A DNA stretch of 64,000 nucleotides from contig CM119373.1 of assembly GCA_051294905.1 (NCBI GenBank), positions 2,482,001-2,546,000 on the forward strand. The letters are read 5' to 3'. Below the pieces are notes generated by a model. That model was not told the origin of the DNA and searched no databases. It worked only from the letters and a program-made list of their open reading frames with translations. Both the position numbers and the translations under genes were made by a program. Source of the DNA: Botryllus schlosseri. Lineage: Eukaryota. Positions 1 to 64,000 of the stretch are shown piece after piece (within the stretch, counting starts at the first letter, position 1; every line of letters begins with the position of its first letter).

Positions 1-1902
1 GGATTAAGCAGTGCGTGCGACAGACGGTGATTCGAATATCAACAATAGTCGCGTTCGCAAACTAACACTTCAAAAAGATGTGAAATATTTGTAAAATCCT
101 ACGATCGCTCACAAGATACCACTTCCGGCAAATCGATCTATCACTCAATACACAACCGAAGTTGAATTGTAATTGAATGCGTAAATTTATCACCTCGACA
201 TCAAAATTCGAAAACAACAACTTGACGCTTTATGTTCTCACTCTAATTTCATGATAAGTGTAATAAGTGCCGAATAACAGATACATCACCGGCGAGACTT
301 GAATACCAACAAATTGTCACTTATTTCTATTCTAGCCGTAATCCTTTGTGAAGTTAACGCTTATTCAAAAAGGTGTGAAATAGTTTGCAAAACCCCGCGA
401 TCACTGACAAGATAATGTCTCGGACATACCCATCTTTCGCGACTTGGTGTCATAGCCATACCGATCGCTCACGCGGTGAAATTTTAGTAATCAGTTTGTC
501 ACAGAACTAGATTTCACTGGTAAGATTTAATAAATACCGACTATCAGAACCATCAGTGTGGGTAACTTGAATAGCAACAAATTGTCACTTATTTCCGACG
601 AGAAATTCACTAAACCGCAGTACATTGTGTGATTTTGAAAAACAGATGTTTGCGCTTGCGTTTTGATATGTGCGACCCACTAACTACATCCGTTTTGCGA
701 ACACGGCTTGTTGTGAGGATTACGCGCGCGCCCTATATTTCGAATGACCTGCGCGCTGAAGTGCGAAATAGTTTGCTAAATCTAGTAATCAGTCGCAAGG
801 TGTTACTTTAGTAATTAGTTTACCATAGAACCGGCGTAGCCGGTGATTCGAATACCGACAAATTTTCACTTATTTCTGACCCAACCCTAATCCTCTGTGA
901 AGTTGACGCTTATTCAAAAAGGTGTGAAATAATTGTAAAATCCTAATCCGAAACCGATTATTTTGACTTTGGCGTAGTGTGCATTGAAATAGGATTGACA
1001 AACATGACTAGCAACTTCCCCACAGTCCCGTTTCGATATTATACACACATTGATTTGAAACAAGTAATGTAACATTACAACTCTATTCCCGATCCAGCTT
1101 TCCGTTTGTCAAAGAGACATTTTAACATCTTACCATACTCAAAAGAATTATTCACAACATTAACAAGTGTTTAAAATCTAGTTTTCACTTACTTGGCTAT
1201 ATCAGTACAACTCGCAAACTTGAATTAATTCATCTGGTTGTATTCATAGGACCGATAATTTTTATCCAACTGTAAAGGTCGTTATACTATTCTGTAAGAC
1301 AGAGTATTTACTAATCGGTGCATATACGATTTGACTTGGTCATATTATATTTTGAGTATACGAGATTTGAGTGTCAGAACAATAACTGAGAATTAAATTA
1401 TCACAATTGAATCCATATACGACAGCGTGAATTAAATTATCACAATTGAATCCATATACGACAGCGTAAAAGATATTGGGATGTCAGCATCTCTTTACGG
1501 TTATAGTTACAACCACATTACCTAATTTACCCGACCAACTCGTCATGATCATTCCCGAAATCAACACAAACATGACTACTGACTTGAGTCAACCACAAAA
1601 CAGCATCAAGTTTTAAATCCACTTGTAGCTTACGGCTTATTTGAATGCGGGTTATGTTTTGTTGTAATTGAGTGTACGGAAATAGTATTACGTCTCGACA
1701 TCTCACCATCTTACCATACTCAAAGAGTCAACCACGAAAACATTGTCAAGTAAATCCGTTTGTAACTTACCCAACCAACTCAAACAGTATCAGTATGAAA
1801 AACAGCCAAACATACACGAATCCATACAATCACTAAAACCTAAAATCCATAACAAGCTTGGTTGTATTCATATCCCTACACATCTTTTTTTATTCAGCTT
1901 CA
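1..1902 (+). repeat. Left arm of long near-perfect inverted repeat (pairs with 7207-9108); runs off the window start
   Basis: Position x pairs with 9109-x; mirrored ORFs 629..811/8298..8480 and 1527..1709/7400..7582; one mismatch noticed (358 vs 8751). Confidence 0.97.
1390..1467 (+). repeat. Perfect 39-bp tandem duplication (mirrored at 7642-7719)
   Basis: gaattaaattatcacaattgaatccatatacgacagcgt x2. Confidence 0.95.
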
Positions 1903-4469
1903 AAAGTCGTTACTATTCTGTAAGATAGAGGAATTACTACGCGGTATATTCTGCAAGACAAACTAATTACTACTCGGTATATTTTGTAAGACAAAAGTAA
2001 TTACTTCTCAGTGTCGGCGACTTGAGATTAACATAATATGTTTGAGTATACGAGATTTGAAAGTCCGACCAACGTAGTTGAGAATTCATTTCTTACAATC
2101 GAACAACGGTGTTATATTCAAAGTTATCATGCTGTGAACATAAGATTGACACATTGATTTGACATATGAGATTTGTAATAGTTGATCATTACTTTATTAT
2201 TAAATTATTTGCGTTAATTAGACCCGGCGTTATGGTAAATGTTATGACAGCAACAAACTTTTCAGTACCAATGTTATTAACACATTAAGCTGTAAAACTA
2301 TGTATGTCTGAAATGTTCTTGATAGGAAAATTACTCCACCTTGGTAAAAATCACTCTGCGTATTGCGGATATCAGAAAATATTTCCAGTACCCAAGACTA
2401 AAGATGAAACGACAATTTCGTTTGCTGATTAACAACCGGTACAATACTTTATCATCATAATCCGCGGTGAGAATTGAAACACTTTCGCGCATTACCCGGT
2501 GTCAAGATATCACACTAGGTGAATTGACATACCGCCGCTTGAATAATACCTAATCCGTTCGCACCATTTCACATACTTTGATCATTACAAAAGTAAATTG
2601 TGATATGTTTGTTAGATGCATTCAATTCAACTAGAAGTGTCTGGTACACAACAATCGTAATATCGAAAAAGTACTTGCCACACTGTTATTTGCTAAACGT
2701 GTTTTGCATTGTTGTTCATTTGTAGTATTGATTGTTTTTGAACCCCCAAATCATAATTCCCGACATGAAACCAAGCCGCTGAAAGTCGTTACCATCACGA
2801 AGATACAATGTGCACGATGATTGTCAAATGTGTCCTACCTGGCCAACAGAAAACAATTTTCACTCACTCGAAATGAAACCAATGTGATGGTCTCCATTCG
2901 ATATTTTGTTTGTGTCAAATATACTTTGCAATGAACACATTTGCGTGGTTGAGCTTTGCCATCATCAAGCTGTCATTTGTATCGTTTAATTAACCGACAT
3001 TTAGCGATTGGTGAACATACCGAACGATACACAGTCACTTCGAAATACTCCGTTGATCGTAATTTCCATCATCATAATAATCGAAGTACAATTGCTTCGA
3101 ATCGCTAGAGTGGTTGAGCTTTACATCATCAGACTGCCATCTGTACATCAAGAATACATCCACCTTGTAACTGGGTCGTTTACCTAACCGAGTTGTATGC
3201 ACAGTTTGATATTTAGCGATTGCAGAACATACCATTTCGAAATACTGCGTTGATCTCAATTCCTTTGTCGTGATAATCGAAGTATATTTGTTTCGATTTC
3301 ATAAAAACCAACTTTTCTATGACATGATAAATTTTTGAAAAGTTATACTTAGAAGGTTGGTGCATATCGCGAAAAATAATATACCACCCATATTGATATT
3401 GCTACTCCATTGATCGGTATTTTCACGCGAGTCGATTTTCAAATGAGTAAAATTTATTACATGAGTTTCTCCGCTTAATGTAAATGAAAACTCAGTCGTC
3501 TTTTAACATCACAAAGACATTGATAAAAAGTAAGCAATCAAACACAACACTTTGTACGACACTAGTTATTGTTCCACACATCTCATTTCATACTAAGTGT
3601 TTACGAAAGATATTCATGATGCACGAAAATATTCGCTCATGCTACAAACCTGTAGAATGATTGGTGGTGCAAGGCCAGCACAATTGTGGTATCCATCCGA
3701 GTTTAGTTAACACAAATTTATTACAACAGAGCCACGTAAACTTTCGTGAAAGAAAAGCATACTCACTTTCAGAGGGTTATGTCAATGCCATAGCAGTAAA
3801 TCAAAAATATTCCTAACCCTTTGCACACCGGTGACAAATCATACAACAAACATTTTTTGTGAGTCGAATTGTTGTTCAGTGTCAAGTCTACCTGTTGAAA
3901 AGTGCATTAAAACAACACAGTCACAATTCAATTAAAACCACGAATCTATTTTCATTTCGTCACATACAGAAAAATAAATTTTCTTTCCCCAACACATACT
4001 TGTAACCAATCGCTTTCATTAAACACACAACTCCATAAAAGTATTTACTTTCTACAACATAGACATTCCGATGTAGTCAAGAAATATTAAAACGGACACG
4101 ACACGACTGAATGTAAGGGGATAGAAGTCTATCGCATCGATTTACATGTGGTCTTCGCTACGGCTTCAAAAAACGCATCATCTATTTTGCATTGGTCGAG
4201 ACCGAGCGAGCCAGTTACATGTATTCGCGGTAATGATTTTTCTTGTCATATGCGAATGATAGGTTTACTACTCCGACAAATCAAATCAACAAACAACAAC
4301 AATCTTCTGACGATCATAATAGCAATTTCATTTGCCACCCCTTCGTAATTGTACACGCACGAAAAGTATATTGTACAACTCGGCAACTACGTTTAACAAG
4401 ACCAATCACACTACCAGCGTTGAACGCAAGATACCTACCCAAGTCAAAAATATCATACGGGTTTGGACA

Positions 4470-4791
4470 ACTGACGTTTACCTGTGTAAAATTATCATTT
4501 TCACTTGGCGATCTATCCTTTCCTAGAGTAACAAACCCTTGTCGTTTACAAATCTATTTTTTTTTCCTACAACAAAAAACTATTTTCACTTGGAAAAATA
4601 CTTTTACCTAGAGTAACTAATCATTTTCTTTTAAAAATATATTTTCTCCCTGGGTAACAAACCCTTTTCGTTTGGAAAACTATCATTTACCTGAGTACCA
4701 ATACCGTTTTCACTTGGCAGTCCGTCGTTTACCTGGCTAAACATATCATTTTCACTTGGAAATCTATTTTTTCCCAGAGTAAGAAACCTTT
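4470..4791. repeat. Degenerate ~42-bp tandem repeat, about 8 copies
   Basis: cct(a/g)gagtaac-like motif near 4480, 4522, 4607, 4649, 4690, 4732, 4773; recurring ttttcacttgg. Confidence 0.8.
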
Positions 4792-4869
4792 TTCACATCC
4801 TTGCGTGCAGGGTGAGGGTGAGACAAGGGGAATCCCCCAAAACATACCGTTTCGTGGTCAACATATTTA

Positions 4870-5637
4870 TTATAAAGAGGCGTTACAAAATTTACAATCA
4901 CCACCCTCATAATTGCAATAACCATTTTCTTTGACAAACATATCATGATAACGTGAAGATCTTAAATATTTGGCATACTCTCTAACCAACATATCATTAA
5001 TAATTTCATCAGCAATCATAGGATAACCATTATTTTTTAAAAATTCAGCAGTTTTACGAGTACTATAATTATGGACACAAGGTACTTTATGAGAGTGTCT
5101 AACATGCTTGTGTACTCTACCACCAATTTTACGAGGCCGTTGAGCCCTAATACCTTGGATATAAATAACAACACGCAAATAATGCAAAAATGATGTAATC
5201 TTTTTACGCCTACCCCACCCTTTACCACAATTACGCCAAACAGTCGAGGAATTTTTACTCTCAAGACTGATATAATGGCCGTGATCAATCTCAATATCAT
5301 CATCATAACAACACTCACACCAATGATCATTGACTGGTACAATATGTTTTTTTACTCCATCCTCTTTTTCTTTGGTATAGATGACATGATAAGCGTGATT
5401 AGCCTTGATGACCTTTTTAATAGTGTCATAGTGCCGACAAGTCTCAAGGATGAGTCCTTGTATTTGGCTGTCTTGATCTTTATCCTCATTAACGTAACCC
5501 CAATCTAGTATAGGTAATTTGCCCTCGGCAGCTTTGGGTTTATTTGGTCCCTTTAAACATTTTTTAATATGGCGAGCAATACCAGATTTGTTGATCTCTT
5601 TAACGCAGTGAGGGCACGATACTTTTGTAATCTTCAT
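4870..5637 (-). CDS. 255-aa intronless protein: N-terminal C2HC zinc finger, candidate HUH endonuclease motifs, Cys-rich C-terminus
   Basis: ATG at 5637 (MKITKVSCPHC); C-x2-C-x11-H-x3-C; DHGHYIS; candidate catalytic Tyr in LHYLRVVIYIQ or EYAKYL; C-x6-C-x2-C; TATA upstream and AATAAA at the stop. Function inferred from motifs only. Confidence 0.7.
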   Translation of the reverse strand: MKITKVSCPHCVKEINKSGIARHIKKCLKGPNKPKAAEGKLPILDWGYVNEDKDQDSQIQGLILETCRHYDTIKKVIKANHAYHVIYTKEKEDGVKKHIVPVNDHWCECCYDDDIEIDHGHYISLESKNSSTVWRNCGKGWGRRKKITSFLHYLRVVIYIQGIRAQRPRKIGGRVHKHVRHSHKVPCVHNYSTRKTAEFLKNNGYPMIADEIINDMLVREYAKYLRSSRYHDMFVKENGYCNYEGGDCKFCNASL

Positions 5638-5689
5638 GATGTTCACCCTTTGACAATCTTTTTGGCAATGACAAATGATTGCAAATCAC

Positions 5690-5706
5690 CCTCCTTATAT
5701 ACTTTT
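5690..5706 (-). promoter_or_regulatory. TATA box of the 255-aa ORF, in the unique spacer of the inner palindrome
   Basis: Minus strand aaaaGTATATAAGGagg about 60 bp upstream of the ATG. Confidence 0.55.
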
Positions 5707-5773
5707 TGAGTTTTTTTTTTTATTAAAATAATTAACAAATTACGCATCCAATGAAACAATACAGGCAGAGAGG

Positions 5774-6523
5774 TCGTGCCCTCACTGCGTTAAAGAGATC
5801 AACAAATCTGGTATTGCTCGCCATATTAAAAAATGTTTAAAGGGACCAAATAAACCCAAAGCTGCCGAGGGCAAATTACCTATACTAGATTGGGGTTACG
5901 TTAATGAGGATAAAGATCAAGACAGCCAAATACAAGGACTCATCCTTGAGACTTGTCGGCACTATGACACTATTAAAAAGGTCATCAAGGCTAATCACGC
6001 TTATCATGTCATCTATACCAAAGAAAAAGAGGATGGAGTAAAAAAACATATTGTACCAGTCAATGATCATTGGTGTGAGTGTTGTTATGATGATGATATT
6101 GAGATTGATCACGGCCATTATATCAGTCTTGAGAGTAAAAATTCCTCGACTGTTTGGCGTAATTGTGGTAAAGGGTGGGGTAGGCGTAAAAAGATTACAT
6201 CATTTTTGCATTATTTGCGTGTTGTTATTTATATCCAAGGTATTAGGGCTCAACGGCCTCGTAAAATTGGTGGTAGAGTACACAAGCATGTTAGACACTC
6301 TCATAAAGTACCTTGTGTCCATAATTATAGTACTCGTAAAACTGCTGAATTTTTAAAAAATAATGGTTATCCTATGATTGCTGATGAAATTATTAATGAT
6401 ATGTTGGTTAGAGAGTATGCCAAATATTTAAGATCTTCACGTTATCATGATATGTTTGTCAAAGAAAATGGTTATTGCAATTATGAGGGTGGTGATTGTA
6501 AATTTTGTAACGCCTCTTTATAA
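5774..6523 (+). pseudogene. 5'-truncated inverted copy of the 255-aa ORF (starts at SCPHC, no ATG or TATA)
   Basis: Revcomp of 4870-5619; in-frame TAA at 5729-5731 with no in-frame ATG before the copy. Confidence 0.8.
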
Positions 6524-6568
6524 TAAATATGTTGACCACGAAACGGTATGTTTTGGGGGATTCCCCTT

Positions 6569-7210
6569 GTCTCACCCTCACCCTGCACGCAAGGATGTGA
6601 ACGCTTATTCAAAAGGGCGTCATATATTATTTTAAAATCCGACGACCACTCACCGGATAATGCTTCACATCCTTGCGTGCAGGGTGAGGGTGAGACGTCA
6701 CCTCATCAACGATCACTATACTTACAAGGCACCGGTTGAGCGATAGGGCGTGTTTTTGGGGATTCCCCCTTGTCTCACCCTCACCCTGCACGCAAGGATG
6801 TGAACGCTTATTCAAAAGGGCGTCATATATTATTTTAAAATCCGACGACCACTCACCGGATAATGCTTCACATCCTTGCGTGCAGGGTGAGGGTGAGACG
6901 TCACCTCATCAACGATCACTATACTTACAAGGCACCGGTTGAGCGATAGGGCGTGTTTTTGGGGATTCCCCCTTGTCTCACCCTCACCCTGCACGCAAGG
7001 ATGTGAAGCATTATCCGGTGAGTGGTCGTCGGATTTTAAAATAATATATGACGCCCTTTTGAATAAGCGTTCACATCCTTGCGTGCAGGGTGAGGGTGAG
7101 ACGTCACCTCATCAACGATCACTATACTTACAAGGCACCGGTTGAGCGATAGGGCGTGTTTTTGGGGATTCCCCCTTGTCTCACCCTCACCCTGCACGCA
7201 AGGATGTGAA
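6569..7210. repeat. 203-bp tandem array of hairpins (33-bp perfect stem, 62-bp loop, 75-bp linker); 3 full units plus one half stem; third loop inverted
   Basis: Stem gtctcaccctcaccctgcacgcaaggatgtgaa at 6569, 6772, 6975, 7178 and its revcomp at 6664, 6867, 7070; loop 7008-7069 is the revcomp of loops 6602-6663 and 6805-6866. Confidence 0.95.
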
Positions 7211-9108
7211 GCTGAATAAAAAAAGATGTGTAGGGATATGAATACAACCAAGCTTGTTATGGATTTTAGGTTTTAGTGATTGTATGGATTCGTGTATGTT
7301 TGGCTGTTTTTCATACTGATACTGTTTGAGTTGGTTGGGTAAGTTACAAACGGATTTACTTGACAATGTTTTCGTGGTTGACTCTTTGAGTATGGTAAGA
7401 TGGTGAGATGTCGAGACGTAATACTATTTCCGTACACTCAATTACAACAAAACATAACCCGCATTCAAATAAGCCGTAAGCTACAAGTGGATTTAAAACT
7501 TGATGCTGTTTTGTGGTTGACTCAAGTCAGTAGTCATGTTTGTGTTGATTTCGGGAATGATCATGACGAGTTGGTCGGGTAAATTAGGTAATGTGGTTGT
7601 AACTATAACCGTAAAGAGATGCTGACATCCCAATATCTTTTACGCTGTCGTATATGGATTCAATTGTGATAATTTAATTCACGCTGTCGTATATGGATTC
7701 AATTGTGATAATTTAATTCTCAGTTATTGTTCTGACACTCAAATCTCGTATACTCAAAATATAATATGACCAAGTCAAATCGTATATGCACCGATTAGTA
7801 AATACTCTGTCTTACAGAATAGTATAACGACCTTTACAGTTGGATAAAAATTATCGGTCCTATGAATACAACCAGATGAATTAATTCAAGTTTGCGAGTT
7901 GTACTGATATAGCCAAGTAAGTGAAAACTAGATTTTAAACACTTGTTAATGTTGTGAATAATTCTTTTGAGTATGGTAAGATGTTAAAATGTCTCTTTGA
8001 CAAACGGAAAGCTGGATCGGGAATAGAGTTGTAATGTTACATTACTTGTTTCAAATCAATGTGTGTATAATATCGAAACGGGACTGTGGGGAAGTTGCTA
8101 GTCATGTTTGTCAATCCTATTTCAATGCACACTACGCCAAAGTCAAAATAATCGGTTTCGGATTAGGATTTTACAATTATTTCACACCTTTTTGAATAAG
8201 CGTCAACTTCACAGAGGATTAGGGTTGGGTCAGAAATAAGTGAAAATTTGTCGGTATTCGAATCACCGGCTACGCCGGTTCTATGGTAAACTAATTACTA
8301 AAGTAACACCTTGCGACTGATTACTAGATTTAGCAAACTATTTCGCACTTCAGCGCGCAGGTCATTCGAAATATAGGGCGCGCGCGTAATCCTCACAACA
8401 AGCCGTGTTCGCAAAACGGATGTAGTTAGTGGGTCGCACATATCAAAACGCAAGCGCAAACATCTGTTTTTCAAAATCACACAATGTACTGCGGTTTAGT
8501 GAATTTCTCGTCGGAAATAAGTGACAATTTGTTGCTATTCAAGTTACCCACACTGATGGTTCTGATAGTCGGTATTTATTAAATCTTACCAGTGAAATCT
8601 AGTTCTGTGACAAACTGATTACTAAAATTTCACCGCGTGAGCGATCGGTATGGCTATGACACCAAGTCGCGAAAGATGGGTATGTCCGAGACATTATCTT
8701 GTCAGTGATCGCGGGGTTTTGCAAACTATTTCACACCTTTTTGAATAAGCATTAACTTCACAAAGGATTACGGCTAGAATAGAAATAAGTGACAATTTGT
8801 TGGTATTCAAGTCTCGCCGGTGATGTATCTGTTATTCGGCACTTATTACACTTATCATGAAATTAGAGTGAGAACATAAAGCGTCAAGTTGTTGTTTTCG
8901 AATTTTGATGTCGAGGTGATAAATTTACGCATTCAATTACAATTCAACTTCGGTTGTGTATTGAGTGATAGATCGATTTGCCGGAAGTGGTATCTTGTGA
9001 GCGATCGTAGGATTTTACAAATATTTCACATCTTTTTGAAGTGTTAGTTTGCGAACGCGACTATTGTTGATATTCGAATCACCGTCTGTCGCACGCACTG
9101 CTTAATCC
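7207..9108 (-). repeat. Right arm of long inverted repeat (reverse complement of 1-1902)
   Basis: tgaagctgaata at 7207 is the revcomp of 1891-1902; tgcttaatcc ending at 9108 is the revcomp of 1-10. Confidence 0.97.
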
Positions 9109-9167
9109 TCACAACAAGCCACGTTTCCGTTTGCGCGGTTATTGTTGGTGACTCGTACATATTCAAC

Positions 9168-9548
9168 ACCGCGCGAGAGATGCCTATACCGAAAAGGGTT
9201 ACCGTGTGAGAGGCTCCATAAGACACAACGGCACCGTGCGAGAGATGCCTATACTTGAAAGTACGACTCACCAACACGAGTTTTCGAGGCACCGTGTGAG
9301 AGATGCCTATACCGAAAAGGGTTACCGTGTGAGAGGTTCCATAAGACACAATGACACCATGCGAGAGATGCCTATACTCGAAAGTACGACTCACCAACAC
9401 GAGTTTTCGAGGCACCGTGTGAGAGATGCCTATACCGAAAAGGGTTACCGTGTGAGAGGCTCCATAAGACACAATGGCACCGTGCGAGAGATAGGGGGGG
9501 TCAAAAGGGTCACCGTGCCAACACGAGTTTCGAGGCACCGTGCGAGCG
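9168..9548. repeat. 123-bp GC-rich tandem repeat, about 3 copies, built of ~30-bp subunits ending ccgtg(t/c)gagag
   Basis: atgcctataccgaaaaggg at 9180, 9303, 9426. Confidence 0.92.
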
Positions 9549-9596
9549 GGCCCATAAGAACCCCACGCTAGTTCGCGACCGATCGTATATACTACT

Positions 9597-9842
9597 TACT
9601 TTGAACTGAGAAGCACCACGAACTCAGTTCTCTGTACCGCCCGAAGGGCTCACATTCCGGCTTTTGACAGTCTATGAGTGCGTAATTACGACTGCTTCTC
9701 GCAACTACTTACTTACTTGCTTACTTGAGTAGATTTTAGCGTCGCTACCTCTACTTCTACCTGAAGTAGTTTTAGGATGCTCTTAGAAGGACTACTTCTA
9801 CTCGTACTTGAGTAGCGTTCTTGACTACTTAGACCACATCTG
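9597..9842 (-). mobile_element. One end of a MITE of the 21749-23021 family
   Basis: Revcomp cagatgtggtctaagtagtcaagaacgctactcaagt matches cagaggtggtgaaagtagtcaagaaagctactcaagt; similarity continues to about 9630. Confidence 0.75.
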
Positions 9843-10321
9843 GTGACGAGATCCACTGTGTTTTGGTATCGAAGTTCTGTGGTACTCAATTTATGTGCTA
9901 AATTTGTTGTTAAAATACTTTCTTGCCACATCGAATGCCTCCATACACGAGATCAACACATTCAATGCATGCAGCAGAACGCTGCCAGGGTATATAGCTA
10001 CGAGCCTTATGTACAGTAGTGACCGAACTGTAGTATTGTAAAAAATCGCAATGACATATTGCTGTTCGCAAATTTGAATTGATTAGTGTAAATACGTTTA
10101 ACTGGCAATATTTATTTCGTGGTACCATAACCATCTCGTGTTTGGACACTTCAAGTACTTCTTGCAGTTAAGAAATTATAATGAGCTATATGTTCGACTT
10201 GACGCTCCATGAGTGAATAGGAATTAAATCACCCACGTTGTTGTTGTTGTTGTAGTAGTAGTTTGTGGTACTACTACTACTTGGCAGTCCTCAGTTTTCA
10301 GGCAAAACTAATCCTAGAATA

Positions 10322-11281
10322 GGGGAGATGTGGTACCGATGAAACACTGGGACCGAAAATACTTGAAAAATTCTCTGTGATAATCCCATGATTACAATAC
10401 GCGACTTTGTCTACAATGGCATGCTGGCAGAATCTTTCCTCACATGCAAAAAACTTCGACCTGCGTGAGTTATGGGGTCTGTGAAAAATGATTTACGTTT
10501 TAGATGGTGCAAAGTAAATTTGGATCGACATATAAATTTTTCTATATCACCTTCCAGACTAACAAACCCGCAATAATTTTTGATGTTAATTATAGGGCTT
10601 GTATCAGGGCACATAATGGCACATATTTTTTGAATCAATACCATCCTCAAGTGGACTATTTTCAATTCAATTACAATGTTTGTAGGGTGGGGGACCTATG
10701 GTACCATAGCCAAATCAAGCAAAATAGTTGGACCAACTAATCAATTAACAACAGAAACACGCCCACATATGCAGAGGCTGTAAATTATAGTTACCTGTGG
10801 CTTGTTATCGCTATTACGAGGTATATGAAAGTCAAAATGTCGGTTTTCCGGTAATATGTATGTGGCATTAATTTTGTAAATTTCGGCGGAAATCAAAACT
10901 TGATTTCATCCCAACATTCGAGTTGATATAATCTATTTCATTCTTGTAGGTGACGAAACATTCTTCATTGGCATGCTGTAGCTTAGATTAGAGTACACAA
11001 CAAAACAAGTTGAAAAATTTTGAGTTTTGAGCCTAAGTCGCATAGGTACCATGGTCGTGTGCCATTGGACCCACCGGGTGGGGACCGATGACACGTTCGA
11101 GCAACAAATTTCAAACGTTTATAAATATTATTTGGAAAAGGAGGATATCCATGTAAATGCCCGCGATTGTTAGAGCTTGTATTAAAGTGTTGAGACAAAA
11201 AAATATCGGCTATTCTCGGCTGAAGATTTGAGGGCCAGAGATCATTTTGCAATTTTTGATCCATCTGTACCACATCTCCCC
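10322..11281. mobile_element. Non-autonomous DNA transposon with 15-bp TIR, possibly Tc1/pogo-like
   Basis: ggggagatgtggtac ... gtaccacatctcccc; flanks TA / CA. Confidence 0.65.
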
Positions 11282-11378
11282 CACCAATTTTTTACTACGG
11301 CTATGGAATGCGTATGCCGTCTGATAACCTGCTAGAGTTGTAATCTGAGTTCCACGTAATGTGAGGCTAGGTAGATAC

Positions 11379-12877
11379 TAGGGATGGTGTGAACCTCTGA
11401 ACGCGAACCTTTTTTGAAGGTTCTGTGTGAACGCGAACGTGAACCTCATGACGTCACGTGACGTCATATTGCTAATTCCAACCCCACATTCAGTGAAGTG
11501 ATACCGTATATTAACGTACACGATATCTACCGACGACTCGAACCACATAATGCTACAATGCTGAAGACATATTGACGTTTTAAATGTCGCCAAATGTATC
11601 AACTGGGGCAATCAAATTATATAATAATCCCATGAAATCAATATCTTTCGTCGCTTTGCCAACAATTTCGACGACGACTTGCAAGGGAATATAAGCTTAT
11701 GCCTTAACGGTCTATAGGCCAGACCAGACAATGTATTCGGCGTCTGAGTATTGCTACGTTGATATTGAGCAGAGTGTAAAACCGGTTTTTATACTTGCTA
11801 CCGATATTACCCCATTAACAAGTTTTACAGCAGTAGCCAACACCATCATCGGACGGATTTGGTTTATATGATACAATAAACATATGCAATCAAGATTGAC
11901 GCCGTACGCCGGCTGCATTTTTACATCAGACCACGATATCAATTTCATAGATTGGTTGAATAAGCATCATTCGCTGACTACTGTATCTCGCTCTTGATGT
12001 TGTCTGATTGCGGGCCAAGCTCACAGCAGAGAGTCGCTAAATATTCACAAACGGAAAGCTGGATATTTCGAGCAAATTTTTGTAACAAAGCAAGTCAAAT
12101 TTTTGAGATTGGCAAGGTGCATGCACGTTTGGTGTTGATTTTTTTTAATGCTGCCAGCACCATGCATAGAGTGGTGCTAAGTTGAAATGCAAAGAATTTC
12201 AACCAAAGATGTTATATTGACGTGAAAAATGGTAATATATGAAAAAGGTTCACAGTCCAGAACCTACCAAGAGTCGTTTGTGAACGTAAACCTCTAAATT
12301 TCTGAGGTTCACACACTGAACGCGAACCAGTGATGAGCGGATAGTGCTTTTCGAGAATCCGAATCCCTCCGACAACTTTAGTGTCTAAGGAAAACTCCCT
12401 CCGACTCCGAAGAGTTCAATCCCAGACTCCGAGATACTCCGATGAATCTCGTAAGTATCCGAAACAGTGGCAATCATTGTACACTTGGTAATGTGTTTTA
12501 CTAAATTAATGTGGTAACAAGGTTGGCCTCATAGTACTGTCTACTCTGCAGTCCCAAATTGCAGTGCAGATGGCTGATTTTTATGCACTTGGCATCATTT
12601 TTGCATGTTACCCGTCATATTACAACTTTACAAAGTGTCAACTATCTGTGTTTTGGTTTGTAATCATAATCAAGAGTGTATTCTGGTCAGAGCTATCCAA
12701 AGACATCGGAGACAAAAGTTACAATACTCCGAAATTCTCCGAAAAAATATTTGTAGTAAACTCCGACTCCGCTCCGACTGTCACAAAACCGGCAAAACTC
12801 CGCTCCGTATCCACTCCGACTCCGCTCCGATGCTCTTCACTAACGCGAACGTGAACCTCACGTTCACACCATCCCCA
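11379..12877. mobile_element. hAT-type MITE (tagggatggtgtgaa family) with nested MITE
   Basis: TIRs; TSD gtagatac/gtagataa; GTGAAC subterminal repeats; inverted homolog at 23036-24062. Confidence 0.85.
12328..12842. mobile_element. Nested hAT-type MITE with CTCCGA repeats
   Basis: cagtgatgagc ... gctcttcacta; perfect TSD acgcgaac; absent from the 23036 copy. Confidence 0.85.
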
Positions 12878-13390
12878 GTAGATAATACTTGGCTCGCAGT
12901 GGTAGACGCACGTTCCTTGCGTTAGTCCTTGATCTGACAATTTCAACGTGAATGCAACGACAGTATTGCCTCAGATAGATATATTGGCCGAATATGTATG
13001 GAATAGACAGTAGGATATCGAAAATGATTCTCATATAATTCAAATACTTGAGCTGATGAATGGTAAGTCACGTGGTATGAGAAGAAAGACATAAATTACG
13101 TGACATGCAGGTATGAGAGAGAGCCAGGGCTCTACACTACATAGGCACTGATAGTTTCGACTTTGACTACCTCAGCAAACAACATCGTGATCTCGCATGG
13201 ATCAAATATAGGCCCGCATACTTTTGCATCTGCTGTAGCACGAAGTAGCTCCTCACCTTTACCCCTGTTCGCAGCTTTCAAAATCACCGACCAGCTCTCG
13301 CACCCATAAAATTCCTTTGGGAATTCACGGACCTCATTTCAATAACTGAATGCGCAGTTGCGCACTTGTCTCGCAGCGATTTGGTTACAC

Positions 13391-14537
13391 CAGAGGTCTC
13401 AAACACGCGGCCCGCGAGACCATTTTGTGCGGTCCGTGACGGCATTTCGGATTTCGAACTATTCGAGAATATTTACCTGCCAAATATCTTCTTTTTTAAC
13501 TTGGTAACTGAAAATTTGCTCTAAAACTACTCATCAAACTTCACTCTTACATCACTTTCAAAAGTTACCACGCAGCGGAAGATGAACTATTACATCGCAT
13601 TACTTGTTTATGAGGGTAAAACATGGCTCGTTGATGATTCAGAACTGAAAATTGTGATTTGGACTTGGGCGCGACCGTTCGTACTCGAATTTGGACTGAC
13701 TAGGTGGTAAAATAAAAATGACTCTATAGTTGAGTCTTAGCTTGTGTGGCGTAGCTTAATTAGATGTCTAAGGATGTCGGTATAGCAACCATTTGCATTA
13801 TGTTGCCCTCTTGATGTATTGTACAGTTAGCTACACCCTGTGTCATCTTGGGTATCTTTATCCTTGCTATTATCGTCAATTAAATGTAGTGAGTGTAAAG
13901 TAGTAGTAGCGTACGCTTCACAGGTGTAGCACCAATGATTTATCCGGCGATTGGACATTTCTATTGCTATGGCACAGTAATCATTATGTTCAAGTTGTTA
14001 TAGATTTGTTCCAATATTCGAAGTTTAATCTAACGCTGATTCAATTTCACTTTGGTAAGGACATGCACAATAGCCTAGTTATCCGGAGTATGCCTGAAAC
14101 CCGGATTAGGCTGTACTGCTCCAATGCTCTGTTATCAGATCAATCTTTGTAAAATTCTAAAATATTCTACCTATTATTGTGACAAGGCAAATGTCCGCTA
14201 GCTGCAAAATTATAACGCTGCAGCTTTTACGATGTCCTGATGCATTTGTACTCTCGCATGGTGTCTACAACTAAATATACAGCAACTATGCCAAGTACAG
14301 AAAAAATTTTATTCAAATATTTTAAAATGTGATTTTTTCCGTGACAGGCGTGAATACGTGAATTCATAATAGTAACTCACATTTTCACGATGCGTGTGGA
14401 ATGTCAGTTTGCAAGGTCCCGTCAAATAAGGCCTACCTGGAAATACATTGAATTACCCTATTATTGGTGCTGCGGCCCGCGGCGTCATCAAAAAGTAGGA
14501 CATTGGCCAGCGAGCGCATTTGAGTTTGAGACCTCTG
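13391..14537. mobile_element. hAT (Charlie-like) non-autonomous element
   Basis: cagaggtctcaaac ... gtttgagacctctg; perfect TSD ggttacac. Confidence 0.9.
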
Positions 14538-15598
14538 GGTTACACGATACCCGAATCCGCAGATTTTGGGCTCAAGCCCAGGTGGGTCGTACGGGAGACC
14601 TTCATGCAAATCGGCAGACCGTGGGCTCAAGCACAGACGGGTCGTACCGAAACCTATACGTAAAATTAGTATTCAATGTTTTCTGCTAGGCCGCGGGACC
14701 TCCAAGATAGCTGGATGGGTACTGCGTTGGACAATTGGAGTATCTGTAGCTTTTCCAAATTAGATTACAATTAGCTACGCTGGGTATAAGATATGACTCT
14801 TTGACATATTTTTAATTTTGTACTTAATTTTATCGCTATTGCAGCAAAACTTCATAACAGCCAGAATAATTATTCTCGTGGCAGCATAAACATGTCTTCC
14901 AGAGGTCAAGACAGTGGTATATCCAGGGTTAGGGGCTCGGACCCCTTTACAAAATCCTCAGATTCAAGTTGCTGTAGCGACAGCTACTATTACCTCTCGC
15001 GAATTCGATGTACCCGACATCGCGCCCGCGTAGTCCTGAATTGCACCATACGTTGATTGATCAAAGAGAATAGCAGACACGGGGACGACTATATGACAAT
15101 CTAGTTTTCAAACGCACATTGTCTTCTTGATCTACGCCGCAAAATGACCTGCCTTGGAAGTAACATTTCCAATTTCCAACGCTTCGCTATCCACGTTTTT
15201 GATCGGTAAGTAGGTTTCTAGTACTGCCGTTTAAATGTAAGCGTGTAGTGCAACGTTATGTGTCATGTTTCCGTCGGTTACTTTGAGAATTGAGAAGTCG
15301 ATTAATATTTAGATTTTCGGATAATAATAATATCAGTTTATATAAATTCTGAGCTATTTACATTGAAATGCCCTATCATAGTATGATTAGTAGCCTACGA
15401 GTTTTTACACTCGAATATTTATCTTTAATGCGCCTCACTGTTGGCGACTAAAACAACAGACCATTGCCTACAATTCATATAATTACCGTTGAAAACTGGC
15501 CTGGACACAACACCAGACCATACAGATAATAATCATACACCGATCATGTAATAACTGTCCTTTGTACCAACATCAACAAGTGATCGCTATTTTCCGAG

Positions 15599-15788
15599 CT
15601 ATGACAAGGTCAGAGACCTGCCACCGTCGATCAAAAATGTGTTTCCAGTGGTCCAAGCGGAGTCGTCAGATGCCAAAAACAGAATTGCTCGTGAAATTTC
15701 CTTTGTGGTACCGAGTCTGCCGATCGGATGAGCGCGGGTCTTACGCTCATAAAACGCATCCAATTCGTCTCCCGCGAGCCCAGCTGAC
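15599..15788 (-). CDS. SDR gene A exon 2 (C-terminus); joined protein 255 aa
   Basis: Acceptor ttaaaag|G phase-compatible with exon 1; AHPIGRLG...AILFLASDDSAWTTG...IDGG. Confidence 0.85.
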
Positions 15789-17102
15789 CTTTTAACGCAA
15801 AGTGCATCGCAATTAATAGTGTATTCAAAGTAGTTTTGAGTTTGCGTGTTCAACACTGAACAATAAGATATGTTTCGTCTGAAGGTAGTATTTGAATTTG
15901 GGAAATGACACAAAAAACACGGTTCCTATTCATAAATATGATAGCATAATAATGCGCTCGAAATTTAAGTTGTTGGGGGTGGCGGAACTTTCTTTCCTAC
16001 CTTAGTAAAAGTTGCGCGGCGGAGCGTTAGGCCTACAATAGCGTTGTTCAATTTCCAGCTACGACGGCTGTATTTGGCGCTAATTGTGTGATGGAAAATG
16101 AGCCGACTTTGTAGTGTAACAGGGTCTGCATGAGCTGCATAATGTGCTCTTCGATTGTGATACTGGTGAAGCTGGTAAAACTGCTGTTGAAAATAGCTGT
16201 GATGCTAATCGGAGCTTAGCACAAGCTTACAGCGGTTCTCAACCGGGGGTCCGCGAAGCAATTTCAGGGGGTCCGCGAGACCTCTAAATTTCAGAGTGGT
16301 TGATATACTAACTTTTATTGTATTTTTTAATTTGAGATAGCATGAGGCAGTTTCACACCACAATTGCTAAAACCTCATGAATCTTATCATCATAATAATC
16401 GTCTGACATGAACTATCGTAGTGTGAAATTCATATTTCTTGCCAATTTTCCAATAACCTGCTGATACAAACATATTGCTGTTTAGAGACGTTCAGTTGGG
16501 GTCTGTGGAAAAAATAAAAATATGGAGATAGTAACGTCAATCAGGGTGACTTTGTAATGTCTGCGAAACCTTCTCAATTTTAAGTTGTTAGTCTCATCAA
16601 ATTAGTCGTTTGAAATAAATATTTCCAAAGTATTTCCTAATTTGTCCAAATACAGGGATTGAAACCTCGCCACGAAATCCATTTTATCCTGTGATATACA
16701 TAACCACTATTTGAACAGCTTCTTGAAGGTACAGAACTTTAATATACAATTGCATAGTATATTCATATTGAAATGAAACCGAATATTTTCGGCTAACACT
16801 CGTCATAAATCGGACATTGATATACCTGCTCTTAAAGCTCGGCTATCAGATTAGGCGCATTCTTATTGCGGATGCCCTATCGACAAGGCTGTTTTTTTGC
16901 TGAACAAGGAGTGTTTCGTTGCTATCAAAGATTACGCTCCAACCATGAAATTCATATCACCGGTTGTATTGGTATGCAGATTTGTCTTGTTATTGTTGAA
17001 TTGTTCACGGTCGAAAACGTTTGCTCGTACATATATATGAAGAGCTTCTTGGAGGTACAGAACTTCAATATACAATTGAATAATATATTCATATTGAAAT
17101 AA

Positions 17103-17136
17103 ACCCGAATATTTTCGGCTGACACTCGTCAGGGGT
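17103..17136 (-). ncRNA. Candidate minimal type I hammerhead ribozyme (Penelope-associated)
   Basis: ACCC-CUGACGA-GUGUCAGCC-GAAA-AUAU-UC-GGGU; core boxes and stem I present, stem II weak. Confidence 0.5.
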
Positions 17137-17264
17137 AATCGTCAGCAACTAGTAGAGAAATGGAAAGAACATTGTATATCAACAATCGTATCACAAAATA
17201 TGACGTCACCAGCATGAAATTTCATGAATGAAAGAGCGTTCAATGTACTATTTTTATCCGCTTA

Positions 17265-17480
17265 AGATTGATGCTGATCGATCAAAGGTCATTAATTCTG
17301 CCATCGGCAAACATCTGTTAGATAATCCGATTTGTGCGAATAATTATCGAGACGACCGATTTCGAATCGTTGGGCGAGGCCGTTCACAATTCCATTTGTG
17401 TGCCTTGGAGTCGACTTTTATCAAAATACACCAACCAAAACTCTGTCAACAAAAGGAGTTCGTGTACCACCTAAAAATAG
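17265..17480 (+). mobile_element. Penelope-like retroelement fragment, C-terminal part of GIY-YIG endonuclease
   Basis: SAIGKHLLDNPICANNY...HLCALESTFIKIHQPKLCQQKEFV resembles the PLE endonuclease end; related pieces at 16715-16805, 17040-17250, 21215-21510. Confidence 0.7.
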
Positions 17481-18081
17481 GCCCCGCCCGCGGTCCGTAT
17501 GTTGCTCGTCCCTGCGCATAAAATATATGTTTCTTCATTTTGGTGTCATAAATGTTGCTATCACACCAAAAGTATCGTCGGAAGCGTTGTGTGTTAATAT
17601 TACATAAGCCTCCAACTCTCTTTGCGGAAATGATTTTCGGCACTCCTCGTTCATGTCAAAACGAAGACGCGGATTTTCAAGACACGACGACGTACTTCAA
17701 GAAATACAGCAGCAAAATTAGCTTTGAAATAATAAAAGTCTACTAAGTTCTACATAAATAGTATGATGTTATTTTCAAGAATAAATCATTATTTTGCTGT
17801 TCATCATAAGCCTACAGTTCATACTTGCACAAGATGGATGAAGGTTGCACCATGATGGAGCTAAAATTGAACTAAAACTTGAGGGGGTCCGCGAGGGTCC
17901 GTGGCGGTCAAAAGGGGTCCGCGAAGTCAAAAAGGTTGAGAACCTCTGAGCTAGAGACTTCGTTCAATAATATAAAATAACAATATATCAGCATTTGGTA
18001 AGATATCACCGGGCTGATCGGCTGTGCTGCAAAATCTAGTAGTGGGCCACGCGTTGGCAACCCCTGGTATAGGCCTACACC

Positions 18082-18521
18082 TTGGGTTGCATTTAAAACA
18101 AATGGTAATTTAAAACACTTTGTTTAAAACATCTTTTAAACAGTGTTTTAAACACAGGCCTTTAAAAAAAATTGAGTTTTTTAAGGTGTGTAATTATGCC
18201 ATAATTGTGTAAATACTTTCCAAAAAACATGTTGTATGGGCCTACGGACGATTACTACCGGATATAGCCGACGTATACGATGTGAGATGGTTGGAACCAT
18301 TAAAATAGTCGGTTCAACAGCTATAGTACGTAGATATCTTGTCAAAGGAACTATATTTACCCTATATTTTCATATGCCATAGTCAATACATTATGACGTC
18401 AAAATTGAATATTCGTGACGTCATGGCTTGAAAACAAACAAACAATAAAACATGTTTTAAATAGGGGCCTTGTTATAACCATGTTTGTTTTAAATTGACT
18501 TTTGTTTTAGATACAACCCTA
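18082..18521. mobile_element. MITE, tagggttgcatttaaaac family
   Basis: TIRs; TSD cctacacc/cctatacc; homologs at 26411 and 48711. Confidence 0.8.
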
Positions 18522-19207
18522 CCTATACCCCAAACAATGCTGGACCAGTATATGACAAAGTCACTGAAATGCCACCTTCCAAGGCGAACGCACCATGTAT
18601 CGACGTTGGAAAACTAGTAAGGTTTACGTAGTACCAGGAATCATTGTCGCTGTGAATTTTGAATGGATCGGATCAGTCATTGCAATTTTATGTAATTCTA
18701 CTACAATAATTAATTCCTATCCCATGAAATCGAGTCTATACCCGAAATGTACTTGTACACTTGTACTAAACACAAGTATTAGTATGGTGATCATTTAGCT
18801 AGTGTTCGTGAATGCTGTACGCCACTACTATGCCGGATTTAGTCTGAAACCAGATGTGTTTTAAAACACTCTGTTCAGCACATGTTTAAAAAATCAATAC
18901 GCAATTGGTCGTATCGCTACATACGGAACATGCAATACAAGGCTACGCCCGTTTGTGGAAATGGCAACGTTGTTATAAATTACGAGATTTGCGGAATTGA
19001 TACTGTATACTTTGTGGTCGCGTTACAGGTACATATTTTGACTTTCCGCATCATTTATGCTGTTATGACGTTGTAATGAAATGATACTGGAATACTCCAA
19101 TTGACTCGAAGCCCTATACTCGATTCAGACTCATAATCACTCAAGCATACTCGATTTTGCTCAGTCTAATTATAATCCACTGGTAGCATGTATCGAATCA
19201 AAAATAC

Positions 19208-19785
19208 CTGGTGATATTGGTCTTCACGAAGGCTGGGTTGACTGAATTCACGCGAACGCCTTTCGGCGCGCACTCGCGAGCCACGCATTTGGTGAATTGA
19301 TCCACTGCCGCCTTGGTCATGCTGTACAGAAGCACGCCTTCAAACGCCTGCAGCCCGGCAATGCTCGAAACGTTCACAATATTTCCTTTCGACGCCACTA
19401 AATGCGGCATAGCCTTCTGAGTCAACACGAACAACGACTTCACATTAACCGTGAAAAGCATATCAAAATCTTCAATAGGTGAAGTTTGTAGACTGCCCAG
19501 TTTGTAAGCGCCCGCATTGTTGATGAGTATATCGAGCCGCTTATACTTTTCAACAATCTTATCCACCAAATTTTCAACCTCCTGTTGGTTTGTGAAATCC
19601 GCGAGTATTTGAAGGACATCTGCGGCACAGTTGTTCCGGCATTTTAATTCTGTTGCGTTCAATTCGTCCTTGTCTCTACCTGTAATGGCTAATATCGCGC
19701 CATGCTTTGCGAAATCTTGTGCTACTTCGCGACCGATACCGCTTGACGCGCCGGTTACTAACACAACCTTACCGGAGAAACTCAT
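19208..19785 (-). CDS. SDR gene A exon 1: classical short-chain dehydrogenase/reductase (FabG/glucose dehydrogenase-like)
   Basis: TGASSGIG, NNAG, NVSS, YSMTK, GVRVNSVNP; donor cag|gtattt; 578 + 190 nt = 256 codons including stop. Confidence 0.92.
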
Positions 19786-20439
19786 GTCGCCTTATGATGC
19801 TCTCGCACAGTCGCGAACTGTTGTCCGCCATTCTTTTCACCGGCATTGGCGTGCTTAATTGCTGAGTCACGGTAGCGTATTGCCGCCGATACGTTCTGCA
19901 CTGCGGATACGATTGAACTGGTTAACTGACTCTGATCGAGGTAGAGCCTGTGTAATTGCGAATACGTCCGTCGATTACCTCCATCGTGACTGGCCCGTTT
20001 GGAATTATAGTATATATTCACTCGAGACACAACGCTATGTCAATATCGACGTGCGCAGAGTGTGTAAAGGTTGCTGTTTTGGTGTAAAGACAGTAGACTC
20101 GTACAAACCGCAAATCTACTTAGTTGACGGTCAACGAACTACTAATTTTTGGGTATTTTAGTACTAGTTCTAGTCGAGGAGTTAGTGAGTAGTTCTAGTC
20201 CAAGTTGGGCATTTAAAAAAAACTTCAATTGTCGAACAACCAGAAGACAAGTGTCGCCATTTGGCGTGAATCAGAATACCGGCATTTATATGTCCTCTTA
20301 TTACTAGGGATGGGCTTCTCGAATCGAGTATCAGTTCTTATGATTGGGATTGAGTAACGAAATCCATTGTTATTCGGTATCGCAATTATATGGTACTCAT
20401 TAATTTATGTACGAAAATTTTTGTTGCAATGCTTTCTTG

Positions 20440-20866
20440 CAGAGATGAGCGGATTTGAAATTTCTATGTCCTAATCCAATCCAAATCCGAACCTTCAAAT
20501 CCAAATCCAAATCCTAATCCATAACTTTTTCATATTCAAGTCCATGTCCAATCCTAATCCGATTCCAACTGGAAATTCAGAAAAAATGCAAATTTATGCA
20601 ATGGAGGAATTTGAAAATTTTCTTTCACAACCAACGATTCACTTGATTCAAGATAACTTAGTAACCATAAGTACATTAATAACTGATCTGAATAAAGTTT
20701 GTCGCCATTCGCCACACGACATTTCAATCTCCCAGAAAATAGGTAAATCCAATCCAAATCCTAATCCGTTGTGAAAAAAATGTCTAATCCAAATCCAATC
20801 CAAATCCGACAAAATTTCACAAATCCTGTTTTTTCAAAACCTAATCCTAATCCATGCTCATCTCTG
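20440..20866. mobile_element. hAT-type MITE with AATCC repeats
   Basis: cagagatgagc ... gctcatctctg; perfect TSD ctttcttg. Confidence 0.9.
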
Positions 20867-21274
20867 CTTTCTTGCCACATCGAATGCCATCCCGTACATG
20901 AAGAAGAGAGCTACCTACATTTATGGCAAGGAAATTTATGCAAAGTGGTGACCGATCCATCGTATTGTCAAAAATCGTAATGACATATTGCTATTAGCAA
21001 ATTCGAATTGATTAATATACGTACGTGTAACTGGCTTATTTACTTCGTAGTAGCATAGAAATTACGTATTCTGACACTTCGATTCCCTCTTGCTATTAAG
21101 ACGTCATAATGGGCGATGTTAGACTTCACGGTTCATAATCGAGAAGGTGTTGAATCACTCAGGTATACATGATTTTGAATGAAGAATCCAGCGTCCATAG
21201 TAAAATATTCGGAAAGCTTTTTGGAGGTACAGAACTACAATATACAATTGAATAGTGCATTCATATTGAAATGA

Positions 21275-21308
21275 ACCCGAATATTTTCGGCTGACACTCG
21301 TCAGGGGT
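21275..21308 (-). ncRNA. Second copy of candidate minimal hammerhead ribozyme
   Basis: Same 34 nt as 17103-17136, inside Penelope-like fragment 21215-21510. Confidence 0.5.
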
Positions 21309-21748
21309 AATCGTCTGCAACTAGTAAATAATTGAAAGGATCATTGAATATCAACAATCGTATCACAAAATATGACGCCACCAGCATGAAATTTCGAATA
21401 CGAGAGCGTTCAATGTACTATTATTAAATGGTAAGCGAACTTCTTTTGTTGACACAGCCTTGGTTGGTGTATTTTGATAAAAGTCGATTCCAAGGCACAC
21501 AAACGGAAGTGTAAGATCAATTTATAGCAATAACGCATTGCAAATTTTGAGTTTGTACCTCTCACAAAATCACAATAACAATTGTGTCAATAAATCAATT
21601 ATCCATATTCGCCACGATTACCATGACTTTAGCGTTCTGTTAGAATGCCACAACACACAATTGTTGCCTTTGTGAGCATGCCTACCAATAAACTACTCGA
21701 AAAGTACTCGGCATAAGCCGTTGTACCCATGCAGTCCTAGGTATTACT

Positions 21749-23021
21749 CAGAGGTGGTGAAAGTAGTCAAGAAAGCTACTCAAGTAGAAGTAGAAGTAGC
21801 GACGAAAAAAATCTACCCAAGTACGAGTGGAAGTACTTCTTCCATAAAGAACCTAAAACTACTTGAAGTAGAAGTAGAAATGACTGACTTTAAATCTACT
21901 CAAGTAAGTAAGTAGTTTTGAAAACTATCGTAATTCGTTCGCATGGCTTGTCAACAGGTGCAAATTGAGCTATGCGAAAGGTGCAGAGCTTGATACATAT
22001 TGATGCATACCAGGAGGTATTCAATTTTCGCCAGCATAAGCATTCGTGCGCATCATGGGATGAAAATGATAATATTGATGTCGAAATGCGATACTCATCT
22101 TCTGCTTAATCGAACAGCCCGTTCTAGAAAATATCACATATTTTAAGGCCCGTGGTTTAGTCGAAGAGCAATACGGAGAAGTTGTACACGATACTGTGTG
22201 AACACTTTGCACGATTAGTAAACGTGAATAAAAAATAGGGTGGATCGTAAAAATGCCATATTGTGTAGCTTGATTTCCGGAAAATAAAGGCAATACAACA
22301 CTTTCTTTTATACGTCAACATGTATGTTATCGAGACAAAAGAACTGATATTAATTAGAGCTTAAAGTATATGAAACTGGGAATTGAAAGTGAAAAATAAA
22401 TAATACTTTTAAAAGCGGAATATGTATTTCATGTCTAAAGATAGAAAGTTTTAGGGTGGTATGTTAAAACAGCTCTAAAACTAAAAAGGTCAGAGTTCAC
22501 TTTTCCAGATTAGGACACGCCATGGACTGCTATATTTTGATATGATAGGTAAATGCTAGATTGCGAAACATCAGTTTCACACGTTATGATGAGACATGTA
22601 TACTGTGGTGAAATATTCCATATGGGCAAAGGGCGACAATGCAGTATGAACGGAACCACGCCAACCCGCTACGCAAATTATATTCACTGATACTTTCGTG
22701 AAATCGTACTGATTACTCCGTATCCACTGAGCGCGAAGCGCGACGAAAATTTTGGGCTTACTCAAATTTTATGAAAATTAAATGTTGATGATCCGTGAAA
22801 ACAGCCCCGAAATTCCTCAAGCTATCTTCCTGATTAAAGGATTAAACTACTTCTACTTGACAAACTGAAAATAGCGAAAAGTAAGTAAGTAGATCACAAA
22901 AATTTACGAAGTAGAAGTAGAAGTAGCGAAAATCAGATCTACTTGTGTAAGTACCAGAAGTAGGAGAACACTACTTGAGTACTTCGAAAAAGTAGAAGTA
23001 CTTCGTTACTGACCACCTCTG
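21749..23021. mobile_element. hAT-type MITE with AAGTAG repeats
   Basis: cagaggtggt ... accacctctg; perfect TSD gtattact. Confidence 0.9.
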
Positions 23022-23035
23022 GTATTACTCTTTAG

Positions 23036-24062
23036 TAGGGATGGTGTGAAGGTGAGGTTCACGTTCGCGTTTTGTGTGTGAACCTCAGATATTTTGAGGT
23101 TCACGTTCACAAACGAACCTTGGTAGGTTCTGCACTGTGAACATTTTCATAAATTATAATTTCCACTTTATTATAACATCTTTGGTTGAAGTTTATTGCA
23201 TTTCAACTGCGGACCACTCTATACATGGCGCTGGCAGCATAAATAAATCAACACTAAGCGAGCATGCACCTTGACAATCTCAAAAATTTTACTTGATTTG
23301 TTACAAACGTTTGCTCAAAATATCCAGCTTTCCGTTTGTGAATATTCAGTGACTTTCTTCTGTGAGCTTGAGCCGCAATCAGTGATTGCCAATCACATTA
23401 CATCTAGAGCAAACTACATTACATGTAGATATCAGCGAATGATGCTTATTTAAATATTCAACCAATCAACGAAATTGATGCCGTTGTCCGATGTAAAAAA
23501 TCTAGCAGGCGTACGAGGTCAATTTTGATTTCATAAGTTTTGTGTATAATAAAAACCAAATCGGTGCGATCGGGGTGTTGACTACTGCTATTTAATTTGC
23601 TAATGGGGTACCATCGGTAGCAAGTATAGAAACACTCTGGTCAATATCAACGTAGCAATACTCAGACGCCGAATACACTGTCCGGTCTGGCCTGGAATGT
23701 TAGGGCGTGAGCTTATATCCTTGCCAGTCATCGTAGAAATTGTTAGCAAAGAGACGGAAGATATTGATTTTCTGGGATGATTATATCAATTTATTGCCCG
23801 AGTTGATATATCTGGCGGCGTATAAAACGTCAATATGTACTTCAGCATTGTGGCATTATGTGGCCCGAGTCGTCGCTAATATCGTGTGCTTGTACATTAA
23901 TAGAGGCTATCACTTCACTGAAATGTAGGGTTTGAATTAGCAATGTGACGTCACGTGACGTCACGTGACGTCATGAGGTTCACGTTCGCGTTCACTCAGA
24001 ACCTTTCAAAAAGGTTCGCGTTCACACGAACCTGAACCTTCCAGAGGTTCACACCATCCCTA
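23036..24062. mobile_element. hAT-type MITE (tagggatggtgtgaa family)
   Basis: Perfect 15-bp TIR; perfect TSD ctctttag. Confidence 0.9.
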
Positions 24063-25565
24063 CTCTTTAGACGTGAAAAGCAGCAAACACAGGCAGAAGC
24101 TACACGTTGATAACGTTGACGCGTGTCACTGAATATCAGAAATAGAATAGGTTTCAAAGTCAAAACGCTGCCCTGCGCTGTGAAGATTATATAACAGTAT
24201 AAGTGGTATTTCGAGTATTGGCGACCAACAAATATACATCGGCTTTGCCCGGCACTTTCGTAAAATAACAATATCATCTGCCAGAGGCTGATATTATGGG
24301 TGATGTCAAATCCAGTGGTGATGGGAAGCGAAGTAGGCTACTTCTACCTTTCGGGGTGCTTCAAGTAGATATTGCATACTCGCACTACTTCCTCAAGTAG
24401 TTATGATTTTAGACTTCTACTTTTACTTGTACTTAACAGTTTAGAGTTTTTCGGCAAAACAAGGCCTAGAATACTTAGTTTTTAATTTCCTTGTAAATCT
24501 CTACTTCTACAATGACGGCCAGACAACGCCCACATCTATAGTGTTCTGGCTGAGTACTTATTTTGCATCTAGCAATTTTGAAAGAAGCTACCTTTGGTTG
24601 ACTGTCAAAAGAATGCTAACTTTCTACCAAATCTACTTTTTGAAATTACTTACAAGAGTGCTTTTCAGTTTGCATGTTTTACCTCAACTTAAAGTAGCTT
24701 TGACATATATTGAAAATCGAGTGCAGAAATATATTTGGCCAAACCTCTACCTCTACTTGGGTATACCAACGCTCACCACTTTGATCGGCTTTGGTAATAT
24801 TACGACTACGAAATTTCAGCATAGATTTTTGCGGTAACTCATACTATACTCAATTAACGCCGCCGTAAACTAAGACTACCCGAACAATTATTCGTGCCGG
24901 CTGCTACGAAGGTATGCAGACAGAGCAAATAGAGCACGCATGCGCATGCGCATGCGCACTTATCTTCGGCCTTCTCAAAATCAGTGTTCCCCTTCAAAAT
25001 TATCTAGTTAAAATGCAAAACGCACCATTACATGCACAATACGCGATTGGCAGGTTGTTGATCTAGCACAAGACTTAAGTATCGTTTGTGATTGCAGCAT
25101 TAAATCCTTCCCCGCTACGCGACACGTACTCAAGGATAGCGTAATCACCGAGGAATGATAGCGCTGAATCGGTGACCCCTTTATGACTCACAATTTTACA
25201 TTCGAAGTTTATCGATGGTAAGACAACGAGCTCTCTAGCTTTTTCTCGCACTGAGTGAAATACGAAAATGTAATTAATATATCATGATTAAAAACTTACC
25301 CGGTAGCAACGTTAATACTGACACGCACACTCACAAATAACACTTCTAAACACGAATATCGCACTATATCCCGTTTCTACATGTAATTTGGGGCGCTGAA
25401 TTCTTATCTGTTTTCTACGTAGTACCAACTATTGAAATTCCAAACTAATCATATTTAGAGAATGTGTTTACTGGTATTAAATACAGCGATGGTCCTTCTT
25501 TTATTAAGGACGATCATTATAAAACCAATACGTGCTATGTGAATTTGCGAACAATTATAACACAT

Positions 25566-27269
25566 CTATTTCATAGTTAGTGTTCTTCCACGGTCAACCA
25601 CAAAATTAGTTCCGGTCATCCAAGCGGATTCATCGGATGCCAAAAAGAGAATGGCCTTCGCGATGTCTTCCGTTGCACTCAATCTTCCGAGCGGGTGGGC
25701 CTCAACAAAGCTTTCTCGAAATCTTTCCAATTCCTCTCCCACGAGTCCGGAATCCCTTAAGATATAGTACACGCTAACTACACATTGTGAGTGTTGTCAT
25801 CTAAAAATGCAGTCTTGTAACACAACTATACCATGCCATAGTGTACTTGACAATAGTATAAAATGAATCACCGCTAAAATTTATTGCATGCCTAGGAGAC
25901 GATGTTTGCCGTAGTTTCTTCTTGGCAAAGTCGTGTCATTTGTCACCGTAAACACTACTATTCCACAAAAATGATCATTCCACCAGATTTAGATCACTCC
26001 AAATTAAATGGTTGCACTCAAGAAAACTGGTGTGCTGCGTTTTGCAACCAAGCTAACAGTGCAATAGGAATAGTCCAATGAACAAAACAGTTCTCTGAGA
26101 AACTAAAGATAATCATACTTATTATAATTGTTCATTTTCGTTTCGATTCAAAGCTACGAAAAGCAGCATGTGAGCCATGCTTCCAAGTCGGCCGCACGGC
26201 ACTTAGACATAGACATGGCTGCAAAGAAATGGGAGGGACTGATGATGAAAAATTTTATCGTCCGTACCGCGTATGATAGAAAAGGGCTGGCTGTCGCAGT
26301 GCAAATAACCTGATGATGCGAAAAGCGCCGAAATAAGGCGTGTGCAACTGTACACCATGCAACTGCAGTGCATTAAATCGCCTAGCCTAAAAGTGCTTGG
26401 ACAGCCAGGTTAGGCTTACATTCAAAACAAAACAAAATTCAAAACGAACATGTTTAAAACGAGGCCCCTGTCTAAAACATGTTTTTTAAGCACTGACGTC
26501 ACGAATATTCAATTGGCACGTTATATTAGATTGACATTGACAATTGAAAATATAGGTTACATATATTTCTTTTACGAAATATCTGTATTATTGTGGTTTA
26601 ACCGACTATTTTGAGGGAACAGACATCCCATATCGATATAATTCGTTTATATCGGGTGGAAATTGCCCGTAGTCTAATACAACATGTTTTCTGGAAAGTA
26701 TTTACAGAATTATGGCATACTTTTACAACTTGAAAAAAAAACACATTTTTTCAGAAAGGCCTTTTTTAAAAAACACTGTTTGAAACATGTCTTAAACAAA
26801 GTGTTTTAAAATACCGTTTGTTCTAAATGAAACCCTAAGCCAGGCTAATTGATAGTCTGAACTAAAATGCCATGAATGACGCAAAATCTGAAATGCGGAT
26901 GTATGTGTGGGTCTTCCGGGGGTAGGGCTGGGAAATGAACTATTTCTAGTCAACAGCATAGCAGTATTGCGATATAGTGGGTTATACTGGAGTATTGGAG
27001 TATCGGCATTGTTGACGAGTATATCCAGATGGTTATACTTCTCTACAACTTTATCCACCACACTTTCGACCTCCTGTCTCCTTTTGAAATCCGCGCGTAT
27101 TTGTAGTAGAACATCATTAGCTCCGTTAACACGACATTCCGCTTCTGCGGAGTTTAATTCGTCTTTATCTGTAATAGCCAACGCCGCGCTTCGCGAAATT
27201 TTTTGCTGTCTCGCGACCGATGCCACTGGCCGCGACGGTTACTAACACAACCTTGCCTGTAAAACTCAT
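25566..27269 (-). pseudogene. Divergent SDR pseudogene B: exon 1 remnant ~27000-27269, exon 2 25566-25755
   Basis: MSFTGKVVLVTVAASGIG then frameshift; homology ends after ILVNNAD (YxxxK region and donor lost); exon 2 AHPLGRL...AILFLASDESAWMTG with acceptor ttaag|G. Confidence 0.85.
26411..26837. mobile_element. MITE, tagggttgcatttaaaac family
   Basis: TSD agccaggt/agccaggc; homologous to 18082-18521. Confidence 0.8.
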
Positions 27270-30160
27270 GTTATCGCACATATTATCGAACAGAGAAACT
27301 GGAGTAGAGCTTCAACGGTCAATCCGCAGCTGCACGCGATATGTTTTGCGCATGTATGCTTTACTTCGTTCAGTTGCAGTGATGCATTGACTACGAACAT
27401 GTTGTATAAGCGCAAGTTTGTTATGTGGTGGTATATTTGCTTTGTTTGTATATGTATACCTTCGATTTAACGTACACGGCTATAGTTGATCCGTGAATGT
27501 GCAATACCCTCGGAGGCATTAAAAGAGTAATATGAGTCACTGCAGAAAACTATAGTCGCATATCGTGGTCATCTTCTTACTAGGGCTGAGCATATCGATC
27601 CCATTATGAGTTCTGATCATTTAAATTAAGTATTGAGAGCCACTGTTTTCAAGTACCGGTATTATACCTTGTTTATTAATTTATCTACGAAAATGGTTGA
27701 GATATTTCCTTACCGCGGCGGATGTCTGGAAACCTCGGTGCGAAGTAGCGTATCTCTCAATACGACGTTTCAACGACAGTTCTGTACAGTGTCGATCAGT
27801 CTACAGGACTGTGTAAAATCCCAGTGACACATCACTGTCAGCAGATTAGGAATATTATAAATGGGTGTAACAGGCATTATTTAGCATGGAAGTAATGCTT
27901 TGAACACGTCATGTCCCGCATAGCGTAATGGCGTCATAATTAATCGTACTCGAATCGAATTTTCATACCCGACTAGGAAACGAATCTCTCAGAAATTCTA
28001 CGTCCACTAGATTATTCAAGTACCCATTCATTAATATGCTACTACTATGCCACATTCATCGAACACGAGTCATTAGAAGATGCGACGGGGGATTGTCACA
28101 CCATAACCTCGATATTATCGGTTTGAAGGAGAGCCTTCCATTATCGACGATCAAAAGTGTGCTGCATAGCGGAAGACGCGTCGCGAACGCTGAGATGTGT
28201 ATTCATTTGTTGGGAAAAAGGAGATACCGGCATCTCCAGCATGTTCGCAGTTTCTTGCGCGCGTGGCGTATTGGTGAAATCGCATCTGGCTGGTAATCTG
28301 ATGTCCGAATGAATCTTTTGTCATCGAGTGGTTCAATAATAATAATAATCAGTAATCGTCGGATTATATTTTCATCCGATCATGACACGCACAATACACA
28401 AGACACAATGAAATGTGGCGAACAGATAGGAGGATGCCGAAACGAGAAATCTGGCATCCACCTTTTACCCAGTGCCCGATGGCACAGTTTATCCGGTGGT
28501 AGAAGCTCTTTCTTTCTCTTTACATCCTATTTCATTTTAATTACGTCCATCATCGGGTTGTTTTCGGAGCTTTTCAGCTGCCCATATCAAACTCCATGTC
28601 GGATTCGGATCCGGACTCGGTTCGCCACGGTTGCTAACACTCGATGTCACCACTACGCCAACTGCCGTGTGTGCGCGCGAACGTGGAGCGTATACCAGGT
28701 TATTTACATCGTAAGTTCATCAACACAACGGAAGTGATCTGAGTCTTGTATCATATGCATTTACGTATGTACTCAAAACTTTTTTCTCTGCTGGGTACCC
28801 GTTTTGCTTGGTATTATCGTCATTTTGTCGCCTTTTACAAGCCACTAGGGAATTGGTGATATTAAACGTTTGCGATACTACCACGCATTTGCACACTGCA
28901 CAGCCTATTTATCAAATCTGACGCATTATGACGTCACACTATGTGACGTCATCGATCTCACACACCTACGGAAAATTAACGTCCGGCGCCTATGGATCAC
29001 GATACCAGCAAATTTAGCGCGTTGCTACAATGTCGCTACGTTGCTTCTTTGAACGTGCGTACTCTCATGATACATCTGTTCAATGATGTTCTAAAACTAA
29101 TCGAGATTTAAGGTCCTCCATAGTCTGGTGACAGTGTCGAAAGGGATTTTCCTTGTGATAACACAGTCCTTTGTCACCAGGGACCAACAGTTTCGGTGCT
29201 AGTAAACGCAGACGCCATCATTAATACTCAACTTGAGTCGTTGTGCAGAGCACTATAGCAGTAACACAGGTAGTAGCGTTACCGTGATAGCGATGGCGCG
29301 TGTCACTGAATATCATAAATAGTATAGAATAATATAGTATAACGAAAGATACTTTCCTAGATTCTCGGATAAAAAGTCTCTGTCCTTACTAAGTAGCTTG
29401 CCAAGAATGGAGAAAGAACGTGCGACAGCAGCAGTTGTTGGGTGACAACACTGAAGTTGTGCGTACACTGCTGGTGACACACAGTGCTGCTTCATTCTGA
29501 GATTGTTGTCCACATCACAATTTTTCATCAAGAGCATCTTGATATGAGAATCACGCAATGCCCAAGCAGTCTTACTTTAGTTAGGATATTGCCGTACATT
29601 GACCATAACACCATTTCCACCTATTTGTTTATGATTCACAATGAAAAGACAATGGGCCGTCTACAACTGTAGGCTAGGGCTGTTCAAAAATAACTTTTTT
29701 TCCCGGATTCCAGCCATTCACTGGTTAAATTGTCAGGTTACCCTAAAAAACGCTGCACACTAAATTTGGTTCGATTCTAACAAGTATAGGACTCCGCAGA
29801 TCCAATAAAAACTTTTAATTTATCATAGAAAATTGAAAAAAAAAAATTTCCAAATTTTTCTGCCAACCCCATGAAATTGTTGAACTCTCTTCAAAGACGT
29901 TGCAAAACAAATTTGAGTCAATTCCGACCAGTAGAAGCGGAGTTATGTGAGTTTTTCGTTGATAAATCGCGGATTATACACCGATCAAGGATGATCCGAG
30001 GATCACGCCCATTCACGTAGCACGAAGGCCTAATTCCACAATGCATCTCGTACACCCTGATGTGGTGTTTAGTACCCCAGTGGGGTCTACGGACCCAGGT
30101 TAAAAAACCCTGGAATAGAAATGTTGAATCGGCGAAGAATTTATCGGTGTTACTGTAGAG

Positions 30161-31718
30161 CAGGGGTGGGCAACATACGGCCCGCGGGCCGGATCCGGCC
30201 CGCGGACAGTTTTTCGACTTACATGATAATGTGGCCCGCCGGCCCCAGTCTTCCGAGATTCCCCACTAGTTGCTCACATACATTTTAGTGATTGTATGTT
30301 TTTATACACATGTAGGCACAGCAAGCGAGGGTGGAGCTTACGCGTAAGTTCGTCGAAGCGAGAAGACTTGCATTATCGGCATTTACGATGTACTGAACCC
30401 TAATGTCATTTGTGGTAATAATGGTGTTTGTCGACGACAATGGTCATTTACACCAGGCCGATATTTCTTATTTTTGATTCCGTAACCGTCGACTTGTAGC
30501 ACGTCCCACACTTCTAGGCTTTTGTAAGACACCGATTATGCCAGGTGTCGCCAACTGAAAACGGGTCGTGGGCCAATTTCAAATTTCGAGGCCGCGGACC
30601 GCATGAATTCAATATCGAGATAGACAGGCCGCACAGTTTAACAACCACGCTATCTCGTCACCTACTTAATCCTAATGCATTGATATCTTGGTAAATTTGG
30701 GGTACCGGGCTTATTGAACGCCTTGAAATCTTGATGAAGGATTGCACCGTGTGTTGATTGATCAGAGAGAAGCAGACATGGTGGTACCTGTATGACAGGG
30801 GTGCTACCTGTATGACAGGGGTGGCCAACTTGCGGCCGTAGAAGCAAATTTGTGCGACCGTGGACATGTAATTCAATTATTAGGTGTTGCTGGCCGTCGA
30901 CGTGGAATTTGAATTTACGAATTGACTCCCGATTTCTTGAAAGATTTTAATTATTCTTGAAAGTTTCTTCGCGCAGCGCGCGATTCAATGCGACTTTATT
31001 TTTCGATTTTAATATAGTTGCGCACTTTGCAATCAGAGCCCCACAGTACAGTTGTGAACAGATGCGACACATATAGAGATACCAACTCGGAATCGTGTTC
31101 TCCTCACTATACCGACAATCCTGATTGGAGGTCAAGACATGCAAAGAACAGCATGCAACAAAGTGACTAATAATAATTGGCCTGCCCTGACCGATCCTCC
31201 ACCAACTCTACCGGTGAATCTGATCACATGGGATGAGAAATAATATGTAGAACTACTAATTTTCATGACGAAATTCATTAATGAATCTGAAAAAAGTTTC
31301 GCGCTTTGCGCGACTATGAACATCCTACAATATTTAATAGATTAGTACGGAGTTCGCCGGAAATGGACATAGACACTTTAACATGAGTATTTGGCGTTCT
31401 GCTAGTTCATTACGACTATTTCCTGGAATGCGGCCGTAGGCTACATGAGTAGTCGAAATGCGGCCGTGACTTGCAAAAAGATTGGCCACTTCTGCTGTAT
31501 GAGAGTGCTGTTCTCAAATCCACATTGTCTCCGTCCTTATGGGCGAGAAATGGCTTTGAAATTGCATTGCTGTCGTTAAAATACATTCATTAAATACGAT
31601 TTCTTCCTTGTATACGTGGATAAATGGGCGAATAATGTATCGATTCAGCAATCCGGCCCGCCAAGTACTTAATTTTCCTATATCCGGCCCGCCGACTTGA
31701 AGAAGTTGCCCGCCCCTG
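30161..31718. mobile_element. hAT (Charlie-like) element, caggggtgggcaac family, with nested MITE 30816-31494
   Basis: Perfect TSD ctgtagag; nested element TSD ctgtatga; homologs at 49502 and 60641. Confidence 0.88.
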
Positions 31719-32515
31719 CTGTAGAGCGTATACTACCTTGCTCGCCACCGATAATAACATGGATAAAGAGAACAAACAACACCCAGCATGTAACCAACTA
31801 TACGCCACGGGGTCACAAAATACCCTACACAGAATAACCTACGCAACGCAAGCTCCAATATATTACTATTTCCCATAGATTATCGCGTCCGTACGATTAC
31901 AAGTCACCGTTCGGAGTCGCAAGTCCTTCTCTAATGTTAACGTTTGACCCGACTCGACTCGAGTCATTTTTATTTTATCACCCAGTCAATCCGAAATCGA
32001 GTAATTTTACGAGAAGGTCGCACCAAACCAAATCACAATTTCCATTCACGAATCATCAACGGGTTATTTTTCATCATCATGAACTGGAAATGTAACGTAA
32101 TATATCTGATTTTCTAGCGCATGGTAGCTTTTAAAAGTGACGTGATAGTGAAGTTTGTCGAGATTTTAGTAATTTTTCGCGTGAACTTTAAGTTCTTATA
32201 TCTAAAAAAGATATATTGTTGAATACTTGAAATTCCTAAATGCCGTCGCGTACTGCACAAAATGCTCTCGCGGGCTGCGTGTTTGAGACCTCTGCTGTAA
32301 AGTATCAAATGATAATTTCACCGACGGTGCAAAATCTACGATACAACAAAATGCAGGGGTCAAAGATATTTTCACTTCGTAAACAATTTTCACTATTTTT
32401 TGACCTAACGCTAACACAATTTTGACTCATTTTGACATGTCAAAAGAAATCGCCCTAATAATCATACACCGATCATGTATTGACTGTCCATTATACCGAT
32501 ACCAACAAGGGATCG

Positions 32516-32717
32516 CTATGTTCCGAGGTATGATAAGGTCAGAGACCTGCCACCGTCAATCAAAAAATTGCTTCCGGTGGTTCAAGAGGAGTCGCCAGAT
32601 GCCAAAAACAGAATTGCTTGTGAGATCTCTTTTGTCGTACCGACTCTGCCGATCGGAAAAGCACGGGATTTACGTTCATAAAATGCATCCAATTCGTCTC
32701 CCTCGAGTCCAGATGAC
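32516..32717 (-). pseudogene. SDR pseudogene C exon 2 with premature stop
   Basis: Acceptor ttaaag|G; SSGLEGDELDAFYERK...FLASGDSS*TTG; TGA at 32582-32584 replaces conserved Trp. Confidence 0.85.
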
Positions 32718-34556
32718 CTTTAACGTAAGGTGAATCGCAATTAATGGTCTACAAGGTCGTGAGTTTGTGTGTACATAGATCTGTTTCGACAGAAGGTAGT
32801 ATTTGAATTGGGGAACTGACACCGAAACACCGGTTCAATCATGAAACTGTGATCAGTGGCTCCCAACCTTTTTCGGTGTGAGGGCCAAATTTAAAATTTT
32901 AGAGTACGGTCGGGCCCGCACGAATACTAGGGCAATGAAACGGACCCAAATAGTCATCAAAATATGAAAATTGGAACTGTTCCGATCAATCGCTCGACGC
33001 CATTAGCGATTGTTTGGTCATTGTGTTGCCGTGCTCCCATTGTTCAGAACAATCAACTTTTGATGGCAATTTGGAGTAATTTTATCGCCCAGGCGAGATT
33101 TCAAACTGTACACTGTTTACCGCTACTTGTCTGCTGCATTGGGTGTCTATTGAGTGAATCAGCTTTTCTCGCGTCAACGCGAGAAGCGCGAGAAATTTCT
33201 TTACTTCATGACTGAATCGATCAATACGATCGGGAATTGCATATATTGCTCTCAATTTTCATCCTGTCACTGTTCACGTAATATGATTTACCAGTTGAGC
33301 TGAGTGAGGTGTGTTTGAAAAGGTATAGGCCCCCTCAATAATAATTAAACATCTCCGGGGGTATACCCGTTGGCAGGAATGTAACAGCACTTCGTCAGCC
33401 CCCGGGCTCTAATAGGGTGATAAACTGACCCCGCATCACGTTTTTCGCTTTTGCCACGAAATTAAAGTTGTATTGTTTAGTGAGCCAACGCGATGCGCGA
33501 AGATTTCGATAATTCATGATAAAATCGGTGAATAAGATCGGGAATTGCATGGTTGTCCTCTCTGCTCACGTAATCAGATTTACCGGTACACTGTAAAAAA
33601 TCTGGTAGATTTACTGGGAAATCTCTGTAAATTTTGCAACGAATTACCGGTAGCTGCCAATAACTGTGCCTAGCTTGTAATTTTACATTTTGATATGTAA
33701 TATTACCTCAATTTAGCTCTAAAGTCAAGTTACCAGAATTTCTTCGCAAAATTACTGACAGTTACTCGTTACTGAAGTTTACCAGGCTATTGGCAAAATT
33801 GATTAGCTTGAAAATCTCTGCAGCCAATGTATACGTGGAACTCAATGCTACTGATATCATTCTCGTGGTGATTTGACGTGATTCAACCTCGTTCGCGAGT
33901 CTGGGGTCTATCATACGGAAATTGCTGTTGGTCCTAGTACCAATTTCAGTATAGTACATAGTAGGGTAAAAGAAACAACTCACAATCGTAGATACCCACT
34001 ATATTATATTATAAGGCTATGGCTATACGGCCGATCTCGCTGGTTACATTCATTGTCACGGATAGGAGTGATGAGTTAGAATATCAGTTTAGGATGTATA
34101 ATATTGTTCGGGAAACTAGAAACATCAGCAACGCATGCCAAGTTGACCATTTGTTAATGGCGAACAAGGCGACCTGTAATAGGTTACATTAGGTTACCGT
34201 TACGCGTTACGAAAAACAACCAACGCACAACTATGACATCACAAGCAGCGTCTGGTTAAGTAAGTACGGTAAGTAGTGACAACACATGGAATAAATATCA
34301 ATTTATACGCAATTAAATAGAAAAGAAAGGGGCTAGATGTAATGATACCTGTTTCTGTATGAAAAAACTACCTAAATCAAACATTATAACGCAGTGGCCA
34401 CTAAATATTATTGGTGGCTTGTCAGCGGATGAATACCACTTATTTCGAAATCGTGAGAGTGTCGTATCGTCGTCTACTCAAATCTCAATTCTCAATAATG
34501 GCCAAAGGGCGGAGCGAAGCTTGTTGTGCTTGAAGAAAGTGGACACGATCGTTGAA

Positions 34557-35786
34557 CAGTGGTGCCACTCCTAGTGTTTTAACACTAGATCTAGTGTTTT
34601 TTCGGTCGTCCTAGTGTTCTAGTGTTTTTTTTCGCCAAATTTTGCTCATCTAGTGTTTTTCTGCAATTATGCGAATGATGAATATTCTAACGTTAGACGA
34701 CTTAATTATACGCTAAATTTATCGCTAATGAGGCGATTTGGAGCCTCTAGCTGTGTTTGTTTTCAACAATTCTATGTGGTGGTGCAGTAACACGCAATTA
34801 TTACGTAACAGGGTGCTCTGTGAATCCGTACTTATGAGCGAAAGTCTCTGAAAAAATGTAGAGCGATTTCGCTCTGATGCTCTGTCGTTTCTTGTTGAAC
34901 TCAGTGTGCAGATTCGGGCAAGACATACATTTGCCGAGACAGACAGACAAACATACAGTTTTACTGAAAAAAATTGCAATAAAAATATAATTCATGCTGC
35001 AGCTATACGATCCTTCAGGATTCCCGCGGATCCTCCCGCCAGCTGCATTGATGGAGTGCTAATTAAGCATTGTTCAATTCGAGTCTCGCGTCATCAATAA
35101 TAATAAATATTTAAAAATGTAAGCAGGTCCAAGAATAGTAAGAAGAAGAATAGTAAAATCAATCATTCCTCTAGCTATCCAATTTCCCTCTGTCATATTA
35201 TATGGTGAACTTGAACTTTGGCAAGATCGCAAAATGAGCTGCAGTTTATCAGTCAAAGCCCTCCAACAGAATTTTTGCAAAAATTGAAATCTGTGTACAA
35301 TGGATTCGGAGAATCAAAATTCCATTTACTGGGGAAGCTCATGACAAATCTCTTGGCATTACCACATTCCACTGCATTTGCGGAATTGAAGTATGGTGCA
35401 TATGGAAACCTCCCCATTGTTTGGTTGAAGATGTGCGGTAGTCAGCAAGATGCCCCACAAAAGATACTTATGTTTGATAGATGGTGTACAATCGAAAGAT
35501 AATTTTTATGATGCCGCACAATTCGAAAGCAACAAATTTGATTTTTTTTGCGCTGTTGAATTCGTTTCATTAATTTTCGTTGAATAATCATGCAGTATAT
35601 CATTCATATGTATCGAATTCATGTGCGGAACACTTCTTATCTGTAGATATGTACCTTGGTCATCATGATTCCTTGGCAAGGGCAAATTTTTCCTGCAGTT
35701 TACTAATCTAGTGTTTTTTTCGCCAATCTAGTGTTTTTTCACGACATAATCTTGTGTTTTTTCGGGAACCTAGAGTGGCAACGCTG
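34557..35786 (+). mobile_element. hAT deletion derivative with transposase C-terminal remnant
   Basis: cagtggtgccactc ... gagtggcaacgctg; perfect TSD tcgttgaa (single in copy 2); ORF 35218 contains KLMTNLLALPHSTAFAE, resembling the hAT dimerisation domain. Confidence 0.85.
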
Positions 35787-36130
35787 TCGTTGAAGATTCC
35801 TAGGAATGCTGATTGGGATACGCATCGTAAAAGGTACAGTACTACATAGTATTCGTTACCGTGAATATCTACGACTGTGCACACCACCGGGATGACTTTG
35901 ATTTCATAATTGAAATATTTCATTAGCCGCATTCTCTGTTCTATTTTGTGATGTTAGTCGACTTATATACTGACCTGTGACGCCACATACTCTGCCGCGG
36001 AGTAGTTGAAACTGTTGGCATGTTAATGTCATTTTGGGGCTCTAGCATAGAGATGTTTCCATTCACTGCAGGATTTGTTTGGCACACATGCCACCTCAAA
36101 TGAGGAACCTTTTGCTTCAATACATTAGAT

Positions 36131-37139
36131 CAGTGGTTCTCAACCTGGGGAACGCGAGAAATTGACTAAGTCTGTATGAATTCTGACTAAACATGTGTTT
36201 CGCAACCATTTTCAGAAGACGATTGTTGAAGATGAAACTTATTTCGTATTCAAGAAACCTCGCCAAATTCGAACTCCAGCAGTCGCGCTCAACTTCATTT
36301 AAGCGAATTTTTGATATTCTTTGAAGATTTAGAGGAATTACCACATGTAAGTCATTCATTACTTCATAGCTTGGCAGTAGCCTAAAGCTCGTTCCGCTGG
36401 GTAGCTGTTGTTAATAGCTGGCGAACTGCACTGCGTAAAACAGACTTAGATGCAATATAGGTTGCTTGGTTTCACCCTCAATTAAGCTACCCTATATCAA
36501 CACAATTCAATTCAATTCCAAAACTGATCTAATTGAGCATGGCAGTACATAGAACGACGCCTTGTTCACTGTAGTCACCACCAGCATTAGGATTAGTCTC
36601 AGTGCAACCTATCTTGAAACAAATTGATCTCCTGTCCAATGTTTTTTTGCTATTTTCAAACAAGTTTGGGGAAATTTGTCGAAAATGTTAAAGACTGGAA
36701 TACGGATTCAAACGTGGCGTAAGACATACCATATGTATACTATTACATCAGGGATGGGCAACCTGCTGTCGTAGATGGGAATTTGTGTGGCCGTCAACAC
36801 CTAATTCAATTAGTATGTGTTAGCATCCGTCGACATGCAAATTGAAATTACTAATTCACTCCCAATTTTTTTAGAGATTCTAATTATTTTTGAAATTTTC
36901 TTCGCGCTCCACGCAATTCAACATAACTAATATAGTAGCGCCCTTCTAAATCTGAGCAGGAATCAGAATCGTGTGCTCCTCACAAAAGAAATTTTTTTAT
37001 GGTGCATTTGGGCGATTTCAATATATTTCCACTACCGATACGATGGACGGGGGTCAAGAAATAACAGCATGCAATAAAGTGCATGACTAATAATAATTGG
37101 CCCACACGAAGATGCATTATCATTTATAACTGCCCGCTG
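36131..37139. mobile_element. Composite hAT-type insertion
   Basis: TSD cattagat/catttgat; empty site in copy 2 near 39315. Confidence 0.65.
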
Positions 37140-38581
37140 CATTTGATAAAGTAAGTCATGAATCTCTGCTATATCATGTAAAAGGCGGAGCCGTCACCAC
37201 AATATGTACCAGTACCGGTGCTTCAAAAATTGTTATATTTTTGTTACCCTATTTGTCTTAGTAGTCTTTATAATGTCATATCTAGGTTAGGGAGTTTGCT
37301 TAATATAGCGACTTGAATTCTTTTTAGTGGAACTGCAAGATACTAGCTACACAGAAGGAATGAGGTCGAGAAAAAGAAACAATTGGAAGTTTGGCCAATT
37401 GTTGGAGACCACTCGTGTTACTGCATGTCTCCCAAAGAAGAAGTATACCTCCTGCAGCAATACTTCCATCGATAATCTTCTCATCGTGAATCATGAATGA
37501 ATATACAGTTTGTTCCAATGTCGTTTTGGGGTGTGAAGAAGCTTTTGCGATATTTTAGCATAGGGTTGCTTAGCGATAGGTATGGGATGTACGTGAATTT
37601 ACAAGCTGGTATGTAATCCTGATTTACACAGACAGCATGTATATAGGTAGGCGGTAAAATTACAGTCTGAGTGGCAAATATACAGGGTAAAATGTAGATT
37701 GGATATACCAGAGGCGACTGTAACATTACAGTCTGGCGTGTAAAGTGAGATTACCGGACGAGTGTAAGTTAAATTTACATTGACTAACGGTAATGTTACA
37801 TTACCACGAAATGTCTGGCTACCGTGCTTCCAAACATTTCGCGGTAAATCGAGGTTTTTTTTTTTACAGTGTAGAGCTGAGTGAGAGGTGTCTTTAAAAC
37901 TGTAGATCCCGTAAAATTGAACATCTTCGGGCGGGCGGACCCCTTGGTATGACTTTTTCACATGATGTTATTTCGTGACCTCCTGTCTGCTATATCAAAA
38001 AATGTAGAATTGCCCAAACCTACTAAACTGAAAGATCACACGATTTCAGATTGGTATTTCTTGACTGGCATATAATATTTTTTCCTGCGGGATGGTATAT
38101 TTGTCTTGTGAGGTTCAGATTGCCAAGACAGGAACATTCGGCGCCAGTCATTTAGGGGCCTATATGGACAATTAAAGCTATATGTATTTTGTACATATAA
38201 CGAAGTTTTTGGTCTGCATAAAAGCAGTTCTTTACGGCCAAGGTTTTCTCGCTGCCGATCGTTCTGGCACACTTCTTGGAGTCGCATGTTACAGGGCCTA
38301 AAAATTTATATGTCTTGGTGAGTTGTGGTGCGGTAATGGCCAACGTCGATATGCCTATTTCTATAAATCTTGCCTAATTTTTTCAAGGGGAAGAGTACCC
38401 AATCATCAAGATATGTGGCGCATTTAAATCGCGCATAGCGCGAAAATTTTTTGGAAAAGTTGCATAAATTTTCAAAAAATACTCTATAATTATGCTAATT
38501 CACGAAATAATTTTGGGCCCCTTTCGAGCTCGACCCGCCTCAATTGGTGGGTTTGGGGTGTGGCAGTTACGGCCATGGCTA

Positions 38582-40649
38582 CACTGTAAAAAATAAAAAC
38601 CTCGATTCACCGCGAAATGTTTGGAAGCACGGTAGCCAGACATTTCGTGGTAATATAAGATTACCGTTAGTCAACGTAAATTTAACTTACATTCGTCTGG
38701 TAATCTGACTTTACACACCAGACTGTAATGTTACAGTCTCCCGCGGTATATCCAATCTACATGTTCTCCTGTACACTTACCACCGAGACTGTAATTTGAC
38801 CGCCTACCTACCTATATGCTGCCCGTGTAAATCTGGACTACATACCAGCTTGTAAATTCGCGTACATCCATACCTATTGCAAAGCAACGCGATGCTAAAA
38901 TATCGTAAAAGTTTCTTCGCACTCCCAAAACGACATTGGTACAAACTGTATATTCATTCATGATTAATGGTTATCGATGGAAAAGTATTGCTGCTGGAGA
39001 TCAAATTCTTCTTTAGGAGACATGCAGTAACACGAGTGGTCTCAAGAGAAGGTGAATTAATTCCACCACCGGCCAAACTTCCAGTTGTTTCTTTTTCTCG
39101 TCCTCATTCCTTCTGTGTAACATGCAGTTCCACTGAAAAGAATTCATGCATAAGTCGCTATATTAAGCAAAGTTGCTAACCTAGACATGACATTAAAAAG
39201 ACTAAGACAAACGGGCTAACAAAAATATAACATGTTTCGAAGTACCGGTACTGGTACATTGTGTGATGACGGCTCCGCATTTTACATGGTATAGCAGAGA
39301 TTCAAGACATACTTTATCTAATGTATTGAAGCAAAAGGTTCCTCATTTGAGGTAGCGTGTGTGCCAAACAAATCCAGCAGTGAATGAAAACATCTCTATG
39401 GTATGGCCCGAAAATGACAGTAAGAAACCAACAGTTTCAACTCCTCCGCGGCGGAGTATGTGGTGGCACAGGTCACTATATAAGTCGACTAATATCCCAA
39501 AATAGAACAGAAAATGCGGCAAATGAAATATTTCAATCATGAAATCAAAGTCATCCCGATGGTGTGCACAGTCGTAGATATTCACGGTAACAAATGCTAT
39601 GTAGTACTGTACCTTTTACGATGCGTACCCCATTCAGCATTCCTAGCAATCTTCAACGATCGTGTCCACTTTCTTCAAGCACAACAAGCTTCGCTTCACC
39701 CTTTGCTCAAATCTCAATAACGGCCACTGGCCAAACGACACTCAGGCGATTTCGAAATAAGTGATATATTCATCCGCTCACATATGCCACCAAATATATT
39801 TACTGGCCACGTTATAATGTTTGATCTAGGTCGTGTTTTCCATACAGAAACATTTATTATTACATATAGTCCCTTTCTTTTTCATATAATCTCGTATAAA
39901 TTGATATTTATTCCAAGTGTTGTTCACTACTTACTGTACTTACGTAACCAGACGCTGCTTGTGATGTCACAGTTGTGCGTTGGTTGTTTACAACGAATCT
40001 CAGAAACCCAGTGACGCGTAACGGTAACCTAATGTAGCCCATTACTGGTCGCCTTGTCCGCCATTAACAAATGATCAACTGAGCATGCGGTGCTGATATT
40101 TCTAGTTTCGCAAACAATATTATACATCCTAAACTGATTTTCTAACTTATCAGTTCTATCCGTGACGACGAATGTAACCGGCGAGACCGGCCGTATAGCC
40201 ATAGCCTTATAATATAATATAATGGCCATGGTGTAAAACCACATTAGCTACGACTGCCAGTTGTTTCTTGTACCCTACTATATACTATACTGAAATTGGT
40301 ACTAGGGCCACCAATTTCCGTATGACAGACCCCAGTTTCACGAACGAGGTTGAATCAGGACAAATCACCACGAGAATGATATATCAGTAACATTCAGTTC
40401 CCCATATACATTGGCTGCAGCGATTTTGAAGCTAATCAATTTTGCCAATAACCTGGTAAACTGCAGTAACGAGTAACTGTCAGTAATTTTGCGAAGAAAT
40501 TCTGGTAACTTGACTTCACAGCTAAATTAAGGTAATATTACATATCAAAATGTAAAATTACAAGCTACGTTCAGTTATTGGCTGCGACCGGTAATTTGTT
40601 GTAAAATTTACAGAGATTTCCCAGTAAATCTACCAGATTTTTTACAGTG
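38582..40649 (-). mobile_element. Non-autonomous CACTG-ended element, copy 2 (2068 bp, uninterrupted)
   Basis: TA|cactgtaaaaaa ... ttttttacagtg|TA. Confidence 0.88.
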
Positions 40650-42225
40650 TATAGGACTACCAATTATGCTGCTTTTAGCCGGCTAAGCAGTACGCATCTC
40701 GGCGTATTCAACCGTGAGTCACGTGTTGCACATCTAGTTATCATAGGGTTACCATACGTCCTCTTTTAAGAGGATTTGTCCTCTTTTTTGATTTTTTTAA
40801 AGTGTCCTCGGAGGACGCCGAAATGGCCTCTTTTTTGAGATTTCGTCTTCTTTTTTGAGAATTTTGGTTGAATATAGGGCCAAATTCGACTGATATACAT
40901 TAAGTCAGCACTGTAGGAAAGGTACGGCAGCTATCTCGGGAGCTGGGATGGAAAGTTGACCTTTTTTCAGTCAACCACCTGTTACTGTGAAAGAAAAACT
41001 GTCTTTTCCCGGAGTTGAGCCTATTTTTCTTATTTAGTCAAGCGACCACGGAGTGGGAAAAATTAACCATTTTTTCTGGATCTTCCTCCGGTTTTGAAAG
41101 TTATCAATACCTATGTATATCTATAGCTACTGCTCGTTCAACTGGAAAGTTAGGGCACATTGCATTAAAACAGCAGTGACGTAACGTTAGCAGTCTACTC
41201 ACAACTTTACTGCAATTCTATACTTAAAAACTACAGAGGCCAAGCCAAGCAAGAGTATTTTATAAATATAAGTTTTATTTTTTTGTCATAATTCGATTTC
41301 TTACTATATTTTGGGGCCGCGGTTGGGAATCACTAGTATAGATACTGATGTGTTCGAACTGTAAGTTGTCGGGGGTAGGGAAATTTCCTTCCCTAGCTCA
41401 GTAGAAGCCGCGGGCCGCAGCATTAGGCTCACAGTAGTCTTGTTCAATATCCAGCAACGAAGGTCGTATTTGGCGCTATTGAACTGTCAGATTGAAAGTG
41501 AGCCGACCTTGGGCGTAACAGGGTCTGCGTATAAGCTGCATTATGTGCTGTTTCAATTGTACTACTCGTGCAGCGGGGTAAAATTGCTGTTGAAATTATC
41601 TGTGGCGCGAATCCGAGCGTATAACACAAATAATAAAAATACGGGGTCAAGCTACATTTCGTTAAATAATTATAACAATCAGCATTTGGGCACATAGTAA
41701 CGGACTGTTTCGCTGTGTTGCAAAATTTAGTAGTGGGCCACAAGTTGTTAACCCCTGGTACCCAAAGTCTCTGCAGTTCCTCGTTCAATGCGAACGAATC
41801 ACGTATCGACGTTGGAAAGGTAGTCTGGTTTACGTAGTTGCAGTATACCAGGAACCATTGTCGTTGAGAAATTCGACTGGATCGGATCTGCCATTACAAT
41901 TGTTTTGTATTTGTCTGGTGACTCATTTCGTTAGTGTTGTTGAACACTGTACTTCATTAGTACGCCGGGTTTAGTTTAAAACCAGATGTCTGTTAAAACA
42001 CTCTGTTGAACACACGTTTTAACAAATCACCTCTAAGAGGTTTATTTCAATACGCGATAGGTCGTATAGCAACATACGAAACATGCAGTGCGAAGCTACG
42101 CGCGTTTGTGGAAATGACATGTCAGTGAAATCGTGATTAACACACAGCATTGTTACAATATACGAGCTTTGCGGTGGGGTGAAAATGGCACTAGTCGCAC
42201 GAAAAGTATGTATTTGAACTTCCTA

Positions 42226-43849
42226 CAGGGGTGAGCAACGTACGGCCCCGCGGCCGGATCCGGTCAGCGACGGGATATTGAGCGGCCGGCAGGGAGTTTA
42301 CACCCTGAAAATGAAATTCTAATCGGAAAGTATTGGCAAATTTTATGCAAAGAATGAGTGCCAGTTTGCCGACCTGAGAAAGATGATCATGAAAATACTT
42401 GTTCTGTCTACATACATTTGCGAGCAAACATTTCCGACCATGAACAATAACAAGACAAGGCTATGTTCCAATATAACTGATGTTCATGTGCACTGTGCAG
42501 GCTTTACACGGATGTGTGATTGACCTCAACCGCTATCGTAGCAGGCCTACATATCAGTTTAACAAATTCACTGAATACTGTTTTTGGTCTCTTTGCTGTA
42601 AACCTGAAGTTTACATTAAATGCGATTTATTCCTTGCATATGTGGATAAATATGCGATTTATGTATCAATTATGTAATCTGGTCCGCCAAGTGCTTCATG
42701 TTCCGTTTTAGTGATGTTTATTCAAATATGTACATAAAATATCAAAAATTTCATAAAGAAAATCTTTCCCCATCATCGGGTCATCTCGTCTCAGCCGTTG
42801 CCGAAGTCGGATTTGTATTCCCGGTCGTAGTAGACGCCTTCGAAGGTTGGCGCTCGTAGTCGCTCGGCTCATCTCATCTCAGCAGTCGATGTCGATTCGC
42901 GGTCTCGGTCGTAGTATAGGAGCCGCCAGAACTTGGCGCTCGTTTACGTGTGTTTTTCATATATATTTGGTGGAGCGGTGGTGGGTGGGGTATGAATGGG
43001 GTAGGGGGGCGGTGGATAGGGTTGGTCGGGGTAGGGTTTAGTGGTTTAGGGGTGGGGTAAAGTGGGATGGATGGGAGGTTTGGGGGTTGGGATGGGTTGT
43101 AGGTGGATTGGTTGGTTTTTGTGGGTCGATAAATACAATACGATTTATCGCGCGAGCGTTTAATGGGCTCGCCTAAATTAATCTGTATATTTTACTTCTT
43201 ATATCGTTGATGCGTTCGTCAATATTTTGGGCGTATTCATTTTGTATGTCGAGTGCATTTTTCCATTCCCACACAAGGGTTTTCACGTTCATAAAAGCTT
43301 GTATTATAGTCGGAGCTTGCGGTCCGTCGTAGACGTTGCGTATGATCTCGTCGGGTGTAGCGTCAATAGTCGTTTGCAGGTCGTTCTCGAGATCCTGTAT
43401 TACAAGAGAGAACAGTTTTTTGTAAGTTGCACATTCGGCGAAAGTGTGACGCAGAGTGTCTTCGGCGTGTTGGCAGAATTTGCATTTGTTTTTCAAGTAG
43501 GCGTCTTTTCGTCGTACCAAGCCTGCGTTGGTTTTTCTGGAGCCTGTAAAGTAGCTCTCAGTGTTAATGCGATACGAAATCTCACGTTTCTTGTTGTCAA
43601 TGTGATCTTTGATATTGGGCTGGTATAGCCATATCTCTTTCCAGTCCGCCATGCGGCTTCCTCCTTGTTGCGTCTTCGTTTTAACAAGGATCTGGTACAT
43701 TTCTTTCTGGCTTAGTTCTTGTATATCTTGTGATTGGCTTTTAATTACGTCGAAGATTTTCTTTTCCTTCTTCCATTCCCCCGTCAATGTATTTCTGTGA
43801 GGGTAGAGGTTGTTCCCGGCCCGCCGACCGGAGAAGTTGCCCGTCCCTG
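42226..43849 (+). mobile_element. hAT Charlie/SPIN-like derivative interrupted by a LINE fragment
   Basis: caggggtgagcaac ... gttgcccgtccctg; remnant STYICEQTFPTMNNNKTRLCSNITD near 42406-42485; shorter copy at the equivalent site 53922-54177. Confidence 0.8.
42705..43810 (-). mobile_element. 5'-truncated L1/Tx1-like non-LTR retrotransposon (ORF2 C-terminus 43173-43787 plus 3' UTR)
   Basis: zf-RVT-like WKEIW...CKFCQHAEDTLRHTFAEC; AATAAA near the 3' end; TSD tgttcc. Confidence 0.8.
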
Positions 43850-44014
43850 TTCTACATCAGTCATGCTGTTGTGACGTTGTAATGAGTGATACAATAGAAA
43901 ACTCATGTTGAATCGATGCCCGATACTCTATTGAGATTTAGAATCACTCAGGCACACTCGATGTTGCCCAACCCTTATTATAATCCACTGGTAGCAGTAT
44001 CCCATCATAAATAC

Positions 44015-44592
44015 CTGGTGATATTGGTCTTCACGAATGCTGGGTTGACTGAATTCACACGGACGCCTTTCGGCGCGCACTCACGAGCCACGCATTTGGT
44101 GAATTGATCCACTGCCGCCTTGGTCATGCTGTACAGCAGCAATCCTTCTAACGCTTGTAGCCCGGCAATGCTCGAAACGTTCACAACATTCCCTTTGGAC
44201 GCTACCAAATGCGGCATAGCTTTCTGAGTCAACACGAACAGCGACTTCACATTAACCGAGAAAAGCATATCAAAATCTTCAACGGTCGAAGTTTGTAGAT
44301 CGCCCAGTTTGCAAGCTCCTGCATTGTTGATGAGTATATCGAGCCGTTTATACTTTTCAACAACCTTATCGACCACACTTTCAACCTCCTGTTGGTTTGT
44401 GAAATCCGCGAGTATTTGAAGGACATCTGCGGCACAGTTGTTACGACATTTCAATTCTGTTGAGTTCAATTGGTCCTTGTCTCTACCTGTAATAGCTAAT
44501 ATCGCGCCATGCTTCGCGAAATCTTTTGCTACTTCACGACCGATACCGCTTGACGCGCCAGTCACCAACACAACCTTGCCGGAGAAACTTAT
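44015..44592 (-). pseudogene. SDR pseudogene C exon 1 (open frame but ATG mutated to ATA)
   Basis: Very similar to SDR-A/D exon 1; ATA at 44590-44592 with in-frame TAA just upstream; donor cag|gtattt intact. Confidence 0.8.
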
Positions 44593-45593
44593 GTCGCCTT
44601 TTGATGATTACGCGACTTACGCGTACACTGTACGCCCGCCATAATATTCACTCTCGTGCGTAACTGCCGAGGCACGCGTACGTCTTGCAGATGCGTCCCG
44701 CACTGCGAACACGATTGAATTGATTAACTGACTCTGATCGATGTAGAGCCTGTGTGATTGCAAATTCGTCCGTCGATTACCTACAGGCTCGTTTCGAATT
44801 ACATGCTATATTCACTCGAGACACAACGCTACGTCAATATCGACGTGTGCAGAGTGTGTAAAGGTTGCTGTTTTGATGTATAGATGGTAGACTCGTACAA
44901 ACTACCGATCTAGTTAGTTGGCGGTCAACTAGCTACTGGTTTTTGGGTAGTTCTAGTACTAGTTCTAATCGCGGATTTAGTGAGTAGTTCCAGTCCTAGT
45001 TGGGCATTTCAAAAAACTTTAACTGCCGAACAACTAGACGACACGTGTCGCCGTTTGGCGTGAATCGTGATAACGGTGTTCTATTGTGTTATGCTCTTGC
45101 ACTGACGGAATACAAGAAAACGCATTGTTCTATTAAGCATGCCAGACACCAATCGTGGAACAGAATCTCGCCGGCTGTCAGACAGTCGTCGTGCATGTCT
45201 GCATTCAAGTCGAGGTACAAGCAATCTCTTCTAAATGAATAGCCTAATAGTCAGCCTTCATGATCACCGGAACACGACCTAACATATCGATCTCTCCTTC
45301 CGCCACATATACCACCTCATTTACAGCTTGCATTTTATATTCTCCGCTTCACTTGTCATTCAGTGTGCGCTGTGCATGTGCTGTGCATGCCTCTCCTCTA
45401 CTTCGCCTAGGGCCTAGGCCAAGGTGGGTGTTTGATGTTAAAGACTACTCCAAGCTGTTTCGACACCTTCCTATCTTTTCCTTGTAACGCAATTTCCGCG
45501 GTGTTTTGAAATGATGAAAGTATTAAGTAACTGAGACATTGCCGGCTCGGAGTAATCACTACCAACAATGGTTGAAACCTCTACCCTGTCCAA

Positions 45594-48019
45594 CAGTGGC
45601 GGCTCGTCTAATAGGGCAACTGGGGCATTGCCCCACCTAAAATTCTGTTCAATAACAGTTCTTTACCATTTATAGACGCACAGCAATCTATATATACCGA
45701 AATCACAGCAAAAATCGTATTCTTCTTGTCCTTTCGCTTGTAAATGCCCATATATATAGCGAAGTCTCTGCGAAAATCGAATTCTCTTTCGTGTTTTCGC
45801 TTTGCAAATGCCTAGCCGGGGCATGCCCCGGTAGCGCTCATAACAAGCTTTCACTGTCTATTCTCTCAAAGCTGCGCACAATAAAGAAACAGTGATTTAC
45901 TCTCTCCTATTCATAAAATGACCGAGCAACCGGGGCAACATAGCCTGCTCGCCCTTAAGGTGTGATGTAACAATCGTATCTACATCTGAACTAGGTTACC
46001 GTCATATGCGTTTAGTCGACCGTTGCTGGTATAGGTCGATTTTGATGGTGTTTCACACCATGATAATTCTTGAAACTTGGTATGTCATGTCGTGATGGTG
46101 GTATTTAACATTGTCCCAAGTTTCAGGGTTTCTACTTAAAGTTTAGGGTAGTAATTCCGTTTCCGAAGTTGAGTGTGTGCTGATTCGTCATGTATCGCAA
46201 ACAGATTTTACTCAAAAGCCGGTATTGGTATCCATTGATTTTGACAATGGTCCATACCGAGATCGGTCATGACATTTGGTACGGTAAGTCTTAATGTTAG
46301 TATTCAACGCGGTACCAAGTTTCAAGTTTGTCACTGTACTGTGTTAGTGGTAGTTTAGTTTCCTAAGTCGAGTGAGAGCTGACTCGTCATTTATCGCAAA
46401 CATATTTTACGCAAAGCCGGTATATTGGTCTCCATTGATTTTAACGATGCTCCTTACCTAGATCCGTCATGAGCTTTTGCATGGTATGTCTTGATTTTAG
46501 TATCGAACGCTGTGCCAAGTCTCAAGGTTGGCACTCAATGATTAGGGCAGCAATTTCGTTATCAAGGTCGAGTATGTTAAAGATGTGCGCTGATCTGACA
46601 CTTAGCCTACCTAACGCATTGCGGATTTCACGCAAAAGTCGGCGTATCTGTGTTAACGCTAACTGTGTTCCATACTGAGATAAGTGATGAGATGATGATA
46701 TCATGAAACAGTTTACTAACATCCTCGGTTTGCATTCAAATATTTACTTTTATTTTATATTCTCCAATGTCAATGTTGACCGTGAAATTGTGGCCTTCAG
46801 GCCATTTGCTTACAATTACAACCCCTGTCAAGCGCGATAGCTGTTTCGTTTTCGATGGCGGCTAACAGCTGATCGCTTGATCAATGATAAGCCTATTCCT
46901 CAGTAAATTTTACGCAAAATTCGGTGTTGGTCTGTTTGTATTAATTTTGACAGTGTACCATACCGAAAACGGTCATGAGGCTACTTCTCGTTGATTTCAT
47001 GTAACAGTGTACCAAGTTTTCGGCTTTCATCCACGTATTTATTCGGTAATATATTTTCCAAAGGCGATTTTGCAGCAGACATATAGACCGTAAGCCGTAT
47101 GTGTCGTGTGACAGTCTCCAGCATCAAGGCCAAAATATCTCCTATGCTGTATCGGGACCGAATTTCCGAGGCTGCTATCCGTAGTTCTTCAGAATTATGT
47201 TTTGGATTCAATATGACATTGTCCAATCTATGAGATAACAATTGCGTATGTGTCCGAACTCGTTGACCTTTCCAGCTAGGCTTACGCAATCTCTCGAGTT
47301 ATAGTCATTTCCATTTCTGCAGATAATTAGTCAAGTCAGGTATAGTGCGAACATGAGCCGTGTGAAATCTTTGTTCCGTACGCCGTTTACGCAGTTACCA
47401 CACTTCAAGTCACAGCTCACCGGCAGACCTCTCGCGGCACATACGTTACATCACTGTTGTCGGGAAGTTCGTGTTACCTAGGCTTACCATATTTTGGAAA
47501 TCTAAAAAGAGGACACTTTTTCATAAATTTCCAACTTTCAAAATCGGAGTAGAATTCTCAAAAACCGGTTAATTTTTCCCACTTTGTGACTGGTTAACTA
47601 AAAAAAAAAAAGGTCATCTCTTCCGCTCAGAACTCAAAATACCGTTTTTCTCCCCACATTGCCAGGTGGATGACTAAAAAAAAAAAGGTCATCTTTTCGC
47701 TCAGAGCTAAAATCACCGTTTTTCACCCGTCGGAGCTTCACGTCTGTGCTGATATGTGGCATATCACTCGCAATTTGCTCTAAATCTGCTCTAAATCCTA
47801 AAAAAGAGGACAAAAGGGCGTCCTCCGAGGACACTTTCAAAAAAGTCAAAAAAGAGGACAAATCCTCTTAAAAGAGGACGTATGGTAAGCCTAGTGTTAC
47901 CGTAGTTCGTACCAATAAGTCACTTGTTTACGTTGGAAAACTCCATTGTGACGTCATCTTGATAAAAAGTCGCTTGCAGCCCTTGCCCCACCACCCGATA
48001 TTGTCACGAGCCGCCACTG
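45594..48019. mobile_element. hAT-type element containing degenerate ~200-bp repeats and a nested MITE
   Basis: cagtggcggctcgt ... acgagccgccactg; perfect TSD ctgtccaa; ccaagt(t/c)tca near 46116, 46316, 46516. Confidence 0.88.
47479..47893. mobile_element. MITE, tagggttaccata family with AAGAGGAC repeats
   Basis: Perfect TSD gtgttacc; relatives at 40744, 52043, 52380. Confidence 0.88.
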
Positions 48020-48710
48020 CTGTCCAACTTGCGCTGGTGTTCATGTGGAAAACCAACCCGCTTCCGATGAAATAAAGATTTTAAACATTGATTCTAGTTA
48101 GTAGTGGATAGTTAATGCTAGCTCTACAGTTGCGCATTTTAACAATTCAGTAGTTTGTACACGTCTGATACATGTGGTATTTCGATTCCAATAGTCATTT
48201 TACATCTGCCGAATATTATTTTATATAATTAATGAAATGGCCACTTATAGGTCGGTACACTTTTTTGCTAGGCTTTTGTAAGACATCGTATGCGTATTAT
48301 CCATTGCCTACCTTCAGTTGAAAATTCAAGCTGGTTCTAAAAATGACGACTGCCCGAGTTTGGATTAGCCGAAAATTTATCGAAATACCATGTTCGCCCG
48401 CATCTCGTATCGACACATGCCTGGTCTATTTTAATTGACAGCAAATTACAGATTTTATAATGTGTAATTATTTTTACTTCTATATTTATAGGGCCGCGTG
48501 AAATGATGCTAGTGCTCGAATCTGAAGGGAGAATTGTGATGAATCGTGTGGAGTCGTGACCGTGAGAGGTGATGTTTTCGAGTACTGAAATTATACGCTC
48601 TTTTATCGTCATGAGGAGATTTTTCAACGAGAATGATAGTTTCGACGCAAGATCCCACTGTAAAAACATTGAAAGATCCCTGGAACGTCTGGGGGTGAAA
48701 TTGTTAAAAC

Positions 48711-49263
48711 TAGGGTTGCATTTAAAACAAACATCTTTAAACAAGGCCCTTGTTTAAAACATGTTTTAAATTATTTTCAGCCATGGCGTCATGAATATTT
48801 GTTTGTGACGTCATAGTCGATTGGTATCGACAATTGAAAATATATGGTAAATATGGAACCTTCGACGAAAAGGGCTTCATATCACTGCTGTCATGAACGG
48901 ACCAAAAATATCTTTAACAAGGACTACATCGCTATGCAGCATTTTTACGGTCGGCGGTCATCATCATCAGAACACTCATTCCGTTCCAATGATATATATG
49001 TACATTCAAAAACTGTTTAACCAACGACGATTTCGAGGGTCAAGCCATCCCACATCGTATACGTCGACTATGCTGGGTGCAAATTGTCCTTAGGCTCATA
49101 CTACATGGTTCTTCAGACGTATTTACACAATCATGGCATATATGTAGACAACGTTTGGAATAAAAAATAATTTTTTTGCAAAAAGGCATTTGTTTATAAC
49201 ACGGTTTAAAACATGTTTTAAACGAAATGTTTTGAAATACCGTTTGTTTTAAATGCAACCCTA
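48711..49263. mobile_element. MITE, tagggttgcatttaaaac family
   Basis: Long perfect TIR; TSD gttaaaac/gttagaac. Confidence 0.88.
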
Positions 49264-49501
49264 GTTAGAACGTCCAGTGCGGTATATTTAAAAAACACGA
49301 CCCAAAATGCACGTGACCACGGCTTATTATGCATATGACGCGAATAAGAAGGTCAACTCAACGGAAAGTAAACGCAGAAACCGATTTTCCGAGCAACTAC
49401 TCGGTAAAACGATCTATTTTTGCATTCCAGGGGGCGAAAGTTTGTGTCGACCTTGATAAGGGGGCGACGAGTCGAAAAAGATTGGAACCATTGCTCTACA
49501 C

Positions 49502-50682
49502 CAGGACTGGGCAACATACGGCCCGCGAATGCATTTTGTACGGCCCGCGGGCAGCTTTCCGTCGTACATGATAATGTGGCCCGCGGCCGATCAGTCTGCC
49601 GAAATTCCCCACTATACTTGCTTACTGCGTCAAATTTTAGTGACTGTATGTTAATATATTCGTGTGTGCGCACTGCGCAGCGTGTGAGAGTGGAGCCTAC
49701 GGGTAAGTTCGTCGAAGCGAGAAGACTAGCATTGTCAGCATTCAGTATGTACTTAACCCCAATGATGTTTGTGGCAATCATGGTGTTAGTCGACAGCAAT
49801 GCCCATTTACACCAAGCCGATATTTCTTATTTTTGATTCTGTGACCGCCAACTGGTAGGTAGCATCCAGGCTTTTGTGAGACACCGCCTAATAGTTATGC
49901 CGATGAGATGGCGAGGAGGAGCCTAGATAAGCCTCTAGCACTTAGGTAGCAATTCTAGAGTTGGACTCGAACCCACAACACATTGGGTTTTGTAGCTCAG
50001 GATTATACTTCTGCACTATCTCGCCACCCACTCAACCCTAATGGATTGATATCTTGGTAAATTTGGGGTGCCGGGCATATCGAACAACTTAAAATCTTAA
50101 TTAAGATTGCACCTTGTGTTGATTGATCAGAGAGAAGCAGACATGGCGGTGCATGTATGACAGTGGGTCTCAAGCTTGGGGGCGTGAAAGCATCAGAAGG
50201 GGGCGCGAAGTCACAGTTAACTTGAAAATTTTTCGGGCTCCGCGTGAATTACCTCAAGCTCATGGTGTTTACTCTACGTATCTATTGTCCGAATTTCATA
50301 TTTGAGAATTCTCTCATCAATAGCCATAACCTTTATTTTCATGAAACCATCTGTTGGGATGGCTAGCATTCTGATTCACCTCTTTAATGTTTGTGATGTC
50401 ACGATAGGGGGGGGGGGGGGGGGGGCTCGGAATTTTCCACAAAAGTTCGAGAACCACAGGACAAGGCTGTTCTCAAATCCACATTCTCTTCTACATTATC
50501 GGCGAGAAATTGCTTTGAAATAACATTGCTTCGTTAAAATACTATCATTAAATACGATTTATTCCATGTATAATGTATATGTGAATAAATTTGCAAATAA
50601 TGTATCGATTCAGCAATCCGGCCCGCCCAGTACCTAATTTTCCTATATCCATCCCGCCGACTGGAGAAGTTGCCCGCCCCTG
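49502..50682. mobile_element. hAT element, caggggtgggcaac family, with nested MITE 50161-50459
   Basis: Perfect TSD ctctacac. Confidence 0.85.
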
Positions 50683-51065
50683 CTCTACACAGTTCCTTTG
50701 TAGCATCTTCAGCAAAACCAGTAATTAGGTTAGGATTATAGAAAAGAAATATTTCACAAATTGTTTTAGAATATGAATATAGAAACATTTCAAAAAACTA
50801 GATATTACCATTATATTACCGACATTTCGCTCTAATTTATTTAATTACACTAGAATTATCTAGTTGTCCAAGTCGGATGGCTGGATGGGAGGCTGGAGAC
50901 CGACGAAATCTGGCCCTGGATTGACGAATTAGCGCTAACTCGAATTTTAGCATCAAAACGCATCGCCTGTGTGCATAGCCTGTGATTCATATAATTACCG
51001 TTGGAAACCGGCCTGGATACAACACACAGATAACAATCATACACCGATCACGTAATAACAGTCCA

Positions 51066-51273
51066 TTATACCAATATCAACACGGGATCGCTAATTACCG
51101 ACCTGCCACCGTCGATCAGAAAAATGCTTCCTGTGGTCCAAGAGGAGTCGTTAGAGGCCAAAAACAGAATTGCTTGCGAAATGTCTTTTGTGGTACCGAG
51201 TCTGCCGATCGGGTGAGCGCGGGCCGTGCGCTCATAAAACGCGTCCAATTCGTCTGCATCGAGTCCAGATGAC
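51066..51273 (-). CDS. SDR gene D exon 2; joined protein 261 aa
   Basis: Acceptor ttaaag|G; AHPIGRLG...AILFLASNDSSWTTG...IDGGRS with altered tail VISDPVLILV. Confidence 0.85.
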
Positions 51274-52042
51274 CTTTAACGCAAAGTGTATCGCAATTAA
51301 TGGTCTACAAAGCTGCCTTGAGTGTTGTAGTACTATCCATGTTGTACATATATATATGTTTCGTCGGAAGGTAGTATTTGAATTGGGGTGACCGACAGTG
51401 AAAACATGGGTTCTATTCATACATTTGATCTTATCTATACCAATGTGCTCAAACTCTAAGTTGTCGGGAGTAGGGGAATTTCCTAGTTTCATGAAGGCAC
51501 CGGGCCGCAGCATTGGGCCTACAATAGTCTTGTTTAATTTCGAGATACAAAGGCCGCATTTGTCGCTATGGAAGAGTCTGATAGGAAATGAGCCGACCTT
51601 GGAGTCTAACGGGGTCTGCATAAGCTGCACTATGTGCTGTTGTGATGCTCGTGAAGTTGGGTATACTGATGTTAAAAATATATGTGGTGAGAATCATAGC
51701 TTATAGCACAAATAATAAAATACGGGATTATGCTACACTTCGTTAGATACTAATAACAATGTATCCGCAATTGGTCAGATAGTAACGCACTGTTTGGCTG
51801 TGTTGCAAAATCAAGTAGTGGGCCACAACTTGGTATCCCCTGGTATGCACCCAGAGTCTCTGCAGCGCCTCTTTCAATGCGAATGTATCACGTATCGACG
51901 CTGGAAAGCTGTGTGGTTTACGTAGTTGTAGTACCAGGAATGATTGTCGTTGATAAATTTAAATGGATCGGATCTGTCATTATAATTGTTTTGCAGCCCG
52001 GGAGGGACGTCGAATCTAAATCTGATTAAATCTTTAATTTCC

Positions 52043-52341
52043 TAGGGTTACCATACGGCCTCTTTTAAGATGATTTGTCCCCTTTTTTACTTTTTTGAAA
52101 TAGTCCTCGGAGGACGCCTATATGTCCTCTTTGGTTGAATTTGCGTGGAAATTGGACTGAGATCAGCGGCGGAGTAACGGTCCAACAAGTTTTTCGGGAC
52201 TTGACCCTGACCTGTTTTTAGTCAACTGACTACCCAAAGTCAGGACAAATTTATCATTTTCAGGATTTTACTCCAGTATTGTAAGTCTGAGAATTTTGAA
52301 AAAGTGTCCTCCTTTCAGATTCCCAAAATATGGTAACCCTG
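52043..52341. mobile_element. MITE, tagggttaccata family
   Basis: Perfect TSD taatttcc. Confidence 0.88.
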
Positions 52342-52689
52342 TAATTTCCATTCCATGAAATAGAGTCAATACCCGAAATTAGGGATACTATACGTCCTCT
52401 TTCAAGAGGATTTGTCCTCATTTTGGACTTTTTTGAAAATGTCCTCGAAGGACTACAAAATATCCATTTTTTTGAGAATTTGTTATCTTTTTTGAAAATT
52501 TTGGTTAAATATAGGGTAAAATTCGACCGAGATAAAAGAAATCAGTACTCAAGTAACGTTCCGGCGGGTATTTCGGGAGTTGAGCCGGAATGTTTACCTT
52601 TATTTTTAGTCAACCAACGGTGAATTCAACAAAAGCGTATATTTAAGGAGTCGAGTCGGAAAAAGAACCTTTTTTGAGTCCATCTAGTC

Positions 52690-53822
52690 TAGGGTTGCCA
52701 TATTGTTGAGGCACGAATTCCGGATGCTCTTTAGCGCCCACTAGCGGATTTGAAAATGAGATATGAGGACATTGTCGATCAATATGACGTCATACCAGCA
52801 AAGCTTTGCCTTTCGACCAGAGGTGGTCACGATCCGGTTCAGTAATATGTGGTTGTGTTTTGTAAGTTGTAACCAGAGCCGGACCCACATTTTTCGGCCC
52901 CCTCCCGCCCAAATAAACACTGATCTTGGGCACACCGTAGTTTAATCGATGCATCTTCTGGATGCTTACTATATCCACCTGGTCGTAAAATTATTTCAAT
53001 GGATTCTTTCAATGATATTGGTTCATCCATATATTACTATGTAATTTTGATCGTCTCTCCGCCTGCATGATCAGAGTAAGCGGTAGAGCTGGTGGAGGAT
53101 GATGACTTTGGAAATGCAAGGAGCGCAATTGTGCATCGTTAAGTCATGTTCATGTCACACCGATTAGATTATTTATCAGCCTAATGCCGGTGCGCACTGC
53201 GCACCATTGCGCTAAATAAACACCGCACATCCGGTGGTTTCCAACCTTTTATGGTCGCGGCTCAATTTCCAATTTGAAAACGTTCCGTGGCCCTGGTCGA
53301 AATTTGATGAGGTGATTACTAATAAAAGGCCGGCACCTTTGCGCATACTTACTGACGCCCTATTTTGGAAGCTTATTACGTTCAACATCTTCGCGCACCC
53401 CAAAATAAAGGCAAACGACCCTTAGGTCTAAAACCACTATCTTTGAATAAAGCATTTAAACGGCCTAAACCGGCTCTAGGAATATACCGTTCTCCTATAA
53501 TTGCGATGACAATTAGACTAATTTCTGTAAATGAAGGTTATTTTTATTTATTTTCGATTGCAGTTTTTACGAAGGTGGTAGTCCCCATATTAGAATGAGC
53601 ATATGTGATACTAAATCGCGCGCAACGGGAATATAAATTTCATGTAGCCAAAATCGGTCCAAAAATAATATTGTTTATGCTGATTTATTAAAATATTATG
53701 AGATTACTTCAAGCCTTCAAAATTCCGGACATTTAGGCATATTTTAGAAATTCCCCCCGGACGCATTTTTAACAGTGAAATTACGGACATGTCCGGGAAA
53801 TTCCGGACGTATGGCAACCCTA
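52690..53822. mobile_element. hAT-type element (tagggttgccata TIR, CCGGAC repeats)
   Basis: Perfect TSD atctagtc. Confidence 0.88.
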
Positions 53823-53921
53823 ATCTAGTCGTGATTGACACACAGCATTGTTACAAAACACGAGCTTTGCGGTGGGGTGAAATTGACACTGGTCGCATAA
53901 AAGGTACATAACTTCCTGCAT

Positions 53922-54177
53922 CAGGGGTGGGCAACATACGGCCTCGGGGCCGGATCCGGATCCGGTCAGTCTGATTGACCTCAACAGCGATTGCAGTACA
54001 TATTAGTTCGCTTAATACTGTATTTGGGCTCTATGCTTTAAACTTAAAGTTTCCATTAAATGCGATTTATTCCTTGTATGTGTGGACAAACACGCGATTT
54101 ATGTATCAATTCTGTAATCCGGCCCGCCAAGTGCTTCATTTTCCCGGCCCGCAGACCGGAGAAGTTGCTCGCCCTTG
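53922..54177 (+). mobile_element. Short hAT MITE at the same intron position as 42226-43849
   Basis: caggggtgggcaac ... gttgctcgcccttg; same flanks as in SDR-C. Confidence 0.75.
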
Positions 54178-54341
54178 TTATACATCAGTGACGCTGTTAT
54201 GACGTTGTAATGAGTGATACTAGAATACTCAATTTGAATCCAAGTCCGATACTCTATTCAGATTTAGAATCACTCAGGCATACTCGATGTTGCCTAACCC
54301 TTATTATAATTCACTGGTAGCATGTATCCAATCATAAATAC

Positions 54342-54919
54342 CTGCTGATGTTGGTCTTCACGAGAGCTGGGTTGAGTGAATTCACACGGACGCCTTTCGG
54401 TGCGCACTCACGAGCCACGCATTTGGTGAATTGATCCACTGCCGCCTTCGTCATACTGTACAGCAGCAACCTGTCGAACGCTTGCAGCCCGGCGATGCTC
54501 GAAACGTTCACAACATTCCCTTTCGACGCCACCAAATGCGGCATAGCTTTCTGAGTCAACACGAACAGCGACTTCACATTAACCGAGAAAAGCATATCAA
54601 AATCTTCAACGGTCGAAGTTTGTAGATCGCCCAGTTTGCAAGCTCCTGCATTGTTGATGAGTATATCGAGCCGTTTATACTTTTCAACAACCTTATCCAC
54701 CACCCTTTCAACCTCTTCTTGGCTTGTGAAATCCGCGAGTATTTGCAGGACATCTGCGGCACCGTTGTTACGACATTTCAATTCTGTTGAGTTCAATTCG
54801 TTCTTGTTTCTACCCGTAATAGCTAATATCGCGCCATGCATCGCGAAATCTTGCGCTACTTCACGACCGATACCGCTTGACGCGCCAGTCACTAACACAA
54901 CCTTTCCGGAGAAACTCAT
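54342..54919 (-). CDS. SDR gene D exon 1: classical short-chain dehydrogenase/reductase
   Basis: ATG 54919; TGASSGIG, NNAG, YSMTK; donor cag|gtattt; 578 nt as in the paralogs. Confidence 0.9.
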
Positions 54920-54934
54920 GTCACCATATAAATG

Positions 54935-56521
54935 CAGTGTTGTCAATTCCGGATGGAAGAAAATCGATAAAACTTGTGTTAAAAATCGCTAGACGTCGCT
55001 AAATATTGAATAAAAGCGGTAAAAAATCGCTAAATCTACATAAATTCCTAAAGGTGTTAAATAGAACCAGAATATCAATACATTCTTCTCAGCTATATTT
55101 TACCCCTCTGGGACCAAAGTCGCTTATCTTATTTCTAGTTTATAATACGTAAGAGTCATCTCTAAGCGGGACAAAACGTGCAGTGCATTTCGATAAATCA
55201 CATCGCTCTGCGCAATGATCGCTCTTCGTGACCACTGACCAAGTTTGCAGACATAACCGCACACTATATAAGCGTGTCACGAACTGCCGTTGTACGGGAA
55301 TCTGAGGTGAAAAGCCTCCTAGATATACAAGTGACTTGCTCAATGCGTCCGTGATGCGATATACAGTGGAAAGGCGCCTGACTTCTCTAAGCTGTGTTGG
55401 AGTACTTGAACACGACATGCGACCTGACACCCTTGTACACGACATGCGACGTGACACACTTGTACGCGACATGCGACCTGACACACTTGTACACGACATG
55501 CGACTTGACCCGACGCAACACGACTTGAACCGGGTTTGCCAGTAGCGACCTCAATAAAAGAATCCTAGGAAAAACCAACTAGCCTACATATCACTTCACT
55601 CTGGTATCCAACAGCGCGTACAGAAGATCGCTTTTTTAGCGGATATTCAAATCCTTCCCCCGGCGGATTCGTTAACTCGTGTAAGAGTCAAATGTCCGCG
55701 ACGGAATCCTTTATATTCATTCATTCATCTGACGTGAATCCCACATACAACTCTGTTTCGAGTGTTGTGGGGTAGGGCGATTTTAAACCTGCTCTTCTGT
55801 TTGGTCTCGATTAAAATTGGTATGGAAAATGATACATAAGTATCACTGGTACGAGTAGTGTTATAATGCTGTTATGTATCCTGTAGGTGACAAAAGTTCC
55901 TTAGAAAAAAATTTTCTGTCTTGGATCCGGCTGCCACGAAGCTCGCGATTTCGGGTTTTAGTAGGGGTGTGGATCCTATATCCGTCCGGTGTTGGCGTAA
56001 AGAATTCACATTGAAAGAAACTTGCATAAAGCATTGCATTTGGGGAGAATGTTAACGCTTGATAGTAAAGTGTTGGGCCTCAATTATGGGCAACTCTGAA
56101 CGGTGGACCGCGGAACAGCGGAACATGTAATACTAAACGGCGGACCGAGCAAAACTGGCGGACCGAGCGAACCAAAACAAAATAGCTCAAATAGCTCATT
56201 CCGATGGCTGGAAAGTTTTGGACAACTTCACTCTCATGACCAGAAATGCCAGTAAACGTTCATATCCATGCACGCAACCTGAACACTGATCGACGATGTT
56301 TGCTGACGTGCAAGAGATGTGGTAAACGGGTCAACGCGCATGACGTTTGGTTCGCAAAACTGATTTATACTAGATCTTTCTGAAAAAAATCGCTGGAAAA
56401 TTGCTAAATTATTTTCAAAAGTCGCTAGGTTTATCGCTAGGCGCTAGATAGATATTTTGGGCGCTAGACCGAATGCAAAATTGCTAGATCTACCGCCAAA
56501 ATCGCTATATTGGAAACACTG
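54935..56521. mobile_element. TIR element inserted 15 bp upstream of the SDR-D ATG
   Basis: cagtgttgtcaat ... attggaaacactg; many (A)TCGCTA subterminal repeats; near-duplicated flank catataa(a)t; paralog homology resumes after 56521. Confidence 0.8.
55405..55529. repeat. 27-bp minisatellite, about 4.5 copies
   Basis: c(a/g)cgacatgcgac at 55411, 55438, 55465, 55492. Confidence 0.9.
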
Positions 56522-57374
56522 CATATAATCTTCTCGCGTCCGACATACTTTTCATTGTCGTGTTTGACTGCTGAGTGCTGAGTCACGTTTACGTATTACC
56601 GATACGTTCTGCACTGCGTACGCGATTGAATTGGTAAACAAACTCTGATCGAGGTAGAGCCTGTGTGATTGCGAATTTGTCCGTCGATGACCTTCGTCGT
56701 ACTTGGCTCGTTTCGAATGAGAGGACCAATTCACACGAGACACAACGCTAGGCCAATATTGACCTGCACAGCGTTTGTGAAGGTTGCTGATTTGGTATCG
56801 TTGGTACAGTCATACAGACTACCAAGCTGGTTAGTTGACGGTCAACTAACCACCGGGTTGAGTCGTTCTAGTGCTGGTTGTAGTTGTGGAGTTTGGAAAG
56901 TGAGTAGTTCTAGTTCTAGTTAGGCATATTAAAATAACTTTGGTCGCCGAACAAGCAGAAAACACGTGTCGCCGTTTGGTGTGAATCGTGATAGCTATGC
57001 TCTATTCTGTGATGTTTTTGCAGTCATTGTCTGCTCGTAGTGATAACTGCCAAGCCATCTACCAAGTGAAACTTGCGCCGCTGTTCATGTGGAAAACCGA
57101 CCCGCTTCCTATCAAATAAAGATTTTGAAATTTAATCTAGGTAGTTATGTTTTAGTTCAGGTGTTCCCTGACTTTTTTATGGTCGCGACCCAAAATTTCG
57201 TTTTGAAAATGTTCCGAGACTCCAAGTCTCACTTTGACATGCTGATTACTAAATATGGTTAAAACACCTTCGCCCAAACGTATAGTCACTCTCATCCTAC
57301 ATAGGAAGCTGGCGACTATACGCGCACTGCGCAGTACCCAGCAAACACTAGATGTCTTTTGAACCTGTCGGGAT

Positions 57375-57840
57375 ATCTTTTTCTTGTCCAGCCAGGTTCA
57401 AATCATATCTTGTGCATGCTTTGTGCTGAAGCACGACTTAAATATATCTTTTTAATCTCCAGTCATGTTCAAATCATATCTTTGTGCAAACCTAGTGCTG
57501 AAGCACGACTTAAATATATCTTTTTCTTGTCCAGTCAAGTCCAAATCATATCTTGTCCATACCTTGGGTGCTGAAGCACGACATCAATATATCTTGTTCT
57601 TGTCCAGTCAAGTCCAAATCATATCTTGTCCATACCTTGTGCTGAAGCACGGCTTAAATATTTCTTGTTCTTGTCCAGTCAAGTCCAAATCATATCTTGT
57701 CCATACCTTGTGCTGAAGCACGACTTAAATATATCTTGTTCTTGTCCAGTCAAGTCCAAATCATACCCTGTGCATACCATAGCAATTTGCAACGTAGCTA
57801 CGTTGTAAATTGCTATGTGCATACCTTGTGCTGAACCACA
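57375..57840. repeat. ~71-bp tandem repeat, about 6 copies
   Basis: gtgctgaagcacg at 57423, 57495, 57568, 57639, 57710. Confidence 0.92.
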
Positions 57841-59040
57841 ACTTTTCTTGGCCAAATTTTGTCGAATGCTGAAAATATATTTGTTAGGAATATCAAATTC
57901 GATTTTTGCTTCCTATTATGGTAGAGTGGTGTTTATAAATGTACAGTAGATTATATTGAACTTTTACTCTCATGGGGCGATTAATCACCTGTGTCACTAC
58001 CGTATGTTCCACCTAGTGTCACGCTCTTTCTTGCAATTTTGCAGACTAAAATTAAATAGCATATTAGCCCGCATCCTCGCGCTCCGCCACCTCCGCTGCT
58101 TTCGGTGGTTGGGTTGTATTTGATTGGAATTGGTCGGTTCCCAAATTTTGGCAGGAAATTTGAAAGTCCGCAGAATCCGGCTGGAGAATTTCCGGTTCTG
58201 CGTCCAAAAAACTTCTGCCAAAATCATGATATCGTATTTAAGATTATAATTAAGAATGTTGCCAAAATCCGACTGTCGAAATAAATTCAGAATCCGCATC
58301 CAGTCCGGCTGAAATCCTGCTACGACTCCGGCTTCTGATCCGGAGTGTAAACGAGAGGCCATTTCTCCCAGTTGCGAGTTCACATAAGTTTCGGCGCGAA
58401 ATACTGGCACACAAAGCGCTCTCGCAATGGAGGCTTACAGCTACGCAGTCGTATGTTAGGTTTAGTTGCGTTCTGGAATTAATCGTGGTAAATTAAGGCT
58501 CAACCAACCATATTCCTTCAGAGGATTACTGAAAACTGAACTGTAGATGGTAATTTATATATGCTTGATACGAAACATAGGTATATAGTGTATGGTATAA
58601 TGTCACAAAGTATAGAACTTGGTTTGCACTTTTGCGAATATCATATAAGCTATTGTGACAGTGCTAGATCAGATGGTGGTCGCTAAAATCATTCATTGTG
58701 ATCGAATGTTCTTGTACTTTTGTCTATAATAGTGTAGTGGGAGCTCAGCTACAACATGGTAATGCCCAGATATAAAATAAGACGGGGGAAGCACAGACGT
58801 AGGCAGTACCAGAAAGAGTGGCTACGGTTCAAGCGAGCTAGAACCGCCGATTTGACGGGACGGATCGTTTCATCATCAACAAGTGAAATATGACACGGGC
58901 AATTGGACTCTGTACAAAATACGTATCAAATGCTCATCCGGTAAGTCAACTCATAATTTGTGAAGGTTTACCGTTACTCAGTACCAGTGTTGGGATGACT
59001 TGAATCATGACAAAAATGAGACTGTAGCATGTAGCTATAC

Positions 59041-59441
59041 CAGTGATTCCCAACCGCGGCCTCGAGCTAGCCGTCTTGCGTCCCCCACAAAAATTTAAAG
59101 AAATCGATTTATGATATCTAATAAAATTTATATTTATAAAATTCTCTTGCTTAGCTTGGAGTCTGGAGTTGTTGATTAGGATTGCAGAAAAGTTCTGAGT
59201 AGAGTGCTAACGTTATGTCACTACTGTATATAGGTATTGATAACTAATCTACGAATAGATGTACAAAACGTGACTCACGGTTGAATACGCTGAGGTAAAA
59301 CCCAGCAGCAGTTCTCCTCGATTTTACTCTATTTTGTGAACTTTTTATTGATCTAAAGCAGTCACGAATTCGTACGGCCCCAACTATATACTCTGAAATT
59401 CTAAATTTGGCCCTGACACCGAAAAAGGTTGGGAACCACTA
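59041..59441. mobile_element. hAT-type MITE (401 bp)
   Basis: cagtgattcccaacc ... ggttgggaaccacta; TSD agctatac/agctatat. Confidence 0.85.
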
Positions 59442-59633
59442 AGCTATATATACAGTTACTTGCGTACAGTATTTCATTAGCAGTTCTATGTTTGCGTGTG
59501 CGATACAATATCGTTTTTTCAAGTTTGTGCGAGTTTTCAAATTTGAGTAATTCTAGATCTAGTTGCGCTGTTTACAAATCCAGTAGTTTGATAAATCTGG
59601 AAACTTACCATCTATATTATCCATCTGTTTTAG

Positions 59634-62241
59634 ATTTATGGGTCAAGGCCTTTCGTGATATGAGGGCAGTTGCAGACAATAGTAGCTTGCCTTCCGCTTC
59701 AAATAAGGAATTACAACGGCCTAACCGAAAGCGTCAGCCGCCAAAAGATTTTTTGACAAGTCCATGTCATCTGATAATCAAGGTATAGCCTACACTGTTA
59801 TTCTGCCTAATATGTTATACGCAGAAGTGACATATGTATAACTTTCATACTTTGTAGATGATGCTGTTCCTTCAAAGAAAAAACGTAATCCAAGTATTCA
59901 GACACAAGGCATGCCTATACCAACTCCAAGAGTGCGGTCACCTCCTGATTCTGGCGATGAAAGTGTGACAAGCAAGAGTGCTCTTGTTAATGATGCTTCA
60001 AATGCAAGTTTGCCATCATCAAGTGAGGAGAGTGTTCAAGAACAGCATGATCCCAACATTGAATGTAGCGGCCAGTTGCAGGGAATCAACCAATGCAGTA
60101 AGCTCCTAACACTTTGATTCATTCTCGAATTTAAGCAATAGAGTCGCTCTATTTTCCAGACGAACCTTCATTTGTAAGCAATGTTGAACTGCAAAATTCT
60201 GACTGTCAACAACAAGGCCTATCACAAAGTAATGGTAAGTTTATCGCATATGATCAATCCAGTTTTCTTGAATTCGAATAATTTTTTAGCTCCTCCATGT
60301 TCTTCATCAACTCCAACATCTGCACACAGTGACCACTCTATATATTTCACTGATGCGTAAAGACATCAAAGACATCAAGTTGCAGATGAACCAGATGATG
60401 TACCTCAGCTCCAAGCAGATGAACCAGATGATGGATCTAATTAAAGGTCACATCATCAACGACTCAAAAAATATACACAGTACAACAGCCCCAATCTTGC
60501 TTGAAGATCTTATTGAAAACCCCTGCCAAACCGTATCTCGGCTGGAACAACTGGAAAAGAACTTGACTGACGGCGATTGTAAGAAATCTGAACTGGTATG
60601 ATTTTGTCGATTAGAGCAAACTTAGCCGGAGTATCTAACCCAGGGGCAGGCAGCATACGGCCCGCGAAGTGATTTTGTCCGGCCCGCCGACAGTTTTCTG
60701 TCCTACATGATAATGCCCCGCCCCAGTTTGCCGAGATTCCTCACTAATTCCTTACTACGTCAAATTTTAGTGACTATGTTATAATATTATACATGTATGC
60801 GCAGCGTTTAGTGACTATGTTATTATATTATACATGTATGCGCAGCGTAGCGAGAGTGGAGCTTACGCGTAAGTTCGTTGAAGCGAGAAGACTTGCATTA
60901 TCGGCATTGACGATGCAATCAAACCTAATGTGGTCTGTGGTAATCATGATTTTTGTCGACTACAATGGTCAGCAGGCTGATATTTCCTATTTTTGATTCC
61001 GTAACCGCCGACTTGTAGCACAGCACACTTCTAGGTTTTTGTAAGGCACCGCTCATGCCAGGGGCGCCAACTCAAAATGGGTTGCAGGCCACTTTTCGAA
61101 TTTGGTAGAGGACGCAGGCCGCATGAATTCAGTATCGAGATTGCCTACATGACAATGTTATTCTCAAATCCACATTGTATTCGCCATTATCGGCGAGAAA
61201 TGGCTTTGAAGTGACATTGCTGTCGTTGAAATACATTCATTAAATACGATATATTCCTTGTGGATAAATGGACGAATAATGCTTAATGCATCGATTCATC
61301 AATCCGGTGCCCAAGTACTTAATTTTCCTATATCCGGCCTGCCGACTGGAGAAGTTGCCCACCCTGATCTAACCTCTCGTCAAGATCAACGTTCCATCAA
61401 GTTATTTGATGTTTATGCAGGCGTGTAGCCAGGGGGGGTTTGGGGGTATAATCTTCATTTATGCATGTACTTTACCATGATGAATTGATGCTATATTAGC
61501 GAATTCGAAAAATATCGAAACCCTACTTATTTTTTGGGCTGATTTTTCATTCTGGTACACACCACTATCGTATGGCAGAGCCATTTGTATTTTGTACTAC
61601 AGGTATCTGCTTTGAAAGGACTTCACGGTGAACAATTGGCTTCAACGGTCAGAAATATCATGACAAGCATAGCTGTAAAAGATGTGTGGCAATTGTTCAG
61701 CCTAAAAGGTCAAAGAAGCAAAAATAGACAAAAAAGAAGTTTTCAAAATTTTAATCTTTACAAGACTATTACACGTAAGTTGTTACTGATATTACAATCG
61801 AGATTACAAAACCCTCGATGGCAATGCCTTCAAGAGCATTTTTACAGAGTTAAAGTATTTTGCTTTCCCTTCTTGTGAAAGATCATCGCAGCTAAATTGC
61901 AAATCGTTGCTGACCACACAGCCTTATAAGCCCTCGTTTGAAGTCATCTTCTACTGACATTGCCGACATGGCAAAATCACAAACAAGTGCGTTGATTGCG
62001 CAACTCGGTGTTGAGTCTGGAATGTTTTGAAATGCCAATTTTGACACTATGGGGTGATCACATTCGAGAGAGATTGTTACCGCTGGCGGAGATTCCGATT
62101 TGCCGCATTGTTTTGTAATGCAGCCCCTGATCTACTTATATTATCTTTGAAGGAGCATGTAAAGTGGCTAATCCTACGGCCGAGAATACAACAATCACAA
62201 CCAAAGTGGGACGATTTCTAACTGTTATTGGAGCTTGCAAG
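59634..62241 (+). pseudogene. Spliced DUF4806-like gene, probably frameshifted; exons approx. 59634-59782, 59858-60097, 60160-60234, 60290-60595, 61603-61774, 62153-62241
   Basis: GT-AG bounded segments; Ser/Pro-rich region, coiled coil, PCQTVSRLEQLEKNL, GEQLASTVRNIM...FSLKGQ...KRSFQNFNLY; frame inconsistencies near 59750 and 60330. Confidence 0.55.
60641..61366. mobile_element. hAT element, caggggtgggcaac family, intronic
   Basis: Perfect TSD atctaacc; homologous to 30161 and 49502. Confidence 0.88.
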
Positions 62242-64000
62242 GTAGTTTTGTTTATGAATCTGACGTCTGTGTGACAGCTGCGTTCTTTATCATATCATTT
62301 GACAGTAAGTGAATCGTTGCTACCTCCAGGGCCGCTACCATTCATCTTCAGAACACTATACCAGTGGTTCCCAAACTTTGACGTGATGTAATTAAAAAAA
62401 AAATTATAGTAATTTAATTTTGTCAAAATTGTTGGTCTTGCTTGCATAAATTTTTGATCATCTCGTTACACTTGCTCAGATTTAGCGGTGGAACCAATGT
62501 CTCCAAAACTTTTTTGCCAATAATCCGTCACTCATTTCAAACTCCTTTCAATTCACATTTCTACACGGGAAGCAAGTTCATCCTCAACTGGTCGCATTCG
62601 TACCGCGTGGGGGGCTCAGATTGCTATTGCCTGACCCATGTTCCCTCTAAGCTGCACTGCGCACGTGCGCAATTGCACAGTGCTTAGTTGGTCTCTGCGC
62701 ACAGAAAAAATCTGGAGTGATGTCATTTTTTTAGTCGTTATGCACTACTGTGAGTTGGTGAGTGTGTGCAGACTCGTCAAAAATTAGAGGGAGCATTGGA
62801 TCGGCTATTTCGGTGGCGAACAAGATGCATGGCAAATATGGCTCAATTCCAACGTGTAGATGTCAAATCATTGAGATACAAAATTAGGGATTTGAAACTT
62901 CGCTGGTACATTTTACAGCTAGCTATAGTATCCCGTTCACCAAAGAAATGTTTGAAGCTGGCCCAGAACGATAACGATGAGTTATACGATCTTCCAGGGC
63001 CGCCACACTTCAAACACCCAATTAGGGGAGCTCGACTGAACCCAAAATTACTTTGTTTGTCGTTTGTTGAAGTAGATTTTTGTCGTGCTTTGCTCGATTT
63101 TTTGTCCCTTTAGGTCTACATTTAAATATGATTAGTAAGATAAAAAGGTGCTTATAATAGAGAAATATGCAAATTGGTGGTGGTGATTACCACACATTGA
63201 AAAGGACTACGACTCTACTCTGTGGTAAGAGATGGGTCTCAAGAACATTTTCAAACCCGAAAATGGGCCACGGCCAAAAGATGGCTGAGAACCCCTGGTT
63301 TATTAGCTTCTATATGTTGGAATTAAGCCAAATTTGGCGCGCAGAGTTAAATCGACAATTTCGTCGAAGTAGATGGTAAAGTTTGACTTGGCTGTCACAC
63401 TCCACCAAGTTCGTCGTGACTTCCTAAAGACGGTTCGGAATCCTTGGATGAATGTGACTTGACATGACGGTCCCACATTACTCACAAACAAACAAACACA
63501 TATAATGACTATTGCTCTACTGCTAATCAATCAACGTAATCAATTCATTTATGTTATAGGACGACGATAAAGGAGAAAACGGGAGCAAGACTGTTATCGA
63601 GGAGGCAGAAGTATTGGCTGAAGTGATTGCACAGTTCTGTATCAAGGCCCAATTCTTGCTAACGTATTTTCTTCATCCATGTTTTTTTCGTGTTTTGTAC
63701 TGATTTCATACAGAACAGAAAGCCATATACATGCTGATTTTTAAAATTGGCAATTAGTTTTCCTTCTGAACAAAAAGGCCTACCTCTTGCTGCCTACTTC
63801 TTGCTAACGTTTGTTATGTCAGGGACTATTATTTTACCTTCATTCTTCATCCATTTTTATTCCAATTTTTCGTCGAGGTCTAGTCAAGTGCATTTTTTTT
63901 GTATTTTGAACTGTCTTCGTCGAGGTCTAGTCCAGTGCATTTTTTTGTATTTTGAACTGGTACAATACAGAACAAAAAGCCATACATGATTTGTAAAACT

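Follow-up and report, generated by a model that had tools for sequence, protein, structure and literature searches.

In the account of Craig (2023, PMC10288648), the HUH transposons described from eukaryotes form two groups only, Helitrons and Replitrons. Replitrons, reported there from algae, non-seed plants and protists, encode a single-tyrosine, Rep-type HUH protein without a helicase and insert in a fixed orientation after a short motif, with target duplications of variable length in Replitron-1. They are distinguished by the motifs HUQ and GYxxK, by a further conserved domain and by terminal repeats that are short and direct (PMC10288648). The bacterial elements IS91, IS801 and IS1294 are likewise HUH elements without a helicase; they use a target containing TTC, which is GTTC for IS801 and IS1294, and transpose one-ended, and IS91 is described with a Y2 Rep, distinct ori and ter ends and no target duplication (bioRxiv 10.1101/2025.01.24.634351). 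RAYT is a Y1 HUH gene, described as a single-copy host gene, located beside non-autonomous hairpin doublets of inverted repeats (REPINs) that also form tandem arrays (PMC3116915). Mavericks are described with AGT-type ends, a 6-bp target duplication and long terminal inverted repeats (PMC8097293).

We analyzed a locus in Botryllus schlosseri; the window is the whole stretch of 64,000 nucleotides under analysis. It contains a multicopy gene for a 255-aa protein within a hairpin element with 30-bp ends, termed R, and this element is itself inserted in a Maverick-ended element. We read the protein as a predicted HUH endonuclease that is likely the transposase of the hairpin element, whose R ends were found only in Maverick-ended satellites, and we give this reading a probability of roughly 0.64. 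The link between the protein and R rests on their co-occurrence. For a wider reading the odds are about even: that the element stands for an independent, fifth group of HUH transposons and for the first one in animals to lack a helicase, one-ended, hairpin-forming and joined after TTC, which would use the single strands of Maverick replication, capture host pieces of 45-68 bp into flip-flopping arrays and truncate its hosts into shorter palindromes. It would then be a parasite of the satellite of a virus-like element, with relatives among unnamed metagenome proteins and possibly in large DNA viruses. No prior description of such an element was found in the literature searched, Repbase, Dfam and subscription journals being outside the search. 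If the reading is true, the element adds a third eukaryotic HUH group, in an animal, and extends transposon classification by a new motif set (HxH, YIQ and an invariant motif-I histidine) and two independently joined ends; the protein, small at 255 aa, would be a candidate enzyme for joining ssDNA and would have a target of three letters.

The gene and its predicted HUH domain

The gene was first noticed as an open reading frame for 255 aa with a TATA box and a polyA signal. All three were confirmed, the coding strand having TATATAA at 5701-5695 and AATAAA at 4871-4866. The features of the gene are as follows.

4866..4871, minus strand: putative AATAAA signal, overlapping the stop codon
4870..5637, minus strand: intact gene, 255 aa, with an N-terminal C2HC zinc finger, a predicted Rep-type HUH domain (about residues 78-185) and C-terminal helices
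5155..5163, minus strand: Y159-I-Q161 on predicted helix 3; invariant tyrosine, predicted to be catalytic
5275..5283, minus strand: H119-G-H121 (HUH motif II), placed on predicted strand 3; two invariant histidines around a variable residue
5386..5388, minus strand: H84, invariant, at the motif I position of predicted strand 1; candidate third metal ligand
5557..5616, minus strand: C2HC zinc finger, residues C8-C27, Sgf11/RAD18-UBZ-like, below the curated cut-off
5695..5701, minus strand: putative TATA box TATATAA, 58 bases upstream of the ATG

The original prediction regarded the protein as an orphan. We found 19 matches to it in the genome (tblastn; 495.5 Mb, 219 contigs) and eight credible relatives elsewhere. 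Gene copies at 91-100% identity were located at five loci, and contig C9 carries a relic with 31% identity and an internal stop. The gene together with an R end was also present in contigs from four other studies. The dN/dS ratio was 0.31-0.38 between diverged subfamilies (five non-independent pairs; Fisher p 0.0004-0.006) and 0.49, not significant, for the close pair C3-C17. The substitution pattern indicates that the open reading frame is a real gene under purifying selection. Reads on the reading frame were counted in four runs: X22 had zero reads anywhere, X24 had zero on the reading frame and X23 about one. Parts of the frame were covered in run X17, the RNA nature of which is a guess; these counts speak neither for nor against expression.

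No helicase or other Pfam domain was found above the cut-off, in agreement with the helicase having been called absent. Searches of Pfam, PHROGs, NCBIfam and PDB sequences were uninformative, the best result being a sub-threshold Sgf11-like finger at residues 4-29. The C2HC finger that had been proposed is thus matched over these residues, but below the Pfam cut-off; it is retained in eight of ten lineages, and its last ligand is variable in one. The other motifs quoted for the protein, including HWCECC and C-x6-C-x2-C, are present in the sequence, and the C-terminal part contains a putative H/C/CxxC metal site. Word-indexed homolog searches, tblastn against phages and plasmids, and a comparison of viral contigs with three single proteins were also uninformative. 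The best scores in the ESM Atlas, 0.88 and 0.87, were taken as leads only. A weak match at contig C1:745 kb was not confirmed by the family profile and was set aside.

A profile search of 1.84 billion representatives gave nine matches. One of these, P0004, was discarded as spurious, being a tandem repeat protein; the eight relatives kept come from Logan or ENA, are unnamed and sit on short contigs, with a full-length form for one. Over ten lineages with 19-35% identity, residues H84, C109, H119, H121, Y159 and Q161 are invariant, a conservation that is partly selected for, as the relatives were retrieved with a profile containing the same residues. Both the two histidines of DHGHYIS, proposed as HUH motif 2, and the tyrosine of LHYLRVVIYIQ, proposed as motif 3, were therefore borne out in all ten lineages. 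The residue between the two histidines is G, G, K, I, I, E, H, E, E and I, hydrophobic in three of the ten and Gly in the window protein, and a bulky hydrophobic residue is not the rule at this position. At Y+3 four of ten lineages have K or R and the window protein has Gly, next to the invariant Gln at +2. The HUQ and GYxxK motifs of Replitrons were not found, HxH and xYxQ being present throughout the ten lineages, and the Replitron Pfam models PF21859 and PF21860 had no match in the protein, its genome copies or its relatives. EYAKYL had been put forward as a second tyrosine candidate of the pC194 type. It reads EYTKYL, EHAKYL or EKRDLR in genome copies, varies even between copies of 91% identity and is missing from distant relatives; the ExAKY motif of pC194-type Reps (Rep_1) is not a feature of this family. 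Candidate assignments to tyrosine recombinases, GIY-YIG nucleases and His-Cys homing endonucleases were rejected since the required residues are unconserved in the alignment.

An AF2 model built on a 15-row alignment had a mean pLDDT of 82.7, compared to 33.7 for AlphaFold from the single sequence. The model has predicted strands at residues 82-88, 101-111, 119-125, 142-146 and 176-179 and helices at 89-98, 130-137 and 150-161. The order over residues 82-179 is strand-helix-strand-strand-helix-strand-helix-strand, which corresponds to a Rep core of five strands and three helices. As described in PMC10288648, strand 1 of a Rep carries motif I, strand 3 carries motif II and helix 3 carries the tyrosine. 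The order in the model matches this description and hence suggests a Rep-type HUH topology with the motifs on the expected elements, the motif II histidines being on strand 3 (119-125) and Y159 on helix 3 (150-161).

Structural comparison gave HUH Reps the top ranks at low scores. In the VIA ranking HUH Rep domains made up seven of the top eight chains, with Z of 3.8-5.2, and all matches had Z below 8. SIRV1 ORF119 was first (Z 5.2, rmsd 3.7, 95 residues aligned), eEF1B-gamma was second (Z 4.6), and many lower rows were unrelated beta-alpha-beta folds. Foldseek against PDB ranked PCV2 Rep first at E 0.08 and had no match at E<=0.001. The two top matches in the viral structure library BFVD were uncharacterised Glossina hytrovirus proteins (E 4.5e-5 and 1.2e-4); named viral matches were mostly CRESS Reps, parvovirus NS1 and microvirus Reps. 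Taking topology, ranking and conserved residues together, a Rep-type HUH fold is highly probable, with no single match proving it. The protein is likely a helicase-less, single-tyrosine HUH nuclease with Y159 as the catalytic residue. The BFVD matches A0A0Y0JE62, A0A0Y0KBN0 and B0YLT5 suggest that HUH relatives may have gone unrecognised among the uncharacterised proteins of hytrosaviruses; we found no paper on an HUH nature of these Glossina hytrovirus proteins.

The HUH proteins of SIRV1, CRESS viruses, parvoviruses and mriyaviruses share the predicted core fold, and the mriyavirus protein is also described with SIRV1 ORF119 as its best structural match and with no fused helicase mentioned (PMC11253617). 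These viral proteins are described as initiators of virus genome replication with a Yx2-3K motif (PMC11253617), whereas the protein studied here had no sequence match to them and is encoded in a 1.8-kb non-viral cassette. RAYT (4er8) was a weak fold match with Z 3.7. Unlike RAYT, the protein has a fold closer to Reps than to TnpA, its gene has a putative eukaryotic promoter, and no match to Y1_Tnp (PF01797) was found in protein searches; the genome search with this model had none of these loci among its listed matches and recovered 6 of 14 control genomes. Weak repeated Y1_Tnp matches (E 2.5-4.2, with stops) were seen at C1:7.27 Mb and C14:17.6 Mb (L086-L089), two of which pass the cut-off only when neighbours are summed, and are probably a tandem-repeat effect.

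The protein could instead be cargo with a Rep fold, binding DNA or acting as an accessory protein without nuclease activity, and the R ends could be moved by a DDE transposase or tyrosine recombinase encoded elsewhere. The non-canonical motifs would fit this, polyomavirus T-antigen origin-binding domains are among the fold matches, and DDE elements typically have perfect terminal inverted repeats. However, HxH and the tyrosine are kept at Rep-like spacing (35 and 40 aa) at 19-35% identity, the alignment holds no conserved R-H-R-Y set of a tyrosine recombinase, and the pattern of a DDE enzyme, both ends at a single site and a duplication of fixed length, is not observed here. We consider this explanation improbable. 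Library searches gave no match to a non-nuclease family. An accessory gene of Polintons is expected in autonomous Polintons, and in this genome no gene copy was found in one.

Among the distant relatives only L090 comes with DNA context (2141 bp). Upstream of it lie a TATA box and a CCAAT motif, and it adjoins a gene of 18-aa cysteine-rich repeats (L090:1-264, minus strand) that Pfam did not name and that we take to be giant-virus-like. No convincing R-like end or fold-back was found at L090, where, in one of four tests, 7 of 300 shuffles reached the best score, or at the C9 relic, which has no host-element DNA around it. The hairpin life style is therefore shown for the family in this genome only.

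A hairpin cassette within Maverick-ended hosts

The locus consists of a host element, a gene-bearing cassette and an array.

1..4794, plus strand: left arm of the host, beginning 487 bp before the window; from -88 onward 99% identical to an R-free member
4792..4824, plus strand: left junction, host TTC (4792-4794) followed by the 30-bp R end starting ACATCC
4795..6598, no strand assigned: fold-back cassette of 1804 bp that bears the gene, composed of R, gene, 154-nt loop, inverted partial gene and inverted R
5771..6523, plus strand: codons 6-255 in inverted form, lacking a start codon; a short microhomology marks the joint with the upstream region, presumably made by snap-back
6599..7207, no strand assigned: array of three 68-nt host-derived spacers (GAA...TTC; the third flipped) alternating with three minis
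6667-6801, 6870-7004 and 7073-7207: hairpin minis, R-core-R', 135 bp each
7208..9596, minus strand: right arm of the host, mirror of -487 to about 1901, ending CTACT
9597..9602, plus strand: 6-bp host target-site duplication; the other copy precedes -487

The outer element has AGTAG ends and was found to be 10,083 bp, and not 9.6 kb as first estimated. Its sequence around the gene had been described as decayed repeats. On the contrary, identity between the outer arms is 99.96% over 2390 bp, and that between the inner arms, those of the cassette, is 100% over 828 bp. Nor is the gene the only long frame in the element, as had been thought: the inverted partial gene is identical to the intact copy over codons 6-255, with no in-frame ATG. 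The original prediction also assigned the gene to the outer element. No gene copy was present in eight R-free host copies, and the gene therefore belongs to a separate element, the 1.8-kb hairpin element, inserted in a gene-less host. Every near-identical gene copy in this genome is bounded by R and lies within this gene-less host family.

The host shares its ends, the 6-bp duplication and long inverted repeats with Maverick/Polinton elements as these are described (PMC8097293). It differs by lacking Maverick genes and by being almost wholly palindromic. AGT-type ends with a 6-bp duplication were found in all eight outer hosts whose both ends were checked, among 11, and no polB, integrase or capsid gene was present in the ORF lists of the window element or of eight fetched members. 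Related elements of 12-18 kb are near-perfect palindromes. A 15-nt internal host marker occurred 740 times in forward and 749 times in reverse orientation, compared to 4 and 2 for the control; from this we estimate a host family of about 745 elements, or about 2% of the genome at 13-14 kb each. The host is presumed to be a non-autonomous satellite. An open frame of 144-153 aa was seen near the centre in four of the eight fetched R-free hosts. In the C8 host copy a frame of 989 aa fills the loop; we take it to be endonuclease/reverse-transcriptase-like and probably a LINE insertion.

Using a relaxed pattern on the whole genome, we found 97 R ends at 11 loci and no match for the control. The 30-bp ends are inverted in 48 of 48 two-ended units, and all 11 loci are flanked by host-family DNA, one locus being judged on partial flank output and one flank on C15 having a further 320-bp repeat. 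A preference for a Polinton-like element is also described for Ngaro retrotransposons in virophage EMALEs, 91% of type 1 Ngaros being inserted in this way (PMC8547959). Ngaros are tyrosine-recombinase retrotransposons, whereas the element studied here is a DNA element with an HUH-type protein and is confined to its host at 11 of 11 loci.

The mini folds as a strong DNA hairpin (z -9.5) because its ends are inverted, single R ends having z of 0.1 and 0.3. The partial gene is joined at three different points with differing microhomologies in C3/C17, C6 and C15, and a further opposite-strand joint, in one low-depth contig of another study, is a possible fourth. Host fragments flanked by GAA and TTC make up the spacers, which measure 45, 60, 67 or 68 nt. 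Both orientations of spacers and of cores are represented in the arrays, the 60-nt spacer being listed in one only. The spacer in the window is closer to another host subfamily than to its own arm, and arrays thus likely travel as units. The core of the mini at 6697-6771 contains a stretch resembling host terminal repeats in short alignments, so that host-end DNA may have been captured in the minis.

Long-read sequencing is known to produce near-perfect inverted repeats as an artefact, and the palindromes and arrays could come from fold-back chimeric reads during library preparation or assembly. The several near-identical units at the C17 locus would be in line with this, and copy number inside single arrays could be wrong. 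The eight outer elements tested nevertheless have different left and right flanks sharing the 6-bp duplication, and the junction sites differ among loci. Moreover, a contig of another study repeats the spacer-R-gene junction of C17, and this, together with the gene contigs in four studies, argues that the element is not peculiar to this assembly. An artefact is therefore very improbable. The C17 host itself (C17:526937-552798, 25.9 kb) contains four gene cassettes and several arrays as nested palindromes with a clean 6-bp duplication, and directly beside it is another, separate inverted repeat that spans at least 4.7 kb.

Junctions after TTC and their possible origin

The 97 R ends reduce to 34 distinct flanks, 31 of which have TTC directly before ACA; the background frequency of TTC among host positions is 2.0%. 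For 29 flanks the fetched loci include an unoccupied site, which reads TTC in 27, TGC in one (with TGC also at the junction) and ACC in one. Junctions lie after TTC in 29 of the 31 resolved cases (three were unresolved), and the flanks are not all independent events. On sequence alone, the letters may belong to the target, to the element or to both. Two positions before TTC the 34 flanks have T 20 times, C 9 times and G 5 times but no A, a possible extension of the target motif. The other two resolved flanks are those of the C16 spacer, whose 60 nt, GAA and TTC included, recur at 100% identity in other genomic copies; many of these copies form inverted pairs spaced by about 11 kb.

Only rarely do both ends of a unit derive from a single host site, and each was joined independently. 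They give a 47-bp direct duplication bounded by GAA and TTC in C12, delete about 290 bp of host in C6 and produce mirror arms of 4.7 and 7.3 kb in C13 and C10. In the window element the insertion replaces the host centre.

One-ended joining at a target containing TTC is thus found here as in IS91 and ISCR elements. Compared to IS91, the element has a single tyrosine, the same R at both ends, no preference for G before TTC and long, variable duplications; the identical inverted ends, 47-bp duplication and 45-68-nt spacers take the place of distinct ori and ter ends without duplication. It differs from Replitrons in its HxH, YIQ and invariant motif-I histidine, its zinc fingers, its inverted 30-bp hairpin ends in place of short direct repeats, the lack of a Pfam match above cut-off, its confinement to another mobile element and its presence in an animal. 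Helitrons have a Y2 Rep with an SF1B helicase and insert at AT or TT, in contrast to one tyrosine, 255 aa and TTC in this case. In contrast to RAYT as described (PMC3116915), the gene itself moves and the spacers are captured host-element DNA.

These junctions might arise as follows. Maverick-type replication is protein-primed and displaces single strands. Copying of the Maverick satellite by protein-primed strand displacement would expose long single strands; as a helicase-less HUH enzyme needs ssDNA and the satellite would supply it, this would explain the host specificity. The enzyme would nick its own end at TTC^ACATCC and hold the 5' end via Y159, and a second subunit would cut the target strand after TTC, the 3'-OH of which would be joined to R. 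In HUH chemistry the donor 5' end is joined to a target 3'-OH, and the polarity of the junctions fits, a polarity that on sequence alone is compatible with another enzyme too. The enzyme would probably work as a multimer, as Y1 HUH enzymes generally do (PMC10288648). Two ends joined to separate TTC sites on opposite strands is the pattern seen at the loci, and such separate sites result in a deletion, a duplication of 45-68 bp or a mirror arm, with no fixed target duplication. Since one R end would suffice for transfer, fold-back copies with R at both ends would be favoured. Fold-back or template switching at inverted R could flip cores and spacers and build the arrays, and the same fold-back could regenerate the palindromic host arms. 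The whole molecule would then likely be inserted by a borrowed Maverick integrase, with the 6-bp duplication.

The protein could also be an HUH protein that initiates replication of a small satellite replicon of the rolling-hairpin kind, like a parvovirus or rudivirus, with R as the origin and with junctions formed by nicking and polymerase template switching onto co-replicating Maverick DNA. AAV integration involves such nicking plus template switching. The best structural matches (SIRV1, CRESS, parvovirus) are replication initiators, segments flip-flop between inverted ends and form head-to-head concatemers, the top viral-library matches are uncharacterised proteins of a large dsDNA virus, and L090 adjoins the presumably giant-virus-like repeat gene. 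Pure template switching would, however, more likely give ragged joints, and the R junctions are base-exact at TTC in 29 of 31 while only the internal fold-back joints use variable microhomologies; the element also has no capsid or helicase gene. We regard a replicon as unlikely.

For an HUH transposase, the confinement to Maverick-ended elements would provide a handle on an old question, whether animal Mavericks replicate extrachromosomally via displaced single strands; that extrachromosomal phase would have left the junctions and mirror arms as fossils.

Elsewhere in the window, three paralogous exons, which we take to be short-chain dehydrogenase-like and part of the ordinary host neighbourhood, lie in tandem at 19198-19785, 44005-44268 and 54332-54919, all on the minus strand. 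A frame of 175 aa at 43173-43700 on the minus strand presumably resembles the C-terminal part of a non-LTR retrotransposon protein.

Follow-up and report, generated by a model that had tools for sequence, protein, structure and literature searches.

Results

Organisation of the locus

The window, that is, the whole stretch of 64,000 nucleotides analysed here (Botryllus schlosseri, assembly GCA_051294905.1, contig CM119373.1, positions 2,482,001 to 2,546,000), contains an array in which a 62-bp loop recurs between 33-bp stems. Loops 6602-6663 and 6805-6866 are identical and loop 7008-7069 is their exact reverse complement (62/62), as had been claimed in a reading of the sequence alone. Sequence comparison also confirmed the constant orientation of stems and linkers stated there: the four right-pointing stems are identical, as are the four left-pointing ones, the two sets are mutually reverse-complementary, and the three 75-bp linkers are identical and point the same way. 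A 20-mer stem pattern matched exactly at eight positions in the window and at none in 100 shuffles, and no further copies were found in the window when up to three mismatches were allowed. Simple slippage, already ruled out in that reading as the cause of the flop, was likewise rejected by us as the source of the loop inversion.

Self-comparison of the window revealed that the flip-flop array forms the right-hand end of something larger, whose blocks run in the order A', B, E, loop, M, loop, M, inverted loop, M (to 7210) and A. The sequence-only reading had overlooked two stems, at 7178-7210 (the fourth) and 4792-4824, as well as the 828-bp arms with their gene and the mirror 1-1902/7207-9108. 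One locus was seen in full, with eight ends and four distinct junctions but no simple insertion accompanied by its empty site, and its features are the following:

1-1902, minus strand: A', host DNA, mirror of 7207-9108; leaves the window at the left edge
1899-1902, plus strand: empty target site TTCA; left flank as at the filled junction 7207-7210, then host DNA
1903-4791, plus strand: B, host DNA between both target sites; ends in a 41-bp repeat array
4792-6601, no strand: E, 1,810-bp palindromic coding element; arms 4792-5619 and 5774-6601, 154-bp centre
4870-5637, minus strand: ORF P0001, 255 aa, predicted Y1 HUH nuclease
5620-5773, minus strand: unpaired centre, with the first six codons and the likely promoter
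5774-6523, plus strand: mirror gene copy from codon 7; upstream in-frame ATG absent
6602-6663, plus strand: loop 1 (flip), 62 bp of host repeat; host TGAA and TTCA at its edges
6664-6804, plus strand: mini-element M1, 141 bp; 33-bp inverted ends and 75-bp interior
6805-6866, plus strand: loop 2 (flip), same as loop 1
6867-7007, plus strand: mini-element M2
7008-7069, minus strand: loop 3 (flop), reverse complement of loop 1
7070-7210, plus strand: mini-element M3; its terminal TGAA (7207-7210) is common to host DNA
7207-9108, plus strand: A, inverted duplicate of host 1-1902; three diverged loop-repeat paralogues inside

The arms of E are complementary at 828 of 828 positions, and A differs from the reverse complement of A' by one mismatch in 1902. 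The mini-elements are arranged head-to-tail, not head-to-head, and the last 28 bp of their interior are 82% like the inner end of E. The inner border of A/A' carries element ends, and the outer end lies outside the window and is unmarked by an element end. Within the 33-bp end at 4792-4824, a tandem GGGTGA hexamer located 18-29 bp from the terminus is a candidate binding site for the enzyme.

The remaining window is repeat-rich and gene-poor and contains copies of a short-chain dehydrogenase gene, all on the minus strand and with uninterrupted long frames (19198-19785, 44005-44571, 54332-54946 and 26792-27226); the three long copies are 86-93% alike. Older inverted repeats (84-92%) are nested at 33587-34556/39652-40651, 35787-36130/39316-39659 and 37140-37874/38579-39323, and the whole of 33587-40651 is possibly a decayed fold-back element. 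Another inverted pair, 11398-12327/23063-24024, is 81% alike.

The loop is host DNA between transposon ends

The loop had been described as a mismatched palindrome, a description that folding did not confirm. Its folds are close to those of shuffles (z -0.14 for flip, -0.81 for flop). Among 3000 shuffles, 187 aligned to their own reverse complement at least as well as the loop does, and so did 126 of 1752 ordinary 62-mers taken from the window. Segment 6569-6696, to which the same reading had pointed, does fold strongly as single-stranded DNA (-48.1 kcal/mol, z -12.5), a strength that is due to the stems and not to the loop.

Contigs of four of the 24 listed sequencing runs (X2, X5, X6 and X7) were compared with the window over 5620-6771; flip and flop read alike in such contigs, a stem-bounded flop contig being the reverse complement of a flip one. 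In the window itself, the loop is 75-82% like the three paralogues in A/A' (8166-8202, 8692-8750 and 8991-9040), the best match reaching an E value of 5e-6 and 40.1 bits, as compared with 34.6 bits at best among 200 shuffles. Past the TTCA at 6664-6667, the repeat reads GACATAG, and not the element, in three of the four runs (X2, X6, X7), and letters of the repeat type lead into GTGAA (6597) in two of them (X6, X7); the 13 loose letters that precede GTGAA in X7 are exactly those of window positions 340-352. Since the contigs continue as repeat on both loop edges, the host repeat already reads TGAA-62 bp-TTCA. Summed depth in X2 was 27,000-75,000 over the loop and about 1,000-2,000 over the gene, and in X6 it was 800-4,250 and about 4-13, respectively, values that are to be taken as hints and not as copy numbers. 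These data suggest that the loop belongs to a high-copy host repeat. Run X5 bears the label of another organism; one of its contigs, 966 letters long, tracks the gene as far as 6601, and its DNA beyond that point is unrelated. This different flank after the same end, together with the host-repeat continuity, means that the loop is not part of the element. The loop is host DNA between transposon ends, and what had been called stems are those ends. The loop as a hairpin tip was therefore rejected, its palindrome being not significant and its sequence that of a host repeat. Stem, loop and stem occur together in an X2 contig covering 6585-6680, with 17 stem letters per side and nine differences.

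Downstream of the array, 9167-9546 consists of a 123-bp tandem repeat with a motif similar to the mini-element interior (9471-9501, 77% over 31 bp, E 0.16), and in X5 and X6 pieces resembling the linker continue into the G-rich tail of this repeat. The interior of the mini-elements may therefore be captured repeat DNA.

The palindromic element across sequencing runs

Two X7 records cross the edges of the centre: record 19 passes from it into the left-arm frame, and record 20 spans the right centre junction with 61 and 33 letters. In X2, the depth of the centre is approximately half that of the gene. The palindromic build is the normal form of this element family. At position 5991, both arms carry C in the window and A is found in all four runs, so the arms were equalised after this change arose; the right arm of X7 differs at 5776, beside the centre, which indicates that the equalisation is not absolute. 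In X6, the stems and linker reach a depth of 377-1,671 and the gene about 4-13, which hints at more mini-elements than coding copies. The family looks young and is about 99% identical across several individuals and labelled organisms. Relative to the host repeat, the gene in X2 has about ten times the depth that it has in X6, which might weakly hint at individual differences in copy number or at extrachromosomal copies. An X6 contig also joins 5873 to 5620.

The element encodes a predicted HUH nuclease

The coding sequence of P0001 is made up of the left arm and six codons of the centre. A TATA-like TATATAA lies upstream of it on the minus strand (5695-5701), and the centre of E is likely its promoter on these sequence grounds. 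The letters at 5747 and 5753 differ in X7 and in most X2 contigs, where they create a word resembling a CCAAT box, upstream of the TATA-like one; the promoter of the window copy may therefore be atypical. The gene copy in the right arm lacks the start codon and is likely silent, and its rescue by splicing was considered and rejected.

The N terminus of P0001 (aa 8-27) resembles the UBZ finger of Rad18 (UBZ4/Rad18-like, E 0.014), and a Pfam match to the Sgf11 finger (E 1e-4) was below cutoff. Among 1.84 billion representative proteins three scored, of which two are real homologues, namely P0002 (E 7e-39) and P0003 (E 2e-7), both unnamed singletons on contigs of 1.0 and 1.8 kb; the third, P0004, matched through the zinc finger only and was excluded from the alignment. 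P0001-P0003 share 25-34% identity, and over these three sequences YHVI (83-86), CEC (107-109), H119/H121, H152, YIQ (159-161) and H176/H178/H181 are invariant. The model built from the three sequences has a pLDDT of 62.6 and a pTM of 0.58, with 91-116 and 164-188 under 50, and the single-sequence fold of P0001 has a pLDDT of 33.7. In the model, YHVI lies on a strand, HxH on strand 118-124 and Tyr159 on helix 150-162, which is the order of Rep motifs. The spacing from HxH to Tyr is 40, 40 and 41 residues, as compared with 42-44 in the SIRV1 Rep; the frame used for this spacing and for the profiles comes from a record without a name, which we take to be ORF119. Some features are less typical: the middle residue of the HUH motif is G, G and I, hence atypical in two of the three proteins, Tyr159 stands in a YIQ context without the usual xxK of motif III, and the motif I position is occupied by the invariant YHVI strand and not by a strict UUTU. 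The order of motifs I-III is that given in an excerpt on Rep proteins (PMC6668415).

The 50 fold matches listed include two Rep nucleases, 2x3g (SIRV1 ORF119; rank 3, Z 3.3, rmsd 3.6, 77 aligned) and 6h8o (Master-Rep of a nanovirus; rank 28, Z 2.6, rmsd 4.1, 66 aligned), which are the only listed matches confined to the core 64-190; the Z-scores are within noise and the top two rows are unrelated proteins. Foldseek gave no match at E <= 0.001, a further PDB look-up returned one unrelated row, the Pfam, PHROGs and PDB-sequence searches yielded no HUH link, and no Y1_Tnp match appeared in Pfam up to E 5. Profile-profile probabilities were 0.2 for the E. coli RAYT and 0.6 for the presumed SIRV1 Rep, with a three-sequence profile of little power, and a profile of the core placed the SIRV1 frame 11th of 55. 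Taken together, the motifs and the weak fold matches lead us to predict that P0001 is probably an HUH enzyme.

Relatives were sparse in the collections that were searched. A word-index search confirmed none of 48 candidates with P0001 and, with the alignment as query, only P0003 of 828; a weak search for longer forms gave 0 of 3149. Pattern matches in viral, metagenome and prokaryote contigs (82, 170 and 22, respectively) included no confirmed relative, and none was found in phage records. The stem pattern had no match in metagenomes and two in viral contigs, of 18-19 letters only and judged to be chance. Atlas look-ups, at best 0.88, led to unnamed clusters and to no usable named match.

These data bear on the possibility that the locus represents the integrated termini of a hairpin-ended, parvovirus- or poxvirus-like virus with flip/flop loops of its own. 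The flip/flop pattern, the palindromic genome and the predicted Rep-like protein would fit such an origin, as would the best HUH fold match, a rudivirus Rep. However, the loop is a host repeat without a significant palindrome, X5 shows another flank after the same end, viral contigs and phages hold no relative, and no helicase or capsid frame was found at the element, where one 255-aa frame and its mirror are the only ones. The viral explanation is thus largely refuted, and hardly any likelihood is left to it.

Junctions at TTCA

Read inwards, all eight ends are TTCA-CATCC, and they face four distinct flanks. For the A flank, the window contains the empty site (1899-1902), which reads TTCA. 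Since this site is crossed by an old duplication within host DNA (1227-1411 vs 1844-2103), A'-B is the pre-insertion state. At both loop edges, the run contigs show that TTCA is supplied by the host. In the 41-bp host repeat of the B flank, four of the seven earlier units read TTTTCA at the junction position, which makes a host TTCA probable there as well. Host TTCA is thus used at three of the four distinct junctions, and probably at the fourth. TTCA occurs at 0.7% of positions per strand, which gives a probability of about 3e-7 for three independent sites. The flanks of E and M1-M3 in this rearranged locus carry no short direct target duplication, and the two flanks of any element are never adjacent in the host. 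TGAA is followed by TTCA 40-80 bp downstream in 107 of 377 cases; such pairs are common.

The junctions also allow us to weigh the proposal that a DDE transposase or tyrosine recombinase acting in trans moves the elements, P0001 being a passenger or itself recombinase-like. Perfect inverted ends are typical of DDE elements, and the ends here are of this kind; moreover, P0001 and P0002 contain an HxLR-like stretch at 152-155. In contrast, no element has a short target duplication, and a DDE complex, which cuts at a fixed stagger of 2-10 bp, is incompatible with host TTCA at non-adjacent sites. The Arg of HxxR is a Gln in P0003, and the sole invariant downstream Tyr is Y230. We consider this proposal improbable.

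An artefact of library preparation or assembly (fold-back chimera, polymerase switching at hairpins) appears less probable still as the source of the flop, of the array or of the mirror. Such artefacts arise readily at hairpins and near-perfect palindromes, and A' and A differ at only one of 1902 sites, but every breakpoint falls on the same four letters. In addition, the palindromic build of E recurs in the independent run X7 and a stem-loop-stem contig exists in X2, observations which bear on E and on the loop, respectively, and not on the flop.

Discussion

Our analysis describes a palindromic coding element and three mini-elements with the same ends, joined to host DNA at TTCA. With even confidence, we propose that P0001, as a predicted helicase-less Y1 HUH enzyme, joins each element end alone at any TTCA, which would also have produced the flop. 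The single-stranded element would fold back into a long hairpin, and the enzyme would nick at or next to TTCA and link the TTCA 3' end of host or loop to the element 5' end, one strand per step. The reverse polarity, with joining at TGAA, is equally compatible with the sequence, which cannot tell the two apart. One rule (TTCA 3' end to element 5' end, the strands acting separately) would cover all eight junctions. The host TGAA-62 bp-TTCA presents two targets on opposite strands, so that one insertion would give loop-element-loop, that is, a 62(+8)-bp target duplication in which the site is regenerated and the array can grow. A partner swap at both TTCA of one loop would lead to its inversion, the flop. 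The composite E-L-M-L-M-L'-M might then have been joined to the same-strand TTCA sites (1899, 4792) on sister copies, producing the A'/A mirror, which is probably local; no frame of at least 200 codons was found in the matching interval at 20-38 kb of the window. Copying through the hairpin would keep the arms identical.

For the flop, the host machinery might instead be responsible, through recombination or replication template switching between the 33-bp stems around loop 3, with the same elements and the same host loop. It is known that short inverted repeats can invert their spacer, stem-loop-stem folds strongly as single-stranded DNA (z -12.5 to -14), and a crossover anywhere within the identical stems yields exactly the sequence observed. 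Against this, stems of 33 bp are short for homologous recombination in animals. Moreover, the TTCA joint is needed anyway for all other junctions, so that an enzymatic flop requires no further assumption. Because the stems are identical and hold no marker, the crossover is assignable neither to TTCA nor to another part of the stem. On the sequence alone, host recombination within the stems would account for the flop just as well; overall, we give a host-driven flop a lower but real probability. Of the two mechanisms that the sequence-only reading had offered, inversion by recombination between the stems is therefore still live, whereas hairpin transfer as at parvovirus or poxvirus termini is not supported if taken literally; the latter idea is kept only for its chemistry, as an HUH nick-and-join enzyme is the predicted product of the adjoining gene.

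Going beyond the enzymatic joining at TTCA, and with somewhat less than even confidence, we suggest that the locus represents a third eukaryotic HUH group, to be added to Helitrons and Replitrons, and in animals the first without a helicase. Its fold-back and mini-elements would move as single-stranded hairpins whose ends join independently at TTCA, generating long target duplications, BIME-like arrays, flip-flops and inverted segmental duplications, and it might be the animal counterpart of the RAYT/REPIN system, with a rudivirus-like chemistry. The transposon family is apparently undescribed: no matching element was found in the literature searched, which did not extend to Repbase and subscription journals. 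If true, a 255-aa enzyme, a four-letter target and 33-bp ends would constitute a third eukaryotic HUH design, a very compact nick-and-join system open to direct in vitro testing. It would also show in concrete terms how an enzyme could give rise, in animal genomes, to inverted segmental duplications and to palindromes with homogenised arms. Since the family looks young, with about 99% identity across individuals, activity could be caught by comparing insertion sites.

Among known systems, several are set apart by their protein or their ends. The catalytic set of tyrosine recombinases is R...HxxR...H...Y; here, HxxR is present in two of the three proteins, with a Gln in P0003, and the Tyr about ten residues past the last His is absent in P0002. 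With DDE elements and MITEs, the present elements share terminal inverted repeats (33 bp in M, 828 bp in E), but short target duplications are absent. At parvovirus and poxvirus termini, the loop is part of the terminus itself, the Rep is fused to a helicase and capsid genes are present, none of which was found here. Maize Ac/Ds elements use DDE chemistry and have 8-bp target duplications. In an excerpt on these elements, neighbouring ends act together and termini are left at the borders of segmental duplications (PMC4270019); the likeness lies in these termini at duplication borders, whereas the joints are here fixed at TTCA.

The text consulted (PMC10288648) describes only two groups of HUH transposons in eukaryotes. 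Helitrons (HLE1/HLE2) bring HUH enzymes into animals as a large RepHel fusion that inserts at A/T or T/T without target duplication, HLE2 having short inverted ends, according to an extract of PMC11417382. In contrast, P0001 has 255 aa and no helicase, the target is TTCA, and the ends are a symmetric TTCA-CATCC, unlike those of Helitrons (TC...CTRR at A/T, asymmetric at T/T). Replitrons resemble our element in being eukaryotic and helicase-less, with a Y1 Rep and non-autonomous partners, and Replitron-1 makes target duplications of variable length (Craig 2023, PMC10288648, in the portion consulted). That portion describes short direct terminal repeats and HUQ, in plants, algae and protists (PMC10288648); here, there are long inverted arms, HxH and a UBZ-like finger, and the distinction from Replitrons is one of structural description only, within that portion.

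The HUH nick-and-join class drives flip-flop in rudiviruses, as excerpted from PMC4187194. The SIRV1 Rep ORF119 (PDB 2X3G; PMC4187194, PMC6668415, both in extract) is, as predicted for P0001, a small stand-alone Rep, with flip-flop of hairpin ends and a similar spacing from HxH to Tyr. However, SIRV1 is an archaeal virus of 32 kb, and its Rep resembles P0001 only weakly in fold (Z 3.3) and does not match it in sequence.

The closest parallels are found in bacterial systems, again as presented in extracts. IS200/IS605 peel-and-paste insertion sequences rely on a helicase-less Y1 HUH enzyme and a short defined target, without short target duplication (PMC10288648, PMC3333891), a likeness to TTCA used here without short duplication. 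IS608-type elements are strand-specific with dissimilar ends in these extracts, whereas the ends here are identical on opposite strands, so that both strands would be active. RAYT (TnpA-REP) is a small stand-alone Y1 HUH enzyme encoded near arrays of inverted-repeat doublets, the REPINs or BIMEs, which fold as hairpins and for which nick-and-join models build tandem copies (PMC3333891, PMC3337134, in part). The likeness consists of a small predicted Y1 enzyme and tandem hairpin doublets separated by linkers. The REP stems are small hairpins themselves, with a GTAG guide as described in those parts, and RAYT has no detectable sequence likeness to P0001 (profile probability 0.2). The present system differs in that its host is an animal, its spacer consists of captured host DNA, and a giant palindrome with the same ends encloses the gene. 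By this comparison, the element would work most like RAYT with its REPINs/BIMEs and like IS200/IS605.
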